A stretch of 64,000 bases of DNA from an uncultured Candidatus Saccharibacteria bacterium. GTDB taxonomy: Bacteria > Patescibacteriota > Dojkabacteria > JAOAGR01. The DNA lies in NCBI GenBank assembly GCA_964503755.1, contig CAZDBO010000001.1, positions 13,933 to 77,932 of the forward strand, read 5' to 3'. The notes beneath the pieces were generated by a model, which saw only the letters and a list, made by a program, of their open reading frames with translations, was not told where the DNA came from and searched no databases. Within the stretch, counting starts at the first letter, position 1; every line of letters starts with the position of its first letter. Made by a program: the position numbers and the translations under genes. Positions 1 to 64,000 of this stretch are shown one piece after another.

Positions 1-29
1 AAAATCACAAATATGAAATACAATGAAAA

Positions 30-1460
30 TCAATTAAAAATATAAAAAATACTCAAAAGTATTATCAAAGTTCCTCCAAAAATAGGTAAAATATATTCAA
101 GTTTATCACCAAGTTTATTTTCTAAATTGAGTTTTTTAAATCCATAAAAAATCGTAGTACCAATCAAAATTATACCCACTGCTATACCTATAGAGTAGAG
201 TAAAACAGCCAAAATCCCCAGCATAATCTCCCCTTGAATCAAAAAGAACGTAAAAACAACGGTAGCATTGATACAAGGAGTAATACCACCGACAAAACCT
301 ACCCATAAAATATCTCGTCTAGTTCTAATACGAAAATTCTTAGGCAAATTCAAATGACTATGACCAGTTTCTGAATAACCTGATCTTGCATCATACAAAT
401 AATGTTTTCTGTTTTGCATACCTTGGAAAACAAGATACAATCCTAAAAAGAAAAAAATCACATATCCAAAAATTTCAAATTGTTTCACAATAGTGTTTAG
501 ATATTCAATTTTTTGTAATAAAAATACTGATATACCAACCAAAAATACAATCAAAGTATGAGAAAATGTCAAACTCAAAGCAAGTATTATCAGATCAAAA
601 AAATTGCGTTTTCTCTTGGTTAGAATTACTGTAGAAATCAAGGTCTTACCATGACCGGGAGTCAATGAATGTAGTGTGCCAGCCAGAATCAGAAGACCAG
701 CAAAGGTAAAAAAAACAAAAGGTGATGTAATATCTATTGTTCTAACATAATTTATTATCTTTTCTGCATTGGCTCTAAAATCCCACCAATTGCTATTAAA
801 AAAAGATTTCTGATTACTTTCTGTATTTGTCGAATTTTGATTTTCAGCAGATAAATTATTTTTCTTGGCAAAACGCACTTTATAACTCAAAATATCAATA
901 TTTTCATAATCAGATTGTAAAATTACAGTAGAAAAATATTTATTATCAAACAAATTGTCATCATAATAATAAGAATCACCATATTCATCTTCTGGAATAA
1001 ATCTAAGAGTTGTTTTAAACTTAATCAGATTTTCCTCAGCGTAATTTATATCAACAACTTTCATTCTGAAGCCCCAATAATCATCAAATGATCTAAAATC
1101 TGCTTTTGTTCTCTCTTCAAAAAAGCCTACATATTCGTAATTTAACTCTTTATGATTGATTCTTCCCTGAATATTTGATAAAAGTTCTATAGAAAAAAAT
1201 TTCTCAGCGTCTGAACTATCTAATATTTCATTTTTATTGTAATCAATCTTATCGAATACTTTATCAACCACTATAGGATCCAATCTCAATCGATAATCTA
1301 TAAAAAGATCTTTTTCTTGATAATCAAAAGCAAATTCATGAACAACAAAAGGTATCGGATGAGCATATAAAAGATTAGAAAATAAAAAAATCAATAAAAA
1401 AAATGCAAACATTAAAGATCTAATCATCAAACTATTATAACACTGGAAAATATTTGTCAT
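30..1460 (-). CDS. Fusion membrane protein: N-terminal extracytoplasmic domain plus C-terminal RcnA/NicO-like nickel/cobalt transporter
   Basis: N-terminal signal/TM. C-terminal multipass region has motifs LHSLTPGHGKT and GGITPCINAT, matching RcnA/NicO-family signatures (LHGLEPGHSKT / GGLIPCPAA), with a His-containing loop between them. Confidence 0.55.
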   Translation of the reverse strand: MTNIFQCYNSLMIRSLMFAFFLLIFLFSNLLYAHPIPFVVHEFAFDYQEKDLFIDYRLRLDPIVVDKVFDKIDYNKNEILDSSDAEKFFSIELLSNIQGRINHKELNYEYVGFFEERTKADFRSFDDYWGFRMKVVDINYAEENLIKFKTTLRFIPEDEYGDSYYYDDNLFDNKYFSTVILQSDYENIDILSYKVRFAKKNNLSAENQNSTNTESNQKSFFNSNWWDFRANAEKIINYVRTIDITSPFVFFTFAGLLILAGTLHSLTPGHGKTLISTVILTKRKRNFFDLIILALSLTFSHTLIVFLVGISVFLLQKIEYLNTIVKQFEIFGYVIFFFLGLYLVFQGMQNRKHYLYDARSGYSETGHSHLNLPKNFRIRTRRDILWVGFVGGITPCINATVVFTFFLIQGEIMLGILAVLLYSIGIAVGIILIGTTIFYGFKKLNLENKLGDKLEYILPIFGGTLIILLSIFYIFN

Positions 1461-2837
1461 TCATACAACAAAAATTCCTATCAGTATCAAAGGAATGATA
1501 AGTATTAACGCAAAATATTCGTTTGTTGATTTTCTTTCTATCCTTCGTCTGATTACATAAAGGATATCAAGTGTCATGACACTACCTATGAAAAAAATAG
1601 ATAAAACATTAAATTTCTGTTCGTTAGAGAAAAGAGTAAACTTTTGATTAGGGCCTATTTGATCTTTTATTTTATTATATATTGAGGTAGGGATTATACT
1701 TGCATCTTTTATTTCACTTCTTTGATAACTCCGATTAGACTCATTACCACCAATATCTACAAGTTTTATTTCTATATCGTCTGCAAAATCGCCATCCGAT
1801 AGAATGACATAATAATTCTGAGAGATCTCGTCATAATTTAAATCAATTTCATTGATACTTACATTCTTTAAAATTTCTGATGTACTAAAAAATAATACAA
1901 TCTGATTATTTCCAATTGAGTATTTAAATATTGATTGAATAAATGGAGGTATAGTATCAATAATTACTCTTTTAGGTTCAGAAAGAACACGTTTTGAGTC
2001 CTGTAAATAAGTTACAAGTATTTCATGTATACCATCATCAAAATCAAATGTTTTATTAAAATAATTATCAACTACTGGTAATTCACCAAGCTTGGTATTA
2101 TCTTTAAAAACCTCGACAGTTTTTGTATTTTCAGCATATCCTTGTACATAAATAAATGGATTGTTTTGAATATGATTATCTTGTGGAAGTATTATTTTTA
2201 TAGACTCGTTAAACTCCAAATTAGACTCAGAAACGGGTGTGGCAAACACTTGAACAACAAGATTTGTATATTTTCCTAAAAAATTTCCTTCCACCACTGC
2301 TACTCCTATCTCTTTATAACGTGGTTCTAATATATTTTGTCTATGCGAAGGGCTATTCATCCAAGCATTTACAACATCTATATGGCTATAAAAATCTTTA
2401 GCCAGATTTTCTCCAGCTACATAAAAGGTATAATTAAATTCATTTAAAAAGTATTTTATATTTCTACCTTCAGGATCATAATGGCTCCAATATTGTCTGT
2501 GTAAAAGATCATTTGCTTTCGCTCTAGCTACTTGATTTAGTATTTGATTGGGTTGTAATTCGTTTAATCCGTTCTCTTTTCGCTTTTGATTTGTGAGCTC
2601 GATAATATCTGATGAATCATAATTTGCAGCAAAAGCAAGTGAAGAAAAATTAAATTTAGCATCATCAAACATAAAAAAGTTAACTATCAAAACGAAAATA
2701 CTAAAGATTAATATTGAAAAATGTCTTAAAAAATAAGGATGATAATTATTTTTTTCACTATGTAAAAAAGAAATATGTAAGATATGAAAAATTTTCTTTT
2801 TAAAATTTATTAAAAATAGGGCAGTGATTTTTGACAT
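1461..2837 (-). CDS. CAP/SCP (PR-1-like) domain extracellular protein with N- and C-terminal TM anchors
   Basis: Central region YWSHYDPEGRN...GENLAKDF...WMNSPSHRQNIL...EIGVAVV resembles a CAP/SCP/YkwD domain. Hydrophobic segments at both ends. Confidence 0.5.
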   Translation of the reverse strand: MSKITALFLINFKKKIFHILHISFLHSEKNNYHPYFLRHFSILIFSIFVLIVNFFMFDDAKFNFSSLAFAANYDSSDIIELTNQKRKENGLNELQPNQILNQVARAKANDLLHRQYWSHYDPEGRNIKYFLNEFNYTFYVAGENLAKDFYSHIDVVNAWMNSPSHRQNILEPRYKEIGVAVVEGNFLGKYTNLVVQVFATPVSESNLEFNESIKIILPQDNHIQNNPFIYVQGYAENTKTVEVFKDNTKLGELPVVDNYFNKTFDFDDGIHEILVTYLQDSKRVLSEPKRVIIDTIPPFIQSIFKYSIGNNQIVLFFSTSEILKNVSINEIDLNYDEISQNYYVILSDGDFADDIEIKLVDIGGNESNRSYQRSEIKDASIIPTSIYNKIKDQIGPNQKFTLFSNEQKFNVLSIFFIGSVMTLDILYVIRRRIERKSTNEYFALILIIPLILIGIFVV

Positions 2838-2871
2838 AAGACTAACTTTGCGGTGTTAGATTATTTTTATT

Positions 2872-5800
2872 TTAATTATATTTTTGTACATCTTCACCTG
2901 TTATTCCGTACTTTGCTTTTAATTGGTTCAAATACTCTTCATCACTGCTAGTTTGTGTCGACGTTTGCGTCGAATTGACATCACTTGTAAATCCAGTATT
3001 TGTTTGATCATTGTTAGAACATTGAGAATATTGGTTGTTCGAATATTGAATACTACTATTCTGATTTTGTGTATCAGTTGTTGTATTTGATGCTGATTGA
3101 TTATTCACAAGATTATCAATCTGTCCTGTATCTACAGGAACTCCATATTTTTGTTTCATTTCATCGACAAAATCCGCATCTGGATGATAATAACTCATTT
3201 GTTGATTCTGATTGGATTGTGATGTTTGAGTAAATTGATTATCTGAAGATACATCATTCATCACCTGAGTTGAGTTGTTGTTTTGATCCTGTGAGGAATT
3301 TTGTTGTTGTAGACCACTAGTATTAGAAAAGGCCGTCAAATCTGTTGTTTGTTGGTTTGAATAATTGTTTGTCGTACTGTCAAAATTATTATAAGGTTGA
3401 TTTTGATATTGTTGTAATGAACTAAAATTCATCATATTAATATCAGATCCATAATTTTCACCTGTCTGAGAAATCGTTTCGCTAGAATATGTTGTCGAAC
3501 CTCCATTAAACGTTTGCAAACCACCTGACGCATATCCATCACTACTTTGTAGTTGATTTGAAGTATTTTGTGTTGTGAAATCTGGATTTTGACTTGTAAA
3601 TGTTTGATTTGTTTCGTTTTGCTGATTCGATTGTTTCGGATCATAATTTGATTGCAAATTTTGAGTTTGAGTAATTTGAGCTTGGTCAGTTTGGTTAGTA
3701 TAACCTTGCTGCAAATATGGATTTGGATTTACATATTGATTATATAAAGCCTGATTATCAAGCATCATAGCAGATATTGCTTGATTCGCTGTATTCATTT
3801 CTTGTGGTGGTACTTTATAACCTGTTTGTAGTGGCATTACTCCAGCAGGAATGTCATATTCATTAAATTCATTTTCAAGATTTCCTTGTCTTTGATCACG
3901 TATAGATTTGATGAATTTAACAAAATAATATCCCACTACAATCATTATGACAACAATAATAAAACCAATGACTATAAGTGCTATATTTCGATCTATACCA
4001 AATATTGTAGCTTGTCTTATTACATCAGGATTAGTAGGATTTGGGGAAGCTGTAACTTTGATATTAAATGTCCAAACTCTCTGCGCTATGTCACCGTCAC
4101 GATTTATTAACTTTACCTCAACTTTTACCGTACTACCAGCATAATCCGAGACAGGATCGAATACCGCACTATTCTGTGTGATACTAGTAAACTTGAACTC
4201 TATATCATTTATCTTTATGTAACTATCTTCTCGTGACACTGGCGATGAAGACTCGAATTCTACAAAAATACGTTCACGTCTATTTTCTACAGTATTGTTT
4301 TCTGCAGGCGAAACTTGCAATATTTTTAGTTTTTTCTCTTCTTGTTTTGTCAATTCAAACTGTTCAGAAACAGCACTAGCTTTTACATCCTCATTTGGTG
4401 CTTTTGCAAAAGCTGTAACTTTGATGAAATATTTTCCATTTACAATTTTTTCATCGTTTGAAAAATCCCATTGATACTTTCTAGCATCAGCTGGCAAAGT
4501 AGTGATCAAAGTATAATTTATACCATCTTGAGAGTATTCCACTGTAATCTTTTCTATCGAATCTCCACCAGATGTAACCTCCCATCTGATTTCATTATTT
4601 TTCGAATCAAACTTTGTACTTGCTCTTGGTGATGTAACTGTAAGCTTTATTTCTGGTATTGGTTGGGGCGTAGGTGTTGTAGTAATAGTTGGTCTTGGTG
4701 TCGAGGTAACTGTAGGTTGAGTTGGGACACTTGTAATTTTAGGACGTGGAGTTGATGTCGTCGTGGGTTGAGGTTGTGGATTATAGCCACTATTTATGTT
4801 GATTGTGAGAGGATGAACTATATTTCCACCTCTACCATCAGTGACTAATATCAATAATCCAACAATATCTTGACTGCGGGGCGCACTACCAGTTATCTTA
4901 TTATCATTTAATTTGATCCAATCTGAATATCTGTCATTTAGAATACGAAATTCTAATTTATCTCCATCAGGATCAGTAGCATTGATTGTATAATCAAGAC
5001 TGCTACCAGGTCTGATAAATACCTCTCTTGGTGAGTTAACTACAGGAAAAGAATTTGCAAATCTGAGTCTAGGATCACCACCAAACGCACCAATATCTAT
5101 CCTACTTCCATTAATCTTATCTTTCTCTGAGGGATCACCCTTATCACGAATAGCCGAATTAGGTTGCAATTGATATTCATTAGATGCGATAAAACCTGAG
5201 TCTACAGACAAGTTATTATTAGCTGAACCTGTTGCCAATGTCTGTGGTTCATAATTTGTTCCGTTTTGAAAAGAATTACTATATGTTACTGTGGATCTTG
5301 GACTTTTGATACTTATACCTTTTCCTTTATTTCCTTGAACCGTTGTATTTTTAACGTTAACAGAGGAAATCTGCCCTGATTCTACTATTCCATCACCATT
5401 ATCAACAATTGTTACATTTTTTATCTGGACATTACCGGACTTTATCAAAACAGCCTCTTTTGCAGATCTTGCAATAATTGTGTTTATTACTATAGATTCT
5501 ATAGATTGTGTTTCAGAATTAAATTCGACACCATAATCTGTCGAATCATAAATAACGGTATTGTTGAGATTAATAGCCCCTTTTACTAATTTAATAGCAC
5601 CTTTAGTCTTATCAATCTTTGACTCTGATACTTCAACTATACCAGAAACTCGCAAAGCAACATCCTGAGAATTTGTAATATGAGTATTTAGTATACGAAC
5701 TTTTAGTGGATTATCTTGAAAAGTTCTATTTCCATCAACAGTATTATCAACATTGATTGCTGGACCTTGTGTACCGGTAATTTTAAGATTACTTATCTCT

Positions 5801-6177
5801 ACACTTGCATTCTTTATTATAAAAGTACTTGCAGAACCATTGCCGGTAATCACTGTATTTTCCCCACCACTTCCAATAATTCTTAATTTCTTATTTTGAA
5901 TTAAAATACCATTTTGCGGGACAGAATATGAACCAGACTTTAATATAATAGCATCAGAATCTGAAGCATTTTGAATAACTTGTTGTAGACTTTGAGATGA
6001 ATCTATCCTTATTACATTTCCAGCTGCTTCAAACTCATTATTTAAACTTGTATTTTGTAAAAATAGCAAAGTTACAAAAGCTGTTATAAATAGTACTAAT
6101 ACAATAACAAGAGCAATAAAAGGTAAAAACACCTTTCTCTTATCTTCATATGAAAGATTTAGCTTCCTTGAACTCAC
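2872..6177 (-). CDS. Large cell-surface protein: TM anchor, right-handed beta-helix repeats, Pro/Thr linker, Ig-like region, second TM, and a long Q/N/S/T-rich low-complexity tail
   Basis: N-terminal TM. Repetitive N-x-T/V-x-N beta-helix-like segments. Linker TSTPRPKITSVPTQPTVTSTPRPTITTTPTPQP. TM IALIVIGFIIVVIMIVVGYYFV followed by about 370 aa rich in Q/N/S/T. Confidence 0.6.
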   Translation of the reverse strand: MSSRKLNLSYEDKRKVFLPFIALVIVLVLFITAFVTLLFLQNTSLNNEFEAAGNVIRIDSSQSLQQVIQNASDSDAIILKSGSYSVPQNGILIQNKKLRIIGSGGENTVITGNGSASTFIIKNASVEISNLKITGTQGPAINVDNTVDGNRTFQDNPLKVRILNTHITNSQDVALRVSGIVEVSESKIDKTKGAIKLVKGAINLNNTVIYDSTDYGVEFNSETQSIESIVINTIIARSAKEAVLIKSGNVQIKNVTIVDNGDGIVESGQISSVNVKNTTVQGNKGKGISIKSPRSTVTYSNSFQNGTNYEPQTLATGSANNNLSVDSGFIASNEYQLQPNSAIRDKGDPSEKDKINGSRIDIGAFGGDPRLRFANSFPVVNSPREVFIRPGSSLDYTINATDPDGDKLEFRILNDRYSDWIKLNDNKITGSAPRSQDIVGLLILVTDGRGGNIVHPLTININSGYNPQPQPTTTSTPRPKITSVPTQPTVTSTPRPTITTTPTPQPIPEIKLTVTSPRASTKFDSKNNEIRWEVTSGGDSIEKITVEYSQDGINYTLITTLPADARKYQWDFSNDEKIVNGKYFIKVTAFAKAPNEDVKASAVSEQFELTKQEEKKLKILQVSPAENNTVENRRERIFVEFESSSPVSREDSYIKINDIEFKFTSITQNSAVFDPVSDYAGSTVKVEVKLINRDGDIAQRVWTFNIKVTASPNPTNPDVIRQATIFGIDRNIALIVIGFIIVVIMIVVGYYFVKFIKSIRDQRQGNLENEFNEYDIPAGVMPLQTGYKVPPQEMNTANQAISAMMLDNQALYNQYVNPNPYLQQGYTNQTDQAQITQTQNLQSNYDPKQSNQQNETNQTFTSQNPDFTTQNTSNQLQSSDGYASGGLQTFNGGSTTYSSETISQTGENYGSDINMMNFSSLQQYQNQPYNNFDSTTNNYSNQQTTDLTAFSNTSGLQQQNSSQDQNNNSTQVMNDVSSDNQFTQTSQSNQNQQMSYYHPDADFVDEMKQKYGVPVDTGQIDNLVNNQSASNTTTDTQNQNSSIQYSNNQYSQCSNNDQTNTGFTSDVNSTQTSTQTSSDEEYLNQLKAKYGITGEDVQKYN

Positions 6178-6213
6178 ATTAAAATATTAGTATAAATCTA
6201 AAATAAATACCAT

Positions 6214-6888
6214 ATGACTATTATCAAACTTGGTGGCTCAGTAATCCAAGAGTCATTAGAACAAATAAATCCTCTATTAAATGAATTTGTAAAAAAAATA
6301 GAAAAAGAATTTGAAAAAGCAGTTATAACTGTAGGTGGAGGACTTATAAGTAGACTTTTTCAAAAATATGCCGCCGAACATGGAGCAACAATAAAAGATC
6401 AACACCAGATAGGTATAAGATCACTACTTTTACAAGCAGAATTAGTAAAGTCCATATTTGATCAAAAAAGAACTTATCCAATACTTATAGACAATAAAAA
6501 GAAACTAATGCATGCAATAAAATTGGTAAAAAAATATGATTTTTTTATCACAGGTGCTTGGAACATCGGAAAATCTTCCGACTTTGAAACAATAAAAAAT
6601 GCAATTTATTTTAATACAAAAGAAGTTTTAAGAATAACAAATGTTGATTATGTCTACGACTCTGACCCACGACAAAATCCTAACGCAAAAATAATAACAG
6701 AACTTACATGGGAGGAATATCTAAATATCATTGGGAATCCAAAAGAACATGAACCCGGCAAATCCTATCCAGTTGATCCTTTTGCTGCCAAACTTGCACA
6801 AAAACATAAAATTACGATGAGGTTAACTAGTTTAAAGTCCTTTTTAGAAAATAATGTTAGCGAATTAAAAGGTAGTAAAATAACATAA
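6214..6888 (+). CDS. pyrH: UMP kinase, short archaeal-type (amino-acid kinase family)
   Basis: KLGGSV...VITVGGG N-terminal kinase motifs, GAWNIGKSSD, and ITNVDYVYDSDPRQNPNAKI match archaeal-type PyrH. Length 224 aa. Confidence 0.65.
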   Translation: MTIIKLGGSVIQESLEQINPLLNEFVKKIEKEFEKAVITVGGGLISRLFQKYAAEHGATIKDQHQIGIRSLLLQAELVKSIFDQKRTYPILIDNKKKLMHAIKLVKKYDFFITGAWNIGKSSDFETIKNAIYFNTKEVLRITNVDYVYDSDPRQNPNAKIITELTWEEYLNIIGNPKEHEPGKSYPVDPFAAKLAQKHKITMRLTSLKSFLENNVSELKGSKIT

Positions 6889-7044
6889 ATAATTATAATT
6901 AATTTTATTTATTCTCAAACAACTCAAAAAAGAATAAAATCAATTAATTCACAAAAACAACTGCAAAACCACTATCAAAATAAACATCAAAAACATAAAC
7001 AATACACTCATAAAAGCTAATTTAATTTTTTCTACCAACATAAA

Positions 7045-8085
7045 TTATTTATTTGGCAACAAGATATTTTTCGTTTTTTCTGCTATTTCCTTAGCTAATT
7101 TAGCATCATTTTTAAGAGTTTCTTTTACCCCTTCCTTTCCATTACCTAACTGTTTATCTTCATATTTATACCATCCTGCATTTTTTTGTATCACACCGGC
7201 ATCGATAGCGGCAGAAATTAGTGATGAATATTTATCAATACCTTGTGGATAGATAATGCCAAATTCTGTTTCCCTGAAGGGTGGAGCTACTTTATTTTTA
7301 ACAACCTTTACTTTTACGGTATTACCAATTACATTTCCATCTTTATCCGTAATTTTTTCACCTTTTCTTATCTCTATACGGACAGATGCATAAAATTTTA
7401 ATGCATTACCACCAGTGGTAGTCTCAGGATTTCCAAACATAACCCCAATTTTCATACGAATCTGATTAAGGAAAATAACTGTAGTCTTGGATTTATTAGC
7501 AACAGCAGTCAATTTTCTGAGAGCCTGTGACATAAGTCTTGCTTGTACACCTATCTGAGCATCTCCCATCTCTCCTTCTATTTCTGATTTTGGGGTTAAT
7601 GCTGCAACAGAATCTATAACTATCAAATCTACTGCACCAGAACGTACTAAAGTCTCTGCAATTTCCAAAGCTTGTTCACCATAATCTGGCTGTGATATAA
7701 GCATATTTTCTACATCTACACCAATAGATTTTGCGTATTTAGGATCCAGTGCATGTTCAGCATCTATATAAGCAACAACTCCTCCGTTTTTTTGTGTCTC
7801 TGCTGCTATATGCAAAGCTAGAGTAGTTTTACCTGATGATTCTGGTCCAAAAATCTCAATTATACGTCCTCTCGGGACTCCACCAACACCAAGTACAATA
7901 TCAAGGGATAATGCACCTGTTGGAATCACCTCTACATTCTCAGCACTTTTATCACTCATCTTCATGATAGATCCTTTGCCGAATTGTTTTTCTATCTGAC
8001 TGAGCGCTGCTTGCAAAGCCGCCTTCTTGGCTGTATTTTGGGTAGACGCAGTCTGTGATGCCTGTATATTTTTATCTTCTTTCAT
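7045..8085 (-). CDS. recA: Recombinase RecA
   Basis: [15 protein letters not shown], Walker [14 protein letters not shown], and IDAEHALD are canonical RecA motifs. Confidence 0.95.
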
Positions 8086-8132
8086 ACTTACTAAGCATGA
8101 GTATATAATAACTTAAGCTTAATAAAAACATC

Positions 8133-9185
8133 ATGAACATTTTTATCCTTGGTCCTACTTCGACAGGAAAAACAAATTTAGCATTTTTTTGGGCAAAAAG
8201 ATTTAATCTTCCAATTTTTAATTGTGATGCAATACAGGTCTATAAAAACCTTAATAAACTAACAAATAAACCTAAATTTGATTCTCAAATCTTTTTAGAT
8301 GGTGAATACGTATCCATAATTGATAGCAATTCAATAAACGAAAATTTTTCATTAGAAAACATAGAAATACAGCTAATAACTCAAAATACAATAATTTCTG
8401 ATGTAAGTTTAGAACAGGCAATCAATTCACTCGAAAATTTAAACATAACAAAAACTTCATCAAATCAAATAAAAAACTTTCTATTTGATATTAAAAATCC
8501 TGGTGAAAATTATTCTGTGAAAGAATTTATTAATGATTTTGATAGGATAACTAAAAAATTCAAATTTACAAATAATCTAATTGTAGGCGGAACTATTTAT
8601 TACGCATATCATTTACTTTTTAATACTGAATTTGAGTATGATAATTTAAATGAAGAAACTAAAGATATTGACTTAGATACAGCAAAAAAAATTGTAGAAA
8701 GTTTTACCAATAAACACGGAATAAACTTAGATGTAAAAAATCCACGAAGAATAATTAAATATTACAAACTAATCAAAAATTATGGTGATGAATTTATAGA
8801 AATATATTACAAAAATCAAAAATTAAACAATGATTATTTAGTGATTTTACTACTGCCTAAAAATAGAGAACTATACTATCAAAAGCTCGATAATGTCGTA
8901 GATAAAAGATTCTGTGATGATTCGTTTGAAGAGATAAATTTTTTGCTTAAATCAGGCGTATCTAAATCTTGGTTAGAAAAAGTATCTTATGAATACAAAT
9001 ACTTTGTCAAAATTTATGAATTATTAAAAAATAATAAAAACAATAAACAAGATATAGACTATTTGCTTCAAGAATTAAAATACAAAGAGCACCAATATGC
9101 CAAAAGACAGATTACTTGGACAAGAAAGCTAAAAAGAGATTTATTAAGATTTAATAATCCCGCTACCAATAATCTCATCACCTGA
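8133..9185 (+). CDS. miaA: tRNA dimethylallyltransferase (MiaA) carrying a roughly 90-aa internal insertion
   Basis: N-terminal ILGPTSTGKT P-loop, DAIQVYKNLNKLTNKP, and C-terminal YAKRQITWTRK match MiaA signatures. Confidence 0.75.
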   Translation: MNIFILGPTSTGKTNLAFFWAKRFNLPIFNCDAIQVYKNLNKLTNKPKFDSQIFLDGEYVSIIDSNSINENFSLENIEIQLITQNTIISDVSLEQAINSLENLNITKTSSNQIKNFLFDIKNPGENYSVKEFINDFDRITKKFKFTNNLIVGGTIYYAYHLLFNTEFEYDNLNEETKDIDLDTAKKIVESFTNKHGINLDVKNPRRIIKYYKLIKNYGDEFIEIYYKNQKLNNDYLVILLLPKNRELYYQKLDNVVDKRFCDDSFEEINFLLKSGVSKSWLEKVSYEYKYFVKIYELLKNNKNNKQDIDYLLQELKYKEHQYAKRQITWTRKLKRDLLRFNNPATNNLIT

Positions 9186-10214
9186 TATCAGACATCCCAC
9201 CTGTCCTGGTGATACTGTAAAAGCTTTAGTTTCTAAACGTAAAACTAAATTATTATTATCCCATTCATAAGCGACACAACGAATAGGTTCTTGTTGATAT
9301 CGCAAAACTACAAATAGATTATTCAATTTATCTAATTTTCGTATATTTTCTTCATAAGTCCAAACCAAATCTTCTAAAATCACAAAATCTTTGTATAAAA
9401 ATGGATTATTTCTTCCTCTAGCAACAAACACAATATTAGAATTCAAGTCTTTTTTCACAACATACCAAGGACCACCTCCAAGCCCCAATCCTTCACGCTG
9501 TCCGATAGTATAAAACCACAAACCATGATGCTTTCCCAAAATTTTGTTAGTCTCTATATCGACAATATCGCCATCTTTCATACCAAGTTCGCTTCGTAAA
9601 AATTCACGTACATTTATCTTACCAACAAAACAAATACCTTGACTGTCCTTTTTTAGAGCAACAGGCAATCCAGCATCTGATGCAATCTTGCGTACCTCCT
9701 GTTTAGTCGTCCCTCCCAGAGGGAAAATAGATTTTGATAGTTCTTCTTGTGTTAGTCTACATAAAAAATATGATTGATCTTTTGATCGATCTATTCCTCT
9801 AAAAAGACCATAATAACTCCATAATTTTTGTATTCTTGCATAATGTCCAGTCGCTATTTTATCTACACCAAATCTCTCAATAGCTTTTTTAAGAAATAAA
9901 CCAAACTTGATTTCAGAATTACAAAACACATCAGGATTTGGTGTGCGACCATTTTTATATTCATCAAAAAAATAATTAATAACTCTTTCCCTATATTCTC
10001 TTTCAAAATTAAAAGTATAAAAGGGAATCTGTAAAAATTCACAAATTTGCATTGCGTCATTTTGATCCTTTTCCCACGGACAATCACCCTTTAAGCCATA
10101 ATCATCAGACCAGTTTTTCATAAATATACCGATGACTTCATGACCCTGCAATTTCAAAATATAAGCTGTTACAGCACTATCAACACCTCCAGATAATGCA
10201 ACCGCAATTTTCAT
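9144..10214 (-). CDS. mnmA: tRNA-specific 2-thiouridylase MnmA
   Basis: PP-loop SGGVDSAV at the N-terminus. MnmA-like length and motifs including catalytic Cys regions. Confidence 0.9.
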   Translation of the reverse strand: MKIAVALSGGVDSAVTAYILKLQGHEVIGIFMKNWSDDYGLKGDCPWEKDQNDAMQICEFLQIPFYTFNFEREYRERVINYFFDEYKNGRTPNPDVFCNSEIKFGLFLKKAIERFGVDKIATGHYARIQKLWSYYGLFRGIDRSKDQSYFLCRLTQEELSKSIFPLGGTTKQEVRKIASDAGLPVALKKDSQGICFVGKINVREFLRSELGMKDGDIVDIETNKILGKHHGLWFYTIGQREGLGLGGGPWYVVKKDLNSNIVFVARGRNNPFLYKDFVILEDLVWTYEENIRKLDKLNNLFVVLRYQQEPIRCVAYEWDNNNLVLRLETKAFTVSPGQVGCLISGDEIIGSGIIKS

Positions 10215-10221
10215 ATTTTGA

Positions 10222-11388
10222 TTATAACAATACCTGTTTTAAGCTTTTTTCTAAATATTCCTTATCCAGATGTTTTCCTATAAATACTAATCTACTTCTT
10301 TTATAATCAAAATTTTCCCGACTTGGCATAATAGCGTAAATATCTTTAGATCCACCAACAACTTGTAACAGAAAATGTTTATAAGGTTTTTCATTTGTGC
10401 ATAAAAAGCCCTTTGCTCTGTAAACATTCTTAGGTAAATCTTTCTTCATCCATTCAGCAAATTTTTGAATATTTATTAATTTCTCCGTTGTAAAAACATA
10501 CTGATCTACATCCTCATGCGTATGTTCATCACAATGTTTGTGTCCTTTTTCTAAGCCTGAACAACAGCTACAACTTTCAGATTTACAACATTCACATTTA
10601 CTATGATCTTTAGATTTCTTCTTTTCGTCATTACATTCGCAATCATGACAGTGACCACAACATTGATGTTTTTCATCTTCTTTAGTATCAGAATCTATAC
10701 TAATATCATGATCTAAAACTTCCTGTTTCAACAGATCAGAAAACGATATATTACTTTTGTCTATGAACATCGATAAATCTACATTTTCTATTCCATCAAT
10801 GACATAGGCATCAGGATTTATTTCCTTAACAATCTCATGTAATTCATCTAATTTCTCTTTGCTCAAATTACTTATTTTATTAATAATCAGAAATGATGAA
10901 ACATATATTTGTTTGTATGCTATATCAAATTCTTTTGAATAAACATCAAAATTTGTAGCATCAATAAGACAAATAATACTATCTAAATAAACTTTTCCAT
11001 CAATAGTATCAACAAAAAATGTTTGAGCTACCGGATAGGGATCAGCAAGTCCAGATGTTTCAATAAATATAATATCTGGATCTGTTTTTTCAATAAGATT
11101 TCTAACTCCTTTCACCAAATCCCCTCTCACCACACAACAAATGCACCCTCCATCAACAGTCCATATCTCTTCATCACCAACAGAAGAAGAGATTAATTCG
11201 GTATCAATGGAGACCTCTCCAAACTCATTCATCACTACCGCAATTTTGTAATCTTTGTTGTATTTTTCGATGATTTTGTTGAGAAGAGTAGTTTTACCAC
11301 TGCCCAAAAAACCAGTGAGTATTATTATTGGAATACTTTTATTCTGATTATCCATATTTAGAAATAATAATTCTTTTTTATTCATCAT
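10222..11388 (-). CDS. CobW/COG0523-family GTPase metallochaperone with a Cys/His-rich insertion
   Basis: GFLGSGKTT P-loop, CxCC motif (GGCICCV), and His/Cys-rich stretch HQCCGHCHDCECN...CECCKSESCSCCSG. The ORF track extends the start to 11505; an internal Met at 11388 avoids overlap with the divergent aminopeptidase gene. Confidence 0.8.
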   Translation of the reverse strand: MMNKKELLFLNMDNQNKSIPIIILTGFLGSGKTTLLNKIIEKYNKDYKIAVVMNEFGEVSIDTELISSSVGDEEIWTVDGGCICCVVRGDLVKGVRNLIEKTDPDIIFIETSGLADPYPVAQTFFVDTIDGKVYLDSIICLIDATNFDVYSKEFDIAYKQIYVSSFLIINKISNLSKEKLDELHEIVKEINPDAYVIDGIENVDLSMFIDKSNISFSDLLKQEVLDHDISIDSDTKEDEKHQCCGHCHDCECNDEKKKSKDHSKCECCKSESCSCCSGLEKGHKHCDEHTHEDVDQYVFTTEKLINIQKFAEWMKKDLPKNVYRAKGFLCTNEKPYKHFLLQVVGGSKDIYAIMPSRENFDYKRSRLVFIGKHLDKEYLEKSLKQVLL

Positions 11389-11452
11389 AACATACTTGTC
11401 AACTGTGTTTTTATATTGATTAATCTGAAAAAATTGATACAATAGTAAGACT

Positions 11453-12688
11453 ATGTTTTCCAATCTATATACTCCAAGCAAAAAAGTGTTAAAAAATTTT
11501 GCCAATACATTAATAAATTTTTGTTTAAATTCTGGGGAGGGTATAAAACCTGGTGAAGTTGTTTATGTGATGATGAATGAATACGCCAAACCTATGCTCT
11601 TACCTATCCAAGAAGCAATACTAAGATCTGGTGGTCATATGATTTTGTCCTATTTACCAGCAGAATTACAAAGAGACAGGGATGAAACTGCACTTTTCTA
11701 CGAACTAGCAAATGAAGAACAACTAAATTTCTTTCCAGAAAAATATATACAATCCCGAATCGATACTATAGATCATGTAGTATTGCTTTTATCGGCACAT
11801 GATCATAATTATTATGCTAATGTAGATCCAAAAAAACTTGCTCAAAGAACTAAAGTCTGGAGAAAGTACATGGAAATGCGTAACGCCAAAGAATATGCTG
11901 GTAAATTGACATGGGTGCTGACAGATTATCCAACACCTGCAATGGCGGAAGCTGCAGGTATGACACTAGAAGAATATTGGGACCAAGTAATCAAAGCATG
12001 TTATCTAGATGAAGAAGATCCTATTTCAAAACACAAAGATACTTTTAGTAAAATTCATCAGATAACAAATACTATAAATTCTCTTAACATAGAAAAATTA
12101 CATATCAAAGCTGAAGATGTCGATCTAGAAATAGTATTAGGTGAAAATAGACAATTTGTCGGTGGTAGTGGTCGAAATTTACCAAGTTTTGAGATTTTCA
12201 CATCACCTGATGCTAGATATACAAAAGGATGGATTAGATTTAATCAACCTCTATATAGAGATGGATTTGTAATAAAAGGAATAAAATTGGTATTTGAAGA
12301 TGGAAAAGTAGTAGATTTCGATGCTCAGACAAACAAACATGCACTTGAAGCAATGCTTAATACAGATGAGGGAGCAAGAAGAGTAGGTGAGTTTAGCCTT
12401 ACAGACAAAAGATTTTCACGTATAGATAGAATTATGGCAAATACTTTATTTGACGAGAACTTTGGTGGTGAATATGGTAACACACACATAGCACTAGGTC
12501 AGGCATATAGAGATGCAATCAAAGACCAAGAAAAATTTAGTGATGAAGAACTTATCAATAACATGGGATTCAATAATTCTGCTATACACACAGATATAAT
12601 AAGCACGTCTAATCGGACAGTCACAGCAACACTACAAGATGGTAGTGAAATGGTAATTTATAAAGATGGTATGTTTACATTAATATGA
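11453..12688 (+). CDS. M29 family aminopeptidase (AmpS/PepS-like)
   Basis: Length of about 410 aa and overall similarity pattern to thermophilic aminopeptidase T/II (M29). Confidence 0.65.
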   Translation: MFSNLYTPSKKVLKNFANTLINFCLNSGEGIKPGEVVYVMMNEYAKPMLLPIQEAILRSGGHMILSYLPAELQRDRDETALFYELANEEQLNFFPEKYIQSRIDTIDHVVLLLSAHDHNYYANVDPKKLAQRTKVWRKYMEMRNAKEYAGKLTWVLTDYPTPAMAEAAGMTLEEYWDQVIKACYLDEEDPISKHKDTFSKIHQITNTINSLNIEKLHIKAEDVDLEIVLGENRQFVGGSGRNLPSFEIFTSPDARYTKGWIRFNQPLYRDGFVIKGIKLVFEDGKVVDFDAQTNKHALEAMLNTDEGARRVGEFSLTDKRFSRIDRIMANTLFDENFGGEYGNTHIALGQAYRDAIKDQEKFSDEELINNMGFNNSAIHTDIISTSNRTVTATLQDGSEMVIYKDGMFTLI

Positions 12689-12768
12689 ATATGATACAAA
12701 TTTAAACCTATATTTTTACAAATAACAAACTTTGTTTATTTTGTTTAGAATATGATTTATAATTATTT

Positions 12769-12966
12769 ATGCAAGATTTAATAAACAAAATATTAGAATT
12801 CCTAGGAATAAAAACAAATGAGTTACCGAATAATCAACAAGATACATCATCTGGTTCAGATATATCGATTATTTCAACCGCAGCGGCTAGTGACAATAGT
12901 TTCGATGGTAATGGTTCGTCCACAAGTGATACTGGAGGTGATTCTAGTGATGGAGGAACAGATTAA
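12769..12966 (+). CDS. Small acidic Ser/Gly/Asp-rich hypothetical protein
   Basis: ORF only. Low-complexity C-terminus. Confidence 0.2.
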   Translation: MQDLINKILEFLGIKTNELPNNQQDTSSGSDISIISTAAASDNSFDGNGSSTSDTGGDSSDGGTD

Positions 12967-13010
12967 GTGATTATTCTAAATTTTTAGCATATAAAATTAT
13001 TTAAGTTCTT

Positions 13011-13084
13011 GCGGGTATAGTTTAGGGGTAAAACGTGTCCTTCCCAAGGATAAGTCACCGGTTCGATTCCGGTTACCCGCTCCA
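13011..13084 (+). tRNA. tRNA-Gly (anticodon CCC)
   Basis: Cloverleaf: acceptor GCGGGTA/TACCCGC, D stem GTTT/AAAC, anticodon stem TGTCC/GGATA with loop TTCCCAA, T arm ACCGG-TTCGATT-CCGGT, discriminator U, encoded CCA. Confidence 0.85.
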
Positions 13085-13401
13085 AATTAGATTTATATTG
13101 TTTTATAAGTGTTAGTAAATTTACAATTGCCCATACTAAAAATATTGTAAATTCTGATTAATTTATAATTTTGAAATTCCAAAATGTAAAAAAATATCTC
13201 CAATAGAATTAAAAAATTAAGATTTAAAAACTTTTATTTTAGTATAAATTAATACGCCAAATTTTTATTTGTAACTATTTTTAATTTTTGAATCAATATT
13301 AATTCAGATTGTACAATTCATAATTTAAATATAATTTCATTCAAATTAATACTTAGATATTACTGAAATATAAGCATAGTTTAATTAAATCTATATTAAC
13401 T

Positions 13402-14295
13402 TCATTTATTCAATAAATTTTTATTGATAAAAATAAAATTTTTCATAATCAGAAACAGTGTTATCATAATAGAAATTATCATAATTAATAGTAAAATACT
13501 AATCAAAATCTCATTTTCTAGTATATAAAAATTCAAAAAATTAGTTAAAAAATTATGTTCTTTTACAAATAAAAATGCATTTAAAATATAGATTGCAAAA
13601 GTCAAATTACCACTAAATCTAATAACATATGTATTAAAATTAGAATCAGTATTACTCAAAATTTCTGAATGTATAAAACAAATAAGATACATTATTAAAG
13701 TAATAAAAAATAACATGATAAAGACTAAAGGAGACAGATCAATGAAAGCACTCACTTTTGTTCCAACATGATCAATGATGTACGTCGTAAAAATGAAAAT
13801 TATCATCAATATTAATGGTTTGTAAATCAAATAAAATTTTTTACTTATAAATGAATATAACATAATAGTGAAAAGTATAATTTCTGATATTGCGATATGA
13901 TAGTTATAAGATCCAATCAGATACGATTCTTCTAAATTAAATATATCAAACAAACTAAACAGATAAACAACGAATAAATTCAAAGCTAAAATAATAATTA
14001 ATCCATAAGGAAAAATACTTATTTTTTTGATTTTGTTTAACACAAGAATTATTAACCCACCTAATCCACAGGAAAACAAAAGCGTATAAAATATTAGAAA
14101 TTGATCAATTCTATAAAATATCAAGAATACAAAAACTAACCCAGAGACATAATATAAAAAATACTCTAAATAATTATATTCATATACTTTTAAATTAACA
14201 TAAATTAGTAGTTTAAAACAAAAAATAATCAAATACCAGAAACTTATGAAAATAGCAAAAAATTCTAAATTTGATTTATCATAAAATAATAACAA
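13402..14295 (-). CDS. Polytopic integral membrane protein, hypothetical
   Basis: About 8-9 hydrophobic helices. No recognisable motif. Confidence 0.45.
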   Translation of the reverse strand: MLLFYDKSNLEFFAIFISFWYLIIFCFKLLIYVNLKVYEYNYLEYFLYYVSGLVFVFLIFYRIDQFLIFYTLLFSCGLGGLIILVLNKIKKISIFPYGLIIILALNLFVVYLFSLFDIFNLEESYLIGSYNYHIAISEIILFTIMLYSFISKKFYLIYKPLILMIIFIFTTYIIDHVGTKVSAFIDLSPLVFIMLFFITLIMYLICFIHSEILSNTDSNFNTYVIRFSGNLTFAIYILNAFLFVKEHNFLTNFLNFYILENEILISILLLIMIISIMITLFLIMKNFIFINKNLLNK

Positions 14296-14437
14296 TAAAG
14301 TACTAAAAAATAAAGTGAAATATAAAAATTATATATCTAATTATATATCTAAACATTTACCTAACATATTTTACACAATAAACAAATGTTTTCAAAGTAT
14401 TGACAAAAAAGATAGAATATGATACCAAGTTATATGT

Positions 14438-16516
14438 ATGATTAAAAATAATATTTTTCTTTTTCTTTTAAATATATTTACTGTTTTAGTATTTATGGTC
14501 TCTATAACTCGTTTTCAACCAAACATAGTTACCGCGCAATCAGTAAATACAAATTCACAGTCTGTATATTTTAAACCAAAATCCAACAACGACATAGCCA
14601 ATCAAGATGGTGTAGAATTTAACCTTTTTGACAGAGAACTATGGGTCGGTACTGGTCAAGATTTAGAAAAGTCTTATCTAGGATTAATTACATATTCTGA
14701 TAATCTAATCAATCTAAACAGTCTAAACAAAGCATTTTTAGTATTTTTTGCAGAGAGAGAAGAATGGATTTACACAAAATTTGATATTTATCTTGAGGAT
14801 AGTAGAGATTTTTCACAGTATGATGTAAATAATCCTAATACTAAACCATCGATAAGAAAACTTACCACGTCATTTGTCAGTGTTGAAGAAGATGTCAAAT
14901 GGGAAAGAAGAAAAACGTACAAGTATGAAATTACAAATATTGTTCGCGAGTATTTGTTCAAATATGGAAGTTCTAACAAACTAAGTGTAATTGTTAAAGG
15001 TAGCTCTGATTCACCATTTGCAAGAAAATATCCTGCAACAAAGCTACAAAGTGCACCTTATATAGAAATTATTTTAAATTCCAGTGCCTCCTCACCAACA
15101 CCTACTTTATCACCAACAAATACATCTACACCAATTCCAACAAGACTCCCATCACCATCTTTTACTAATACTCCTACATCAATTCCATCATTTACTCCAA
15201 CAATCATCAATACTAATACCCCTACACCAGCAGATATATCAAGTGATATGAATATCAATTTAACTCCAAGTGGTGGATTCGGTCCCGGTAGGAGTAGTAA
15301 TCCTGAAGTTGGTATAAGATTAGATATATACAATGAACTAAGAAGAAGAGCTTTGTTAGGAGAATATGATAGACCATGTAGAGAAGAAGAACATGATCCA
15401 ACAAAATGGCATAGTTTAGTTAATCCTATAGCAAAATGTCATTATGATCATTTTCATGGTGATGATCCTACATATGTCAATGACATATTTGGAGAACCAG
15501 GTACATGGTTTGGTACGCCTGGCCAGGGCATATCACATCCATGGCAGACATTCCCAGCTAGAACAATGACAGAAAGTAATGAACAATATATACGAGAAAA
15601 AAGAATGGAAAATCATCTGAAGCACGAAGGATATGTCTGGATAGTAAGAAGAGATCAACCGTGCAACAATGAATATTGTGTTACAGATTTTAGAGTTCTT
15701 ATTCATAATTTAGAAATGCATGCATTTGGTGCAGCAACAAGATTTCATTCGGGTTATGGTGAATTTAGGGTATGTCAAGACAAAAATAGGCCAGAAACTT
15801 GTGGAATTATCAGGACTGGTGGTTGGCTTGATCATGGAAATCTTATAACACCTCCATCAAACACCAATTGCTGGGAATCAAGACAGGAAAATATTGGATT
15901 AATAAGGCTTAATGCTGACAATCAATATTATCCATTTTATGATCCAGATTTGATAGACGAATTTAGATGTCACAAACCATTAAATTCTACAGAGATAAAT
16001 AGAGGTCCAACTTTAGTTGGCAATAGAGCTCCTGCAGAATGGTGGGCACATGGTGCTAGTGATTTTAGGTACCAATTTTTAGTGTACAATCCAATTGGTA
16101 ATGTCACAGAAACATCGCCAGGAAGTGGTGTTTTAAGAATGCATGCATATTGCACTCCAGAACAAAACAACTGTCGTTGGACTCAATCAGTATTTACGAT
16201 ACGTATTGCTTATATATTACCAGTTAACAGTTATTTTGTTGAAGGATTTGTAAATGGAAATAGAGTAAACCTACCACTTGGGCAAAGATATATAACTAGA
16301 TTCGGTGAGATAAACCCAAACTGTTCTAATGCTGGACTTGATTGTATACCTATCGAATATAGCAACCTTACATTAAATACAAATCCAAATTTAGGTCTTG
16401 CAGGATACAATCACGAATCTTGTGACTTCTGCGAAAAAGTTGACCACGATCTCACACCGCCTGAAAGACCATCTTGGATCAGATGGTACTACAAGTTATT
16501 TAATATGAATCATTAA
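14438..16516 (+). CDS. Secreted protein with Pro/Thr linker and a C-terminal Cys/Trp/His-rich domain, hypothetical
   Basis: N-terminal signal/TM. Linker SPTPTLSPTNTSTPIPTRLPSPSFTNTPTSIPSFTPT. C-terminal roughly 380 aa with more than 12 Cys and many Trp/His (CHYDHFHGDDP). Confidence 0.55.
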   Translation: MIKNNIFLFLLNIFTVLVFMVSITRFQPNIVTAQSVNTNSQSVYFKPKSNNDIANQDGVEFNLFDRELWVGTGQDLEKSYLGLITYSDNLINLNSLNKAFLVFFAEREEWIYTKFDIYLEDSRDFSQYDVNNPNTKPSIRKLTTSFVSVEEDVKWERRKTYKYEITNIVREYLFKYGSSNKLSVIVKGSSDSPFARKYPATKLQSAPYIEIILNSSASSPTPTLSPTNTSTPIPTRLPSPSFTNTPTSIPSFTPTIINTNTPTPADISSDMNINLTPSGGFGPGRSSNPEVGIRLDIYNELRRRALLGEYDRPCREEEHDPTKWHSLVNPIAKCHYDHFHGDDPTYVNDIFGEPGTWFGTPGQGISHPWQTFPARTMTESNEQYIREKRMENHLKHEGYVWIVRRDQPCNNEYCVTDFRVLIHNLEMHAFGAATRFHSGYGEFRVCQDKNRPETCGIIRTGGWLDHGNLITPPSNTNCWESRQENIGLIRLNADNQYYPFYDPDLIDEFRCHKPLNSTEINRGPTLVGNRAPAEWWAHGASDFRYQFLVYNPIGNVTETSPGSGVLRMHAYCTPEQNNCRWTQSVFTIRIAYILPVNSYFVEGFVNGNRVNLPLGQRYITRFGEINPNCSNAGLDCIPIEYSNLTLNTNPNLGLAGYNHESCDFCEKVDHDLTPPERPSWIRWYYKLFNMNH

Positions 16517-16522
16517 AAAAAT

Positions 16523-16792
16523 ATGTCAAATTTACAGAATATAAATCCAAAATATTTAATTGCAATAATTATAATGTTGCTTCTTGTAATAATTGGAGTA
16601 GTGGTATACTTTTTATTTTTTCATAAAGATCACAATACAAAAATGGTTTATACAGAAACAGGTGTATTAGGACCCGACACAAGTGACCCAAATGTAAAAA
16701 AACATATTTTTAGTTCGGATTTCGAACAAACTGATGGACCAAAACCACCAGCAATGTCAGAAGATAAAATTAACTCTGCTACTTATAGATAA
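16523..16792 (+). CDS. Small single-TM protein, hypothetical
   Basis: ORF with N-terminal TM. Immediately downstream of the 692-aa secreted protein. Confidence 0.3.
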   Translation: MSNLQNINPKYLIAIIIMLLLVIIGVVVYFLFFHKDHNTKMVYTETGVLGPDTSDPNVKKHIFSSDFEQTDGPKPPAMSEDKINSATYR

Positions 16793-16824
16793 TTTTGTAA
16801 CATTAAAATACTAAAATAGCAGTT

Positions 16825-17184
16825 ATGAAATGTCCAAAGTGTAGAAGTGACCTAGGACAGATAGAAAAGTACGGTATCGTAATAGACTATTGTCCAGATT
16901 GTGGTACAGTAGTTTTGGATAAAGGTGAGATAGAAAAGATTTTGAAAGCCTATAGAGATGAACTAAATGCTCTCAGAATGAATGATAATGTACCTTTTTC
17001 TTCATCTTCGGTTCCTCAATCAGTATATTATGACGACGATGATGACTATGAACATCATCCCCACAAACATTATCAACAACCTTATCAAGGTAACATGCAA
17101 CAACATAATCAGCACTATAATCCAAATCATCCTCATCACAAGAAAAAAGAAGGTTTTTTAGATGATATCTTTGATATATTCTAA
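16825..17184 (+). CDS. Zinc-ribbon (zf-TFIIB-like) protein with His/Gln-rich tail
   Basis: CPKC...19 aa...CPDC zinc ribbon followed by (G)EIEKIL. C-terminus HHPHKHYQQPYQ...NHPHHKKK. Confidence 0.55.
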   Translation: MKCPKCRSDLGQIEKYGIVIDYCPDCGTVVLDKGEIEKILKAYRDELNALRMNDNVPFSSSSVPQSVYYDDDDDYEHHPHKHYQQPYQGNMQQHNQHYNPNHPHHKKKEGFLDDIFDIF

Positions 17185-17405
17185 TTATTTGTTTAATCAA
17201 TATTTTATACTCAAATAATATATATTATAGGATCAATGTGTTATAACAAAAATGAACTTTATTTCTTATCTTAGCTATTAGTTAATAGATTCTAGTTTAT
17301 ATTGTAATTTATTTTCATTACCAATAATAGTTATCAAACATTTAAAAATCATATTAAAATTACTTATTCATTTGAACATTTTTTATAATATTTCAATAAT
17401 ATGAT

Positions 17406-19927
17406 TTGATGCAATACAAACAAATATCAGATGTCATAAAAGAACTAGATGTAGATATAAATCGTGGACTAGATTCTATAGAAGTATCCAAAAGACAAAA
17501 AATCTATGGTCTCAACAATATAAATTTAACAGAAGAAAGTAATATAAAAATCGTTCTACGTCAATTTCTAAATCCTTTGGTGATAATACTTATTATTGCA
17601 TCAATAATCGCCCTAATATTTGGTGAATATAAAGATTTTATTTTTATCCTGATTATTGTTTCTATTAATGGAATAATAGGATCAATACAAGAAATACAAG
17701 CAAAATCAAAAATTCACGAATTATTAAATCTATCTAAACCCAAATCAAGAGTAATCCGTAATGGTCAAATAATAACTATTCAAGATTCAGAAATAACTAT
17801 AGGTGATGTACTTATCCTAAATGAAGGTGACATTGTGGGAGCAGATGCTAGATTGATTGAGTCAAATAATCTAACCGTTGACGAATCCATACTTACAGGA
17901 GAATCATTACCAATCTCGAAATTTGCTGATAAAGTTTTAGAAGAATCCACTCCAATTTATGAAAGAGAAAATATAGTATTTCGTTCCACAATAGTGCTCA
18001 AAGGTACAGGAAAAGCCATAGTCTACGCTATCGGACCAAATACCGAAGTAGGTATAAAATATACTCTAAATCAAAAGGTAAAGAAGCCAAAACACCACTT
18101 ATAAAGGCAATTGATAGATTTTCCAAAAAACTAATTTTCATAGTTATTTCAATAATGCTATTTATTTTCTGCATTGGATTATTACAAGGGCGAAATATTG
18201 AAAATATATTTTTATTAATCCTAGCGCAGCTAGTCTCTGCTATACCCGAAGGACTGCCGATAGCAATAACCATAGCTTTGGTTATAGGATCGTTTATTTT
18301 ATTTAAAAAGAAAACTTTAGTCAGATATTTACCTGCAGTCGAATCTCTAGGTAGTACAACATTTATATGTACAGACAAAACTGGCACTCTTACAGAAAAC
18401 AAATTAACAGTAGAGAAGGTATTTACAGATGATGATAACATCACAAATTTACTTTTTACTTTATGTAATGACTCAAGTCTCGAACACGGAGATCCTCTTG
18501 ATATTACATTACTAAAATATCTAAAAAATAAAGAAATTAATATATCCGAAATCAGATCAAAATATGCACAAAAATGGCTCCTTCCATTCGATACCAAAAT
18601 TAAACTGATGGCTAGTATAAATGATATTGATGGTCAAAATTATTTATTTGTAAAAGGAGCTTTTGAAACTCTTAGCAATCTAGCAGAAAACAAGAAAGAT
18701 CTAGAAAAATACGGAAAGATTCACGATCAAATGACGGAACAAGGTCTTAGAGTAATAGCTTTTGGATATAGAGAAACTGATGAGATACCAGTTAACATAT
18801 TAAACGAAAAAATTAAATTGATTGGTCTAGTCGGGTTTGTTGATCCGCCAAAGAAAGATGCTGAGAAAGCGATCAAGAAAGCGTTGCAATCTGGAGTAAA
18901 CATAATAATGATTACAGGTGATAGTTTAAAAACTGCTCTAAAAATTGCGTCTGATGTAGGAATACACACAGAAGGCAAATTATTTTTTGAGGGTAAAGAT
19001 CTAAATAAATATACAGATGAACAACTTTATGAAATATTAAAAAAAACATCCGTCATTGCTCGAGCCATCCCTGACGATAAATATCGTATTGTAAATATAC
19101 TTCAAACAAATGGAGAAACAGTTGCTGTAATGGGAGATGGAGTCAATGACATACCTGCCATAAAATCAGCAAATCTAGGCATTGCTGTCGATACTGCATC
19201 AGAAGCAACAAAATCAGTTTCACGAATTATACTAAAAGAAAGAAATATTTCTGTAATAATAGATGCTATCTATATAGGTCGTCAGATATCCCACAATATA
19301 CGAAAGGTCATTGGATTTTTACTTTCTACAAATATCGGTGAGATATTTTTTCTTGGTACCGCAATGATACTAAATTTTCCTCAACCACTATTTCCAACAC
19401 AAATTTTATGGATAAATCTAGTTACTGATGGCATAACTGACAAAACATTAGTTCTTACAAAAGAAGAAACATGGACTAGATCACTAAAACCAAAGGTTTT
19501 TAATACATGGTTTTTAGATAAATCACAATTAATAAAAATAATCTCATTTGCAATCTTTGTTGCAACAGTTAATTTGTTGATTTTCAATTATCTATCTAAA
19601 TCAACAAATTATGAACAAGTCGTAACTGTTATATTCTTCTGTATGGTTGTTGAACAGTGGGCATTTGCTATCCAATCAATTCGAGAAAAACCATTTTTTT
19701 CTAATTTCATAGAAAACTTCCAACTAAATCCCTATATTTATCTAGCAATATTATTTATCGGAATTCCATTGCAAATAATAGCTTATTTATTCTTCCCTGA
19801 AGTTTTATATATGACACAAACAAATACTCATCTACTTATCTTTTATCCGACATTAGTATTTATATCGGCGTTTATTTTTTTGGAAGTTTTGAAGATGTGG
19901 ATTAAGAAAAGATTAAATCGGTGTTAA
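17406..19927 (+). pseudogene. Cation-transporting P-type ATPase (P2-type), interrupted by a frameshift near 18060-18110
   Basis: Two ORFs, 17406-18104 and 18155-19927. Motifs CTDKTGTLT, MITGD and GDGVNDIPAIKSANLGIAV. The TPLIKAIDRFSKKL segment lies in the +1 frame across an A-run at about 18070, indicating a 1-nt indel. Confidence 0.8.
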
Positions 19928-20140
19928 AATATATTTAATTTTTACCAGAGTTTAATTGAAATATAAGATCTGATAAAATTTATCTTATTTTGAATTGATT
20001 TAAAAACTTATACAAAAATTGAAGAAAATTTCAAAATATGATTATCTTATATAGTAAAGTTAAAAAATGGTTGGTAACAATTTAATATATTTGCACATAA
20101 AAATAGTTAATCAAAATTAATATTTCAATTTCGTAATAGA

Positions 20141-21969
20141 TTAAGTCTGATTAAGTCTGGATTCTAACTTTAAGAAAAAATCTTCAATTTTTTTAGTCAT
20201 ACTTGTTATTTCATCATCTGTTTTACGTCCTCTAAATTCTTGTTTAATCTCTATAATACCTCTTTGTACTAAACCATCTTTTAATTCTAAAAAGGATGTA
20301 TATAACTCTTTCTTTCTACCTAATATCATTGAATACAGATTAATTATAAATTCTGTATCATCATCACTTGATAACACATTCCAAACATCAACAAATTCTC
20401 TAATAAAAGTCTCTGCATCCACGCAAAAGGGTATCCTTATTTTTTGCAGTTTATCGATATCTAATGATTAGATATATCTTTTTATTTCTTCATCTAAAAA
20501 TATAGAATGTTTATCTAAGACTAAATTAATATAGACTCTTCTATTGAATCCATTATTTTTATTTCTCCTAAAATCATCTACGTGCTCTAAATCTCCAACA
20601 AATACATTAAAAAAATTTTCAATCCTATCTAACATAGAAATAAAATTTCCTAAAGATTTGAATTTTTCTATTTCTATTATCACAGTAACTAGTTTTAATG
20701 CGTCATCATATGATAATGATAATTTTCTAATATTTAGAAACTCTTTTATTTTATTTACTTTATTTTGATCATAACCGACTTTTCTCCATAAATCTTACAA
20801 TGCTAGTAATGTTTTACCATCTATTTGATCTATTGGAACAACTTCTGCTATCCTTTTTTTCATTTCTTGAAAAGTTCTTGACGTAAGGCATGGATATATA
20901 AGATAACTTTTATCCAGACTAAGTTTTGTTAATAAATCCATACTGATAAGAACATAATCTTTCATATCTCCTATATCACCTTTGATTTTCGGATCATTTT
21001 GTTGTGTATAAAACAAATACTCAGGTTGTGCTAATGATAAATTTCCTGAAATTATGTAAGCTACTGTTTCATGCCTAAAATGATCAAATATTTCGATGCT
21101 ATGAATTGGTGTAGTCGGTAAACTATTTTCAAAAGATTTTCTATGAATATCACCTAAACACATCATATGCCAGAGTATATGATGAATTTCGTGTTGCAAT
21201 TCTAGGAATTCTTCTCTATTATATTTTCCATTTATTCTAATAAAACTAGGTGCGTATAGTCCTAAATAGGGCATAGCTGGCGTTAAACGCTGTCCAAATC
21301 GTTCTTCAACTAAATTATCAAATTTATCATCGGTTTCGATAATGAATAACCCAGGAATAGGTTCATATAAAACACATGTATTTTTCAAATTATTGTATAA
21401 ATCTACATCATCTTGCATTGTACATTGTAGTACATCATATAGAACATAATCATAGTAATCATAATCTTTTTTATTGAACCATGGATGTATACTCTTAAAA
21501 GAATATCAAGTTTATCATAGTCTGGAAATTCTTTTTGATATTCTTCTAATAGTTCTTTATTTCTTAATAATTTACCAGCTATCGTGGGAATAATACTTGC
21601 TACGAACAACTTTCTCAACTGATCAGGCATTTGATTTAATAATTTCTGTATTTCAGCATTTTTTTCTTTTCCAACAAATTCAGATAAATCAATGTTAGAA
21701 TTATCAGTTACAGAATCAGTTCTTAATTTAGTTCCAGATTCGATTCCAGACTCAGTCCTATACTCAGTTCATTGTTCGGTTTAAGATTCAATTCCAGACT
21801 CTAATTTGCTTTTTTGCTCTTTAAATCTTTCAATACAACAATTAATAATCCCTAAATAAAATAGTCCCGTAATTTCTGATATTTTTCTTAGTGCATTCCT
21901 ACGAGACTGTTCAGGCGATTTTCCTAATTCGTCTTCATTTCCTATATCAACTCGTCGAATAGCAAACAA
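20141..21969 (-). pseudogene. Disrupted gene for an HExxH-motif (zinc-metallopeptidase-like, ImmA/IrrE-like?) protein; five ORF fragments
   Basis: Fragments 21781-21969, 21403-21630, 20795-21418, 20468-20683 and 20141-20422 are co-linear. The last three share one frame separated only by TAA codons. A frameshift lies in a T-run near 21500, and an in-frame TGA and TAA lie near 21650-21780. HEIHH motif at about 21170. Confidence 0.55.
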
Positions 21970-22102
21970 ACCATCATCTTGTGCTTCAGGCTGTGAATGC
22001 AGACGATCATACCACCTTCTGTTATAAATCTTGATGTAGCTTATTACAACACATTAAATTTTAATTCAAATATTATAATTTAGATAATTTTACATATTTA
22101 TC

Positions 22103-22179
22103 TGGTCGGGGAGAGAGGACTTGAACCTCCGACCTCTTGGTCCCAAACCAAGCGTTCTAGCCAACTGAACTACTCCCCG
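22103..22179 (-). tRNA. tRNA-Pro (anticodon UGG)
   Basis: Reverse complement folds as acceptor CGGGGAG/CTCCCCG, D arm GTTC..GAAC, anticodon stem CTTGG/CCAAG with loop TTTGGGA, T arm AGGTC-GGAGG..., encoded CCA. Confidence 0.85.
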
Positions 22180-22260
22180 TCTGTACCTAATGATACCATA
22201 TCAATACCAATTCTTAAAAATTTTTAAGCATATTTATAGTTTATTTGGTATATTATACAA

Positions 22261-24099
22261 ATGAATAACTTTACATTTTCTACAGAATTAGAGTTAAGTG
22301 TTATTATTCACAGACTGAAAAAACTTTTTGAAATTTATAGAGAAATATCAGAAGATCTTTCTACAACAAAATTTTATCCTGCCATAATTTTCAATGAAGA
22401 TTTTTGGCGTAGTCCTTTTGAAAAGCAAAAGATTATTCTGATGCAAAATATCAATAGCTGGTTAGGATTGGAACCATCTAGATTTAGCTTTTTTTATATT
22501 GATGAAATGTACATTGATGTACTTTATTCACTAAAACTTTCAATGTTTTCTTATTCAAAAGTCTCATTCGAGACACTACTCAATGTGCTTACAATAAAAA
22601 CAAAATTTTCTATCACTGAATTTACAGATTTGGGTGAGCCTAATAATGCGAAAACTTTTATTAATAACCTAATTAGTAAAATTCAAAAGAATGAAGAAAA
22701 TACAAATTATCATAGTGATGTCTTTTATGAAATTTTATCTGAAAAAATGAACAATATAAACAAGAACAAAATTGAAGTTCTTTTAGTGTTTAAAGCCTGG
22801 AATACAACTGGACTTTTTAAAATTTTAGAAAATATAAAAAGCTTAAATACAGAAAATAAATCAAAATTATTTCAAATAGACATAATTTTATTTAAGTTCA
22901 AATTTTACTCCGTAAAAGAGGAAATTATTTCTATTATCAAATCTTATGAATCAGATTATATAAAAATAAACCTAGAAACGGTTTATGTTTTAGACTATAG
23001 TGTCAATACAACACGAAAATATGATTTGATATATTACGAATATTTATTTGGATTTTTACCTAGCGATGTTGTATTAAAATATTCAAACGTTTATTATTCG
23101 AAAAAAACGCGATTATCATATCTCAAAAAAACGCCATTATCAGAATCATTAAAAGATATTGCAAAAATACAAAATCCTCTAAATCCCAAAATAGAGAAGA
23201 GCAAATTTAGATACATAGCGAAAGAATCCATATGGACAACATATCAAAATCAAATAATATCTGAGCTTGTAGATACTCTTACGCCAATAGAAGGTGATAT
23301 ATATCAAGTATCCGTTACGTTACTCACGATATTTATAAAAACAATAGAATGCTTAGAGAAAAATGGAATTTTTATAATCTCTGATTATATAGATCTACCT
23401 AATGCGTATATAGATAACCTAAATATAGTTGATGATGTGGGTTATCAAGTATCTGTAGTAGACATGCAAGTAATAAACGAGATTGTGAAAAAAAATGATG
23501 AATATACAAAATATGAATTATTAGAGTTAACAGAGAATAAATTCATTTCTTATCATATATTTTTAAATAATGAAAAAAAGAATAAATTAATATTCTTTGA
23601 TGATCTATATCAATACTTTACAAAAGATATTTTATTTGGCAAAGAAATCTTTAATATAAAAAATTTTACCTTTTATGAAGAATTAAAAAAAGAGCTATCA
23701 CAAATAAAAAATCTTCAAAAAATAACTCTAAAACAATGGCCAATAATATCACAAATTATCTATAAAAATATTTTAATCAAAAAGTACAAAGATATATTAG
23801 AAAAATTGTCAAAAAAATATCAGATCCTGAAAGATTTAGAAATTGATACAGATAGAATCAACAACTTAAAAGATATCATATCGTTTAATATTTTTAATAA
23901 ATTTAAAAACGAATTAAAAGATAAAAAAAACGAAATCATCGTCATACCTCACAATGAAAATATATCTAAAGAATGGGATAATTTACTAAAAACATACAAT
24001 TTCAATCCAGATAAACTTTACAAATTACTCAAAAAATACACAAAGATTATTAATAAATATTCATGCAAACCCAAAAAAGTAATAATTAAAAAATTGTAG
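22261..24099 (+). CDS. Hypothetical protein, 612 aa, Lys/Asn/Ile-rich
   Basis: Long ORF, no recognisable motif. Adjacent to tRNA-Pro. Confidence 0.45.
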   Translation: MNNFTFSTELELSVIIHRLKKLFEIYREISEDLSTTKFYPAIIFNEDFWRSPFEKQKIILMQNINSWLGLEPSRFSFFYIDEMYIDVLYSLKLSMFSYSKVSFETLLNVLTIKTKFSITEFTDLGEPNNAKTFINNLISKIQKNEENTNYHSDVFYEILSEKMNNINKNKIEVLLVFKAWNTTGLFKILENIKSLNTENKSKLFQIDIILFKFKFYSVKEEIISIIKSYESDYIKINLETVYVLDYSVNTTRKYDLIYYEYLFGFLPSDVVLKYSNVYYSKKTRLSYLKKTPLSESLKDIAKIQNPLNPKIEKSKFRYIAKESIWTTYQNQIISELVDTLTPIEGDIYQVSVTLLTIFIKTIECLEKNGIFIISDYIDLPNAYIDNLNIVDDVGYQVSVVDMQVINEIVKKNDEYTKYELLELTENKFISYHIFLNNEKKNKLIFFDDLYQYFTKDILFGKEIFNIKNFTFYEELKKELSQIKNLQKITLKQWPIISQIIYKNILIKKYKDILEKLSKKYQILKDLEIDTDRINNLKDIISFNIFNKFKNELKDKKNEIIVIPHNENISKEWDNLLKTYNFNPDKLYKLLKKYTKIINKYSCKPKKVIIKKL

Positions 24100-24263
24100 T
24101 AAAAATTGCTTCAAATGGTTAAATAATAAATTCTGAAAATATTAAGATGAAAAGTTTAATTTAATATTGAATAAGTTTCATTCAATTCATTATAAGAATG
24201 AATTAATTATTATCAGAAGGTTTAATTAATCAGATATTCATGCAGATAACGTATGAAAGCAAA

Positions 24264-26024
24264 TCAGATGGAAAAATAATAATTTTTATTAATCTTAGGC
24301 ACATAAAATATAATCATCAAAAATGTTGTTAAAAATAACACATTTATAAATAGATAAAAAAATAATATTACTAAGAAATAAAAATTTGGTTTTATTAATA
24401 CTTTCTCTTTATGTTGATCTAAGATTTCAAGTTCTGAATCAGTATTTTTAATCTCTATATTTATCAGTTCAAATCTTTCTTGATATATTATTTCCCCTAT
24501 TTCTACTATTATTTCCTCTGATTGAAAAGGAAACATAAAAACATTTCGGTATTCAAATGTTTTATCACCAAGTTTTATAATTATTGTCAAATTTTTGTGT
24601 ATCTTTCCAGATATATTTTCTATGCTAACTATGAATTGATTTTTATTTATTTTATCTTCAGTAATCTGATATTCAAAAGATTGATCATTTTTATTATTTA
24701 TCTCTCGAATAGGTAAAACGCGTATTTTATCTGCAATCAAAAAGAAATTACGTACATTATTTTCCCACACTCTAAAATCCCCAAATTTGACATGAGTATA
24801 TGTCAGTCTATCTATATAATAACTGCCCTCAGATGTAAAATACCATACTGGATTGACGCTTACCCATCTATCTTGTATCCAAACTTCACTCCAGATAAAT
24901 GGTATTACTTTTATTTCCTCATCTCGAAATGGTGTTATTGGATAAACAAAACCATAACTACCTCGGGTTGTATATCCCAATTTTTCCATTTCATCACGAA
25001 ATATAAAATTTAGTATAAAAGGATTTACTTTATTTTCCCCATATTGGTCTCGAAATGTTTTTGAAAGAATATCAGTATTAGCAGCAATATTGATATCAAT
25101 CAGTTCTAATGTTTGGTAAAGTTTTTGTAAAACATTTTCTATATCTACCAAATCATTTTTAGCTAAATTTTCTTGATTATTGCGTGTTCTGATAGGATCT
25201 ACTTTTTCAAAAACTCTATCATAAGCTGATGATGTAAAGATATATCCTTCTACCTCATCATTTTGCCTCAAAGTTATATTTTCATTATCATCTATTGTAT
25301 TATTTTCGATCTCTGGAAACTTTGTATAAATAACATTTTGATAAGAATTTTCTACAGGTAAGGAAAATTTTGCATCTGATAATTCATTTTTATAATAAAA
25401 TGAATAGTTCTGTTTATCACCAAATAAAGCAACTATATTTTTAGTATTTACAATATCTCTAGTAATTTTTATATTTGTATAATCATTTTCTGTATTTACT
25501 AAATAACTTTTTGAAAAAACATGAGCCAGTTCTCCAAATTTAATAGGAACTCTAATATTTATTTCAAAATTATCGAAAGAATTATTTAGATCAAAATTCG
25601 GTATAATAAGTGCATATTGTGATCCATGTTCATAAAAAGCAGAATCAATATTCATACTTACACTCCAATCAAATCCCGCATTCAAACCTATTAATCCATC
25701 AGTAAACTCAATTGCAATTTCATAATTATTATTTTCATTTTTTACTAAATCTATAATTTTTATACCAACATCTTTTGATGATGCATTGATATTTTTTGGC
25801 TCAAAAGGTACTTCTAGACGAAATAATCGTATTAATGTATTTTCTCTCAGATTAATTGTTTTTACATCTATACGTAGTTCTACGTTTTTATCATCTTTAA
25901 CATTATAGTATGCAACTGCTTCATGAGAATATTCTTTTTCTGCAAATACGGTATTAAATTTCGATATAAAAAAAAGGCAGAAGAATATAAATAACAATAA
26001 AAAAATGTATCTTCTCACTTTCAT
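24264..26024 (-). CDS. Secreted/anchored hypothetical protein (N-terminal signal, C-terminal TM)
   Basis: Signal-like N-terminus and C-terminal hydrophobic anchor. No catalytic motif recognised. Confidence 0.45.
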   Translation of the reverse strand: MKVRRYIFLLLFIFFCLFFISKFNTVFAEKEYSHEAVAYYNVKDDKNVELRIDVKTINLRENTLIRLFRLEVPFEPKNINASSKDVGIKIIDLVKNENNNYEIAIEFTDGLIGLNAGFDWSVSMNIDSAFYEHGSQYALIIPNFDLNNSFDNFEINIRVPIKFGELAHVFSKSYLVNTENDYTNIKITRDIVNTKNIVALFGDKQNYSFYYKNELSDAKFSLPVENSYQNVIYTKFPEIENNTIDDNENITLRQNDEVEGYIFTSSAYDRVFEKVDPIRTRNNQENLAKNDLVDIENVLQKLYQTLELIDINIAANTDILSKTFRDQYGENKVNPFILNFIFRDEMEKLGYTTRGSYGFVYPITPFRDEEIKVIPFIWSEVWIQDRWVSVNPVWYFTSEGSYYIDRLTYTHVKFGDFRVWENNVRNFFLIADKIRVLPIREINNKNDQSFEYQITEDKINKNQFIVSIENISGKIHKNLTIIIKLGDKTFEYRNVFMFPFQSEEIIVEIGEIIYQERFELINIEIKNTDSELEILDQHKEKVLIKPNFYFLVILFFYLFINVLFLTTFLMIIFYVPKINKNYYFSI

Positions 26025-26818
26025 TATATAGTAAAAATTAGTAATGAAATCAATAAAAGTAAAGTATATAGCTGCAAAAATAAGTCTATATTTAATTTTT
26101 TATGTATAAATGCAAAAAATAAAAGATAAGAAAATAAAAAAAGAACAAATTCTATTATAGTATTTACTATTAAATTCTTTGTAAAAAGATTAATAAAAAC
26201 AAAAACCAAAAAGATTACAGTCACTACAGACAAAAAAATGTTTATATAATCTAGTCTATTTTCTCTATACAATCTTATCAAAAAATAAATGAAAGCTATG
26301 CAATAAACAATAATGAAATAATGATCTAAAGTAGAAAAATTTATGCTAATAAAAAAACTAAATCCTAAAAATATCAAATATATGCTCCAAAATTTATAAC
26401 TTACCTCAATGCTATGCATTGGATGAAATTTAATATCTCCAAAATGAATACTTTTTTCTTTTTTATGAATCAAGAAATATAGATAGAAAGAATATATTAT
26501 CGAATTTAATATAATAAAAACTAGATTAATAAAATAAGTTTCAACACTCAAAATAAAAAAACTTATTCCTAAAAACGTAAAAAGAGTATAAATCATATGT
26601 TCAACTAAAAATTGTCTATGCTTAAATACATTGTAGTTTATTAAAAATCGAGAAGTAAAATAAAACTCAACTATATTGATTAAAATTACCAATAATATTA
26701 ATAAATAATTGTGTGTAAATCTAAAAATTTCCAATATATACAATAGTAAAAATGATTGGATAAATCCATAAAAAACAGACCTTAAAAGCTTTTTATTTGT
26801 AATAATTTTAATGCACAT
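26024..26818 (-). CDS. Polytopic membrane protein, hypothetical
   Basis: Multiple hydrophobic helices. Overlaps the downstream gene by 1 nt, so probably an operon. Confidence 0.4.
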   Translation of the reverse strand: MCIKIITNKKLLRSVFYGFIQSFLLLYILEIFRFTHNYLLILLVILINIVEFYFTSRFLINYNVFKHRQFLVEHMIYTLFTFLGISFFILSVETYFINLVFIILNSIIYSFYLYFLIHKKEKSIHFGDIKFHPMHSIEVSYKFWSIYLIFLGFSFFISINFSTLDHYFIIVYCIAFIYFLIRLYRENRLDYINIFLSVVTVIFLVFVFINLFTKNLIVNTIIEFVLFLFSYLLFFAFIHKKLNIDLFLQLYTLLLLISLLIFTI

Positions 26819-26878
26819 TTTTCTAATTATTCTATTGTATTAAAAATATATTAGAACAAATAGTAGGGAATATGGAAA

Positions 26879-26942
26879 AGTGGATAATCCTTATTTTTGT
26901 AGTTTAGAATTTAGTTAATAGATGTTTAATTATTGTGGAAAA
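26879..26942. promoter_or_regulatory. Two DnaA-box-like 9-mers in an AT-rich intergenic region upstream of dnaN (candidate oriC)
   Basis: AGTGGATAA (26879-26887) and TGTGGAAAA (26934-26942) each match TGTGGATAA at 8/9 positions. They sit in a 380-bp AT-rich spacer immediately 5' of dnaN. Confidence 0.3.
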
Positions 26943-27200
26943 TTAGTTGGTATTAGATAAATTACTTATCGAGTTTTATTTATTTAAAAAGATTTATGGT
27001 GTGTAAAAAAAATGAATTTGATCATGCATACTGATAAAAAAATTCACATGAATTTTTCTTATCATAAAAAGAATATTTTGAAATTTATTTCTATACTAAG
27101 ACAAACATGTATGGAAAACTAGTAATATATTTGATAATTTTTCGACATGAGCGTTTATTTGTGAAATATTTGTAACATATTATTGATAAATGTGTGATTA

Positions 27201-28364
27201 ATGTATAATCATGATATGAAACTAGAAGTAAATAAATCAATATTACAAAAATCTCTATCTACAGTAATAAAAGCAGTAAGTTCAAAACCGACACTAGATG
27301 TACTTCGCAATCTTGCTATCGAAGCAAAGGATGGTATTTTAAAAATCTATGCCACAGATCTAGAGATTGCTATAACGACTTATATAGGAGCAGACATCGA
27401 ACAGAAAGGAAAACTTACGGTAAATGCAAAAATGTTTACCGAATTCGTATCTTTTTTACCAGATGATAATGTTTTCATTTATAAAGAAGAAAATGAACTT
27501 GTTGTTTCATGTGGAAAAGTTAAGTCAAAATTTTCTATCATTGACTTTGATGAGTACCCAATAATACCTCAGTTGGATGGTAATAGTGTTTTACTTTACG
27601 AATTTAATGTCAACCAGTTAAGTGAGGGATTATCTAAAACATTGTTTGCACTAGATAGAACAGGCATTTCTCAACCGGTATTTTCAGGTGTATTTTTTGA
27701 ATACGATAATGAACGTATTAATCTAGTTTCATCAGATAGATTTAGACTGTCAAAATATTCGTTTGTACCTAGATCTATCAGTGCAAAGGATAATTTTAAT
27801 CCTATTATCCACTATTTTACATTAGAAAATCTGTATAAAATTATGCAAGATAATGATGATGTAGATGTAGTGCAAGTTTTTCTAAATGGAAACAGACAAT
27901 TAATATTTAAAATAGGTAAAACTGAGATAAGTTCTGGGGTCATTGATGGTGAATTCCCGAACTATAAAAGTTTAATACCGGATCAAGTAATCAATACATA
28001 CAAAATTAATGTCAATGAACTTAGAAATGCGGTCAAAATATCTAACGTATTTGGCAGACAAGAAGATGCCGTTAGATTAAATTTTTATAGCCAATCAGGT
28101 ACTAATAAGCTAAAAATAAGTGCTAGAGTTCCAGATACAGGTGAGTATGAAATAGAATTAGAAATTGAAAAAATAGAATATAATGAAAATCTGAATATTT
28201 ACTTTAAACCTCGAGGGATTCTTGATATTTTGGATCATGTAAATACCGAAAATGTAATAATAGATGTTGTAAAACATCCACGACTAGGTTCTGAACTTTT
28301 TATATTAAAAGAAGAAGAAAATGAAAATTTCCAACATTTGATTACACCGCTTGCTAATAATTAA
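27201..28364 (+). CDS. dnaN: DNA polymerase III beta sliding clamp
   Basis: N-terminus MKLEVNKSILQKSLSTVIKAVSSKPTLDVLRNLAIEA... typical of DnaN. Three-domain length of 387 aa. Confidence 0.85.
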   Translation: MYNHDMKLEVNKSILQKSLSTVIKAVSSKPTLDVLRNLAIEAKDGILKIYATDLEIAITTYIGADIEQKGKLTVNAKMFTEFVSFLPDDNVFIYKEENELVVSCGKVKSKFSIIDFDEYPIIPQLDGNSVLLYEFNVNQLSEGLSKTLFALDRTGISQPVFSGVFFEYDNERINLVSSDRFRLSKYSFVPRSISAKDNFNPIIHYFTLENLYKIMQDNDDVDVVQVFLNGNRQLIFKIGKTEISSGVIDGEFPNYKSLIPDQVINTYKINVNELRNAVKISNVFGRQEDAVRLNFYSQSGTNKLKISARVPDTGEYEIELEIEKIEYNENLNIYFKPRGILDILDHVNTENVIIDVVKHPRLGSELFILKEEENENFQHLITPLANN

Positions 28365-28417
28365 AGTATCATCTACTAATTACATATTTTTATGTTTAAT
28401 TATGTTAAAATATATGT

Positions 28418-29680
28418 ATGGTCAAGGATAATACACGTAAAATATTGATATTTATCAATTTTTCTCTACTTTTGTCGGTATTAACTGTTGCATTTTTTAT
28501 CGCGTATATAATTAATTCATTATCTTACTCAACAAATGCAGTTTCAAAAAATGTATATGTTATTCCTTCATTTCCTATAGATAAGGTCAATAAAGTTTTT
28601 GAAAAAGCAAAAATAGCAAATCAGAATCTATCTACTATAATCACTACAGGGATAGAAATTGACACCGAAACAAGACAGAATTTTTACGAATTATTAAAAT
28701 ATAATAATACTTACGGTTATTTTATGCTAGCAGGTATTCAGGATAATTCGCCGGTTAAATTTTATTCTATTGATGAAATGCAAGCAAAACAAATTATAAA
28801 TCCTGGTCATGAAGACAGTTTAATTCGATTAAAACTTTTATTTGATTATTTTGCCAAACAGACAGAGTCAAAGGTAAGAGGAAAGGATTTATATCTTCCT
28901 CATATTGGAATAAAATTTTATTCAGGTGAGACTTTTGAAATTTTAAATAACTATGGTGCACCTAGTAAATCTATAACTTTAGATGAGGATATAACTATTG
29001 AAATAAATAAATTGCTTTATAAAGATGGATATATTTATGTCACTCCATCAAATACTTATTCTAGGGACGCATATAGGTCTAGTCCCAATGATTTATTTAT
29101 TAAAATAAGTTTAGATAAGGCTATTGAACGATTGAGTAATGTTACAAAAGCAAGTACTGTAATGGCAGATCTTATTTACTATTGGGCGAAAATGAAAAAC
29201 ATACAAGCGGGAGAATATTTTTCAAGAAATAATTATGGTTATATAGAAGATAAAGTTTATTTATACAAAGTTTTAGGACTTGATGATAATAATTATGATA
29301 AATATGTTTATGGAGGAGCTCTAGTGGGAGGAGTAGACTCATTTGTAAGAGCGGGTGGGGTTTGTTTTTATGCGACTCTTTGGAGTACAAATTTAATCAT
29401 GGGATTAGACACATTTAATCTGGATTATAAGATTGAACATCTTGAAAAACATAACAGAGTATGGATTAGATATATGCCTAAAACAGTATGGCCATATATA
29501 CAGGATTCTTGGGATTATTATGATGTGTCTGTATTTTATAATCCTTCGTTAGGTGGTTTTGGACTGACTTTGCAGATGCCAGAAAATGTAGGTGCTAATA
29601 TTCGTTCTAAAGTATTATATGCTGATGAACAAACGGGAAGGCTGATTATTAATATGGAGTTTGAGCCTGTTTATAAGTAA
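28418..29680 (+). CDS. Hypothetical exported protein with N-terminal TM anchor
   Basis: ORF with signal-anchor. No recognisable motif. Confidence 0.4.
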   Translation: MVKDNTRKILIFINFSLLLSVLTVAFFIAYIINSLSYSTNAVSKNVYVIPSFPIDKVNKVFEKAKIANQNLSTIITTGIEIDTETRQNFYELLKYNNTYGYFMLAGIQDNSPVKFYSIDEMQAKQIINPGHEDSLIRLKLLFDYFAKQTESKVRGKDLYLPHIGIKFYSGETFEILNNYGAPSKSITLDEDITIEINKLLYKDGYIYVTPSNTYSRDAYRSSPNDLFIKISLDKAIERLSNVTKASTVMADLIYYWAKMKNIQAGEYFSRNNYGYIEDKVYLYKVLGLDDNNYDKYVYGGALVGGVDSFVRAGGVCFYATLWSTNLIMGLDTFNLDYKIEHLEKHNRVWIRYMPKTVWPYIQDSWDYYDVSVFYNPSLGGFGLTLQMPENVGANIRSKVLYADEQTGRLIINMEFEPVYK

Positions 29681-29991
29681 AATTTTCAGAATACTTTAAA
29701 TTTTCATTTATCAGATTTTTATTTAAATTTTATTTTCATTACTAGGGTTGATTGTATTTAAATTAATATATAATCAAATATTTGCTGAAAATATTTAGGA
29801 TGTTGAAAAATTAATAATTTTGAATCAATTTTTTTAATCTTGTATTCGTTAAGAAATTTATAATGTGATTGTTGTTTATAATTCATTTTTGTAAATATAT
29901 TTATGAATATTAATTAACAACATAATCTATGAGCACAAGAGAACAAACTTATATAAACAAAAACTTTCATACAAATTCTGAAAATTATTTT

Positions 29992-32562
29992 TTAGTTATT
30001 ATAAGTTTGACCAGCAAAATTTCTTATTTCATCAATCGTTAATGCTCTATCATAAACTTTGAATTCGTCTAGGAAACCGTTGTAATAAGTATTATTATAT
30101 GGGTTATAACCAATATGGTAATCTTTATTATACAGACTAATAACATCAGTACCTATATTTACAGATTTATTTTCCTGACCATTAATATATATCTTCAGCG
30201 TTCCACTTGACTTGTCATATACAAAGGCAACATGTGTATAGGTATTTAAAGGCAGAGTATAGTCGGCAGTTACTGATCGACTATCTGTATCTCGATCTTT
30301 TTTATATTCAAAACTTATTCTATCGTCATAACCATGTACTGCTATTCGAAATCCACCAAATCTATTGATAAAGTTACCCCATACTGCTTTGCTTGCACTT
30401 CTATCTATACGAACTGGCTGTAGATAAAACATTATTGTAAAGCTGTTTGCAAATATTTGATCATTGTTGGTGAGATCGACAGTAAGATATTGTTGTTTTG
30501 TAGCATCAAATCGTATTCTTTTGTATCTGTTCTGCACAACAGGACTATTAACAGATTTGAAATTAACACTTAAATTACCAGAATTATTAACATTGCGTGA
30601 TATTGATGTATCAAATGGTAAATATATTGCAGGGTTAGAATTGTCGGTTATTATCCTCTCTGTTGGAGTGGGGCGTGTAGTTGATGTTACAGGAGCACTT
30701 GGCATTGGATCCAAAGATGGTGTAGGACTGTTCGTGGTTGTTTGTGTTGGTGTGGATGTAATAGTAGGTAAAATAGTCGTTGTTGTACTTGGTGTTGATG
30801 ATATATTAAATTCGAATGCACCAATATCTGGTAAATTTAGTATTCTTTTTCCTTCTAAGTCTACTTCTATACTATGTCTAATACCTTTATCTATTAAGGG
30901 TGAATTGCTTATAAGTCGATAATTATCATTATTCACATCGACAAATAACGGATCATCTAAAATTGCATTTGGGTCAACATCTCTGATACTGTTTGACCTT
31001 AGTCTTGAAAAATCTTCACGAAAATAAGCATTATTTGAAAAATTTTGTATAGGTCGTGTATGCCCTGAGAACCCAATCGAATTTAGCGCAAATATATTAT
31101 TATAAAATCGATTTGATACTTCAGATCCATAATAAAACTGTATTGATTTGTGATTTTTAACTACGGTATTGTTGAATATTTCATTATTTTTACTGTTTGC
31201 GTGCCCAATATGAAGTCCCGCATTAGTATTTTTATAAACTAAATTATAGTAAAACTTGTTATTATCACTGTATGATGATGATATAAAAAATCCCCTCCTA
31301 TTTTCATATGACATATTGTTATAAAAAACATTGTTGTCAGTCCTACCATATTTGGGTTTTTGTGCTGTTGGTTGTCCACCCCATATATGTAGACCACTAT
31401 TTCTGTGTTTAAATACCACATTTCCTGCTATAACATTGTTAGATGAACTTTGTAGAGGAATACCATCACCTTCACCAAAGTAGTTAGTATTGTTGTTTGA
31501 ATATACAGTATTATTTAATACAAAAGTATCTTGGGTATACCTTATATATATTCCATCACCATTATTAAACACAGTATTATTTTTAATTACACTTCCACGC
31601 ATTGGGATACCTGATGTATAACCCTCCGATAAGATTCCGGGCATTACATTATTGTAAACTCTATTTCCTTCAATAAGATTATAACCAAGATTTGAAAACC
31701 TTTCTTCTCTCACTAACATTCGAATTCCTTCTTGTCCATTATCCCGAATTTCAGAATTTCTTATCGTATTGGATCTTGTGTGTTGTAAATATATTCCACT
31801 ATACCTTGCCTCTGAAGATATAATGTTTTCTATATTTATTTGAGAATTGACACGATTTGGATCATCATTCGTTATCCATATATTATGCTGATTAGCACCG
31901 CGAAAATGTATGTTTCTAATAGTAATATGAGAATTGTTTTTTATATACAGTAAATTATTTATTAGAGATATTTCCAATCTATATTCAGTTATTGGTCTTG
32001 ATAGGTATACATACAAATGTCCGTCTGTATTAGCGACTCTGCTATAGTAATCTTTATAGTAGTCACCATCATTTACTAATGAATTAATATTTTTCTTCTC
32101 TGTACCTTTTTTACCATTTACTATTATGTTGCCGGCAAATGTTTTTATCTTGTATACATTTGCTCTATTTGCAGAAGGTTGCCATTCATTTGCATTTGTA
32201 AGTTTTGTACCATCTATGATTGGTAAATTACCACTACCATATGCGTCTATAACAATTCTATTTCTTTCATTACCAGATCCGTTAATTTTTAATTCTTCTT
32301 TAAAAACAGATCCTCGTTTCAGTAAAACACGGTCACCAGGATTTAAAGTAATTCTTTCTAAATTTTTTAAGGTCTTCCAAGGTCTACTTTCAGAATCACC
32401 ACTATTAGTATCATTACCATTCTGTGAGTCAATATAATAAGTTTTAAAATTAGCACTTGTAAAAGTAAAAAAATTTCCAAATGTAATAAAAAGCATAGCA
32501 ATAATGGACAAAGATGCAAGTAACATTATTGAAAAAACAACTAGCTTTTTATTTTCTAACAT
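29992..32562 (-). CDS. Surface protein: beta-helix (pectin-lyase fold) repeats, Pro/Thr linker, and C-terminal LamG/concanavalin-like domain
   Basis: Signal peptide. Repeats NNTVFNNGDGIYI/NNTVYSNNNTN/AGNVVF. Linker STPSTTTTILPTITSTPTQTTTNSPTPS. C-terminal LDEFKVYDRALTIDEI typical of LamG-type jelly-roll. Confidence 0.65.
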   Translation of the reverse strand: MLENKKLVVFSIMLLASLSIIAMLFITFGNFFTFTSANFKTYYIDSQNGNDTNSGDSESRPWKTLKNLERITLNPGDRVLLKRGSVFKEELKINGSGNERNRIVIDAYGSGNLPIIDGTKLTNANEWQPSANRANVYKIKTFAGNIIVNGKKGTEKKNINSLVNDGDYYKDYYSRVANTDGHLYVYLSRPITEYRLEISLINNLLYIKNNSHITIRNIHFRGANQHNIWITNDDPNRVNSQINIENIISSEARYSGIYLQHTRSNTIRNSEIRDNGQEGIRMLVREERFSNLGYNLIEGNRVYNNVMPGILSEGYTSGIPMRGSVIKNNTVFNNGDGIYIRYTQDTFVLNNTVYSNNNTNYFGEGDGIPLQSSSNNVIAGNVVFKHRNSGLHIWGGQPTAQKPKYGRTDNNVFYNNMSYENRRGFFISSSYSDNNKFYYNLVYKNTNAGLHIGHANSKNNEIFNNTVVKNHKSIQFYYGSEVSNRFYNNIFALNSIGFSGHTRPIQNFSNNAYFREDFSRLRSNSIRDVDPNAILDDPLFVDVNNDNYRLISNSPLIDKGIRHSIEVDLEGKRILNLPDIGAFEFNISSTPSTTTTILPTITSTPTQTTTNSPTPSLDPMPSAPVTSTTRPTPTERIITDNSNPAIYLPFDTSISRNVNNSGNLSVNFKSVNSPVVQNRYKRIRFDATKQQYLTVDLTNNDQIFANSFTIMFYLQPVRIDRSASKAVWGNFINRFGGFRIAVHGYDDRISFEYKKDRDTDSRSVTADYTLPLNTYTHVAFVYDKSSGTLKIYINGQENKSVNIGTDVISLYNKDYHIGYNPYNNTYYNGFLDEFKVYDRALTIDEIRNFAGQTYNN

Positions 32563-32594
32563 ATAATATACAATTGCACAAATTTATATAAATG

Positions 32595-35500
32595 TCAAAT
32601 ACTGGATGTTTCTATATATAATGAATACATTCTTTGTAGCGGACTTACAGATGGATATGTTGGTACAGTGTACAAACGAATTCTACGTGTACTTTTGCTT
32701 GATAAGGGTTCTGTATGGTCATTATAAAGTAGTACATTCTCACTACTATTTTGACCATTAGTATTGTAAGCAATCCAGTACGTAGTGTTTGGTTCTAGTA
32801 CTATGTTTTGTGAAGATAGATCTACTGTTTGCCATTCTTTGTTTTGATCAAGCATCAGACCACGTGTTTTGTATATTATATTTCTTGGGCGATTATTATA
32901 GTTACCGTATATTATTATCTGGTAAACGCGATTATTTCGTAATCTACTTATATTTTTTACTGCTATATTAATTTTATTTATTTTATTTCTGTAATTACCG
33001 TTTGTTATTTTAATGAAAGTCAATCTGTTAGAATTTCCACTATCTAATTTTGTCCCTAAAGAATTATAACCTAATATGGTTTGATTTGGATTGGGTATAT
33101 TTGTAGGTGTTGGTGTGTTTGTGGGTGATGGGGATAAAGTGATAGAAGGAGTCATTGTGATTGTTTGGGTTGGAGTATTAGTTGGAGAGAATGGTGTACT
33201 AGTTGGAATTGGGGAATTTGTAGGAATTGGTGTACTAGTAAAACTTGGTGTTATGGTCATTGTTACAGTTGGAGATATAGAGGGAATAGGATAAGATATA
33301 TATTGTGGTGGAATAGGAAATGGTAATGGCATTCTTAGTCCCATGTCCTGTTCCACAAATAAATAGAAATCATTAAATCTAGTCTTAGGCACTATAAAAT
33401 CATTGTAGTTTACGCTTGAAAATACATTTTGAGGTTGAGTGTATGATGGCGCATTATTTTCATCATATTCTAATTCTAGATGAACATTTATTACATCTGT
33501 ATTCAAGAAAAATTTGATTACATTTTCTCCTCTTACAAGATGATCTTTATTTATGATAATTCCAGTTGAATGAGGCAAATATATATCAGCAATTACCAGC
33601 ATTGCAGGACCATTTATATTATCGTTTGGATTGGGGAAATTGTATCTATTTCCATTTATTTCAATGTAATGATTTGAGCTCCATACATATGTAGAATATC
33701 TGAGAGGATTTATCGTAAACATTAATCGTGCTTGACGCGGTGATCTTATTTCGTCGGGAATGATTATTTTTGACGTTCTATTGCCTTCTTGAATAGGATA
33801 GTTGGGATGTCCTGTAGCTATCTGAGGTATATTTCCGGTTTCACCACCGTCAATATAATTGTGTACTTTACTGTTTTGTCTTGGGCCTGTAAAGCCAAAA
33901 TTATCCCAGTCCAAAAGAGCCATAGTGGGTTTTATTTTTGGACTAACAAACTCAAAATCCTTACCTGTGGTGTAAGAAAATATTTCTGATATAACATGAT
34001 ATTTTGTGATATTGCGTAAGTATTCTGGTGTTGTTGCTGATGCCACTTTAATGCCATTTATAAATAAAACGATTTCTTGCGTTGAAAATTCAATTACCCA
34101 TTGTCTTCGAACGTGAGGATATGTTTGTAATGTAGCATCTGGAAGAGGAATAGGGCTATATTTGTTTGTTCTGATCCAGTTATTTTTGTTAATATCACAC
34201 CACTTTAGATCAACTTTTGTATCGGTCCATCCTTGACAAGTATAGTTTAATCTTAATTTGTATGGATTCCTATTATAATCCCATGCATGAAATGATATTT
34301 CATTAGCAAATTGAGATATTCTAAACATTCTTCCGGGATCGTTTTTGTCACTTTGAAAGAAATCGTTATGACCTACTAAATCAACAGGTATACCGTTTTT
34401 TCTGGCATCTACTGGAACAAGATCTATATACCAAATGTCACGATTTCTTGGTGATCCCGCACTATCCATTGTTATCACTGCTGGATTTGATGTTGTTGCT
34501 CCTGTAGTGTCAAATATAGCTCTAGCACGTGATGCTGATGCTGATCTATCACAGTAAGGTAGATCACTTGTTGTATCAACATAAGATGATCTTGCTCGTA
34601 CTTTGTTGTGAACATGTGTTCTATTTATAAAGTATCCATTTTCTCCAGGATCAGAACATCCTCTGTATGCTGTATTCCATTTTATTTCATCAGGATTACC
34701 ATTTGCTATATTGAAATCATCAAAAAATGCAGTCATTTTTGATTTTAGAAAGTCAATTCTTTCGGAAGTAGGTGTGGCAATTATATAAACCCCGGGAGAA
34801 TAATTTCCATCAGCTACTGCAAATTCACCCTGATAAGTAACACCATCACGTGTAACACTACTCTGTATGCGACCAGTTACACTGTGTACAGAAAATACGT
34901 ATTCTACACCGTTTTCTAATGGTTGAACGTGAACTTGGTTATAAATAGTCTGTATTTGATTTGTAAAAAGTCCTTCAGATCTTTTACCCCATCTGACAAC
35001 GTATCCAATTATGTTATAAGAAGATGCATTAGGAACATAATCCCATTGTAGCGTAACCATTCTATCGTCTGGAAATGCTTTTACATTTGAAGGTACTGGT
35101 ATAGAAGATATTTCTGCTGCACTTGTGAAATTTGTATCAAATCTGTTGAAAAAAATAAGCATAACAAACGCGGATAATATCAATATTCCCACTAAAACCA
35201 ATGATAATAGCTTGTAATTTGAGAATAGTTGAAAAATATTCAATTTGGATTGTATTGACTTTATCGATATGAATATAATTATGATATCAAGGACTAATGA
35301 TAAACTAATAAGAAAAATATTTGATTCCGCAAATTTTATAATGTCCTCAACCGGACTTGGTGGTAACAAATGTTGATCAAGTTTGTATTCTATATAATCT
35401 GATTCTATATTAATGCTAAACTTCGTTTCTTCGTTGTTTTTTAAAATGAAAAAATCGTTATTTCCTTTTTTAACGTTTGTTATATAGATAAAACCATCTT

Positions 35501-35729
35501 CGTTTGTAGTATAGATCTCGTTTTTATATTTAATATTTAAGTTTTGAATCGGATTATTTGATTGATCGAAAAACTGGATAGCTACTTCAGAGAAATCAGC
35601 GTTTTTTTCTAAAAATTCTAAATTATGTTCTGCATTTATGTGAAAATAGTAAAGATTAGTAGAGAATAAACTTAAAAATAATACTACTAGAAATAAAAAC
35701 TTGATTATGGAGATACCAAATCTGGACAT
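32595..35729 (-). CDS. Large surface protein with FN3 domain and Pro/Thr linker
   Basis: FN3-like PVPSNVKAFPDDRMVTLQWDYVPNASSYNIIGYVVRWG. Linker TPIPTNSPIPTSTPFSPTNTPTQTITMTPS. The start is probably the internal Met MSRFGISIIKFLFLVV, since the track start at 35798 overlaps the divergent M32 gene. Confidence 0.6.
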   Translation of the reverse strand: MSRFGISIIKFLFLVVLFLSLFSTNLYYFHINAEHNLEFLEKNADFSEVAIQFFDQSNNPIQNLNIKYKNEIYTTNEDGFIYITNVKKGNNDFFILKNNEETKFSINIESDYIEYKLDQHLLPPSPVEDIIKFAESNIFLISLSLVLDIIIIFISIKSIQSKLNIFQLFSNYKLLSLVLVGILILSAFVMLIFFNRFDTNFTSAAEISSIPVPSNVKAFPDDRMVTLQWDYVPNASSYNIIGYVVRWGKRSEGLFTNQIQTIYNQVHVQPLENGVEYVFSVHSVTGRIQSSVTRDGVTYQGEFAVADGNYSPGVYIIATPTSERIDFLKSKMTAFFDDFNIANGNPDEIKWNTAYRGCSDPGENGYFINRTHVHNKVRARSSYVDTTSDLPYCDRSASASRARAIFDTTGATTSNPAVITMDSAGSPRNRDIWYIDLVPVDARKNGIPVDLVGHNDFFQSDKNDPGRMFRISQFANEISFHAWDYNRNPYKLRLNYTCQGWTDTKVDLKWCDINKNNWIRTNKYSPIPLPDATLQTYPHVRRQWVIEFSTQEIVLFINGIKVASATTPEYLRNITKYHVISEIFSYTTGKDFEFVSPKIKPTMALLDWDNFGFTGPRQNSKVHNYIDGGETGNIPQIATGHPNYPIQEGNRTSKIIIPDEIRSPRQARLMFTINPLRYSTYVWSSNHYIEINGNRYNFPNPNDNINGPAMLVIADIYLPHSTGIIINKDHLVRGENVIKFFLNTDVINVHLELEYDENNAPSYTQPQNVFSSVNYNDFIVPKTRFNDFYLFVEQDMGLRMPLPFPIPPQYISYPIPSISPTVTMTITPSFTSTPIPTNSPIPTSTPFSPTNTPTQTITMTPSITLSPSPTNTPTPTNIPNPNQTILGYNSLGTKLDSGNSNRLTFIKITNGNYRNKINKINIAVKNISRLRNNRVYQIIIYGNYNNRPRNIIYKTRGLMLDQNKEWQTVDLSSQNIVLEPNTTYWIAYNTNGQNSSENVLLYNDHTEPLSSKSTRRIRLYTVPTYPSVSPLQRMYSLYIETSSI

Positions 35730-35771
35730 ACTAGAATTGATTATAACACATTTTTTGATAAATTTGTAAAT

Positions 35772-37277
35772 ATGCAGACACAAAATAAGAAAGTACAAGA
35801 GATTTTATCTTATTATAAAGAGATCAGCTATTTGCAAAAAATTAATTCTGTCCTGGATTATGATCTAAATGTTAGCATGCCTGCAAATGCATCGGATAGT
35901 CGATCTAATCATGCTGCGTATATTGAAGAGCTAATAGTAAGTAAATGGAAAAATCCTAAGTTTAAAGATTTAGTAAATGAAGTTAAAGAATTAAGTCTAA
36001 ATGATAGGGAAAAAACGGTGGTTCGTAATATACAGAGACAGGGGAGATTATATTGGAATGTTCCTGACAAACTCATCATCCAATTAAAAAAAGAGACTTC
36101 TCAAGCTTTTATTAAGTGGTCTGATGCAAAGAAAAAATCTAATTTTAAAGTTTTTTCAGAAAGTCTGGATAAAATAATCAATATACTTGTTGAAATGACA
36201 GATTATTTGGGTTATGAATCAAATAGATATGATGCTCTTTTGGACCAATATGAGCCAGGATTAAACTATGAAATGTTCTCCAATATTGCTCAAAAATTAA
36301 GGACATTTTTGTCAGAACTTGTAACGAAAATAGTGAATTCTAATAAATATTCACAGGTTAACTCCGTTTTATCAGATGAATACTATTTCGATTTAGAAAA
36401 TCAAAATAAATTATCAGAATTTATTGCTTATAAGCTAGGCTATGATTTTGAATCTGGTAGGCTTGATGTATCAGCTCATCCATTTACTTCAAATTTGCAT
36501 AGAACCGATGTAAGAATCACAACAAGGTATGATATAAAAGATTTTAGAGAAAGTTTGACATCTACAATTCATGAGGTAGGTCATGCTCTATATGAGCAAG
36601 GTATAGATCCAGAATTTGATGATACTCCACTAGAAGGTGGGGTTTCTCTAGGTATACATGAGTCACAATCTAGATTTTATGAGAACCAGATAGGCCGAAG
36701 TAAGTATTTTATTAATTATATGATAGATTTAATACACCTAATTTTTCCTAATATTAGGAGTTTCAAAAGTGACCAGATGTATCTATTTTTTAATCAAGTT
36801 AGGCCGTCCTTTATACGTACTGAAGCTGATGAAGTAACTTATAATTTACATATCATTTTGAGGTTTGAAATTGAAGAATTATTAATCAATAGAAAAATAA
36901 AAGTTACAGATTTGCCAGAGGTTTGGAATAATAAGATGAAAGAGTTATTGGGTATAACACCTGAAAATGATAGATTAGGGGTTTTGCAAGATGTACATTG
37001 GTCATATGGTTATATTGGTTATTTCCCAACATATTCGCTTGGTAATTTGTATTCTGCTCAGATAGCAAATCAAATGAGGAGTGAATTAGATTTGGATTAT
37101 CTTATTTCTCGAGGACAATTCGGTGAAATACTACAATGGCTAAGAAAAAATATACATATCCATGGATCACTTTATTATCCAAATGAACTTATAAAAAATA
37201 TAACAGGGGAAGAGTTGAATCCTGATTATTTTATGAAATATATTCAAGAAAAATACACGGAGATATATCAAATCTGA
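35772..37277 (+). CDS. Carboxypeptidase Taq-like metallopeptidase (M32)
   Basis: HEVGHALYEQG HExxH motif and downstream IHESQSRFYEN (the HESQS signature of M32). Confidence 0.8.
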   Translation: MQTQNKKVQEILSYYKEISYLQKINSVLDYDLNVSMPANASDSRSNHAAYIEELIVSKWKNPKFKDLVNEVKELSLNDREKTVVRNIQRQGRLYWNVPDKLIIQLKKETSQAFIKWSDAKKKSNFKVFSESLDKIINILVEMTDYLGYESNRYDALLDQYEPGLNYEMFSNIAQKLRTFLSELVTKIVNSNKYSQVNSVLSDEYYFDLENQNKLSEFIAYKLGYDFESGRLDVSAHPFTSNLHRTDVRITTRYDIKDFRESLTSTIHEVGHALYEQGIDPEFDDTPLEGGVSLGIHESQSRFYENQIGRSKYFINYMIDLIHLIFPNIRSFKSDQMYLFFNQVRPSFIRTEADEVTYNLHIILRFEIEELLINRKIKVTDLPEVWNNKMKELLGITPENDRLGVLQDVHWSYGYIGYFPTYSLGNLYSAQIANQMRSELDLDYLISRGQFGEILQWLRKNIHIHGSLYYPNELIKNITGEELNPDYFMKYIQEKYTEIYQI

Positions 37278-37484
37278 TTGGCAGAGTAAGATTTATACTC
37301 AGAAAGATTTGCAAGAGTAAAGGCTTGTTGGGAGACGCATGTGTTAACCCATGCATTGCAGAGAGTATATTTTTTATACGTATAGTTTTGTAAAAACACT
37401 AAAGTAGTCTCATTATAAAATGTTAGTTTTATTAATATAATGAATTCTATTTTATAAATTTCAATTTTATGTATAATCTAAAAA

Positions 37485-38042
37485 ATGGAAATTAAAAAAC
37501 TTACTTTACCGGGAGCATTTGTTTATTATCCTAAAAAATTTGAAGACAGTAGGGGGTATTTTTTAGAAAGCTTTAATGAAAAACGATTCGAAGAGATTCT
37601 TGGATATAAATTTCATTTTGTACAAGATAATCATTCTTTTTCTTATAAAAATGTTTTACGAGGCTTACATTTTCAAAAGCCTCCTTATGCTCAGGATAAA
37701 TTGGTCCGTGTGATTGGTGGAAGGGTACTTGATGTAATTGTTGATATCAGACATGGATCTCCTACTTATGGAAAATTTGAATATATAGAGTTAAGTGAAA
37801 AAAATGGAGCGGTCCTTTTTGTACCTAAAGGATTTGCCCATGGATTTGTAACATTGAGTGAGAGTGTGCATTTTTTATATAAAGTTTCTGATTATTATCA
37901 TCCAGAGAATGATTGTGGTATCAGATGGAATGATCCAGATCTAAATATCCCATGGCCGGTCGATAATCCTATATTGTCAGAGAAAGATTCAAAATTACCT
38001 TTATTAAAAGATCTAGATAAATATTTCAAATATGAAAATTAA
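37485..38042 (+). CDS. rfbC: dTDP-4-dehydrorhamnose 3,5-epimerase
   Basis: Cupin RmlC motifs RGYFLESF and RGLHFQ...AQDKLVRVIGGRVLDV. Confidence 0.9.
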   Translation: MEIKKLTLPGAFVYYPKKFEDSRGYFLESFNEKRFEEILGYKFHFVQDNHSFSYKNVLRGLHFQKPPYAQDKLVRVIGGRVLDVIVDIRHGSPTYGKFEYIELSEKNGAVLFVPKGFAHGFVTLSESVHFLYKVSDYYHPENDCGIRWNDPDLNIPWPVDNPILSEKDSKLPLLKDLDKYFKYEN

Positions 38043-38889
38043 AAAAATACTCATCATTGGTGCTAATGGTATGCTTGGAAGAGCTATTATTGATATATTG
38101 GGGCTAGAAAATTATGAATTACTTACACCAGAAAAAGCAGTATTAGACATTACCAATAAATCTAGTTTGGATGAATTTTTACAGAAAAATCAGCCAGATC
38201 TAATTATAAATTGCTCAGCATATACCAATGTAAATGAAGCAGAGGATACTGGAAAAGATTTAAATTATTTAATAAACCATATTGGAGCTAAAAATATTGT
38301 TGACTCTACAAATCAATACAAAGTTGATCTAATACACTTTTCTACAGATTATGTATTTGGTGAAAATACGCAAGATGGTTATACAGAAGATGATTTGCCA
38401 CAAACACAATTAAATGAGTATGGACGTGCCAAAAGACTAGGGGAGATAGAGATAGAAAAATCAAAAAATAATTTTTTTATAATTCGTTTATCTTGGCTTT
38501 TTGGACCTGGGAAGAAAAATTTTGTTTCTACAATAGCAGATCTGGCACAAAGAAATAGTCAATTGAATGTAGTAGATGATGAATTTGGAGTGCCGACATA
38601 TACATACGATGTTGCTCAATCATTAGTAAATTTTCTAAATGATATGGATAACTATTCTTCTGGGTATTATCATATGGTAAATGATGGGGTATGTAGTAGA
38701 TTTGAAGAGGCAAAATTTATAATTGATCATATGAAATTAAATTGTGCTGTTAATCCAATAAAACTAAAAGATTATCCAAGAAAAGCAAAAGTGCCTAATT
38801 ATTCAATATTGAAAAATACAAAATTACCAAAACTTAGATCTTGGCAAGAGGTAGTAGCCGAATACATCGATAAATACATTAAAATTTAG
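38032..38889 (+). CDS. rfbD: dTDP-4-dehydrorhamnose reductase
   Basis: N-terminal Rossmann KILIIGANGMLG, RmlD-like length, operon context. Confidence 0.85.
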   Translation: MKIKKILIIGANGMLGRAIIDILGLENYELLTPEKAVLDITNKSSLDEFLQKNQPDLIINCSAYTNVNEAEDTGKDLNYLINHIGAKNIVDSTNQYKVDLIHFSTDYVFGENTQDGYTEDDLPQTQLNEYGRAKRLGEIEIEKSKNNFFIIRLSWLFGPGKKNFVSTIADLAQRNSQLNVVDDEFGVPTYTYDVAQSLVNFLNDMDNYSSGYYHMVNDGVCSRFEEAKFIIDHMKLNCAVNPIKLKDYPRKAKVPNYSILKNTKLPKLRSWQEVVAEYIDKYIKI

Positions 38890-38894
38890 TTATT

Positions 38895-39917
38895 ATGACA
38901 ATCTTAGTTACAGGAGGAGCGGGTTTTATAGGAACAAATTTTGTAAGATATTGGGTTTCTAGATATCCTGATGATAATATTATCGTTTATGACAAACTTA
39001 CCTATGCAGGAAATTTTGAGAATATCAGATATCTAGTCGATTCTAAAAAGATTGAATTTGTAAAAGGTGATATTTGTAACAAAGAACTTTTGGATTATGT
39101 AGTTTCCAAATACAATGTGGATACAATTGTTCATTTTGCAGCAGAAAGCCATGTGGATAGAAGTATTGATACTCCTGGTGATTTTATACAGACCAATATT
39201 GTAGGCACATGGACAATTTTAGAAATTGTACGCAAATATGATTTACGTCTTCATCATATATCTACTGATGAAGTATTTGGAGAGTTACCATTAGATAATC
39301 TTGATATAAAATTTATAGAGACTACACCTTATGATCCAAGATCTCCTTATTCTGCATCAAAGGCATCATCTGATCATTTAGTGAGATCATACATTAATAC
39401 GTACTGTATTAAAGCAACTATTTCAAACTGCTCAAATAATTTTGGACCTTATTGTTTTCCAGAGAAACTAATACCATTAGTTATTACAAGAGCGATCTAT
39501 AATGAAAAAATCCCTGTTTACGGTGATGGAAAACAGAGAAGAGATTGGATCTATGTCGAGGATCATGTAAGAGGTATAGATCTTATCTTGAGATATGGAA
39601 AAATTGGTGAGACCTATTTGTTAGGTGGTGATGGAGAGAGAGAGAATATATGGATTGTAAATAAAATATTGGATATTCTAGATAAACCAAAAGATCTTAT
39701 AGTACATGTCGGCGATAGGAAAGGACATGATAAAAGATATTCGATAGATTTTAGTAAAGCAAAAAATGAACTAGGATTTGAACCGTCAAAAGATATAGAA
39801 AATAGATTAAAACAAACTATAGATTGGTATTTAGATAATCGACATTGGTGGCAAAGATTAAAAGAAAAAGCTGATATAATAGCAAATAAATACTTAAATA
39901 TAGTAAATAAACAATAA
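38895..39917 (+). CDS. rfbB: dTDP-glucose 4,6-dehydratase
   Basis: TGGAGFIG Rossmann, YSASKASSDHL catalytic YxxxK, RmlB length. Confidence 0.9.
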   Translation: MTILVTGGAGFIGTNFVRYWVSRYPDDNIIVYDKLTYAGNFENIRYLVDSKKIEFVKGDICNKELLDYVVSKYNVDTIVHFAAESHVDRSIDTPGDFIQTNIVGTWTILEIVRKYDLRLHHISTDEVFGELPLDNLDIKFIETTPYDPRSPYSASKASSDHLVRSYINTYCIKATISNCSNNFGPYCFPEKLIPLVITRAIYNEKIPVYGDGKQRRDWIYVEDHVRGIDLILRYGKIGETYLLGGDGERENIWIVNKILDILDKPKDLIVHVGDRKGHDKRYSIDFSKAKNELGFEPSKDIENRLKQTIDWYLDNRHWWQRLKEKADIIANKYLNIVNKQ

Positions 39918-39919
39918 TC

Positions 39920-40783
39920 ATGAAAGGTATTATTCTGGCCGCTGGTTCGGGAACAAGACTGTATCCAATAACTTTTGCAATTAGCAAGCAGTTGATGCCA
40001 ATATACGATAAGCCAATGATATATTATCCATTATCTGTACTGATAAAAATGGGTATTCGCGATGTTTTAATAATAACTAATCCAGAATATAAACAACTAT
40101 TTTATAGCTTATTGGGTGATGGAAGTCATCTTGGAATGAATTTTTCTTATAAAGTCCAGGAAAAAGCAAACGGTATAGCTGAGGCATTTATAATAGGTGA
40201 AGATTTTATTGCAGATGATAGTGTAACTTTGATTTTGGGAGACAATATTTTTTATGGATCTACTTTTGAAACAAATTTATATAAAGAACCAACTATACAT
40301 TGTGGGCTTATATTTGGTATACAAGTTGATGATCCAGAAAGGTATGGGGTTGTGGAATTTGATGAGAAAATGAATGTGATTTCTATAGAAGAAAAACCCA
40401 AAAAACCAAAGTCAAAGTATGCTATACCTGGCCTTTATATATTTGACAATCGATGCATAGATTTTGCCAAAAGTATCAAACCAAGTGCTAGGGGAGAGTT
40501 AGAAATTACTGATATACACAACAAATATTTGGCATTAAATCAACTAAAGGTTCAGGTTTTAGACAAAGGTACAGTATGGTTTGATACGGGTACTGTGGAT
40601 TCTATGGTTGATGCTATTGAGTTTGTTCAGGTGATTGAACGTAGAATGGGTATAAAAATAGGTTGTATAGAGGAAGAAGCCTATAAACAAGGTTTTATTG
40701 ATTCAAATCAATTACGTATATTAGCTGAAAAACAGATGAAAAGTGGATATGGTTCTTATCTCTTGAGTCTTATTAATGCATAA
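39920..40783 (+). CDS. rfbA: Glucose-1-phosphate thymidylyltransferase
   Basis: N-terminus MKGIILAAGSGTRLYPIT typical of RmlA. Operon order rfbC-D-B-A. Confidence 0.9.
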   Translation: MKGIILAAGSGTRLYPITFAISKQLMPIYDKPMIYYPLSVLIKMGIRDVLIITNPEYKQLFYSLLGDGSHLGMNFSYKVQEKANGIAEAFIIGEDFIADDSVTLILGDNIFYGSTFETNLYKEPTIHCGLIFGIQVDDPERYGVVEFDEKMNVISIEEKPKKPKSKYAIPGLYIFDNRCIDFAKSIKPSARGELEITDIHNKYLALNQLKVQVLDKGTVWFDTGTVDSMVDAIEFVQVIERRMGIKIGCIEEEAYKQGFIDSNQLRILAEKQMKSGYGSYLLSLINA

Positions 40784-43700
40784 ATCTTTTTAATATTACA
40801 TTTAAGCAAATTTAAAAATTTACGTTTGAGTATTGATAGTATTATACTCAAGTTATCTTTCAGCCTCATATTCATTAGGTAGTTTTTAACATTATATTTT
40901 TCTACAACTTTATTGTATATACTACTTATACTATACAATAAATTTGTATAACCTGACTCTAGCTGTTGATTTTTATGTATAACTTTAAAAAATTCTGTTT
41001 CAAGTTTTTGATAAGCTTCGGCAGTTTTTACAATTTCTATTTCTAGATTACGGTAATTATTGATGGATTTAAAAAACTCTGTTTCAAGATTTTTATAATC
41101 ATCTGCTGCTTTTAGATAGGCATGATGTAATGACCAATATTTATTTTTTGTTTCTTTTAAGTCTTGTAATAATCCAATTAAGATAAAAGCATCAAATTTA
41201 TTTAAAAATAAAGCGTTTCTAGCCAATCTTTTTAAGCCAAAATATGGAGGATACGTTCTAAGCATACTGTTTTGACGTATTCGATAGTGATATAAATAAG
41301 TTGGTATTATACCTATATTAATACCATTAAATTTTAATTTGATGTTATATGCCCAATCCTCAAATTTAGATTTGTCTGTATCATCATACAAAATATTATT
41401 CTCTCTAATAACCTGTGTTTTTATACATAAGAACGATGAAGAAGATATATTATCTCCTAGACCTATCATATTGTCATGTAAAATTGGTAAATATCCGCCA
41501 TTTAATAAATCAAACTTTTCATAACTATAATTATCATAGAAGTATTTTAGGTAGGTTGTAACGACATGATATTCTTGGTTTGTTTCTAAAAACTTAATCA
41601 TGTAATAAATGGTTTCTGAAAATACAACATCATCAGAATCTAAAAATATTGTATATTTTGTTGTTGAGGTTTTTATACCAGTATTTCGTGCTCCTGCAAG
41701 ACCTTTATTTTCTTGATATATTATTTTATAAGGTACTTTTATATGTTGGTTGATACATTCTTCTAGTTTTTTAGAATAAATTTCTTCTGAACCATCATTT
41801 ACAAATATTACTTCTTTGGGTAAATACCCTGATCGATTTATACTTATGCATAATTCTCTAATTTGGTTTAGGTCAGTATTATAAACAGGTACAACTACGC
41901 TTACTAAGTCTTTTTCTATTTTTGAGGTCGAGTGAGATTTCTTGTAGTATTCAGTGTATTTTTGAGATTGAAATTCAACAAATACTTTATTATTTTTCTC
42001 TTGTTTGTCTATAAAATTATTTCTTAGATTGTTAACAAGATTAGATATATTTTCGTTACCTTGCGAAATAAAATTTATTAGTTTTTCATAAAGAGCTCTT
42101 GTATTTGGTTCTGAAATTATATATGAGTGGAATTCTTCGGGTATTATTTCGGGTATACCACCAGTATTATAAGCCAAAAAAGGTGCTCCTAATTCGATTA
42201 ATTCTAATACTACATAAGGATAATTGTCACCTTTGTAAGGTAATAGGCATACACTATTATTTTTAATTTTTTTGATAGTCTCTATTAATTTAGTATTATT
42301 AAGCTTTTTTTCGATTATTTTTATCCCTTTGTTTGATATTTTGTTTTTCAATGCCAATGTTTCCTCGGTATCCTCACCACTAGTTGAAAATATAAATATT
42401 TTTTTTATTTGTTTATTTTCTTTAGAAAAAGTATACTTATCAGTTAGATTGTGGATTATTTCGAGGAAGTCTTTATATCCTTTCATCACACTTTTTTTTC
42501 CAACAAAAAAAATATTTTTTAGTCCTTCAAAATCTGTTTGATAGTAGTCTTTAGAAACTATATAAGGGTTACGTAGAATATGATTGTTTTTTTCTAATTT
42601 ATAGCCATAATCTAAATATAAATTTTTTAAATAATTACTAATTAATGTAGTTATATTTGCATTTTCTATAGTGTATTTTTCAGTTAGTATATTATACCTA
42701 TTTTCATAGGTTGGGGTTTGTTGATTTAAATGAGATAAGTATATATGTGACCCATGACAAACTATATTAGAAATAAATTCTGGATATAGACCGGATTTAG
42801 ATTTTTGAATTATTCTATGCCCTATGCCATTATATTCTTGGAATTCTACTAAATCAATTTTAGGATAAAAAAAGAATACCATATCCATACTTTTAGCGAA
42901 AGTTTCTCCCATTCCACCAAAATTATAATCAAGAAACTGACGTAAAGAATTCTCGGAAAAAAAATATTGAGGTAATATTATGTTGTTTTCATAGTTGAAT
43001 ACTGTATTATATGATATCTTTATGTCACCATCAAAATACACAATTAAGCAGTTATATACTTTTTGTGCATGATATACATAAGTACCTATACCTCCGGTTG
43101 GCTTGATCAGTTTATGTTCTGTTGTGCAGATACAATAGTGACCATCATAATTTGGCAAATTTGCTTTTATCAGAAACGATCTATAATATTCTTCATCACA
43201 AGAAGATGTGACAAATACGTAATCATTTTGATGTGTATTTGACGAAGATAAAAATCCTTGTTTTACATTGTTATAGCCACTAGAGTAGAGTAAATCGCAT
43301 ATCTCATCTATTTTCCATAAGCGTGTATAATCTGGATTGAATGGTAAACCATCAGTTGAAATAAGATATTTTTTATGTGCAGCATTTGGTGTGAGAAAAA
43401 AAGTATTAGTTCCTTTTGATTTAATGTACTCTCTAACATTTCTCAGTACTGGTCTTATTTCTGAAAGATGTTCTAAGCATTCGATAACTAGCACGTGATA
43501 ATCATTTAGATTTGAAATCTCATCAAATACTTGGTCTATCTCTTGATACAGAGTTAGGTTTATATAATAAGATTTAGATTGTAAATTTTCATGATGAACA
43601 GGATAATGAAAGATAAAAATAAGATTTTTTTGATCGATTATTTTATATAATGATTCTATTAAACTAATATTTTTAGCTGCAGTAATGACTATTAATTTTT

Positions 43701-43860
43701 TAATATCATTTTGTTTTAGATATTCTACAATTTGTTGAAATTGATTATCAGATTCGATATGAAGATTATTTGACATTCGGATAGCGCTTGATGAACCGAA
43801 ATTATTTTCAAATGTGGGAATTGATAAGTTTACTCTTGGATTGTAATTAAAAATTTCCAT
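40756..43860 (-). CDS. Multidomain glycosyltransferase (two GT4-like domains plus a GT2 domain) with C-terminal coiled-coil repeats
   Basis: GT4 signature ...LIELGAPFLAYNTGGIPEII. GT2 signature VSVVVPVYNTD...FVNDGS...DSDD. C-terminal repeats NLETEFFKSINNYRNLEIE / KLETEFFKV. Confidence 0.7.
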   Translation of the reverse strand: MEIFNYNPRVNLSIPTFENNFGSSSAIRMSNNLHIESDNQFQQIVEYLKQNDIKKLIVITAAKNISLIESLYKIIDQKNLIFIFHYPVHHENLQSKSYYINLTLYQEIDQVFDEISNLNDYHVLVIECLEHLSEIRPVLRNVREYIKSKGTNTFFLTPNAAHKKYLISTDGLPFNPDYTRLWKIDEICDLLYSSGYNNVKQGFLSSSNTHQNDYVFVTSSCDEEYYRSFLIKANLPNYDGHYCICTTEHKLIKPTGGIGTYVYHAQKVYNCLIVYFDGDIKISYNTVFNYENNIILPQYFFSENSLRQFLDYNFGGMGETFAKSMDMVFFFYPKIDLVEFQEYNGIGHRIIQKSKSGLYPEFISNIVCHGSHIYLSHLNQQTPTYENRYNILTEKYTIENANITTLISNYLKNLYLDYGYKLEKNNHILRNPYIVSKDYYQTDFEGLKNIFFVGKKSVMKGYKDFLEIIHNLTDKYTFSKENKQIKKIFIFSTSGEDTEETLALKNKISNKGIKIIEKKLNNTKLIETIKKIKNNSVCLLPYKGDNYPYVVLELIELGAPFLAYNTGGIPEIIPEEFHSYIISEPNTRALYEKLINFISQGNENISNLVNNLRNNFIDKQEKNNKVFVEFQSQKYTEYYKKSHSTSKIEKDLVSVVVPVYNTDLNQIRELCISINRSGYLPKEVIFVNDGSEEIYSKKLEECINQHIKVPYKIIYQENKGLAGARNTGIKTSTTKYTIFLDSDDVVFSETIYYMIKFLETNQEYHVVTTYLKYFYDNYSYEKFDLLNGGYLPILHDNMIGLGDNISSSSFLCIKTQVIRENNILYDDTDKSKFEDWAYNIKLKFNGINIGIIPTYLYHYRIRQNSMLRTYPPYFGLKRLARNALFLNKFDAFILIGLLQDLKETKNKYWSLHHAYLKAADDYKNLETEFFKSINNYRNLEIEIVKTAEAYQKLETEFFKVIHKNQQLESGYTNLLYSISSIYNKVVEKYNVKNYLMNMRLKDNLSIILSILKRKFLNLLKCNIKKIYALIRLKR

Positions 43861-43977
43861 ATGTAAAGCTTACAAATTATATAATATATTACAAATAAAA
43901 GTTAGCTTATTGAAATTCTAGAAAATTGTAAGTAACAGTCTAGAGATTATAAAGTTAAATACATTATAAGAATCTCT

Positions 43978-44913
43978 TTAGTGGAACAATCTAATCAAGC
44001 GACTTTTTAATTTGGTTTGTATTTCTTCAAATATTTTATTTGAACCGAACATTTTTAGTCCCTCTTCTTGTACCGCACGCCCATAAGAATAGGTTAAATT
44101 ATATCTAGATTTTTTATGCTTTATTAGTTTATAAAGATTGGTGGCTGTTTCTGGATCTAAACCACCAGAAAGAAACGCTAGGTTAATTAAAGAATTAGGT
44201 AGTGTTTCATCAAATAGCTTAAGTGTAGTATTGACTATGTGATCATTAGAATATTTATCTAGATTTGGTTTGCTAGGTAATACATAGTTTATTTTGAGAA
44301 TTATATTTTCGAAAGGTACATGCATTGAAATAAAAATTTTTTTCATCTGTATTAGAATTTGGTTCATTGTATGATAGCTATAATCAATATCATGATCACC
44401 TTCTAAAACTAATGTTTCCGGCTCTACCATAGGAATAATCCTATTTTTAAGGCAAATAAGAGAGTAAATAGCTAATTGATAAATATTTAGTTCTATATTT
44501 GAATCATCAAGATCTTCTATAGAAAATACAGCTCTCCATTTTGCAAATTTACAACCTAGACTATAGTATTCTTGGATTCTACTATCTAAATCATCAAGAC
44601 CTAGTGTGATTATTTTTTTGTTTTCATATTCATAGATTCCTTTATCAACTTTTATTCCAATATGGATTCCCTTTTTTGTTAATGAACTAATGATTCCTTC
44701 TTCATACAAAAATCTAAATGTTTCATCATATAAAATAACTCCGCTTATATAATTTTCTAGATTAGGAATTGTTAGAATAATTTTACGCCATAAATTTCGA
44801 TTCTCTAGATTTGGTTCGATACCATGAGCTTCAAGACGTTTGTTCATAGTATTACTACTCTCATCCAGAGCTATTATTCCTTTTGAAATAATTTTTTGTA
44901 GATTTTCTTCCAT
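43978..44913 (-). CDS. Fructose-bisphosphate aldolase, class I (glycolytic type)
   Basis: GIIALDESSNTMNKRLEAHGI...NRNLWRKIILT...GVILYDETF matches class I FBA N-terminal signature (GILAADES...). Confidence 0.75.
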   Translation of the reverse strand: MEENLQKIISKGIIALDESSNTMNKRLEAHGIEPNLENRNLWRKIILTIPNLENYISGVILYDETFRFLYEEGIISSLTKKGIHIGIKVDKGIYEYENKKIITLGLDDLDSRIQEYYSLGCKFAKWRAVFSIEDLDDSNIELNIYQLAIYSLICLKNRIIPMVEPETLVLEGDHDIDYSYHTMNQILIQMKKIFISMHVPFENIILKINYVLPSKPNLDKYSNDHIVNTTLKLFDETLPNSLINLAFLSGGLDPETATNLYKLIKHKKSRYNLTYSYGRAVQEEGLKMFGSNKIFEEIQTKLKSRLIRLFH

Positions 44914-44915
44914 AG

Positions 44916-45863
44916 TTATATATCAATTTCTAATGCATCAAGATCTCTAAATACTGCTAATTCTTTAATTAAATATCTAAAATCATCTAGAGATATGTGC
45001 TGATCAGTATCAGTTTTTGATGTACCAACTTCGATTAGTACGCCGTCATACAGATATTCATCATCAGAGATTTTTATTTGCATCGCACTTATGGTTTCTT
45101 CAACTATCTTATCTCTCAGTTTTGGACCGCAAGTATGACTAGGATCAAAAAACATCATAGTACCAGTAGATTTTTTCACTCTTGCTGCAGTTTTGTGGAT
45201 TGGATAATTTCTATAATTTCCTTTTTCCGGTACATCAACTCCTCTTTGGATATATACCGTTTTTGCTGGATGATTAGCATATGTGGCTAAACCTTTCCAT
45301 GTTTTTTCAAGGCTTGTTTCTCCTTGATAATCGTCAGATTCTGCTAGTTCTAATTTTTCTCCTAGCCATTTACCGTTTTTAAGACCTATCCACCAATCGT
45401 GTTTTCTTGCAAATTCACCCATGATTGCTATTGGCCAACCTAATTGATTTACTGCTGGATTCCATATAAATAGTCTTCCGTCAAATCCGTCCATGTATTT
45501 TCGCAATTGCATGATTGGGTCAATAACTTCAAAAGCTATCATTACGTGAGTTGTTTTAAGTAATTCTACAAAATATGAAATAGTCTTGGGTTCTATAAAA
45601 AATTCATATTCCACACCAAATTTGATAGAAAAATAATCAGTGATATATTTACGCATTTCATTAAAGTAATCTAAATCAACTCCCATTTTATTTTTATCAT
45701 CTTCATAATTAGTTCTAGATTTTAATCCTACTACCCTTATTCCCCATACTGCTTTATTGGGCCCGACTTGCATATGTGCTATTCTACGTATTTCTTCCAT
45801 GTTTTTCGAGTCCACAGAACATGGCCCTGCTATTATTTTTAATTTTTTATTTTTCATAATCAT
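44916..45863 (-). CDS. DAHP synthase / KDO8P synthase family enzyme (class I-beta-like), divergent
   Basis: KIIAGPCSVDS, VYIQRGVD, FFDPSHTCG and GVLIEVGTSKTD correspond to AGPCSVES, CERG, DPSH and G-x-M-IEVH motifs of the DAHP_synth_1 family. Confidence 0.6.
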   Translation of the reverse strand: MIMKNKKLKIIAGPCSVDSKNMEEIRRIAHMQVGPNKAVWGIRVVGLKSRTNYEDDKNKMGVDLDYFNEMRKYITDYFSIKFGVEYEFFIEPKTISYFVELLKTTHVMIAFEVIDPIMQLRKYMDGFDGRLFIWNPAVNQLGWPIAIMGEFARKHDWWIGLKNGKWLGEKLELAESDDYQGETSLEKTWKGLATYANHPAKTVYIQRGVDVPEKGNYRNYPIHKTAARVKKSTGTMMFFDPSHTCGPKLRDKIVEETISAMQIKISDDEYLYDGVLIEVGTSKTDTDQHISLDDFRYLIKELAVFRDLDALEIDI

Positions 45864-46819
45864 ATTTTTAATTTTGATAAAACATCTTCTTTATTGTAAT
45901 AGTTTTTGTCTATACTTGCAGTCTTGATCTCTTCTAATGATGGTATAGCAGTTATGTTTCCTATTCTTGCACATTGTAAAGCTGCTACTTTATTAGCAAA
46001 ATCGACTGCTTCATACAGACTCATTCCTTCGATGAGAGCATAACCAAAGGCGGCTCTAAAAATATCGCCAGCACCACAAGTATCTATACATCTATCAATT
46101 TTGTAACTTGGGTATAAAGTGATTTTTTGTTTTTCGACAATTAAAGATCCATATTCACCTAATGTGACAATATATCCTTTATTTAAATATTCATAAAATT
46201 TTATAATCATTTGATCGAGTGAAAGATCTGTTCCTTTGTGTAAATTGGCAACAAATTCCCAAGGTACAATAGGAAAATTTATTTGAGAAAGTATTTTGAT
46301 ATTAAGTTCAGATGTATCTGTGGACGGATCAAATATAAAAATAGTATCTTTCCTTTTATTTTCATTAATATATTCAAATAAATAATTATGATGGCGATCC
46401 AGGTAAATAATATCAGCAGCTTGGATAGTTTTTAGTACCTTTTGACTTATATTTAGTTTTGGTTTGTTTACTTTGTCACGAATTATTGTTCGACGACCAT
46501 TTTTTAGTTCTACGATGACATGATTTTTTGGTGTTTTTTCAGTTTTTGTGAAGATTAAATTAATATTTTTTTTGTTTAAATAATCAGCAATAAATTCACC
46601 TTCAGAGTCTTTGCCAATAGAAGAAAAAAAAGTTATATCATAACCCATATAACTCCAATACACAGCTCCTGCACAAGAAGGTCCACCAATTGATATCATA
46701 TGATCCGATTTCTCAATTTTCTGACTAAGTATAATTTCATCAGAAATCAATATAATTTCATCCAAGACCACTTCTCCAATTGCTATTGCTTTTTTCTTGT
46801 TTAATTTTTGTTTTTTCAT
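45860..46819 (-). CDS. PfkB-family carbohydrate kinase
   Basis: C-terminal DTCGAGDIFRAAFGYAL (PfkB signature 2) and N-terminal GG motifs. Confidence 0.75.
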   Translation of the reverse strand: MKKQKLNKKKAIAIGEVVLDEIILISDEIILSQKIEKSDHMISIGGPSCAGAVYWSYMGYDITFFSSIGKDSEGEFIADYLNKKNINLIFTKTEKTPKNHVIVELKNGRRTIIRDKVNKPKLNISQKVLKTIQAADIIYLDRHHNYLFEYINENKRKDTIFIFDPSTDTSELNIKILSQINFPIVPWEFVANLHKGTDLSLDQMIIKFYEYLNKGYIVTLGEYGSLIVEKQKITLYPSYKIDRCIDTCGAGDIFRAAFGYALIEGMSLYEAVDFANKVAALQCARIGNITAIPSLEEIKTASIDKNYYNKEDVLSKLKI

Positions 46820-46835
46820 AATTTCTTATACAAAT

Positions 46836-46859
46836 AAAAAACCCGCCCTTTTGGGCGGG
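46836..46859 (-). terminator. Rho-independent terminator-like hairpin (CCCGCCC-AAAA-GGGCGGG plus U-run on minus strand)
   Basis: On the minus strand the perfect 7-bp GC stem at 46842-46859 is followed by TTTTTT (forward A-run 46836-46841). It lies just upstream of the kinase start at 46819. Confidence 0.6.
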
Positions 46860-47013
46860 TAGCGTGTTTAACTACTATAAGACTACACTACCCGCACGGG
46901 CGGAAAAAATAAAATCCAAAAAAGAAAAAATTTTTTACTAAATTATACATCACCATTAATATTATAAATGAGCGGATGAATTATGTCCATAATTGGAAAA
47001 TGCTTTAATTTAC

Positions 47014-47786
47014 TTATGTAGCTGGATCAAGTGTATAGCTTGACCAAAAATCTGATATTCTTCCATATCGTTTTGATAATTCATCTAAAACTCCTTTCAT
47101 TTCCGATATATTTAAAATTTGAGATTGATTGTTCATATCAGTTATACGTTTTTGTATGTGACGAAAGAATTCTCTTTGGAAATCTTTAAAATCATCATTA
47201 AACTTTTTATCTAACTCTTTGGAATATAACTGTGCCACATGAACAAGAGTTTGTGAGTTAGTATTTGTATCAAGTGAAAAAGCATAAACACCTAAATCAG
47301 CTAGTCCGACACATAACATTATCAATAAGGTATTTTTGTCATCTAATAAATCTAACTTTTGTAAAGTATTGTTTCGTTCTTCTTCAATCATAAAATCTTG
47401 GTATGGTTTTTCACCTTCTTTAAAGACAAATCTAGTACCTAAGATTGCTGCTTGGATGTGATTTGCATAATCCGTTAAACCATTTTTACCAGCAAACTCA
47501 TTAGCTTTTTCAGCACTATTTTCTTCATTTTTTTTATCCCCTGAAACAAAAACGAAGTCATGAAATGCCGCTGCTACTGCTATAGCTTTTAATACGTCTA
47601 AATTATTGATACCAAAGTTTTTGCAATATGTAGTGCTACTGCAGTAATTGCCATACAATGTTCTCGATTATGATATTGTAACTTCGGAAAATCTTCTTTA
47701 TGAGTGGAAAATATATTCGATAAAATTTCATTAATGCTTTCACCTGTTTTTGGATTTTCAAATAGTATAGAAACATAACTTGTCAA
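47014..47786 (-). pseudogene. HD-domain phosphohydrolase, split by a 1-nt frameshift
   Basis: ORF 47598-47786 ends ...REHCMAITAVALHIAKTL, and ORF 47014-47658 continues ...GINNLDVLKAIAVAAAFHDFVF (H...HD motif) in the +1 frame. The junction is a GG/GGG run near 47615. Confidence 0.6.
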
Positions 47787-47958
47787 TAATTCTAAATTTG
47801 AATCTTGGTTTGGTTGTTCTTGTCCTTGTGTTTGTTCAGTTGGTCTTCTGTTTGAGCAATCTCTCTCGTTTATACCAGGGCGAAATAGTCCCTTTAAAAA
47901 TTGATAAAGATGTTGATTATTAGGCTCTGGGGTATGTTATGATGTGGTCATATACTAA

Positions 47959-48771
47959 TCATAGTTTATTTAATAACTCTAATTTTCTCTTATTTTTTAA
48001 TTTCTTGAATTTATAATTTTGTTCTAATGTAAATTTGTTGATAGTTTCTTTTATTATTTCTAATTCTGTCTTTGATAAATTCTTTCCTTCAAGTATATGC
48101 ACTGTAAACGATTTCCAAGTAATAGGTACTAGTTCTTTTAAAATTTGTGCAATAGCTAGTGCATATTCTCTGATTTCTTCTTGAGCGTGTGAGTCAATTC
48201 TTAACTTAATAAAATGGAAAAGATTATGAAGATTTTGTTTCCAATAAAATTCTGTGTAAGTATTTAGTGGAAGTATGATACGTGCTAACTCTCTAGAGAC
48301 ACCTTTTGATAATAAAAATTTATATTTTGCATAAACTTCTTTAGTTATATCTTCTACTAATTTTATTAATTCGACATTTGTTTCTTCATCAACGTACCCT
48401 TCGGAACCTTGCTTATTTGTTTTACTTTGTTTGCGAAATTTAGTTGGGATGTAAAATTCATCTTTTAATATAGAATATCTTCCTGAAATTTCATTTACTG
48501 ATGCAGTTCTATGCCTAAACCATTGTCTTACTACAAATATTGGTGCTTTTACGTGAAATTTAAACTCAACCATTTCAAAAGGGCTCGTATGTCTATTTCT
48601 CATCAGATAATCTATCAGATCAGCATCTTTCCTTTTTGATTTTGTTCCTTTGCCATAAGATACTCTAGCGGCTTGTACTATACTTGTATCGTCACCCATA
48701 TAATCAACCAATCTGACGAAACCTTTATCTAAAACGGAAATAAAAAAGGATTTTGTTTCTTTTGCAGACAC
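47959..48771 (-). CDS. thyX: FAD-dependent thymidylate synthase ThyX
   Basis: ThyX signature RHRTASVNEISGRYS (RHRxxxxxxxS). Confidence 0.85.
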   Translation of the reverse strand: MSAKETKSFFISVLDKGFVRLVDYMGDDTSIVQAARVSYGKGTKSKRKDADLIDYLMRNRHTSPFEMVEFKFHVKAPIFVVRQWFRHRTASVNEISGRYSILKDEFYIPTKFRKQSKTNKQGSEGYVDEETNVELIKLVEDITKEVYAKYKFLLSKGVSRELARIILPLNTYTEFYWKQNLHNLFHFIKLRIDSHAQEEIREYALAIAQILKELVPITWKSFTVHILEGKNLSKTELEIIKETINKFTLEQNYKFKKLKNKRKLELLNKL

Positions 48772-48799
48772 AACTATTTTATTATAGACTAAGTCAGAT

Positions 48800-49354
48800 A
48801 TGATATTAAGTGATAAAACTATTATTCAATTATTAGATAATCATGGATTGCTAATTGATCCAATAGATAGAGATTTACAGATACAACCTTCGTCGGTTGA
48901 TCTGAGATTGGATAATGAAATATTGGTATATACAAATTATCGAATAGATGTAATTGATGTAAAAGATAAGAATTATACAGATAAAGTAGAGAAGATACTT
49001 ATTGATGATAAAGGTTATATTTTGCAACCAAAAACTTTTGTCCTTGCCACAACGGTTGAATATATAAAGCTACCTAATTATTTAACAGGATTTGTGGAGG
49101 GTAGATCCTCACTTGGTAGATTAGGACTATTTATAGAAAATGCGGGGTGGGTGGATGCTGGCTTTGAAGGGAATATTACATTAGAACTTTACAATGCAAA
49201 TACTGTACCTATACGTATATATCCTAATATGCGTATTTGCCAGATAGTAATAGCAAAGATGACAACAGACGCACTAAAACCCTACAGGGGAAAATATCAA
49301 GGACAAAGAGGGGTAACTGGTTCAATGTCTTATCTTGACAATGAAAACAAGTAA
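48800..49354 (+). CDS. dcd: dCTP deaminase
   Basis: GWVDAGFEGNITLELYN and LEGRSSLGRLG motifs of the Dcd/dUTPase superfamily. 184 aa. Confidence 0.85.
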   Translation: MILSDKTIIQLLDNHGLLIDPIDRDLQIQPSSVDLRLDNEILVYTNYRIDVIDVKDKNYTDKVEKILIDDKGYILQPKTFVLATTVEYIKLPNYLTGFVEGRSSLGRLGLFIENAGWVDAGFEGNITLELYNANTVPIRIYPNMRICQIVIAKMTTDALKPYRGKYQGQRGVTGSMSYLDNENK

Positions 49355-49576
49355 CGTATTAATTAAGATTACAAGGTGTATGAAATATTAATATTTTTAT
49401 AAGTTAAGTATGTCAGATGAGTATATTATTCATATATTAAAAAAGTATGAAGAAATTTATCCGGATGAAAATATTCTAAAAGAACTAAATCACTGAGAGA
49501 ATCTAAACAATCTTTAATCAGTAGAAAAAATTTTGTAGGGCATATCACAGTTGGTGCGTTTGTTCTTGATAGAACA

Positions 49577-49990
49577 ATGTCTAAGATATTACTTATTAAA
49601 CACAAAATATTGAACAAATATATGCAACCAGGAGGACACATAGAAAATACTGATATAAACCTAAATTCAGCAGCTAAAGGAGAATTATTTGAGGAAACTG
49701 GGGTAAATGAGGTTAAGTTATTACCATTTGATGAATCTTTGATAGACTTGCCTTTTGATATTGATATACATTCTATTCCGGAAGACGAGTTAAAAAAGGA
49801 ACCTGAACATATTCATGTGGACTTTAGGCACATTTTTGTGTTAAGAAATGAAGTAAAAGCAAATATAAATATCGAAGAGATAAGTGAATTTGTTTGGAAA
49901 GATATTTATGCGCTAGAAAAATCAGGTTTATATATAAATAGATCAATAAGAAAGATTCTTAAAATTCTAAAAAATAATTATTGCTCATAA
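49577..49990 (+). CDS. NUDIX hydrolase
   Basis: Nudix box GGHIENTDINLNSAAKGELFEETGV (GX5EX7REUXEEXGU pattern). Confidence 0.7.
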   Translation: MSKILLIKHKILNKYMQPGGHIENTDINLNSAAKGELFEETGVNEVKLLPFDESLIDLPFDIDIHSIPEDELKKEPEHIHVDFRHIFVLRNEVKANINIEEISEFVWKDIYALEKSGLYINRSIRKILKILKNNYCS

Positions 49991-50129
49991 CTCCAGAATT
50001 CTAATTGATTTATCATTATTGGTTGCGTCTTGTTTTAATGATAATTTTACTAACTATGTAGGTATCTTGCTTCGTTAATTTAAGTTTTATATTGACTAGA
50101 AAAGAAAGAAATTATAAGATAAACATATT

Positions 50130-50510
50130 ATGGATCAAAATAACATAGGACAAGATCCTCAATTCAATAATATAAATACTCCAAACAATGTACAAGCATA
50201 TCAAAATGGGCAGATGAATTATTCACAAGAAAGTAATGTGTATCAGCAGCAAAGCATACCTCAAAATACGCAGACGACACAATATCCCGGACAGAGAGAT
50301 TGGATAATCATGATCGTATTGTGGCTTTTTTTAGGTGGCATTGGAGTACACAGATTTTATACTAAGCATTACCTTATAGGTACTGTTTATCTTGTTGGTA
50401 GTTGTTTAAGTATTGGGATACTGTACTATGTTTTTTGGATTATTGATTTAATTATGATACTTATTGGGAGATATAATACAGATGCTGATGGCATACCTTT
50501 GAAAATATAA
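50130..50510 (+). CDS. TM2-domain membrane protein with Q/N-rich N-terminus
   Basis: C-terminal WLFLGGIGVHRFY...two-helix TM2 domain. N-terminal Q/N-rich segment. Confidence 0.65.
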   Translation: MDQNNIGQDPQFNNINTPNNVQAYQNGQMNYSQESNVYQQQSIPQNTQTTQYPGQRDWIIMIVLWLFLGGIGVHRFYTKHYLIGTVYLVGSCLSIGILYYVFWIIDLIMILIGRYNTDADGIPLKI

Positions 50511-50522
50511 AGTTAAATTTAT

Positions 50523-51560
50523 ATGAAAATATTAGTCACTGGTGGAGCTGGGTATATAGCTTCACATGTGATCAAATATATTCTTTGTGATACTAATCAA
50601 GGAGTAGATATTGTTGTTTTAGATAACTTATCGACTGGAAGTAAGTATATCGTAGATGAGTTAAATAAGATTGCCGAGGAAAATCTTAAATCATTCGAAT
50701 TTTATTTAGGTGATGTTTCAGATATTTCTTTTGTAGAGAATTTGTTGGAGAAATATAAGTTTGATGTGATAATGCATTTTGCAGCAAGTCTGATAGTGCC
50801 TGAGAGTGTATCTGATCCATTAAAGTACTATTACAACAACGTTATTAATACTATAAGACTTATTGATATATCGATCAAACATAAAATTAAGTACTTTTTA
50901 TTTTCTTCTACAGCATCTCAGTATTCAAACGACAATGTAACGTATGGAGATAAATTTAGAGAGGATCATCCTATAAATCCTTTAAATCCATATGCACGTA
51001 CAAAAAATATGTGTGAGAATATTATCAAAGATTGTTCTCATGCGTATGGTATAAAGTATGTGATTTTAAGATATTTCAATGTTGCAGGAGCCGATATGGA
51101 AAATCGTATAGGTCAATGTACGCCCAATAGTACGCATTTGGTAAAAGTAGCCACACAAACAGCACTGGGTATTAGGAATAAGATAACTGTTTTTGGTACA
51201 GATTATCCAACACCGGATGGAACGTGTATTAGAGACTATATACATGTAGATGATCTTGCATCGGCTCATGTTTGCGCTTTGAATTATGTTATTTCTACTA
51301 ATGAAAGTGAATTATTTAATTGTGGATATGGCAAAGGATATTCTGTAAAGGAAGTTGTTGAAACTATGAAAATACTTACAGGGATAGATTTTCCTGTTGA
51401 GTTTGGTGAAAGAAGAGCTGGGGATCCAGCTTATTCTGTTGCTGATCCTTCAAAACTAAAAACGCTCGCCGGATGGCAGCCTAAATACGATGATATATCG
51501 ATAATTTGCAAAAGTGCATACGATTGGGAAAAGAAACTTACTGATTTAGGACAGAATTAG
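50523..51560 (+). CDS. galE: UDP-glucose 4-epimerase
   Basis: TGGAGYIASH Rossmann, YARTKNMCE YxxxK, GalE length. Confidence 0.85.
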   Translation: MKILVTGGAGYIASHVIKYILCDTNQGVDIVVLDNLSTGSKYIVDELNKIAEENLKSFEFYLGDVSDISFVENLLEKYKFDVIMHFAASLIVPESVSDPLKYYYNNVINTIRLIDISIKHKIKYFLFSSTASQYSNDNVTYGDKFREDHPINPLNPYARTKNMCENIIKDCSHAYGIKYVILRYFNVAGADMENRIGQCTPNSTHLVKVATQTALGIRNKITVFGTDYPTPDGTCIRDYIHVDDLASAHVCALNYVISTNESELFNCGYGKGYSVKEVVETMKILTGIDFPVEFGERRAGDPAYSVADPSKLKTLAGWQPKYDDISIICKSAYDWEKKLTDLGQN

Positions 51561-51705
51561 TTTGTTAGTTTGTATTTATTCATACCTTTTTAAAAATTCG
51601 TCTTAGAATAATTCTTAATTTTGTTATAAAGAAAAAATGTTACTATTCATGAATTCACTTTATTTATGTATGAATAATAAATTAAAGATCCTTAATCAAT
51701 TATCT

Positions 51706-53106
51706 TTATTTACTAAAAAAATTGGTAGAAAACTTTATTCCCTTAATTAAATATTCAATATCAAAATTTTCATCTACGCCATGCATATTACAATCCTCAT
51801 TTGCAAGTGGGATCATGACTAATGGAACATTTAATGTGTTATAAAAATAATTTGTTATTGGTAAACTTCCACCAACATACTTATAAATCACTTTTTCTCC
51901 CCACACATCTTCTAATACTGATTTGGCCTGATCCACAAACTTATTATTTATATCAATCTTTAGTGCTTCATTAGAGCCGTCCATCTCGAATGAAAACTCA
52001 GCATATGATGGAAGGTTCTCTCTAACAAAATTCTTGAATTTTTCAAATAATTCTTGTGCTGTTTGGCTAGAAACCAACCTAAAATTGATCTTAGCGGTAG
52101 CCTTATACGGAATGGCATTTTTGTATCCCTCACCTGTATATCCACCTGTTATTCCTGTTACTTCAATACAGGGATACAATCCGGTTTGAGTATGGAAATC
52201 ATTATTATCAAAAAGTATTATATCTTTTCTTGTTGTGATATGTTTATATTCGTCTAGATCAAATGGAATGCTGGTATTATTTTTTTTGACTTCATAAGTA
52301 ATAGGATCAACATTTTCATAATAGTTAGGAATAAGTACTTTATTATGTTCGTCGTGTATTTTTGATATTAAATTAGCTAAAACATGTATTGCATTTGGCG
52401 CAGTACTGCCATAAATACCAGAGTGCAGGTCTTGATTTCCTACTTTTATTTCCAATTTAGCGTTAAATGTACCTCTAAATCCTACTTCGATATTCGGTCT
52501 TTTTGCAGATATTTCACCATCAGAGATCAGTACAAAATCGCAACTTAAAATTTCTTTATTTTCTTCAATAAATCTTTTTATATTTGGTGATCCGGATTCT
52601 TCGTTGCCTTCTATTAAAAATTTGACATTATATTTTAATTGATTTGTTTGAATTAGCTTGAATATAGTCGCAATATGGATAAGTATTTGTCCTTTGTTAT
52701 CAACAGCACCACGAGCAATTATTCTATTATTCGTTTCTGTCACTGAGAAAGGATCTGATGACCAACCGTCATTTATATCAGCTGGCTGTACATCATAATG
52801 TCCATAGATAAGTACTGTCGGAAAATTTTCATTCTGATAAAATTCTGCCAAAACTAGAGGATTATCATATCCTTTTGTGATTCTTGAATTAAAATGATTA
52901 GATAAAAATAATTGATTTAACCAATCGGAAGTAGAATCTATCTCGTTTTGGTATTCTTGATTTGTAGAAACACTTCTAAACTTTATGAATTCTTGAAGCA
53001 ATTTTTTGTATTCTTGAAAAATTTCACTGATAAATGATTGCTTATCCATGATTATTTGTTTATTTTGAATTATTAGGATTGTAATTAAAGTAGGGAAGTA
53101 TGTCAA
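51706..53106 (-). CDS. M20-family metallopeptidase (dipeptidase/ArgE-DapE-like)
   Basis: GHYDVQPA, ARGAVDNKGQ and EGNEESGS motifs typical of M20 peptidases. Confidence 0.75.
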   Translation of the reverse strand: MTYFPTLITILIIQNKQIIMDKQSFISEIFQEYKKLLQEFIKFRSVSTNQEYQNEIDSTSDWLNQLFLSNHFNSRITKGYDNPLVLAEFYQNENFPTVLIYGHYDVQPADINDGWSSDPFSVTETNNRIIARGAVDNKGQILIHIATIFKLIQTNQLKYNVKFLIEGNEESGSPNIKRFIEENKEILSCDFVLISDGEISAKRPNIEVGFRGTFNAKLEIKVGNQDLHSGIYGSTAPNAIHVLANLISKIHDEHNKVLIPNYYENVDPITYEVKKNNTSIPFDLDEYKHITTRKDIILFDNNDFHTQTGLYPCIEVTGITGGYTGEGYKNAIPYKATAKINFRLVSSQTAQELFEKFKNFVRENLPSYAEFSFEMDGSNEALKIDINNKFVDQAKSVLEDVWGEKVIYKYVGGSLPITNYFYNTLNVPLVMIPLANEDCNMHGVDENFDIEYLIKGIKFSTNFFSK

Positions 53107-53132
53107 AATTTTACTTATATATTAAATAATAC

Positions 53133-53684
53133 TCAAGAATGATTTTTTGGCCAGATTAAGAATTTATCTAAATGAATCTTAAGTATATAAGACGTGAAAG
53201 CATTATTGGTGGATTCAACAAAGAGTTCTTTTCTTGTGATTAATGAGTTTAGTACGGTTTGTAATATTTGATCATTATCATTATTTTCTTTTGCATATTG
53301 GCGTATGGCAATTCCAAATTGTTCTCCATTTTTTACTTCTTCAGATACTCTTTTTGGTAATTGTGTTTTGCCACTTATGCCTAAAAAGTATTGACCGGTT
53401 CTATCTAAAATCAATGTTACACAAACTAAAAAATAATTATCATCAATTAGAGCTAATCCAGCTTCCATACCCACACCGATATCTGCATCTGTATCATGTG
53501 ATAGAGCAGCTCTAGCTCTATTTTTAGCTCCAGTAATAGTGATAAATTCATCTAATGGTTGATCTGGTATGTCTGATGGAACATCGTATCCTGTTAAATT
53601 TGCAGCTATGTTGAGATCTTTTCAGGTATCTAAAAGTATTTGTTTTTTGTCTTTTGAGGTGGTACCTAGTGCAATTTTCATCAT
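53133..53684 (-). pseudogene. YjjX-like inosine/xanthosine triphosphatase (Maf/Ham1 superfamily) with an in-frame TGA
   Basis: Conceptual translation MMKIALGTTSKDKKQILLDT*KDL...ITITGAKNRA...VGMEAGLALIDDNYFLVCVTLILDRTGQYFLGIS resembles YjjX (…RAGARNR…IEAGID…FSWVVIE…). TGA at 53622-53624. Confidence 0.55.
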
Positions 53685-53766
53685 TTTATAAATTATATAT
53701 AATTAATTTTCTATTTCAATCTAATTTGATATTCGAAGAATAACCAATTATAGATAAACTAACCTA

Positions 53767-54932
53767 TCATTTCATTCGAATTGGGTTATTGATGATATAT
53801 GGATTGTAAATACTATAGTTTGAATAATTAGGAAACGGCTTTATAATTATATCCCTTATTATTGAGTTGATAACCATTGAAAAAATAGACATCACTAAAT
53901 AGATTAAAATTAATGTCGTTGCATTTTTTACATAATTACTATTTACAAGAAATACCAGTATTGTTACTATTGGTAATGAAGAGAGAAAATATATCAAAAA
54001 CTTTTTTAGGCCCGTTTTAATCTTTACATAGATATTAGATATATTACTTTTTGGTTTGTTATTTATTAAATCTATTATTTGAAAAATAGTTTCAACCGTT
54101 GAATATAAAAATAAAAATGTAATAAACAAAGCTAAAATTCTTGTTGGCCAAACTTTATTAATATATTCATCGTGAAATACTTTGATGGGATCTTGATTTG
54201 AAAACTCTATATATTTTATTGTTTTCATTAATTATATAAGGTTCAATATATTTGCCGTTTAATTTGCCAAATAGATTTCCTTCGAAGCCTGTATACAAAA
54301 CATAATAACTAATGCGTATATCGCCATGCTCTAGATTTTCTGGAGTACCACTTGGACTGTTGTGAATGAATATATAATTCTCGTTCATTAAGATAGCTCT
54401 TTTATCTAGGTTTAAGATGTCAAGACTAAGTTTTAACTAGGTAAATTCGGGTAGGGTTATATTTTTAGGGTCAAATTTGTATAGGCTAATTTTAACTTCT
54501 GAAACGAAATACTTGGAACTGTCAATTATTTTAGTAGAATTGAATGAATTGTATATCCTTCCTTCACTTCTTCACGCCAATCTAAAGTTAATCTATAACC
54601 ACTTTTCCTATTTCCTATTACGGACCAAGAGTACATTTCTGCTTTTCCATATATTGCTAAATATTTATCTGGCTTTAAATAAAGATCGTCTCCAATAAGT
54701 TGTTGAGTTTCAATCTTACCTTTGTAGATACTAATTTGTTATTTAAGTGAGAATTTTGATTTGGATTTGATGAAGAAATATCAATAGCGTACTTTGCTAT
54801 TTCAAATAGATGAATATTTAGTTCATTATTAAACATCCAGTATACCGAAGCTCCACCAAAAGCAAATACAATTGGCATTACTACAATGAAAGTAATCAAT
54901 TTGATTAAAATATTACACCCAAAAAATTTCAT
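53767..54932 (-). pseudogene. Membrane-protein family gene, copy B (disrupted); paralog of 55398-56470
   Basis: Fragments 54675-54932, 54167-54388 and 53767-54228 plus intervening frames align colinearly with copy A (e.g. IGDDLYLKPDKYLAIYGKAEMYSW vs IGDELFLLPDKYIVVKRKVEMYSW; GTPENLEHGDIRISYYVL vs GTPDNPKVGDIRIIYYII). Interrupted by TAA/TAG codons and frame changes. Confidence 0.55.
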
Positions 54933-55397
54933 GAGAGTATTTTAAATAAAATAAATTATTAAAGTAAAATTTAAATGAATATTCCGTTTTGCAGCATTGT
55001 AAAATTTATCTTGATTTTAAAGTTTATGTACAAGTGGTTTGAAAAATTTTATTCTAATCTATAAATTAAGTTTTTATTTTAGTTGGAATCTAAGACAAAC
55101 TCTTTAAAAGATTGTTATGTGACATGGATTATTTTGAATTTGTGATACAAATTGAATTTTAAAAATATGAGACATCAAGAGTTTTTTAATTTTATAAATA
55201 ATTCAATATTAGATTCTTGCTGATAAATTAGTATATTGTCCTAATTTTTATTCATTAACGCGGAAATAGGAGTTATTGTGAAACGAGATACAAAATGCTC
55301 CGCTATTTTAATGTTTATGATCGAACAAATAGGTGATGTGATAAATAATAAAAATAACCAAAATACAAAGTTATAAAATAGTTTATATAAAAAACTA

Positions 55398-56470
55398 TCA
55401 ATATTTGCAGCAATAGGGTAGTAGAAATAGTAATGATAAGTCAATTATTATGCTTTTGTAATATGGTAATTTAAGAAAAGGATTTTTATTTCTATCCAAA
55501 TTGAAACATATAAATACAGTTGTGCTTACGGTCAAGAAATATAGAATAAAGAATAATGCGGAATTAATTTCGAACTGGTCAGTGATATATTCATTTTCCA
55601 TAATGTTGATTGCTTGCTTATAAGTACCTACAAATAATCTATAGAAAAAGGTTTTTTGTTTATCATCATAAAAAGGTACAACATAATCTTTATTTAATTC
55701 TCCAAAAATAGTTACTAGTGTATCTGGATATATTATATAATAAATAATACGTATATCACCTACTTTTGGATTGTCTGGTGTTCCATCCTTATATTACGTA
55801 TATAAATGTAAGTATTATCCAATAGAATTATTTCATCTGGTATATTTGGGTTTTCTAAATCTAGCTTATCGGGGTATAGTGTTAAGCGTTCTAATCCTGT
55901 AATTTCTAGATTTTTGGGATTAAATTTGTATTGTCCAATGTATGCTTCTTCAACAGTGTTTGTAAAACTTTCAAATAGTTTTGGTGGATTTTGATATGCT
56001 TTATTGTGGAATCTATATTTGGGAGGACCTTCTAACCATGTAGAATAGTATCAGTATATAGTTTCTTCGATTTTTGTACTATCTTTATAGCTTAATCTTG
56101 TAACTCTAGTTTCTTCTTCGACCCATGAATACATTTCTACTTTTCTTTTTACAACGATATATTTATCAGGGAGTAAAAATAGTTCATCACCTATTATAGA
56201 TCCATCAGATTTGACTATTCCAGTTATATATATGGGTTGTTTATCAACTGAATAATTTGCATAATCAACGGTAGGTGTTATTTGTTTTGCATTTTTTGCA
56301 ATAGTCGCAAAATCTTTTATTTCATATATAAAATAAAGAGTGGTAGCTATCATAATAAAACTGATTATGAAAATCATGATAAATTCTGCTGCGAATTGGG
56401 ATTTGTGGAATGCCGAAATTATATCATTCAGACTTAAACTGCTGTTTGAAACATTTTGAGTATTGTTCAT
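55398..56470 (-). pseudogene. Membrane-protein family gene, copy A (disrupted by in-frame TGA, TAA and a frameshift)
   Basis: ORF 56051-56470 ends at a TGA, after which the same frame stays open for about 75 more codons (YYSTWLEGPPKYRF...). It then shifts frame to ...GTPDNPKVGDIRIIYYII... and ORF 55398-55601. Confidence 0.55.
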
Positions 56471-56559
56471 TGATCGAGTTAAACAGAATATTATCGTAAT
56501 TTTAATGAAAATTTAATTATGGATTTAAAAATTTATTTTCCATGAAATTAGTTAACTCA

Positions 56560-57180
56560 TGTTAACAAATTCTAATCTAAGGACAAAATACTCATCTATG
56601 ATGTAATTTATAGATCAAATCTATCTTTATAATCAAGAGTATCTTTTATTCTAACTCTTTTTCCAGTTTTGGTAGTACTACTTGACAGTCACCTATTACT
56701 AAAAATCTTCGTCACTAAGATAAGATGGTTGATCTGGATTTATGGCAATGATCATATCGTTAGGATTATTTTCTTTGTACGATATTAAAATCCTCTTTCA
56801 TTATAACTTATGCCTATTGTTATGACAAAATCAATATCATTTAACCATTTTGGATTAATATTATATCTTAACCATGGGTCACTGATGAAAAAGGATCTTA
56901 TGCCTGTTTTTCATGTAGATTATCAACATTCTCAGTAAAAATCTGGCATTTTAACTTTATTGCTAGATTTCTAATAGCATAATGAGACGTAGTGGGATCA
57001 GGTTCTAATGTAGATTTAACGGAACTAACACAAGCCTTAATGATCTCACCAGGTGCATCTAGAGCCTGTTTTATAAATTTGTCTATTGGAATGGACATGT
57101 CAATACCAATTAGCTCATATAGCTCTTCCATATCTGGGATTTTGCTAGCTGTTGATATATCAGCACACCTGTATAAAATA
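56560..57180 (-). pseudogene. Sir2-family (sirtuin/CobB-like) NAD-dependent deacylase, heavily decayed
   Basis: Fragment 56898-57131 carries HYAIRNLA and IFTENVDNLHEKQA (PNxxHxALAxL and TQNIDxLH sirtuin motifs). The upstream in-frame segment CADISTASKIPDM is a degenerate GAGIS..SGIPDFR motif. Downstream frames contain many stops. Confidence 0.6.
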
Positions 57181-57381
57181 GAATTCGTTTATTTTTAATT
57201 AATTCTATTAGTTTTTTAATATTAGTTTTTTAATATTGGTTTTTTAGGTTTGGGTGAAATATTTTGGCATAATCCTTGGTAAATACGATGAGAAAGATCT
57301 AGAGGAAATTTGTAAGCAGGTGCTTGAGATACATCACAATTTTCCTTTTTTAATATATCTAAAGTTTCTCCAATTATCTTA

Positions 57382-57848
57382 TTAATCATTTCTCTTTATT
57401 TTTCTCAGATAGGTGATTTTTAGAATATTAAATATTATATCTTTAGTAGAATTATCATGTATTATCTTATTTCTAATAATCTGTTGAAGATCTTGAGATG
57501 GGGCTATTTTATCATCTTTGTTTGGATTAGGTTTATGTTTTGTCGGTTCTTCTTGTAATTGTGTTTTCGGAACACTACCATATTTGAGCACATAAACATA
57601 TCTTTCTTTTTCATTCAATAACCTTTTTTCTACAATAAAATATTTAGTTTCTTCTTCTGTTATTTCGTCTGGTAATGAATCAAAATATTCTAATATATAA
57701 AAAGTTTTTTATCGTTGTAACCAAGAATATATCTACGTGAGTTAGAATAAAATGTGAGTTCCATTTCATGGTATTCTGTTTTGATTTGATCACTTGTAAT
57801 AGGATAGGGTGGTTTAAGTAGAAAATGGTATTTTGATTTTTTTGACAT
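57382..57848 (-). pseudogene. Unknown 155-aa protein gene interrupted by a 1-nt frameshift in a T5/A6 run
   Basis: MSKKSKYHFLLKPPYPITSDQ...GYNDKKLF reads into ...EYFDSLPDEITEEETKYFIVEKRLLNEKERYVYVLKYG (ORF 57382-57618) when one nt is added at about 57695. Confidence 0.4.
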
Positions 57849-57911
57849 GATAAATTGTAACAACTTTCATATAGAAAACTAATGTAAATTTAATTAGTAA
57901 ACTTTAAATAT

Positions 57912-58688
57912 TCAATTATTAATTTCTTTAATTCTAAACATACCCGATTTAACCAATTTTATACTGTTATAATTATTTCGATCTGAGAATTCAAATTGCC
58001 ATATTAAATATACTTCTTCATTTTTAACCTTTTCGAAGAATAAAGTAATTATTCTTTTCTTTGTATGTGTTTGCCATTGTCTATATGGATAGTAGAGTTG
58101 ACGTATTATTACATTGGTAGCATTAAAATTCTTTGCTTATACAAGTACAATTTTGTTTTTACCTTTATATCCTGCATCTACCTCTGTTTGAATACTCGAT
58201 ACTTTTATAAGATGCTTTCCAACGTAAAAATCAAATGTAGGAGTATATTTTCTACCTCTAATTGTCAATACTAAGGTAGGATCATTTGTGAAAGTTCTTA
58301 TTAGGTTTGTAGCATAAGCATAATCTAAATGTTGCATTTCTGAATTTCCTATTTTTGCTGTATCCAAAATAAAATCAAGTTTAGAATTATAAATAATTTC
58401 TTCATTTTTAATATTAGATATGTCTACATAACCTTAACCTCGAATTATGTTATAAAAACCATTTTTAACAGGCAATAAAAAAAGATTATTCTGTACAAAA
58501 ATATCAGGTCTATCTTCACGACTATCTTGTTTACACAGTATTCTGACTTCCTTTTCACCTGTTTTTTTAAAGTTCTGACAAGATCTCTTTATTTGTGATG
58601 CATGGAGGACATATCGAGACTTATCAAAATCATGTTCAAGAATCTTATAGTCTTCAAATATTTTTTGCCATGATTGATTCATTGCCAT
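57912..58688 (-). pseudogene. Type II restriction endonuclease-like gene with two in-frame TAA codons
   Basis: ORFs 58434-58688 and 58137-58367 plus a further roughly 70 codons share one frame separated only by TAA (58434, 58137). Located directly downstream of the MTase remnant. Possible PD-(D/E)xK region ...TEVDAGYKGKNKIVLV. Confidence 0.45.
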
Positions 58689-58693
58689 ATTTT

Positions 58694-59494
<801 letters not shown>

Positions 59495-59622
59495 AATATG
59501 GTTTTTGAATTTTTTATTAATTTAAGTATATATTTATTGTATAGTGCTCATTGATAATTATAATGCATAATTTTACCTTGTTTATTGCATTAAGTAAAAA
59601 TATAATTATCAATTTTTCCATC

Positions 59623-59712
59623 TGGCGGAGAGAGTGGGATTCGAACCCACGGTGCCCAAAAGAGCACACCGCTTTTCGAGAGCGGCACCTTAAACCACTC
59701 GGTCATCTCTCC
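59623..59712 (-). tRNA. tRNA-Ser (anticodon CGA)
   Basis: Reverse complement GGAGAGA-TG-ACC..GGT, anticodon stem CCGCT/AGCGG with loop CTCGAAA, long variable arm, T arm GTGGG-TTCGAAT-CCCAC, discriminator G, CCA. Confidence 0.85.
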
Positions 59713-59735
59713 ATATGCGAATATTTTAACATGAA

Positions 59736-61028
59736 TTAGATAAATAAATTCGTAAGATCTGTTATATTTTTACATGTATTTGAGTCAAAAATGTGTGTGA
59801 AATTCATTTTTTTAGCCTTTTTCAATCTTTTTTCGTGGTTATTAACTTTCCTGATGCTTCCAGTGAGGGATACCTCACCTATGAAACAGGATTTCTTAGG
59901 TAATGGTTTATTTTTAATAGAGCTATATATAGCAGTAATAATAGCAAGATCACTACTTCTGTTGTCTATTTTTATACCACCGACTACATTTACAAAAACA
60001 TCGTATCTTTCCATATTTAATTTTAACTTTTTATCCATTATAGCTATTAGCATTTCTAGTCTTTTTTGATCAACACCGTTAGCAACTCTTTTTGGAAAGT
60101 TGTATGAGGTTTTGGTACATAAGGCCTGTATCTCCAGTAAAAATACTTTTGAACCTTCTGCATAAACTGTTATGGATACTCCTTCTGAATCCGAGTCTCC
60201 AGAAGAAAAAAAAGAATCGATATCTTCAACAACTCTTAATCCTGATTCGGTCATTTCATAAATTTCTATTTCATTTGATGGGCCAAATCTATTTTTAGTG
60301 ATTTTTAATATCCTAAAATCATTGTATTTATCACCTTCAAAATAAATTACAGTATCTACTATGTGTTCTAACATTTTTGGTCCTGCTAATAAGCCGTCTT
60401 TTGTTATTTGGCCGATCATTATAATTGATACTCCAAATTTTTTAGCATATTCAACAATTTTTTCTGCATAAAAACGAATCATATTTGTACTTTGGATCTG
60501 ATATTCAATAGCTGAATCAGTTATTGTCTGTATAGAATCAATAATGATAAGTTTGAATTTTTTACTTTCTATATTCGCTATTATGTTTTGGATATCAGAT
60601 CTATTATCAATCAAAAGGTTTGTGAAATCATTTTCATCTCCTATTCTAAGAGCCCTAAGACTAATCTGATCAGCAGATTCTTCGCCTGAGATATACAACG
60701 TAGGATGTTTTATGTTTTTAATTATTTGAAGCATTAAAGTAGATTTTCCTATACCGGGTTCACCACCAATCAGAATTATTTGATCAGGATGTATTCCTCC
60801 CCCTAGTAAAGCATTAAAACTCTCAAGTGATGTTTTTATTACATCCCGATAATAGATATTTTTTTGTATTTTTATTGAAGATAGATCATTGTTTGTTGAT
60901 GTGGTAGAAATTTTCTCGACATATTCTATAGTATTCCATTCACCACAATTTTGACACTGGCCTTGCCATGCAAGGTAAATAGAACCACAATTTTTGCACT
61001 TAAAACTTGCATTTCTTTTATTTTTCAT
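59736..61028 (-). CDS. radA: DNA repair protein RadA/Sms
   Basis: N-terminal zinc finger CKNCGSIYLAWQGQCQNCGEWNT, Walker A GGEPGIGKSTL, KNRFG motif, Lon-like C-terminal domain. Confidence 0.9.
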   Translation of the reverse strand: MKNKRNASFKCKNCGSIYLAWQGQCQNCGEWNTIEYVEKISTTSTNNDLSSIKIQKNIYYRDVIKTSLESFNALLGGGIHPDQIILIGGEPGIGKSTLMLQIIKNIKHPTLYISGEESADQISLRALRIGDENDFTNLLIDNRSDIQNIIANIESKKFKLIIIDSIQTITDSAIEYQIQSTNMIRFYAEKIVEYAKKFGVSIIMIGQITKDGLLAGPKMLEHIVDTVIYFEGDKYNDFRILKITKNRFGPSNEIEIYEMTESGLRVVEDIDSFFSSGDSDSEGVSITVYAEGSKVFLLEIQALCTKTSYNFPKRVANGVDQKRLEMLIAIMDKKLKLNMERYDVFVNVVGGIKIDNRSSDLAIITAIYSSIKNKPLPKKSCFIGEVSLTGSIRKVNNHEKRLKKAKKMNFTHIFDSNTCKNITDLTNLFI

Positions 61029-61061
61029 TTATAAGAATTTTCTTATTTTATAATATCAGTT

Positions 61062-62576
61062 GTGATAAAACATATTCTAAATTACAAAAGTTTGATTTAT
61101 TTAATCATATTTATTTTATTCTTTCTTGGAGTTTATTTTAGAGTGGCAACCTTTAATAATTATGGATTTTATTTTGATACGGTTTACACTATGTATAATT
61201 GGGCAAAAATAGTTGACGAAAATGGTTATTTTTCTTTTTGGCAGAATTTTGATGTTTTATCGAAAAACTATGAAATTGATTATTTTGACTATTTACCTTT
61301 TAGTATCGGTTATATTTATTTAATTTATATTTTATCTAAAGCAACTAGTTTTATTTTTAATTTAGAATCTCAGTTATCCTTTGTTTTTACGTTAAAGTTT
61401 CTAAACTTTATTTGTGATTTAATATTGATTTATATTATTTATGAACTTTTAAAAAATATTGGTATAAAATCACATATTTTTAGATTACTAATATCGGTTT
61501 TGATTTTCTCATTACCATCAATTTGGAGTATTAGTGTGATGTGGGGACAGTTAGATGTTTTTGTGGTTTTATTAGTGCTTGTTTTATTAAATCGTTTACT
61601 TGGTAAACGCAAAATAACATACTTTGAGAGTTTTTTATGGGGTATTTTTTTTGCCATCTTATTAAACTTTAAGGTACATGTCCTTATTTATTTACCAATA
61701 ATTTTGTATTTATTTGTAAACAATGAATTTGGCTTTCACATTTGGAAAAAGTATGTTTTTATTTGGATTCTTCTTATCGCTAATGTTGTTTTAATAATAG
61801 GTGTCAATATTTTAAACTTACAATCATTAATTTTTATTTTATATCTGTTAGCTTTTATCCTAATTATTTATTTGGCTAGATTTAATGATAGATTCGTTAG
61901 GTTTTCTTCTGGTATGTTTTTAGGGATCATATCTATTTTGAGTGTTTTTTTTAATGTGAATTTTACGCTTTATACTAATAATATATTAGGTTTTATGACA
62001 AAAGAAGATGTTGTATCTATGTATGCGGCAAATCTTTGGTTGGTATTTGGATTTTTGTCTGAAACGCCAACAGTTGATGCTTTTGTATTTGGAATAAATG
62101 TTAAATATTTATTTTGTATTGTTAATCTTTTGTTCATATTATTGTTATTTTATCTTTCATATAAAATAATCAAATTACAAGGGAAAAACTCTAGAAATGT
62201 TTTGGTCTTTATATACTTCATTTATCTAATATTTTTTATTTATACATCAACAAAAATGCATTCAAGATATCTAATTTACGCCATACTTCCTGCAACTGTT
62301 TTTCTATTTATTCTTTATCATAAGAAAATGGATAAAAGTTTATTTGTTGTTTTTGTTATAATAACTAGTATACTTGTTTTATTACATCTTTTATTTTTTT
62401 TGAATCAAGTTTATGTTTTTTTTGACAATTATTCTTACGATAATACTAAGTTTATAGAATCTATAAACTTTTTCTCGTTAGAACAAATTAGTATCTTTTT
62501 ACTCTTTACAATAATAAGTTTGATATATTTTTCACTCAATTTTATTAAAAATGTATACCTTATTAAACAACACTAG
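61062..62576 (+). CDS. Polytopic membrane protein, possibly a GT-C-type glycosyltransferase
   Basis: About 12 predicted TM helices over 504 aa. No motif recognisable with certainty. Confidence 0.3.
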   Translation: MIKHILNYKSLIYLIIFILFFLGVYFRVATFNNYGFYFDTVYTMYNWAKIVDENGYFSFWQNFDVLSKNYEIDYFDYLPFSIGYIYLIYILSKATSFIFNLESQLSFVFTLKFLNFICDLILIYIIYELLKNIGIKSHIFRLLISVLIFSLPSIWSISVMWGQLDVFVVLLVLVLLNRLLGKRKITYFESFLWGIFFAILLNFKVHVLIYLPIILYLFVNNEFGFHIWKKYVFIWILLIANVVLIIGVNILNLQSLIFILYLLAFILIIYLARFNDRFVRFSSGMFLGIISILSVFFNVNFTLYTNNILGFMTKEDVVSMYAANLWLVFGFLSETPTVDAFVFGINVKYLFCIVNLLFILLLFYLSYKIIKLQGKNSRNVLVFIYFIYLIFFIYTSTKMHSRYLIYAILPATVFLFILYHKKMDKSLFVVFVIITSILVLLHLLFFLNQVYVFFDNYSYDNTKFIESINFFSLEQISIFLLFTIISLIYFSLNFIKNVYLIKQH

Positions 62577-62614
62577 TCTTATAAAACATCTTTATTTTCT
62601 GCTAAAATCATTGA

Positions 62615-63853
62615 ATGGTCACCATAACTAATATAATTAATGCAAATAATATTCTTTCTAAGGTTGTTAAAAAAACACCTACCGAAAGAATTGAAAGACT
62701 GTCCAATGAAAATACAAATGTTTGGTTTAAAAGAGAAGATCTACAGATTGTAAGGTCTTATAAATTGAGAGGAGCATATAATAAAATTTTTCATCTGTCT
62801 GATGAAGAAAAGGAAAGAGGAGTTGTGTGTGCATCAGCAGGAAATCATGCTCAGGGTGTAGCCTATTCTTGTTATAAAAATAAGATCAATGCAACGATCT
62901 TCATGCCGCAGACTACGCCAAATCAGAAAATCCAACGAGTAAAATTTTTCGGAAAAGAATATGTTGATGTCGTTTTAGAAGGCAATAATTATGATGAGGC
63001 TAGTAAAGCATCTAAAGAATACACAAAAAAACACAATAAAACTTATGTACATCCCTTCGATGATGAATATGTAATTGCAGGACAGGGAACTGTAGGATTG
63101 GAGATTATAAATCAGCTTGATGTAATGCCTGATTATGTTTTTATGCCTATAGGTGGAGGTGGTCTCATAAGCGGTGTAAGTATTGCTCTAAAGTCAATGA
63201 ATCCCAATATCAAAGTAATTGGAGTCGAACCCAGAGGATGTCCGAGTATGTATGAATCCATAAAAGCACAAAAAATTGTTGAGCTTGAACATATAGATAC
63301 ATTTGCGGATGGAGTTGCTGTAAAAAGAGTAGGAGAAAATACTTTTGAAATAGTCAGACAGTATGTAGATGAAATTATACTTGTAGATGAAGGGCATATA
63401 TGTAAAGTAATGGTTGATCTATATCAAAATGAAGGTATAGTGGCGGAGCCTGCAGGTGCAGTATCAGTTGCTGGCTTTGAAGTAATGCAGGATAGATTGC
63501 AAGGAAAAAATGTTGTATGTGTGATCAGTGGTGGAAATAATGACCTTTTGAGATATCAAGAAATAATGGAAAGAAAATTGGTTTGGGAAGGACGAAAAAG
63601 ATATTTCGTTGTACAATTTTCACAGAAACCGGGACAGCTCAGAAAATTCATTGACAACGTATTAGGACCAAATGACGATATTGTACTTTTTGAATATATA
63701 AAGAAAAATAATAAAGAAAAAGGCCCTGTTCTGATAGGGATAGAGTTTGATAGCAGAGAGGCTGCACAGTTGATTGATGAAAAGATGTTAAAGGCTGGGT
63801 TTAATTTTCAAGAGATAAAAAATACAGATTTGATATATAATTTACTCATATGA
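62615..63853 (+). CDS. ilvA: Threonine ammonia-lyase (threonine dehydratase) with one C-terminal ACT-like regulatory domain
   Basis: PLP-lysine motif [11 protein letters not shown], glycine loop GGGGLISG, 412 aa. Confidence 0.8.
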
Positions 63854-64000
63854 AAGTAATAAATACCTCAAAAGCACCAACGCCTGTAGGACCATATTCA
63901 CAAGCTATAGTTGTTAATAATTTCGTTTTCTGTTCTGGCCAGATAGGGCTAGATCCAAGTACAAATCAGCTTGTGGAAGGATTAGAAAATCAATTTCATC
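63853..64000 (+). CDS. ridA: RidA/YjgF-family reactive-intermediate deaminase (partial; continues beyond the window)
   Basis: [36 protein letters not shown] matches the RidA N-terminus. Start overlaps the ilvA stop (ATGA). Confidence 0.7.

Follow-up and report, generated by a model that had tools for sequence, protein, structure and literature searches.

Gluzincin-type metallopeptidases, such as the thermolysin-like enzymes of clan MA(E) and the families M1, M2 and M48, combine an HExxH motif with a downstream glutamate, and in these zinc hydrolases the two histidines and that glutamate are the metal ligands. The HExxH motif is also found in the minimal zincins of the ImmA/IrrE (peptidase M78) and SprT/WLM-like groups, and enzymatic modules are reportedly present in the 'polyvalent proteins' of phages and conjugative elements. 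The gene described here is on the minus strand of a 64-kb stretch of Dojkabacteria DNA (the window), where five fragments directly 3' of a tRNA-Pro gene together encode an HExxH protein (Table 1). We estimate a probability of about 85% that it is a dead gene whose ancestor was one ~610-codon member of an unnamed HExxH family, and that it was recently inactivated and is being lost from a slot with a turnover of accessory genes.

The gene is distributed over two minus-strand frames, 20141-21499, which is interrupted by two TAA codons, and 21473-21969, which contains a TAA and a TGA. Read from 21499, the first frame has three stops in 453 codons (lesions 4 and 5 and the terminal TAA), and the remaining two minus-strand frames across 20141-21969 have 52 and 77. 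When 20141-21499 was shuffled 2000 times, the best of three frames always had at least 24 stops, with a mean of 37.8; the openness of this frame is far beyond chance. A first-pass annotation of the DNA had described three ORFs that share this frame and are parted only by the two TAA codons. Translation reproduces this arrangement, with the open length corrected from roughly 520 codons to 453 (or 426 when the count is confined to the three ORFs described). The upstream frame runs from a TTG at 21969 to its closure at 21405 with lesions 1 and 2 as its sole stops, as had also been described. The two frames are offset by one nucleotide, and addition of one A to the A6 run of lesion 3, which is a T-run on the plus strand, joins them to read ...IHGSIKKDYDYYDY..., in agreement with the 1-nt frameshift in a T-run proposed earlier. 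The frameshift could lie anywhere in 21406-21499, with the homopolymer its likely position. With stops masked and frames joined, the translation is 627 aa long and matches the HExxH family from end to end. A tblastn search of the 64-kb window found no paralogue. A scan for promoters and terminators was uninformative because promoter-like sites were fewer than in shuffled sequence.

Table 1 Fragments, lesions and neighbours of the broken HExxH gene (window coordinates).
Feature	Coordinates	Strand	Remarks
Fragment 1, N-terminal helix region (…ALRKISEITGLFYLGIINCCI…)	21784..21969	-	TTG start at 21969; frame open upstream to 22023
Degenerate 12-nt tandem repeats, ~45-aa insertion (ESGIES…TESGIESGTKLRTDSVTD)	21704..21799	-	Repeat search; spacing 12/24/12
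Lesion 1, TAA	21781-21783	-	Inside 12-nt-repeat insertion
Lesion 2, TGA	21769-21771	-	Inside 12-nt-repeat insertion
Fragment 2 (…MPDQLRKLFVASIIPTIAGKLLRNKELLEEYQKEF…)	21473..21768	-	Same frame as fragment 1
Lesion 3, frameshift at A6 run (T6 on plus strand), one A missing	21467..21472	-	+1 A gives GSIKKDYDYYDY
Fragment 3, catalytic-type domain, including 207-aa ORF 20795-21418	20798..21466	-	HMM 113-320, 115 bits
Fragment 3 motifs	HEIHH 21179-21193; FRHETVAY 21056-21079	-	Also EPIPG; YPCLTSRTFQEMK
Lesion 4, TAA	20795..20797	-	Alignment column 461, with Tyr 12, Phe 4, Trp 1, Ala 1 in 18 homologues
Fragment 4 (DLWRKVGYDQNKVNKIKEFLNIRKLSLS…)	20471..20794	-	Fragment 3 frame; HMM 324-393, 14 bits
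Lesion 5, TAA	20468..20470	-	Variable column, C-terminal helical region
Fragment 5, C-terminal helical region	20141..20467	-	HMM 421-507 of 510, 25 bits; native TAA 20141-20143
tRNA-Pro (anticodon UGG)	22103..22179	-	ARAGORN; Rfam RF00005, 69.3 bits
P-type cation ATPase gene, inactivated	17406..19927	+	3' end is left-hand slot boundary; Pfam on both halves

The family comprises dozens of unnamed hypothetical proteins of ~510-550 aa (typically ~515), mainly from Patescibacteria/CPR, for example MBU2524347.1 and MEK7644408.1 ('Patescibacteria group bacterium') and MBI2040382.1 ('Candidatus Microgenomates bacterium'). An exhaustive HMMER search returned 39 matches at E ≤ 1e-3, with 5 at E ≤ 1e-10. 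The family HMM, from which the window sequence was left out, was made from 18 intact members; against it, the stop-masked protein scores 183.8 bits in a single envelope (HMM 43-507) that continues across the junction at lesion 3. The five fragments are also collinear on the HMM when scored individually. Fragment 1 by itself matches positions 10-53 weakly (5 bits, E 4e-4, one-sequence test) and aligns with the family's N-terminal helix 'RKIAxExGxFYNxLxD', in which the G and Y are near-invariant, while fragment 2 matches positions 40-88 (14 bits) and aligns with the 'LPxxxRxLYxxG…ELxxNHxLLxxHRGxE' region. Fragment 4 retains a near-invariant family Trp two residues past the TAA of lesion 4, and fragment 5 ends ~11 residues past the usual family C-terminus. 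The five pieces thus align continuously to a single family, and the earlier proposal that they are one gene holds.

The window copy retains the family motifs EPxPG, HExxH and FRxExxAY, including the R-x-E downstream of HExxH. Eight positions (E221, G225, H278, E279, H282, R317, E319 and Y323) are invariant in all 19 aligned sequences, the window copy among them; F471 is also invariant in the family alignment, and wider sets of 32-34 sequences show no exception at the H, E, H, R and E positions. The suspected metallopeptidase-like site therefore proved to be the invariant core of the family. Compared with intact Patescibacteria members, the window copy is collinear over its full length, keeps all invariant residues and has a nearly coincident C-terminus, but full-length identity is 16-24%, and the four stops, the frameshift and the ~45-aa repeat insertion, which is missing in 18/18 aligned homologues, occur in the window only. 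It is the most divergent member, with intact members scoring 235-610 bits in leave-one-out tests, and its low score does not distinguish some decay from a long history of separation. No close orthologue, intact or broken, was found in the HMMER search, and a homologue search with the 207-aa ORF returned that ORF alone. Therefore, the ancestral state at each lesion is inferred by comparison with homologues at just 20-34% identity.

Predicted structures suggest how the invariant residues are arranged. The AlphaFold model of the full-length homologue P0017 has a pLDDT of 92.2 and a pTM of 0.86, and that of a 234-aa stretch covering the window domain has values of 86.1 and 0.83. DSSP assigns strands to residues 134-137, 145-148, 168-171 and 181-185 of the P0017 model, followed by a helix at 204-220 that bears H208, E209 and H212, and the window domain is predicted to have the same strand and helix layout. 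In both models the invariant Glu is placed on the next long helix, ~35 residues on (E245 of P0017 and E144 of the window domain). The predicted family architecture thus consists of an N-terminal helical region, a central domain with four strands, the HExxH helix and the R-x-E helix, and a C-terminal helical region. Judged from motif and secondary structure, the central domain appears zincin- or gluzincin-like: as in gluzincins, the HExxH helix would follow a small beta-sheet and precede a long helix with the conserved Glu. By analogy with these enzymes, intact family members are probably zinc-dependent hydrolases, most likely peptidases. In contrast to gluzincins, no Pfam peptidase model matches the family, and the top Foldseek matches in the PDB (ACE2, DPP III and aminopeptidase N) are weak and not significant (E ≥ 0.14, TM ~0.2). 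Foldseek searches of the PDB and BFVD gave no significant neighbour (best E ~0.1, TM ~0.2), and alignment of the domain profile with hhalign to one M48 and one M32 peptidase sequence detected no relation.

Annotation resources were similarly silent. The Pfam check proposed for the stop-masked translation gave no match, and no Pfam model matched any of the 19 proteins scanned (the window protein and 18 homologues), even at E ≤ 0.1. Scans with NCBIfam, PADLOC and PHROGs yielded just scattered single-member noise, with no consistent PADLOC match among the 19 members, and PDB sequence profile searches with full-length and domain-only queries matched no solved structure. Therefore, membership in the ImmA/IrrE or SprT groups, which the first-pass annotation had offered as candidates for the HExxH site, is unsupported. 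The common HExxH may reflect a general zincin idea, but ImmA/IrrE and SprT/WLM-like zincins have only a third to a quarter of the length of the family protein. For ImmA/IrrE, Peptidase_M78 gives no Pfam match at E ≤ 1 and no HTH repressor gene adjoins the locus, with no HTH partner ORF between 19928 and 22102. SprT/WLM-like profiles have no Pfam match in the 19 members, and their lone trace is a non-significant BFVD match (E 0.68). In the literature on HExxH proteins in Patescibacteria and on Dojkabacteria pseudogenes we found no description of the family.

The simplest account of the locus is that an ancestral ~610-codon gene would have been broken by five lesions: two nonsense substitutions in conserved sequence, a TAA and a TGA in the lineage-specific 12-nt-repeat linker, and the loss of one nucleotide from an A-run. 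A single TAY-to-TAA change would explain lesion 4, judging from the residues found in its alignment column. The inactivation would be recent, with all invariant family residues surviving and little neutral divergence. About 6% of substitutions in the broken gene make stops, and four stops correspond to ~64 substitutions, or ~3.5% divergence. The four stops thus suggest ~3-4% neutral divergence, and inactivation therefore probably happened late relative to the split from the nearest relatives sampled, which differ by ~20% at the DNA level. The broken HExxH gene is best seen as a real, fairly recent pseudogene with multiple lesions, and it is one of several pseudogenes in the window.

If the stops and frameshift were instead sequencing or assembly errors, the organism would have an intact ~610-aa gene. 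The source is a metagenome-assembled genome, one lesion is in a homopolymer and three of the five are known from one assembly only, but window positions 20480-21555 recur with 100% identity in SRR11582145_270122, an independently assembled Logan contig of 1076 nt, and this contig therefore includes the frameshift site and the TAA of lesion 4. This second assembly covers two of the five lesions; it stops at 20480, short of the TAA at 20468, and does not reach the TAA and TGA near 21770-21783. Substitutions, not homopolymer indels, make up four of the five lesions. Random errors would also have had to spare RecA, DnaN, MnmA, RadA and ~35 other long ORFs while striking the HExxH gene five times: housekeeping genes in the window are intact, and lesions are concentrated in accessory genes, including many in those at 53-59.6 kb. 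We therefore give this explanation very little chance. Readthrough of the stops, or recoding of TAA, would allow the full-length protein still to be made, and three of the four in-frame stops are indeed TAA, one of them in a Tyr column and one base away from TAY. However, TAA is the usual terminator in the window (24 of 41 long ORFs), the TGA and the frameshift would need to be bypassed too, and the window's three tRNAs include no suppressor tRNA. Since genuine stops in the window are mainly TAA, recoding of this codon was rejected, and readthrough in general has almost no chance of being correct. It is also improbable, if somewhat less so, that the gene is split but alive, with the 207-aa ORF still yielding a functional enzyme, either on its own or together with the other pieces. 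This ORF opens with an ATG, keeps every invariant catalytic-type residue and was predicted as a protein by gene callers; the 234-aa stretch is modelled as a compact domain, and domain-only database proteins exist (P0045, 142 aa; P0046, 195 aa; P0020 and P0023, 313-349 aa). However, those short entries may be fragments from short contigs, no Shine-Dalgarno-like sequence is visible immediately ahead of the ATG at 21418, nor is any promoter-like site conspicuous. The ATG is, moreover, downstream of the first helices, which are predicted to pack on the domain in full-length members, and the ATPase neighbour and several accessory genes are decaying likewise.

The surroundings of the broken gene bear on how it came to be lost. 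The tRNA-Pro(UGG) is 133 nt upstream of the TTG start, and its 3' end marks the right-hand edge of a slot, with homology to relatives ending at 19905 and returning exactly at 22103. In related Dojkabacteria (78-82% DNA identity), a Type III restriction-modification pair occupies the slot in place of the HExxH gene, and therefore the slot is variable; no trace of either content survives in the opposite lineage. The P-type ATPase gene on the other side is split by a 2-nt insertion (TA at 18053-18054 in the DNA alignment) into 17406-18104 and 18155-19927, and the intact 845-aa orthologue of relatives maps onto these two window frames. The slot between the frameshifted ATPase gene and tRNA-Pro is thus a site of accessory turnover, from which the HExxH gene is probably on its way out.

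The same position led to the earlier suggestion that a mobile element or defence island inserted at tRNA-Pro and brought in the gene as cargo, which has since been decaying. The variability of the slot stands, and its content alternates among relatives as in tRNA-adjacent genomic islands, with a defence pair as the alternative occupant; contigs of five Logan assemblies (L002, L005, L006, L007 and L014) terminate in or beside tRNA-Pro. Two further family members are directly downstream of a tRNA, tRNA-Pro(CGG) in L020 and tRNA-His in L019, and in P0035 (1797 aa) the family domain occurs together with ART-PolyVal and a methyltransferase. The mobile or defence part of the suggestion fared less well. 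Unlike such islands, the locus has no integrase or transposase ORF in 19928-22102, and it lacks both att-type direct repeats and a compositional signature. A 24-nt query from the tRNA 3' end, with 3 mismatches allowed, matched only tRNA-Pro itself, leaving the proposed check for direct repeats negative, and the remaining repeats at 19-23 kb, apart from the 12-nt coding repeat, are short, AT-rich and attributable to chance. The GC content of the broken gene is 27%, against 29-30% for the window, and therefore does not deviate. PADLOC and PHROGs gave no family match, and a motif scan of IMG/VR viral contigs with the family alignment found no relative. Intact homologues have housekeeping genes as neighbours (aspS, relA/spoT-like, clpB, thyA/folA and tRNA clusters), with the family gene immediately upstream of aspS at two loci (L009; L010/L011), and tRNA linkage in distant genomes is as compatible with old synteny as with insertion targeted to a tRNA. 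We consider an origin as integrated cargo unlikely, and prefer the recent inactivation of an accessory gene in a turnover slot.

Since the gene sits in a variable slot by tRNA-Pro, its decay is unremarkable, and what modest interest there is attaches to the uncharacterised family alone. By itself the pseudogene carries little weight, although it indicates that a reduced Patescibacteria genome still sheds accessory genes, at no fewer than three separate loci in 64 kb, and that gene content turns over at the position 3' of tRNA-Pro, where sister lineages carry a restriction-modification system. The more useful by-product is the family, which has no counterpart in Pfam, NCBIfam or the PDB, whose structure is predicted with very high confidence and whose HExxH…R-x-E signature is invariant, and which is a defined, testable target for function assignment in CPR 'dark matter'.

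The family domain is also embedded in giant multi-enzyme Omnitrophota proteins of 3938 and 3419 aa, a setting that, like P0035, resembles polyvalent proteins. A protein with a 'large polyvalent protein associated domain' is a near-match in BFVD (E 0.077), but the Pfam model MPTase-PolyVal fails to match, relatives are absent from PHROGs and IMG/VR, and the stand-alone CPR proteins, unlike polyvalent proteins, are chromosomal and single-domain. Tentatively, and at clearly less than even odds, the intact relatives may be an undescribed, CPR/Patescibacteria-centred family of metal-dependent HExxH enzymes without a significant solved-structure neighbour, found as stand-alone proteins of ~515 aa and as polyvalent-like modules of giant proteins in Omnitrophota and other ultrasmall bacteria. 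Such a distribution would fit a role in the interaction of these host-dependent bacteria with their hosts, with the pseudogene recording loss in one Dojkabacteria lineage. Synteny with aspS was rejected as a family-wide rule, as it holds at L009 and L010/L011 and fails at other loci. When GTDB genomes were scanned for motifs, the fragment from the window had no match, so the source genome is not among the species representatives, and the corresponding scan with a family alignment found 10 loci.

On the minus strand of 19800-22400, where every ORF was listed, a single reading frame runs through ORFs 20795-21418, 20468-20683 (which stays open to 20794) and 20141-20422, parted by single TAA codons, as the first-pass annotation had described. 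Translation from 21499 to 20141 yields 453 codons, not the ~520 first estimated, with two internal TAA codons (20795-97 and 20468-70) and a terminal TAA. Upstream, ORFs 21403-21630 and 21781-21969 occupy a second common frame, which is broken, again as described, by a TAA (21781-83) and a TGA (21769-71). The two frames are offset by 1 nucleotide, and the frameshift proposed in a T-run holds: one A added to the A6 run at 21467-72 restores the frame and joins the pieces (…IHGSIKKDYDYYDY…). Across the region, 52 and 77 stops fall in the other two frames of the minus strand, and the 3 stops observed compare with at least 24 in the best frame of every shuffle (n=2000).

The Pfam scan suggested for the stop-masked translation (627 aa) recognised no family, and the gene has no paralogue within the window. 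We searched 1.84 billion representatives exhaustively with HMMER, using the 234-aa stop-free stretch 20798-21499 as the query, and obtained 39 proteins at E <= 1e-3, five of them at E <= 1e-10. Most are 510-550 aa long and align at about residues 120-330, while a few giant proteins (3938, 3419, 1797 and 1583 aa) carry the same domain. Where the matches are named, they are hypothetical proteins of Patescibacteria group bacteria or Candidatus Microgenomates, or multi-domain proteins of Candidatus Omnitrophota; a motif scan of GTDB genomes extends the family to Saccharibacteria, Doudnabacteria and Elusimicrobia.

The stop-masked window protein aligns end to end with 18 full-length family members. 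Its N-terminal piece corresponds to the family helix RKIAxExGxFYN and its second piece to LPxxxRxLYxxG…NHxLLxxHRGxE; the third bears EPxPG, HExxH, FRxExxAY and YPxMTSRxFxELK, and the last two match the C-terminal helical region and reach the family C terminus. The alignment runs continuously across the TAA at 20795, a column occupied in the homologues by Tyr (12), Phe (4), Trp (1) and Ala (1), with a near-invariant Trp two residues beyond. Against a family HMM built from the 18 intact members only, with the window sequence left out, the protein scores 183.8 bits in a single envelope (positions 43-507 of 510), and fragments 1-5 scored singly fall in the correct order at 10-53, 40-88, 113-320, 324-393 and 421-507, the first weakly. 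The end-to-end alignment and the order of the fragments therefore identify one broken gene, as the first reading of five fragments had it. The window copy also contains a specific insertion of ~45 aa made of degenerate 12-nt repeats (21704-21799, minus strand), which encodes an ESGIES/TESGIESG-type linker absent from all homologues and holds the two premature stops, TAA and TGA, near 21770-21783.

These lesions are very improbable as random sequencing errors. A 1076-nt Logan contig from SRR11582145, an independent assembly, is 100% identical to window 20480-21555, including the frameshift site and the TAA at 20795, and the exact 207-aa ORF is called on it too. Error would also not spare housekeeping genes while concentrating lesions in accessory ones: recA, miaA, mnmA, dnaN, radA, aldolase, ilvA and several peptidase genes in the window are undamaged, and the damage gathers in accessory genes. 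Because TAA terminates 24 of the 41 long ORFs in the window, this codon is not reassigned. We put at about 0.85 the probability that the HExxH gene is a real pseudogene, with multiple lesions and of fairly recent origin, from an unnamed HExxH family that centres on CPR bacteria. Every family-invariant residue is retained. Of all single-base substitutions possible in the sequence, about 6% produce a stop, so that four internal stops would correspond to ~64 substitutions, or ~3.5% neutral divergence; this rough estimate (n=4 stops) is low against the 18-22% by which the DNA diverges from that of the closest relatives sampled. The copy comes from a divergent, AT-rich lineage and is the lowest-scoring family member (235-610 bits for the others, leave-one-out), and no close orthologue came up either in the exhaustive HMMER search or in a word-index protein search with the 207-aa ORF.

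Several accessory genes in the window are in decay, the HExxH gene among them (see table). Directly beside it, the P-type ATPase gene is a second pseudogene. A further run of broken genes, ~6.5 kb long (53100-59620, minus strand), adjoins a tRNA-Ser(CGA) gene and looks like a decayed restriction-modification/defence island.

tRNA genes and decaying genes in the window
Feature	Position	Strand	State
P-type cation ATPase gene	17406-19927	+	split by 2-nt insertion (TA, 18053-18054); intact 845 aa in relatives
tRNA-Pro(UGG)	22103-22179	-	same strand as HExxH gene
NTPase_I-T/DUF84	53136-53621	-	truncated
TMEM43-like gene	53770-54941	-	broken
TMEM43-like gene	55401-56512	-	broken
Sir2 remnant	about 56901-57188	-	weak
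DUF6996+DUF6997 protein	57915-58697	-	two in-frame stops
N6/N4 DNA methylase	58697-59513	-	in at least 4 frames
tRNA-Ser(CGA)	59623-59712		

The gene does lie next to tRNA-Pro, and comparison with relatives places it in a turnover slot between the 3′ ends of the ATPase and tRNA-Pro genes. Proteins encoded around it show kinship with 'Candidatus Dojkabacteria' MAGs, and the order recA-miaA-mnmA-cobW-M29-…-693 aa-ATPase is kept in five related contigs. In relatives, the intact ATPase gene is followed by Type III res (967 aa) and mod (about 640 aa), and then, in the two contigs extending that far, by tRNA-Pro and a 611-aa orthologue of window 22261-24099. DNA homology ends at 19905 and restarts exactly at 22103, the tRNA 3′ end; the relatives have no trace of the HExxH gene, and the window's slot has none of their restriction-modification genes. 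This difference in gene content makes the slot variable, in keeping with the tRNA hotspot idea. The slot has no integrase among its listed ORFs, no direct repeat of the tRNA-Pro 3′ end and no unusual composition. The gene was either ancestral at the slot and is being lost, or was acquired there. In the relatives' slot (contigs L003-L007, positions 15497-20337), res carries ResIII/DEAD/RE_endonuc and mod carries N6_N4_Mtase. In L005 and L006, mod is an undivided gene (644 and 630 aa); L004 and L007 have it called in two pieces of 234 + 364 aa, and in L003 it is uncalled. Phase variation or decay may explain these differences. Contigs from five different Logan assemblies end in or beside tRNA-Pro (L002 and L014 at their start; L005, L006 and L007 at their end), which suggests assembly-graph branching at the variable-slot junction, from strain heterogeneity or shared tRNA sequence.

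Elsewhere, intact members of the family have housekeeping genes as neighbours. In two divergent Patescibacteria (L009 8001-10930; L010 8001-11784/L011) the gene immediately precedes aspS/asnS (tRNA-synt_2) and follows an HD_4/RelA-SpoT gene, a synteny not seen at the other loci examined; further members are near clpB, thyA/folA/msrB, a racemase gene or tRNA clusters. At L020 the gene (194-1738) lies 119-188 nt downstream of tRNA-Pro(CGG) (2-75), and at L019 (6956-8521) about 100-150 nt downstream of tRNA-His (6774-6852), each on the same strand. This arrangement resembles that in the window and is commoner than tRNA density suggests; an old tRNA linkage and tRNA-targeted insertion fit it equally.

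No Pfam, NCBIfam, PADLOC or PHROGs model fits any family member scanned, and PDB sequence searches gave no match. AlphaFold2, fed with the family alignment, modelled the intact full-length homologue P0017 very confidently (pLDDT 92.2, pTM 0.86) and the window's own domain well (pLDDT 86.1, pTM 0.83). Both models place four β-strands before a helix with HExxH, followed by a long helix with an invariant R-x-E ~35 residues on. Gluzincins of clan MA(E) are zinc hydrolases whose metal ligands are two His and one Glu, and we take this layout to be theirs. Foldseek against PDB and BFVD found no significant structural neighbour; the domain's top PDB hits, all non-significant, are the gluzincins ACE2, DPP III and aminopeptidase N (E 0.14-1, TM about 0.2). 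From the modelled layout and these hits, the family has roughly even odds of being a putative gluzincin-like metal hydrolase, and the ImmA/IrrE or SprT membership first proposed finds no support in the Pfam and Foldseek results. The domain also occurs with ART-PolyVal and a methyltransferase in P0035 (1797 aa), and twice, with TPR repeats and kinase-like and HPr-like regions, in P0014 (3938 aa, Candidatus Omnitrophota; L013 11147-11539 and 13184-14002), combinations that hint at use as an effector-type module. The pseudogene is ordinary as a phenomenon; the uncharacterised family, with a confident and apparently unmatched predicted structure, has modest follow-up value.

Six further ORFs in the window (264-692 aa; 14438-16516, 22261-24099, 24264-26024, 26024-26818, 28418-29680 and 61062-62576) have no Pfam match and are conserved in related Dojkabacteria contigs. 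A fibronectin type III domain is the sole match of the large ORF 32595-35798. Large β-helix proteins are encoded at 2872-6177 and at 29992-32562; the second of these also has a Laminin_G_3 domain.

Follow-up and report, generated by a model that had tools for sequence, protein, structure and literature searches.

The 64-kb stretch of DNA analysed here (the window) carries a tandem pair of disrupted genes that match the TMEM43/LUMA family (PF07787). Very probably, both genes were inactivated recently, in a bacterium related to Candidatus Dojkabacteria bacterium SKW36, and represent a loss of function under relaxed selection. Copy A occupies positions 55241–56470 and copy B positions 53767–54932, both on the minus strand. 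The first-pass annotation of the window described two membrane-protein genes in tandem, diverged paralogs that are both disrupted, and this description is supported by Pfam matches, BLASTP and the mapping of individual lesions.

Stop-masked and frame-corrected translations of the two copies align with 29 per cent identity over 309 columns (BLASTP; E = 5e-29, against a failure limit preset at E > 1e-3), identifying copies A and B as colinear paralogs, as proposed. The sequence motifs quoted in the first-pass annotation are present in both translations. The family, which had been left unrecognized, is a known one, since both copies match PF07787 (TMEM43/LUMA, formerly DUF1625) well above its gathering score of 23.3 bits (copy A, 77.5 bits, E = 1.3e-21; copy B, 48.5 bits, E = 9.4e-13). 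TMEM43/LUMA has numerous bacterial homologs, and all those that we found carry PF07787; they come mostly from CPR/Patescibacteria genomes and in many cases from Gracilibacteria. All intact family members that we found are single polypeptides of 345–460 aa, and those of 367–402 aa can be aligned colinearly with both window copies. Bacterial homologs of LUMA have been on record since Bengtsson and Otto (2008), as that work is cited in PMC3198171 and PMC12295021.

Once frame-corrected, both copies fall into the length class of TMEM43/LUMA proteins (~370–430 aa), have the same order of parts and carry the motifs GD-L-L, R-VEMY-W, NPP and GD-R-Y. In an alignment of 79 members, with residues numbered on the intact SKW36 protein P0012, D82, R96, W103, W125, N139, G211 and P303 are invariant (79/79), and D212 and R214 are conserved in 99 per cent of sequences. 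Copy A keeps all nine of these residues, and copy B keeps eight. Among the 79 columns that are at least 80 per cent conserved, copy A retains 45 and copy B 39, compared with 46 and 40 in the intact SKW36 proteins T43_2 and T43_1, respectively. Unlike functional TMEM43/LUMA genes, both window copies are pseudogenes with no intact ORF. Additionally, W271 and R274, two near-invariant residues where the C-terminal helices begin, have been lost from copy A, and copy B has substitutions at family-invariant positions that are unchanged in its SKW36 ortholog (R96G, P140S, G157S and P208L). Copies A and B are pseudogenes of the family rather than functional members of it.

Copy A (~409 codons once frame-corrected) encodes a transmembrane (TM) helix at the N-terminus, followed by an extracytoplasmic domain and, at the C-terminus, by further TM helices, and it is colinear with the intact homologs P0001, P0002 and T43_1. 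Frameshift-aware protein-to-DNA alignment maps a nonsense codon and about two frameshifts to it. The nonsense codon is the in-frame TGA at 56051–56053 (minus strand) that had been noticed initially. The first frameshift had been noticed as well, but it is located not near 55820 but at about 55791–55792 (minus strand), where the alignments to T43_1 and P0001 agree to within a few bases and near which tblastn HSPs switch frame (55793/55787). The second frameshift zone (minus strand, 55421–55436) is situated in the C-terminal TM region, where the preceding frame runs into a double stop after '...PYCCKY'. Because the region is of low complexity, the position of this frameshift is uncertain (alignment to one reference protein puts it at 55421 and alignment to the other at 55435–55436), and it comprises one event or more. 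This additional frameshift leads into the last TM segment, making the copy ~150 nt longer than first stated: the boundary at 56470 holds, whereas the one proposed at 55398 has to be moved to the terminal stop at 55243–55241. Frame-corrected copy A contains one stop in 403 codons, versus one per 9–10 codons in the other frames, and the open frame past the TGA is therefore not a product of chance, as had been argued.

The TGA in copy A is a nonsense codon, because the genome uses the standard genetic code. Within the window, TGA ends 11 of the 37 ORFs of at least 200 aa, and genes of 430–1100 aa contain 2–13 TGG codons and no in-frame TGA. This stop-codon usage led us to reject an alternative code with a sense TGA (codes 4 or 25) and to accept the TGA as a true lesion, as initially claimed, rather than a genetic-code effect. 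There is next to no chance that a sense TGA combined with programmed frameshifting restores full proteins. Such recoding would fit the many family homologs from Gracilibacteria, which use code 25, and the 236-aa read-through product that a gene caller reported, but it conflicts with the TGA-terminated long ORFs and with the TGG-containing, TGA-free long conserved genes, and it explains neither the TAG in copy B nor the roughly five frameshifts, which occur at non-slippery sites. The 236-aa read-through product (Logan protein P0004, with Trp at the TGA) was also considered as an intact allele and rejected: its contigs are 100 per cent identical to the window, and the read-through arose only because the gene caller had taken TGA for a Trp codon in the same DNA sequence.

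Copy B, the bounds of which (54932–53767) are as first given, is disrupted by three frameshifts and a nonsense codon. The latter is a TAG at 54437–54439 (minus strand), where the intact ortholog has Gln173. The frameshifts, each located by frameshift-aware alignment and by a change of frame between tblastn HSPs, lie at about 54724–54725, 54542–54543 and 54199 (all minus strand), and the frameshift-aware alignment also reveals several small in-frame deletions 3' of the EMYSW motif. Frame-corrected copy B has one stop in 386 codons, versus one per 9–10 codons in the other frames. Given the lesions in both copies, a full-length protein would now be impossible to produce from either gene.

A close relative has an intact tandem pair at this chromosomal position. 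In contig JAOAGR010000004.1 of Candidatus Dojkabacteria bacterium SKW36, the genes T43_1 (contig positions 6747–7859; 370 aa) and T43_2 (7965–9158; 397 aa; the gene of protein P0012) are both intact and are part of the gene order radA, tRNA-Ser(cga), a restriction–modification (R-M) system, a 427-aa gene, T43_1, T43_2, dipeptidase, galE, a 125-aa gene, dcd and thyX. The gene order around the pair is common to the window and the SKW36 contig, including the tandem arrangement of the pair and the way it is oriented with respect to radA, tRNA-Ser and the dipeptidase gene; the flanking proteins are 68–95 per cent identical. This synteny and protein identity indicate that the window derives from a close relative of Ca. 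Dojkabacteria SKW36 (Patescibacteria/CPR), with a low-GC genome and the standard code. The presence of an intact pair at the same spot in SKW36 argues for ordinary local gene decay in the window.

The two window copies are related to the SKW36 genes to very different degrees. Copy B and T43_2 have 65.9 per cent amino-acid identity across all 397 residues of the SKW36 protein (381 aligned pairs) and 74 per cent nucleotide identity, and they group together in a neighbor-joining tree with a bootstrap support of 100/100. These sequence comparisons identify copy B as orthologous to the second SKW36 gene. The divergence of copy A from the first SKW36 gene is far greater, with only 39 per cent identity to T43_1. 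Although all four sequences form one clade (99/100), copy A branches outside of (T43_1,(T43_2,B)) in 96 of 100 replicates and is, by sequence, not clearly the ortholog of T43_1. Its outside placement may be due to long-branch attraction, or copy A may be an older paralog. No close intact relative of copy A was found, either among 5.8 billion proteins (best match, 32 per cent identity) or in a scan of JGI metagenomes (best match, 31 per cent). Because of this, we infer the ancestral intactness of copy A only from its preserved frame and its 45 of 79 conserved residues.

The comparison with SKW36 also bears on when and how the genes decayed. The dN/dS ratio between copy B and T43_2 is 0.23, a value well under 1 but 3–6 times that of seven flanking genes (0.035–0.087). 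The GC content of copy B is 26.9 per cent, versus 29.5 per cent in its ortholog, and the flanking genes differ in GC content by at most one percentage point between the window and SKW36. This dN/dS value, together with about one in-frame stop per ~400 codons as compared with one per ~9–10 codons off-frame, suggests that the inactivation was recent. A few disabling mutations have accumulated in each copy in the window lineage (the nonsense codon and about two frameshifts of copy A, and the nonsense codon and three frameshifts of copy B). Under the scenario that we favor, the ancestor would have had a tandem TMEM43 pair positioned as in SKW36, and both copies, having lost their function, would now be drifting toward AT under relaxed selection.

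It is very unlikely that the organism carries intact genes, with the stops and indels introduced as errors of the consensus. The window, part of a 312,879-bp contig, probably comes from a metagenome-assembled genome (MAG), the consensus sequence of which can hold indel errors. However, such an artifact would have to account for at least seven lesions in 2.7 kb, two of which are stops created by base substitution, next to intact flanking genes of 345–466 aa, and for frameshifts that are not situated in long homopolymers. Moreover, separately assembled short-read Logan contigs reproduce the sequence with no gaps and at most one SNP. Two of them (L001 and L002) are 100 per cent identical to the window over 55162–56790, and a third (L030) covers 54124–55175 with one SNP and no gap; they derive from runs SRR11582145 and SRR11582148, possibly of the same sample as the NCBI contig. 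Finally, errors would not yield the drift at invariant sites, the raised dN/dS or the lower GC content of copy B.

The conceptual, frame-corrected proteins, as distinct from any present-day product, conform to the architecture of the family (a TM helix at the N-terminus, a large domain outside the cytoplasm and a TM cluster at the C-terminus). An AF2 model of P0012, the ortholog of copy B, has a pLDDT of 85 and consists of a helix (residues 4–37), a beta-rich region (50–253) and C-terminal helices (258–299, 308–341 and 348–373); no solved structure of the TMEM43/LUMA family was found in the PDB copy searched. As modeled, the N-terminus of each ancestral protein would have been cytoplasmic and followed by one TM helix and an extracytoplasmic beta-rich domain of ~200 residues; we take the three long C-terminal helices of the ortholog model to correspond to the family's C-terminal TM segments.

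Could the remaining pieces still function, either as truncated membrane proteins or by reassembling? The N-terminal TM-plus-domain piece of copy A (56051–56470; 139 aa) and the C-terminal TM piece of copy B (53767–54228; 153 aa) are both open and start with ATG, the source record calls these ORFs as proteins, and the frames are largely kept. The fragments of 139, 85 and 153 aa that remain may be expressed. Yet the breaks cut through the single beta-rich domain of the AF2 model, copy B is in at least four pieces, invariant residues are disappearing, the intact members that we found are not split, and neighboring genes are decaying too. We consider split but functional genes improbable, and continue to read the pair as ordinary pseudogenes of recent origin that belong to a known family.

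The neighboring decay encompasses a 6.6-kb block (53.1–59.7 kb) that extends from an intact M20 dipeptidase gene at its downstream boundary (minus strand, 51706–53106; 85 per cent identity to its positional counterpart in SKW36) to tRNA-Ser(cga) at its upstream boundary (minus strand, 59623–59712; identified by ARAGORN and Rfam), which is kept in the syntenic relative. Upstream of copy A are a remnant of a SIR2-family gene in three frames with several stops (minus strand, 56646–57230; Pfam SIR2 E = 3.8e-5 for the stitched three-frame translation; no PADLOC match), a pseudogene of a type II restriction endonuclease, interrupted by two in-frame stops (minus strand, 57912–58688; Pfam DUF6996, 4e-22, and DUF6997, 1.6e-46; PADLOC REase_II, 1.9e-27) and a pseudogene of a type II N6/N4 DNA methyltransferase, disrupted by an in-frame TGA and TAA and by at least two frameshifts (minus strand, 58694–59495; Pfam N6_N4_Mtase, 8.7e-55; PADLOC MTase_II, 2.6e-93). 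Since these adjacent genes are broken as well, we regard the whole stretch as a patch of decay. It resembles pseudogene patches of reduced or host-dependent genomes in having adjacent genes with few stops and frameshifts, readable frames, raised dN/dS and lowered GC content, but differs from them in that the decay is limited to ~6.6 kb of the 64 kb, the remainder being dense and intact: ORFs of at least 120 aa cover 81 per cent of the window, and the large gaps are at 53.1–59.7 kb. An Rfam search of the window found three tRNAs only, and a promoter and terminator scan found 32 promoter-like sites versus 32.8 expected and no terminators. The first-pass assessment of the pair as unusual is overstated for a local patch of recent pseudogenes whose tandem pair has a counterpart at the same spot in a close relative. 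Within this Dojkabacteria-like genome, the patch next to tRNA-Ser records a local and recent loss of the TMEM43 pair, SIR2 and a type II R-M system.

The pair had also been assigned to a 'defence-like island', an assignment that our searches do not support. PADLOC, run with E-values up to 1, gave no match for copy A, copy B, P0001 or P0002, and within the block it matched only the neighboring methyltransferase and restriction endonuclease pseudogenes. When ORFs within 5 kb of 27 homologous loci were clustered, no real-looking gene cluster other than TMEM43 was present in more than three loci, in what is a small sample rather than a statistical test of enrichment; the larger clusters (4–5 loci) are antisense ORFs that overlap the TMEM43 gene itself. 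The 'defence-like' impression stems from the decayed type II R-M genes and the SIR2 remnant nearby. In SKW36, the upstream slot contains a FecR-domain gene and an R-M system that differs from that of the window, and the tandem pair sits between this variable slot and the dipeptidase gene. A variable hotspot of this kind, together with the proximity of the pair to tRNA-Ser, the decayed R-M system and the SIR2 remnant, would suit a mobile defence island integrated at tRNA-Ser, in which the pair served as a membrane effector with SIR2, the R-M system or both, and now decays along with them. We nevertheless find this extremely unlikely, as SKW36 keeps a pair in the same position without SIR2 and beside a different R-M system, neither the window copies nor their intact homologs have PADLOC matches, TMEM43 genes have no conserved neighbor in the 27 loci, and neither an integrase nor an att-like repeat of the 3' end of the tRNA was found.

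Eukaryotic TMEM43 has four membrane passes and a large lumenal domain and forms homo-oligomers; in humans, TMEM43/LUMA is a disease (cardiomyopathy) gene, and we know of no biochemical function for it. By analogy, the ancestral proteins of the window probably formed oligomeric complexes in the envelope, possibly of mixed A/B composition. A more far-reaching proposal, which we think has only a slight chance of being correct, is that the TMEM43 pair is an invention of the Dojkabacteria lineage that formed a hetero-oligomeric envelope complex for the episymbiotic contact of these ultra-small bacteria with the host, and that its loss together with the R-M system and SIR2 marks a recent change of host or lifestyle. 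If this were true, the intact pair of SKW36 would offer a tractable entry to the ancestral function of TMEM43/LUMA.

Judging by the 64 kb analysed, both copies are dispensable in at least this lineage, and an intact third copy may lie elsewhere in the genome. The analysis also cleans up the annotation of the locus, where the two pseudogenes have apparently been entered in the source record as separate proteins of 139, 85 and 153 aa. The intact ortholog of copy B is already named 'TMEM43 family protein' in NCBI.

Copies A and B, two disrupted membrane-protein genes on the minus strand of the window, are very probably recent pseudogenes of a known protein family that lie in a locally decayed block. 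No long open reading frame (ORF) survives here; a three-frame translation instead links the short ones into a colinear pair of conceptual proteins, copy A (56470–55241) and copy B (54932–53767). Once the stops are masked and the frames stitched together, BLASTP gives 29 per cent identity over 309 columns (E = 5e-29), far stronger than the limit of 1e-3 proposed beforehand. In the frame-corrected copies, one in-frame stop remains in the 403 codons of copy A and one in the 386 codons of copy B, whereas the other two frames have one stop per 9–10 codons. Because these long stretches are nearly stop-free in DNA of 27 per cent GC, they are remnants of real coding sequence. The first-pass annotation had described two diverged tandem copies, both of them disrupted, and a non-random open frame beyond a TGA in copy A, and all of this is borne out.

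The family, which had not been recognized from the sequence alone, is a known one. Both copies match Pfam PF07787 (TMEM43, formerly DUF1625) above its gathering score of 23.3 (77.5 bits for copy A and 48.5 bits for copy B), and their conceptual proteins can be aligned over the full length with intact bacterial homologs of 367–402 aa. A profile search yielded 94 members, all with PF07787; the organism-named ones come mostly from Patescibacteria/CPR genomes, and NCBI names these members 'TMEM43 family protein'. Bacterial LUMA/TMEM43 homologs are already present in the literature, in the part of PMC3198171 that cites Bengtsson and Otto (2008) and in PMC12295021. The bacterial TMEM43 genes (loci L003–L029 and proteins P0012–P0104) belong mostly to Patescibacteria/CPR (Dojka-, Gracili-, Peregrini-, and Magasanikbacteria, and Minisyncoccota), and a few to Bacteroidota, Ignavibacteriales, Bdellovibrionota, alphaproteobacteria (Micavibrio and Hyphomicrobiales), other proteobacterial MAGs, and Cyanobacteria.

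When one genome per species was scanned, 27 loci encoding TMEM43 relatives emerged, and one of them is syntenic with the window: JAOAGR010000004.1 (L003) from Candidatus Dojkabacteria bacterium SKW36. Its genes run in the order radA, tRNA-Ser(cga), one restriction and one methylase gene, a FecR-domain gene (427 aa), two TMEM43 genes of 370 aa (T43_1) and 397 aa (T43_2), an M20 dipeptidase gene, galE, a 125-aa gene, dcd, and thyX. The gene order of the window matches, except for the content of the restriction–modification (R-M) slot, and the flanking proteins are 68–95 per cent identical; the window organism is therefore a fairly close relative of the SKW36 MAG. Among the 27 loci, L003 is the only one with a tandem pair, the others having single genes. 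This lineage has conserved a tandem TMEM43 pair in its chromosome, and in SKW36 both genes are intact. What had been called an unusual pair is thus ordinary: two genes of a known family that were recently inactivated here, while a close relative keeps a tandem pair intact at the matching position.

Copy B and T43_2 share 65.9 per cent amino-acid identity over all 397 residues of the latter (74 per cent nucleotide identity) and pair in 100 of 100 bootstrap replicates; they are orthologs. Copies A and B, T43_1, and T43_2 form one clade (bootstrap support of 99/100), with copy A, which is 39 per cent identical to T43_1, falling outside the other three Dojkabacteria sequences in 96 of 100 replicates. 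Copy A keeps 45 of 79 family-conserved residues, and the intact T43_2 keeps 46. Copy A is either a fast-evolving ortholog whose long branch draws it towards a basal position, or an older paralog. No closer intact relative of copy A was found in the protein database (best identity of 32 per cent) or in JGI metagenomes (best identity of 31 per cent).

To map the lesions, all of them on the minus strand, intact proteins were aligned to the window with frameshifts allowed. Copy B has frameshifts at about 54724–25, 54542–43, and 54199, a TAG at 54437–39 in place of the Gln of its ortholog, along with several short in-frame deletions past the EMYSW motif. Copy A has a TGA at 56051–53, a frameshift at about 55791–92, and a frameshift zone at 55421–36 in the C-terminal transmembrane region. 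No frameshift in either copy is at a long homopolymer. Gracilibacteria, which read TGA as glycine, are among the closest homologs, and the TGA of copy A was therefore tested as a possible sense codon. Such recoding is ruled out, as TGA terminates 11 of the 37 window ORFs of at least 200 aa, and genes of 430–1100 aa use TGG and have no in-frame TGA. A 236-aa Logan protein (P0004) that reads through this TGA is not an intact allele of copy A: its source contigs are 100 per cent identical to the window, making it a gene-caller artifact in which TGA was translated as Trp. In a public protein collection, P0004 is a trap for searches for 'intact alleles' by protein look-up.

Assembly error as the source of the lesions is very unlikely, given matching Logan contigs and signs of relaxed selection in copy B, which errors cannot produce. 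Over 55162–56790, the contigs assembled separately from SRR11582145 and SRR11582148 match the window exactly, and another Logan contig spans 54124–55175 with one SNP and no gap. The signs of relaxed selection in copy B are several: it has lost invariant residues kept by its ortholog (R96G, P140S, G157S, and P208L), its dN/dS against T43_2 is 0.23 (0.035–0.087 for seven flanking genes), and its GC content is 26.9 per cent (29.5 per cent in the ortholog), with flanking genes within 1 percentage point between the two genomes. The dN/dS well below 1 and the nearly stop-free frames point to recent inactivation, after the genes had worked for most of the period since the two genomes diverged.

Positions 53107–59735 contain no ORF above 153 aa; window-wide, ORFs of at least 120 aa cover 81 per cent. 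On the minus strand of this block lie a decayed type II N6/N4 DNA methyltransferase (about 59495–58694; N6_N4_Mtase, 8.7e-55; PADLOC MTase_II, 2.6e-93) carrying two or more frameshifts as well as TGA and TAA codons in frame, a decayed type II restriction enzyme (58688–57912; DUF6996/DUF6997; PADLOC REase_II, 1.9e-27) with two in-frame stops, and a SIR2-family remnant (about 57230–56646; Pfam SIR2, E = 3.8e-5) split over three frames with several stops, which has neither a PADLOC match nor a counterpart in L003. The SIR2 gene may have encoded either a CobB-like housekeeping deacylase or a SIR2 protein of defense. In the same slot beside tRNA-Ser, L003 has a different, intact R-M pair (3185–5020), which makes the slot a variable hotspot and explains the earlier impression of a 'defence-like island'. 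The TMEM43 pair itself is rejected as part of a defense system: the genes have no PADLOC match and no conserved neighbor across the 27 loci, and neither an integrase nor an att-like repeat is present at the locus.

The AlphaFold2 model of the T43_2 protein (P0012; mean pLDDT of 85) has an N-terminal helix (4–37), a beta-rich domain (50–253), and three long C-terminal helices (258–299, 308–341, and 348–373). A matching layout has been described for eukaryotic TMEM43, which has four membrane passes and a large lumenal domain and forms homo-oligomers (PMC3198171). Neither a sequence search nor a fold search (best Foldseek E = 0.07) found a solved structure resembling P0012. By analogy, bacterial TMEM43 proteins may sit in the envelope as oligomers and carry an extracytoplasmic domain. 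TMEM43 is a human-disease gene family with many bacterial homologs, those found here being mostly from CPR, and the window lineage was able to lose both copies.

The segment at 53000–53474, which separates copy B from the dipeptidase gene and extends into the start of the latter, has 74 per cent nucleotide identity to L003 positions 9371–9848, a conservation equal to that of the copy B coding sequence. A 113-aa ORF there (53133–53474, minus strand) has no Pfam or PADLOC match, and the corresponding L003 stretch has no ORF of at least 80 aa; the segment may be a conserved leader/promoter region, a small gene, or an older pseudogene. Elsewhere, an intact 504-aa ORF between radA and ilvA (61062–62576, plus strand) has no Pfam or NCBIfam match. 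At 20141–20683 (minus strand), an 870-bp gap separating larger genes contains two adjacent same-strand ORFs of 93 aa (20141–20422) and 71 aa (20468–20683), which together might represent a single split gene.
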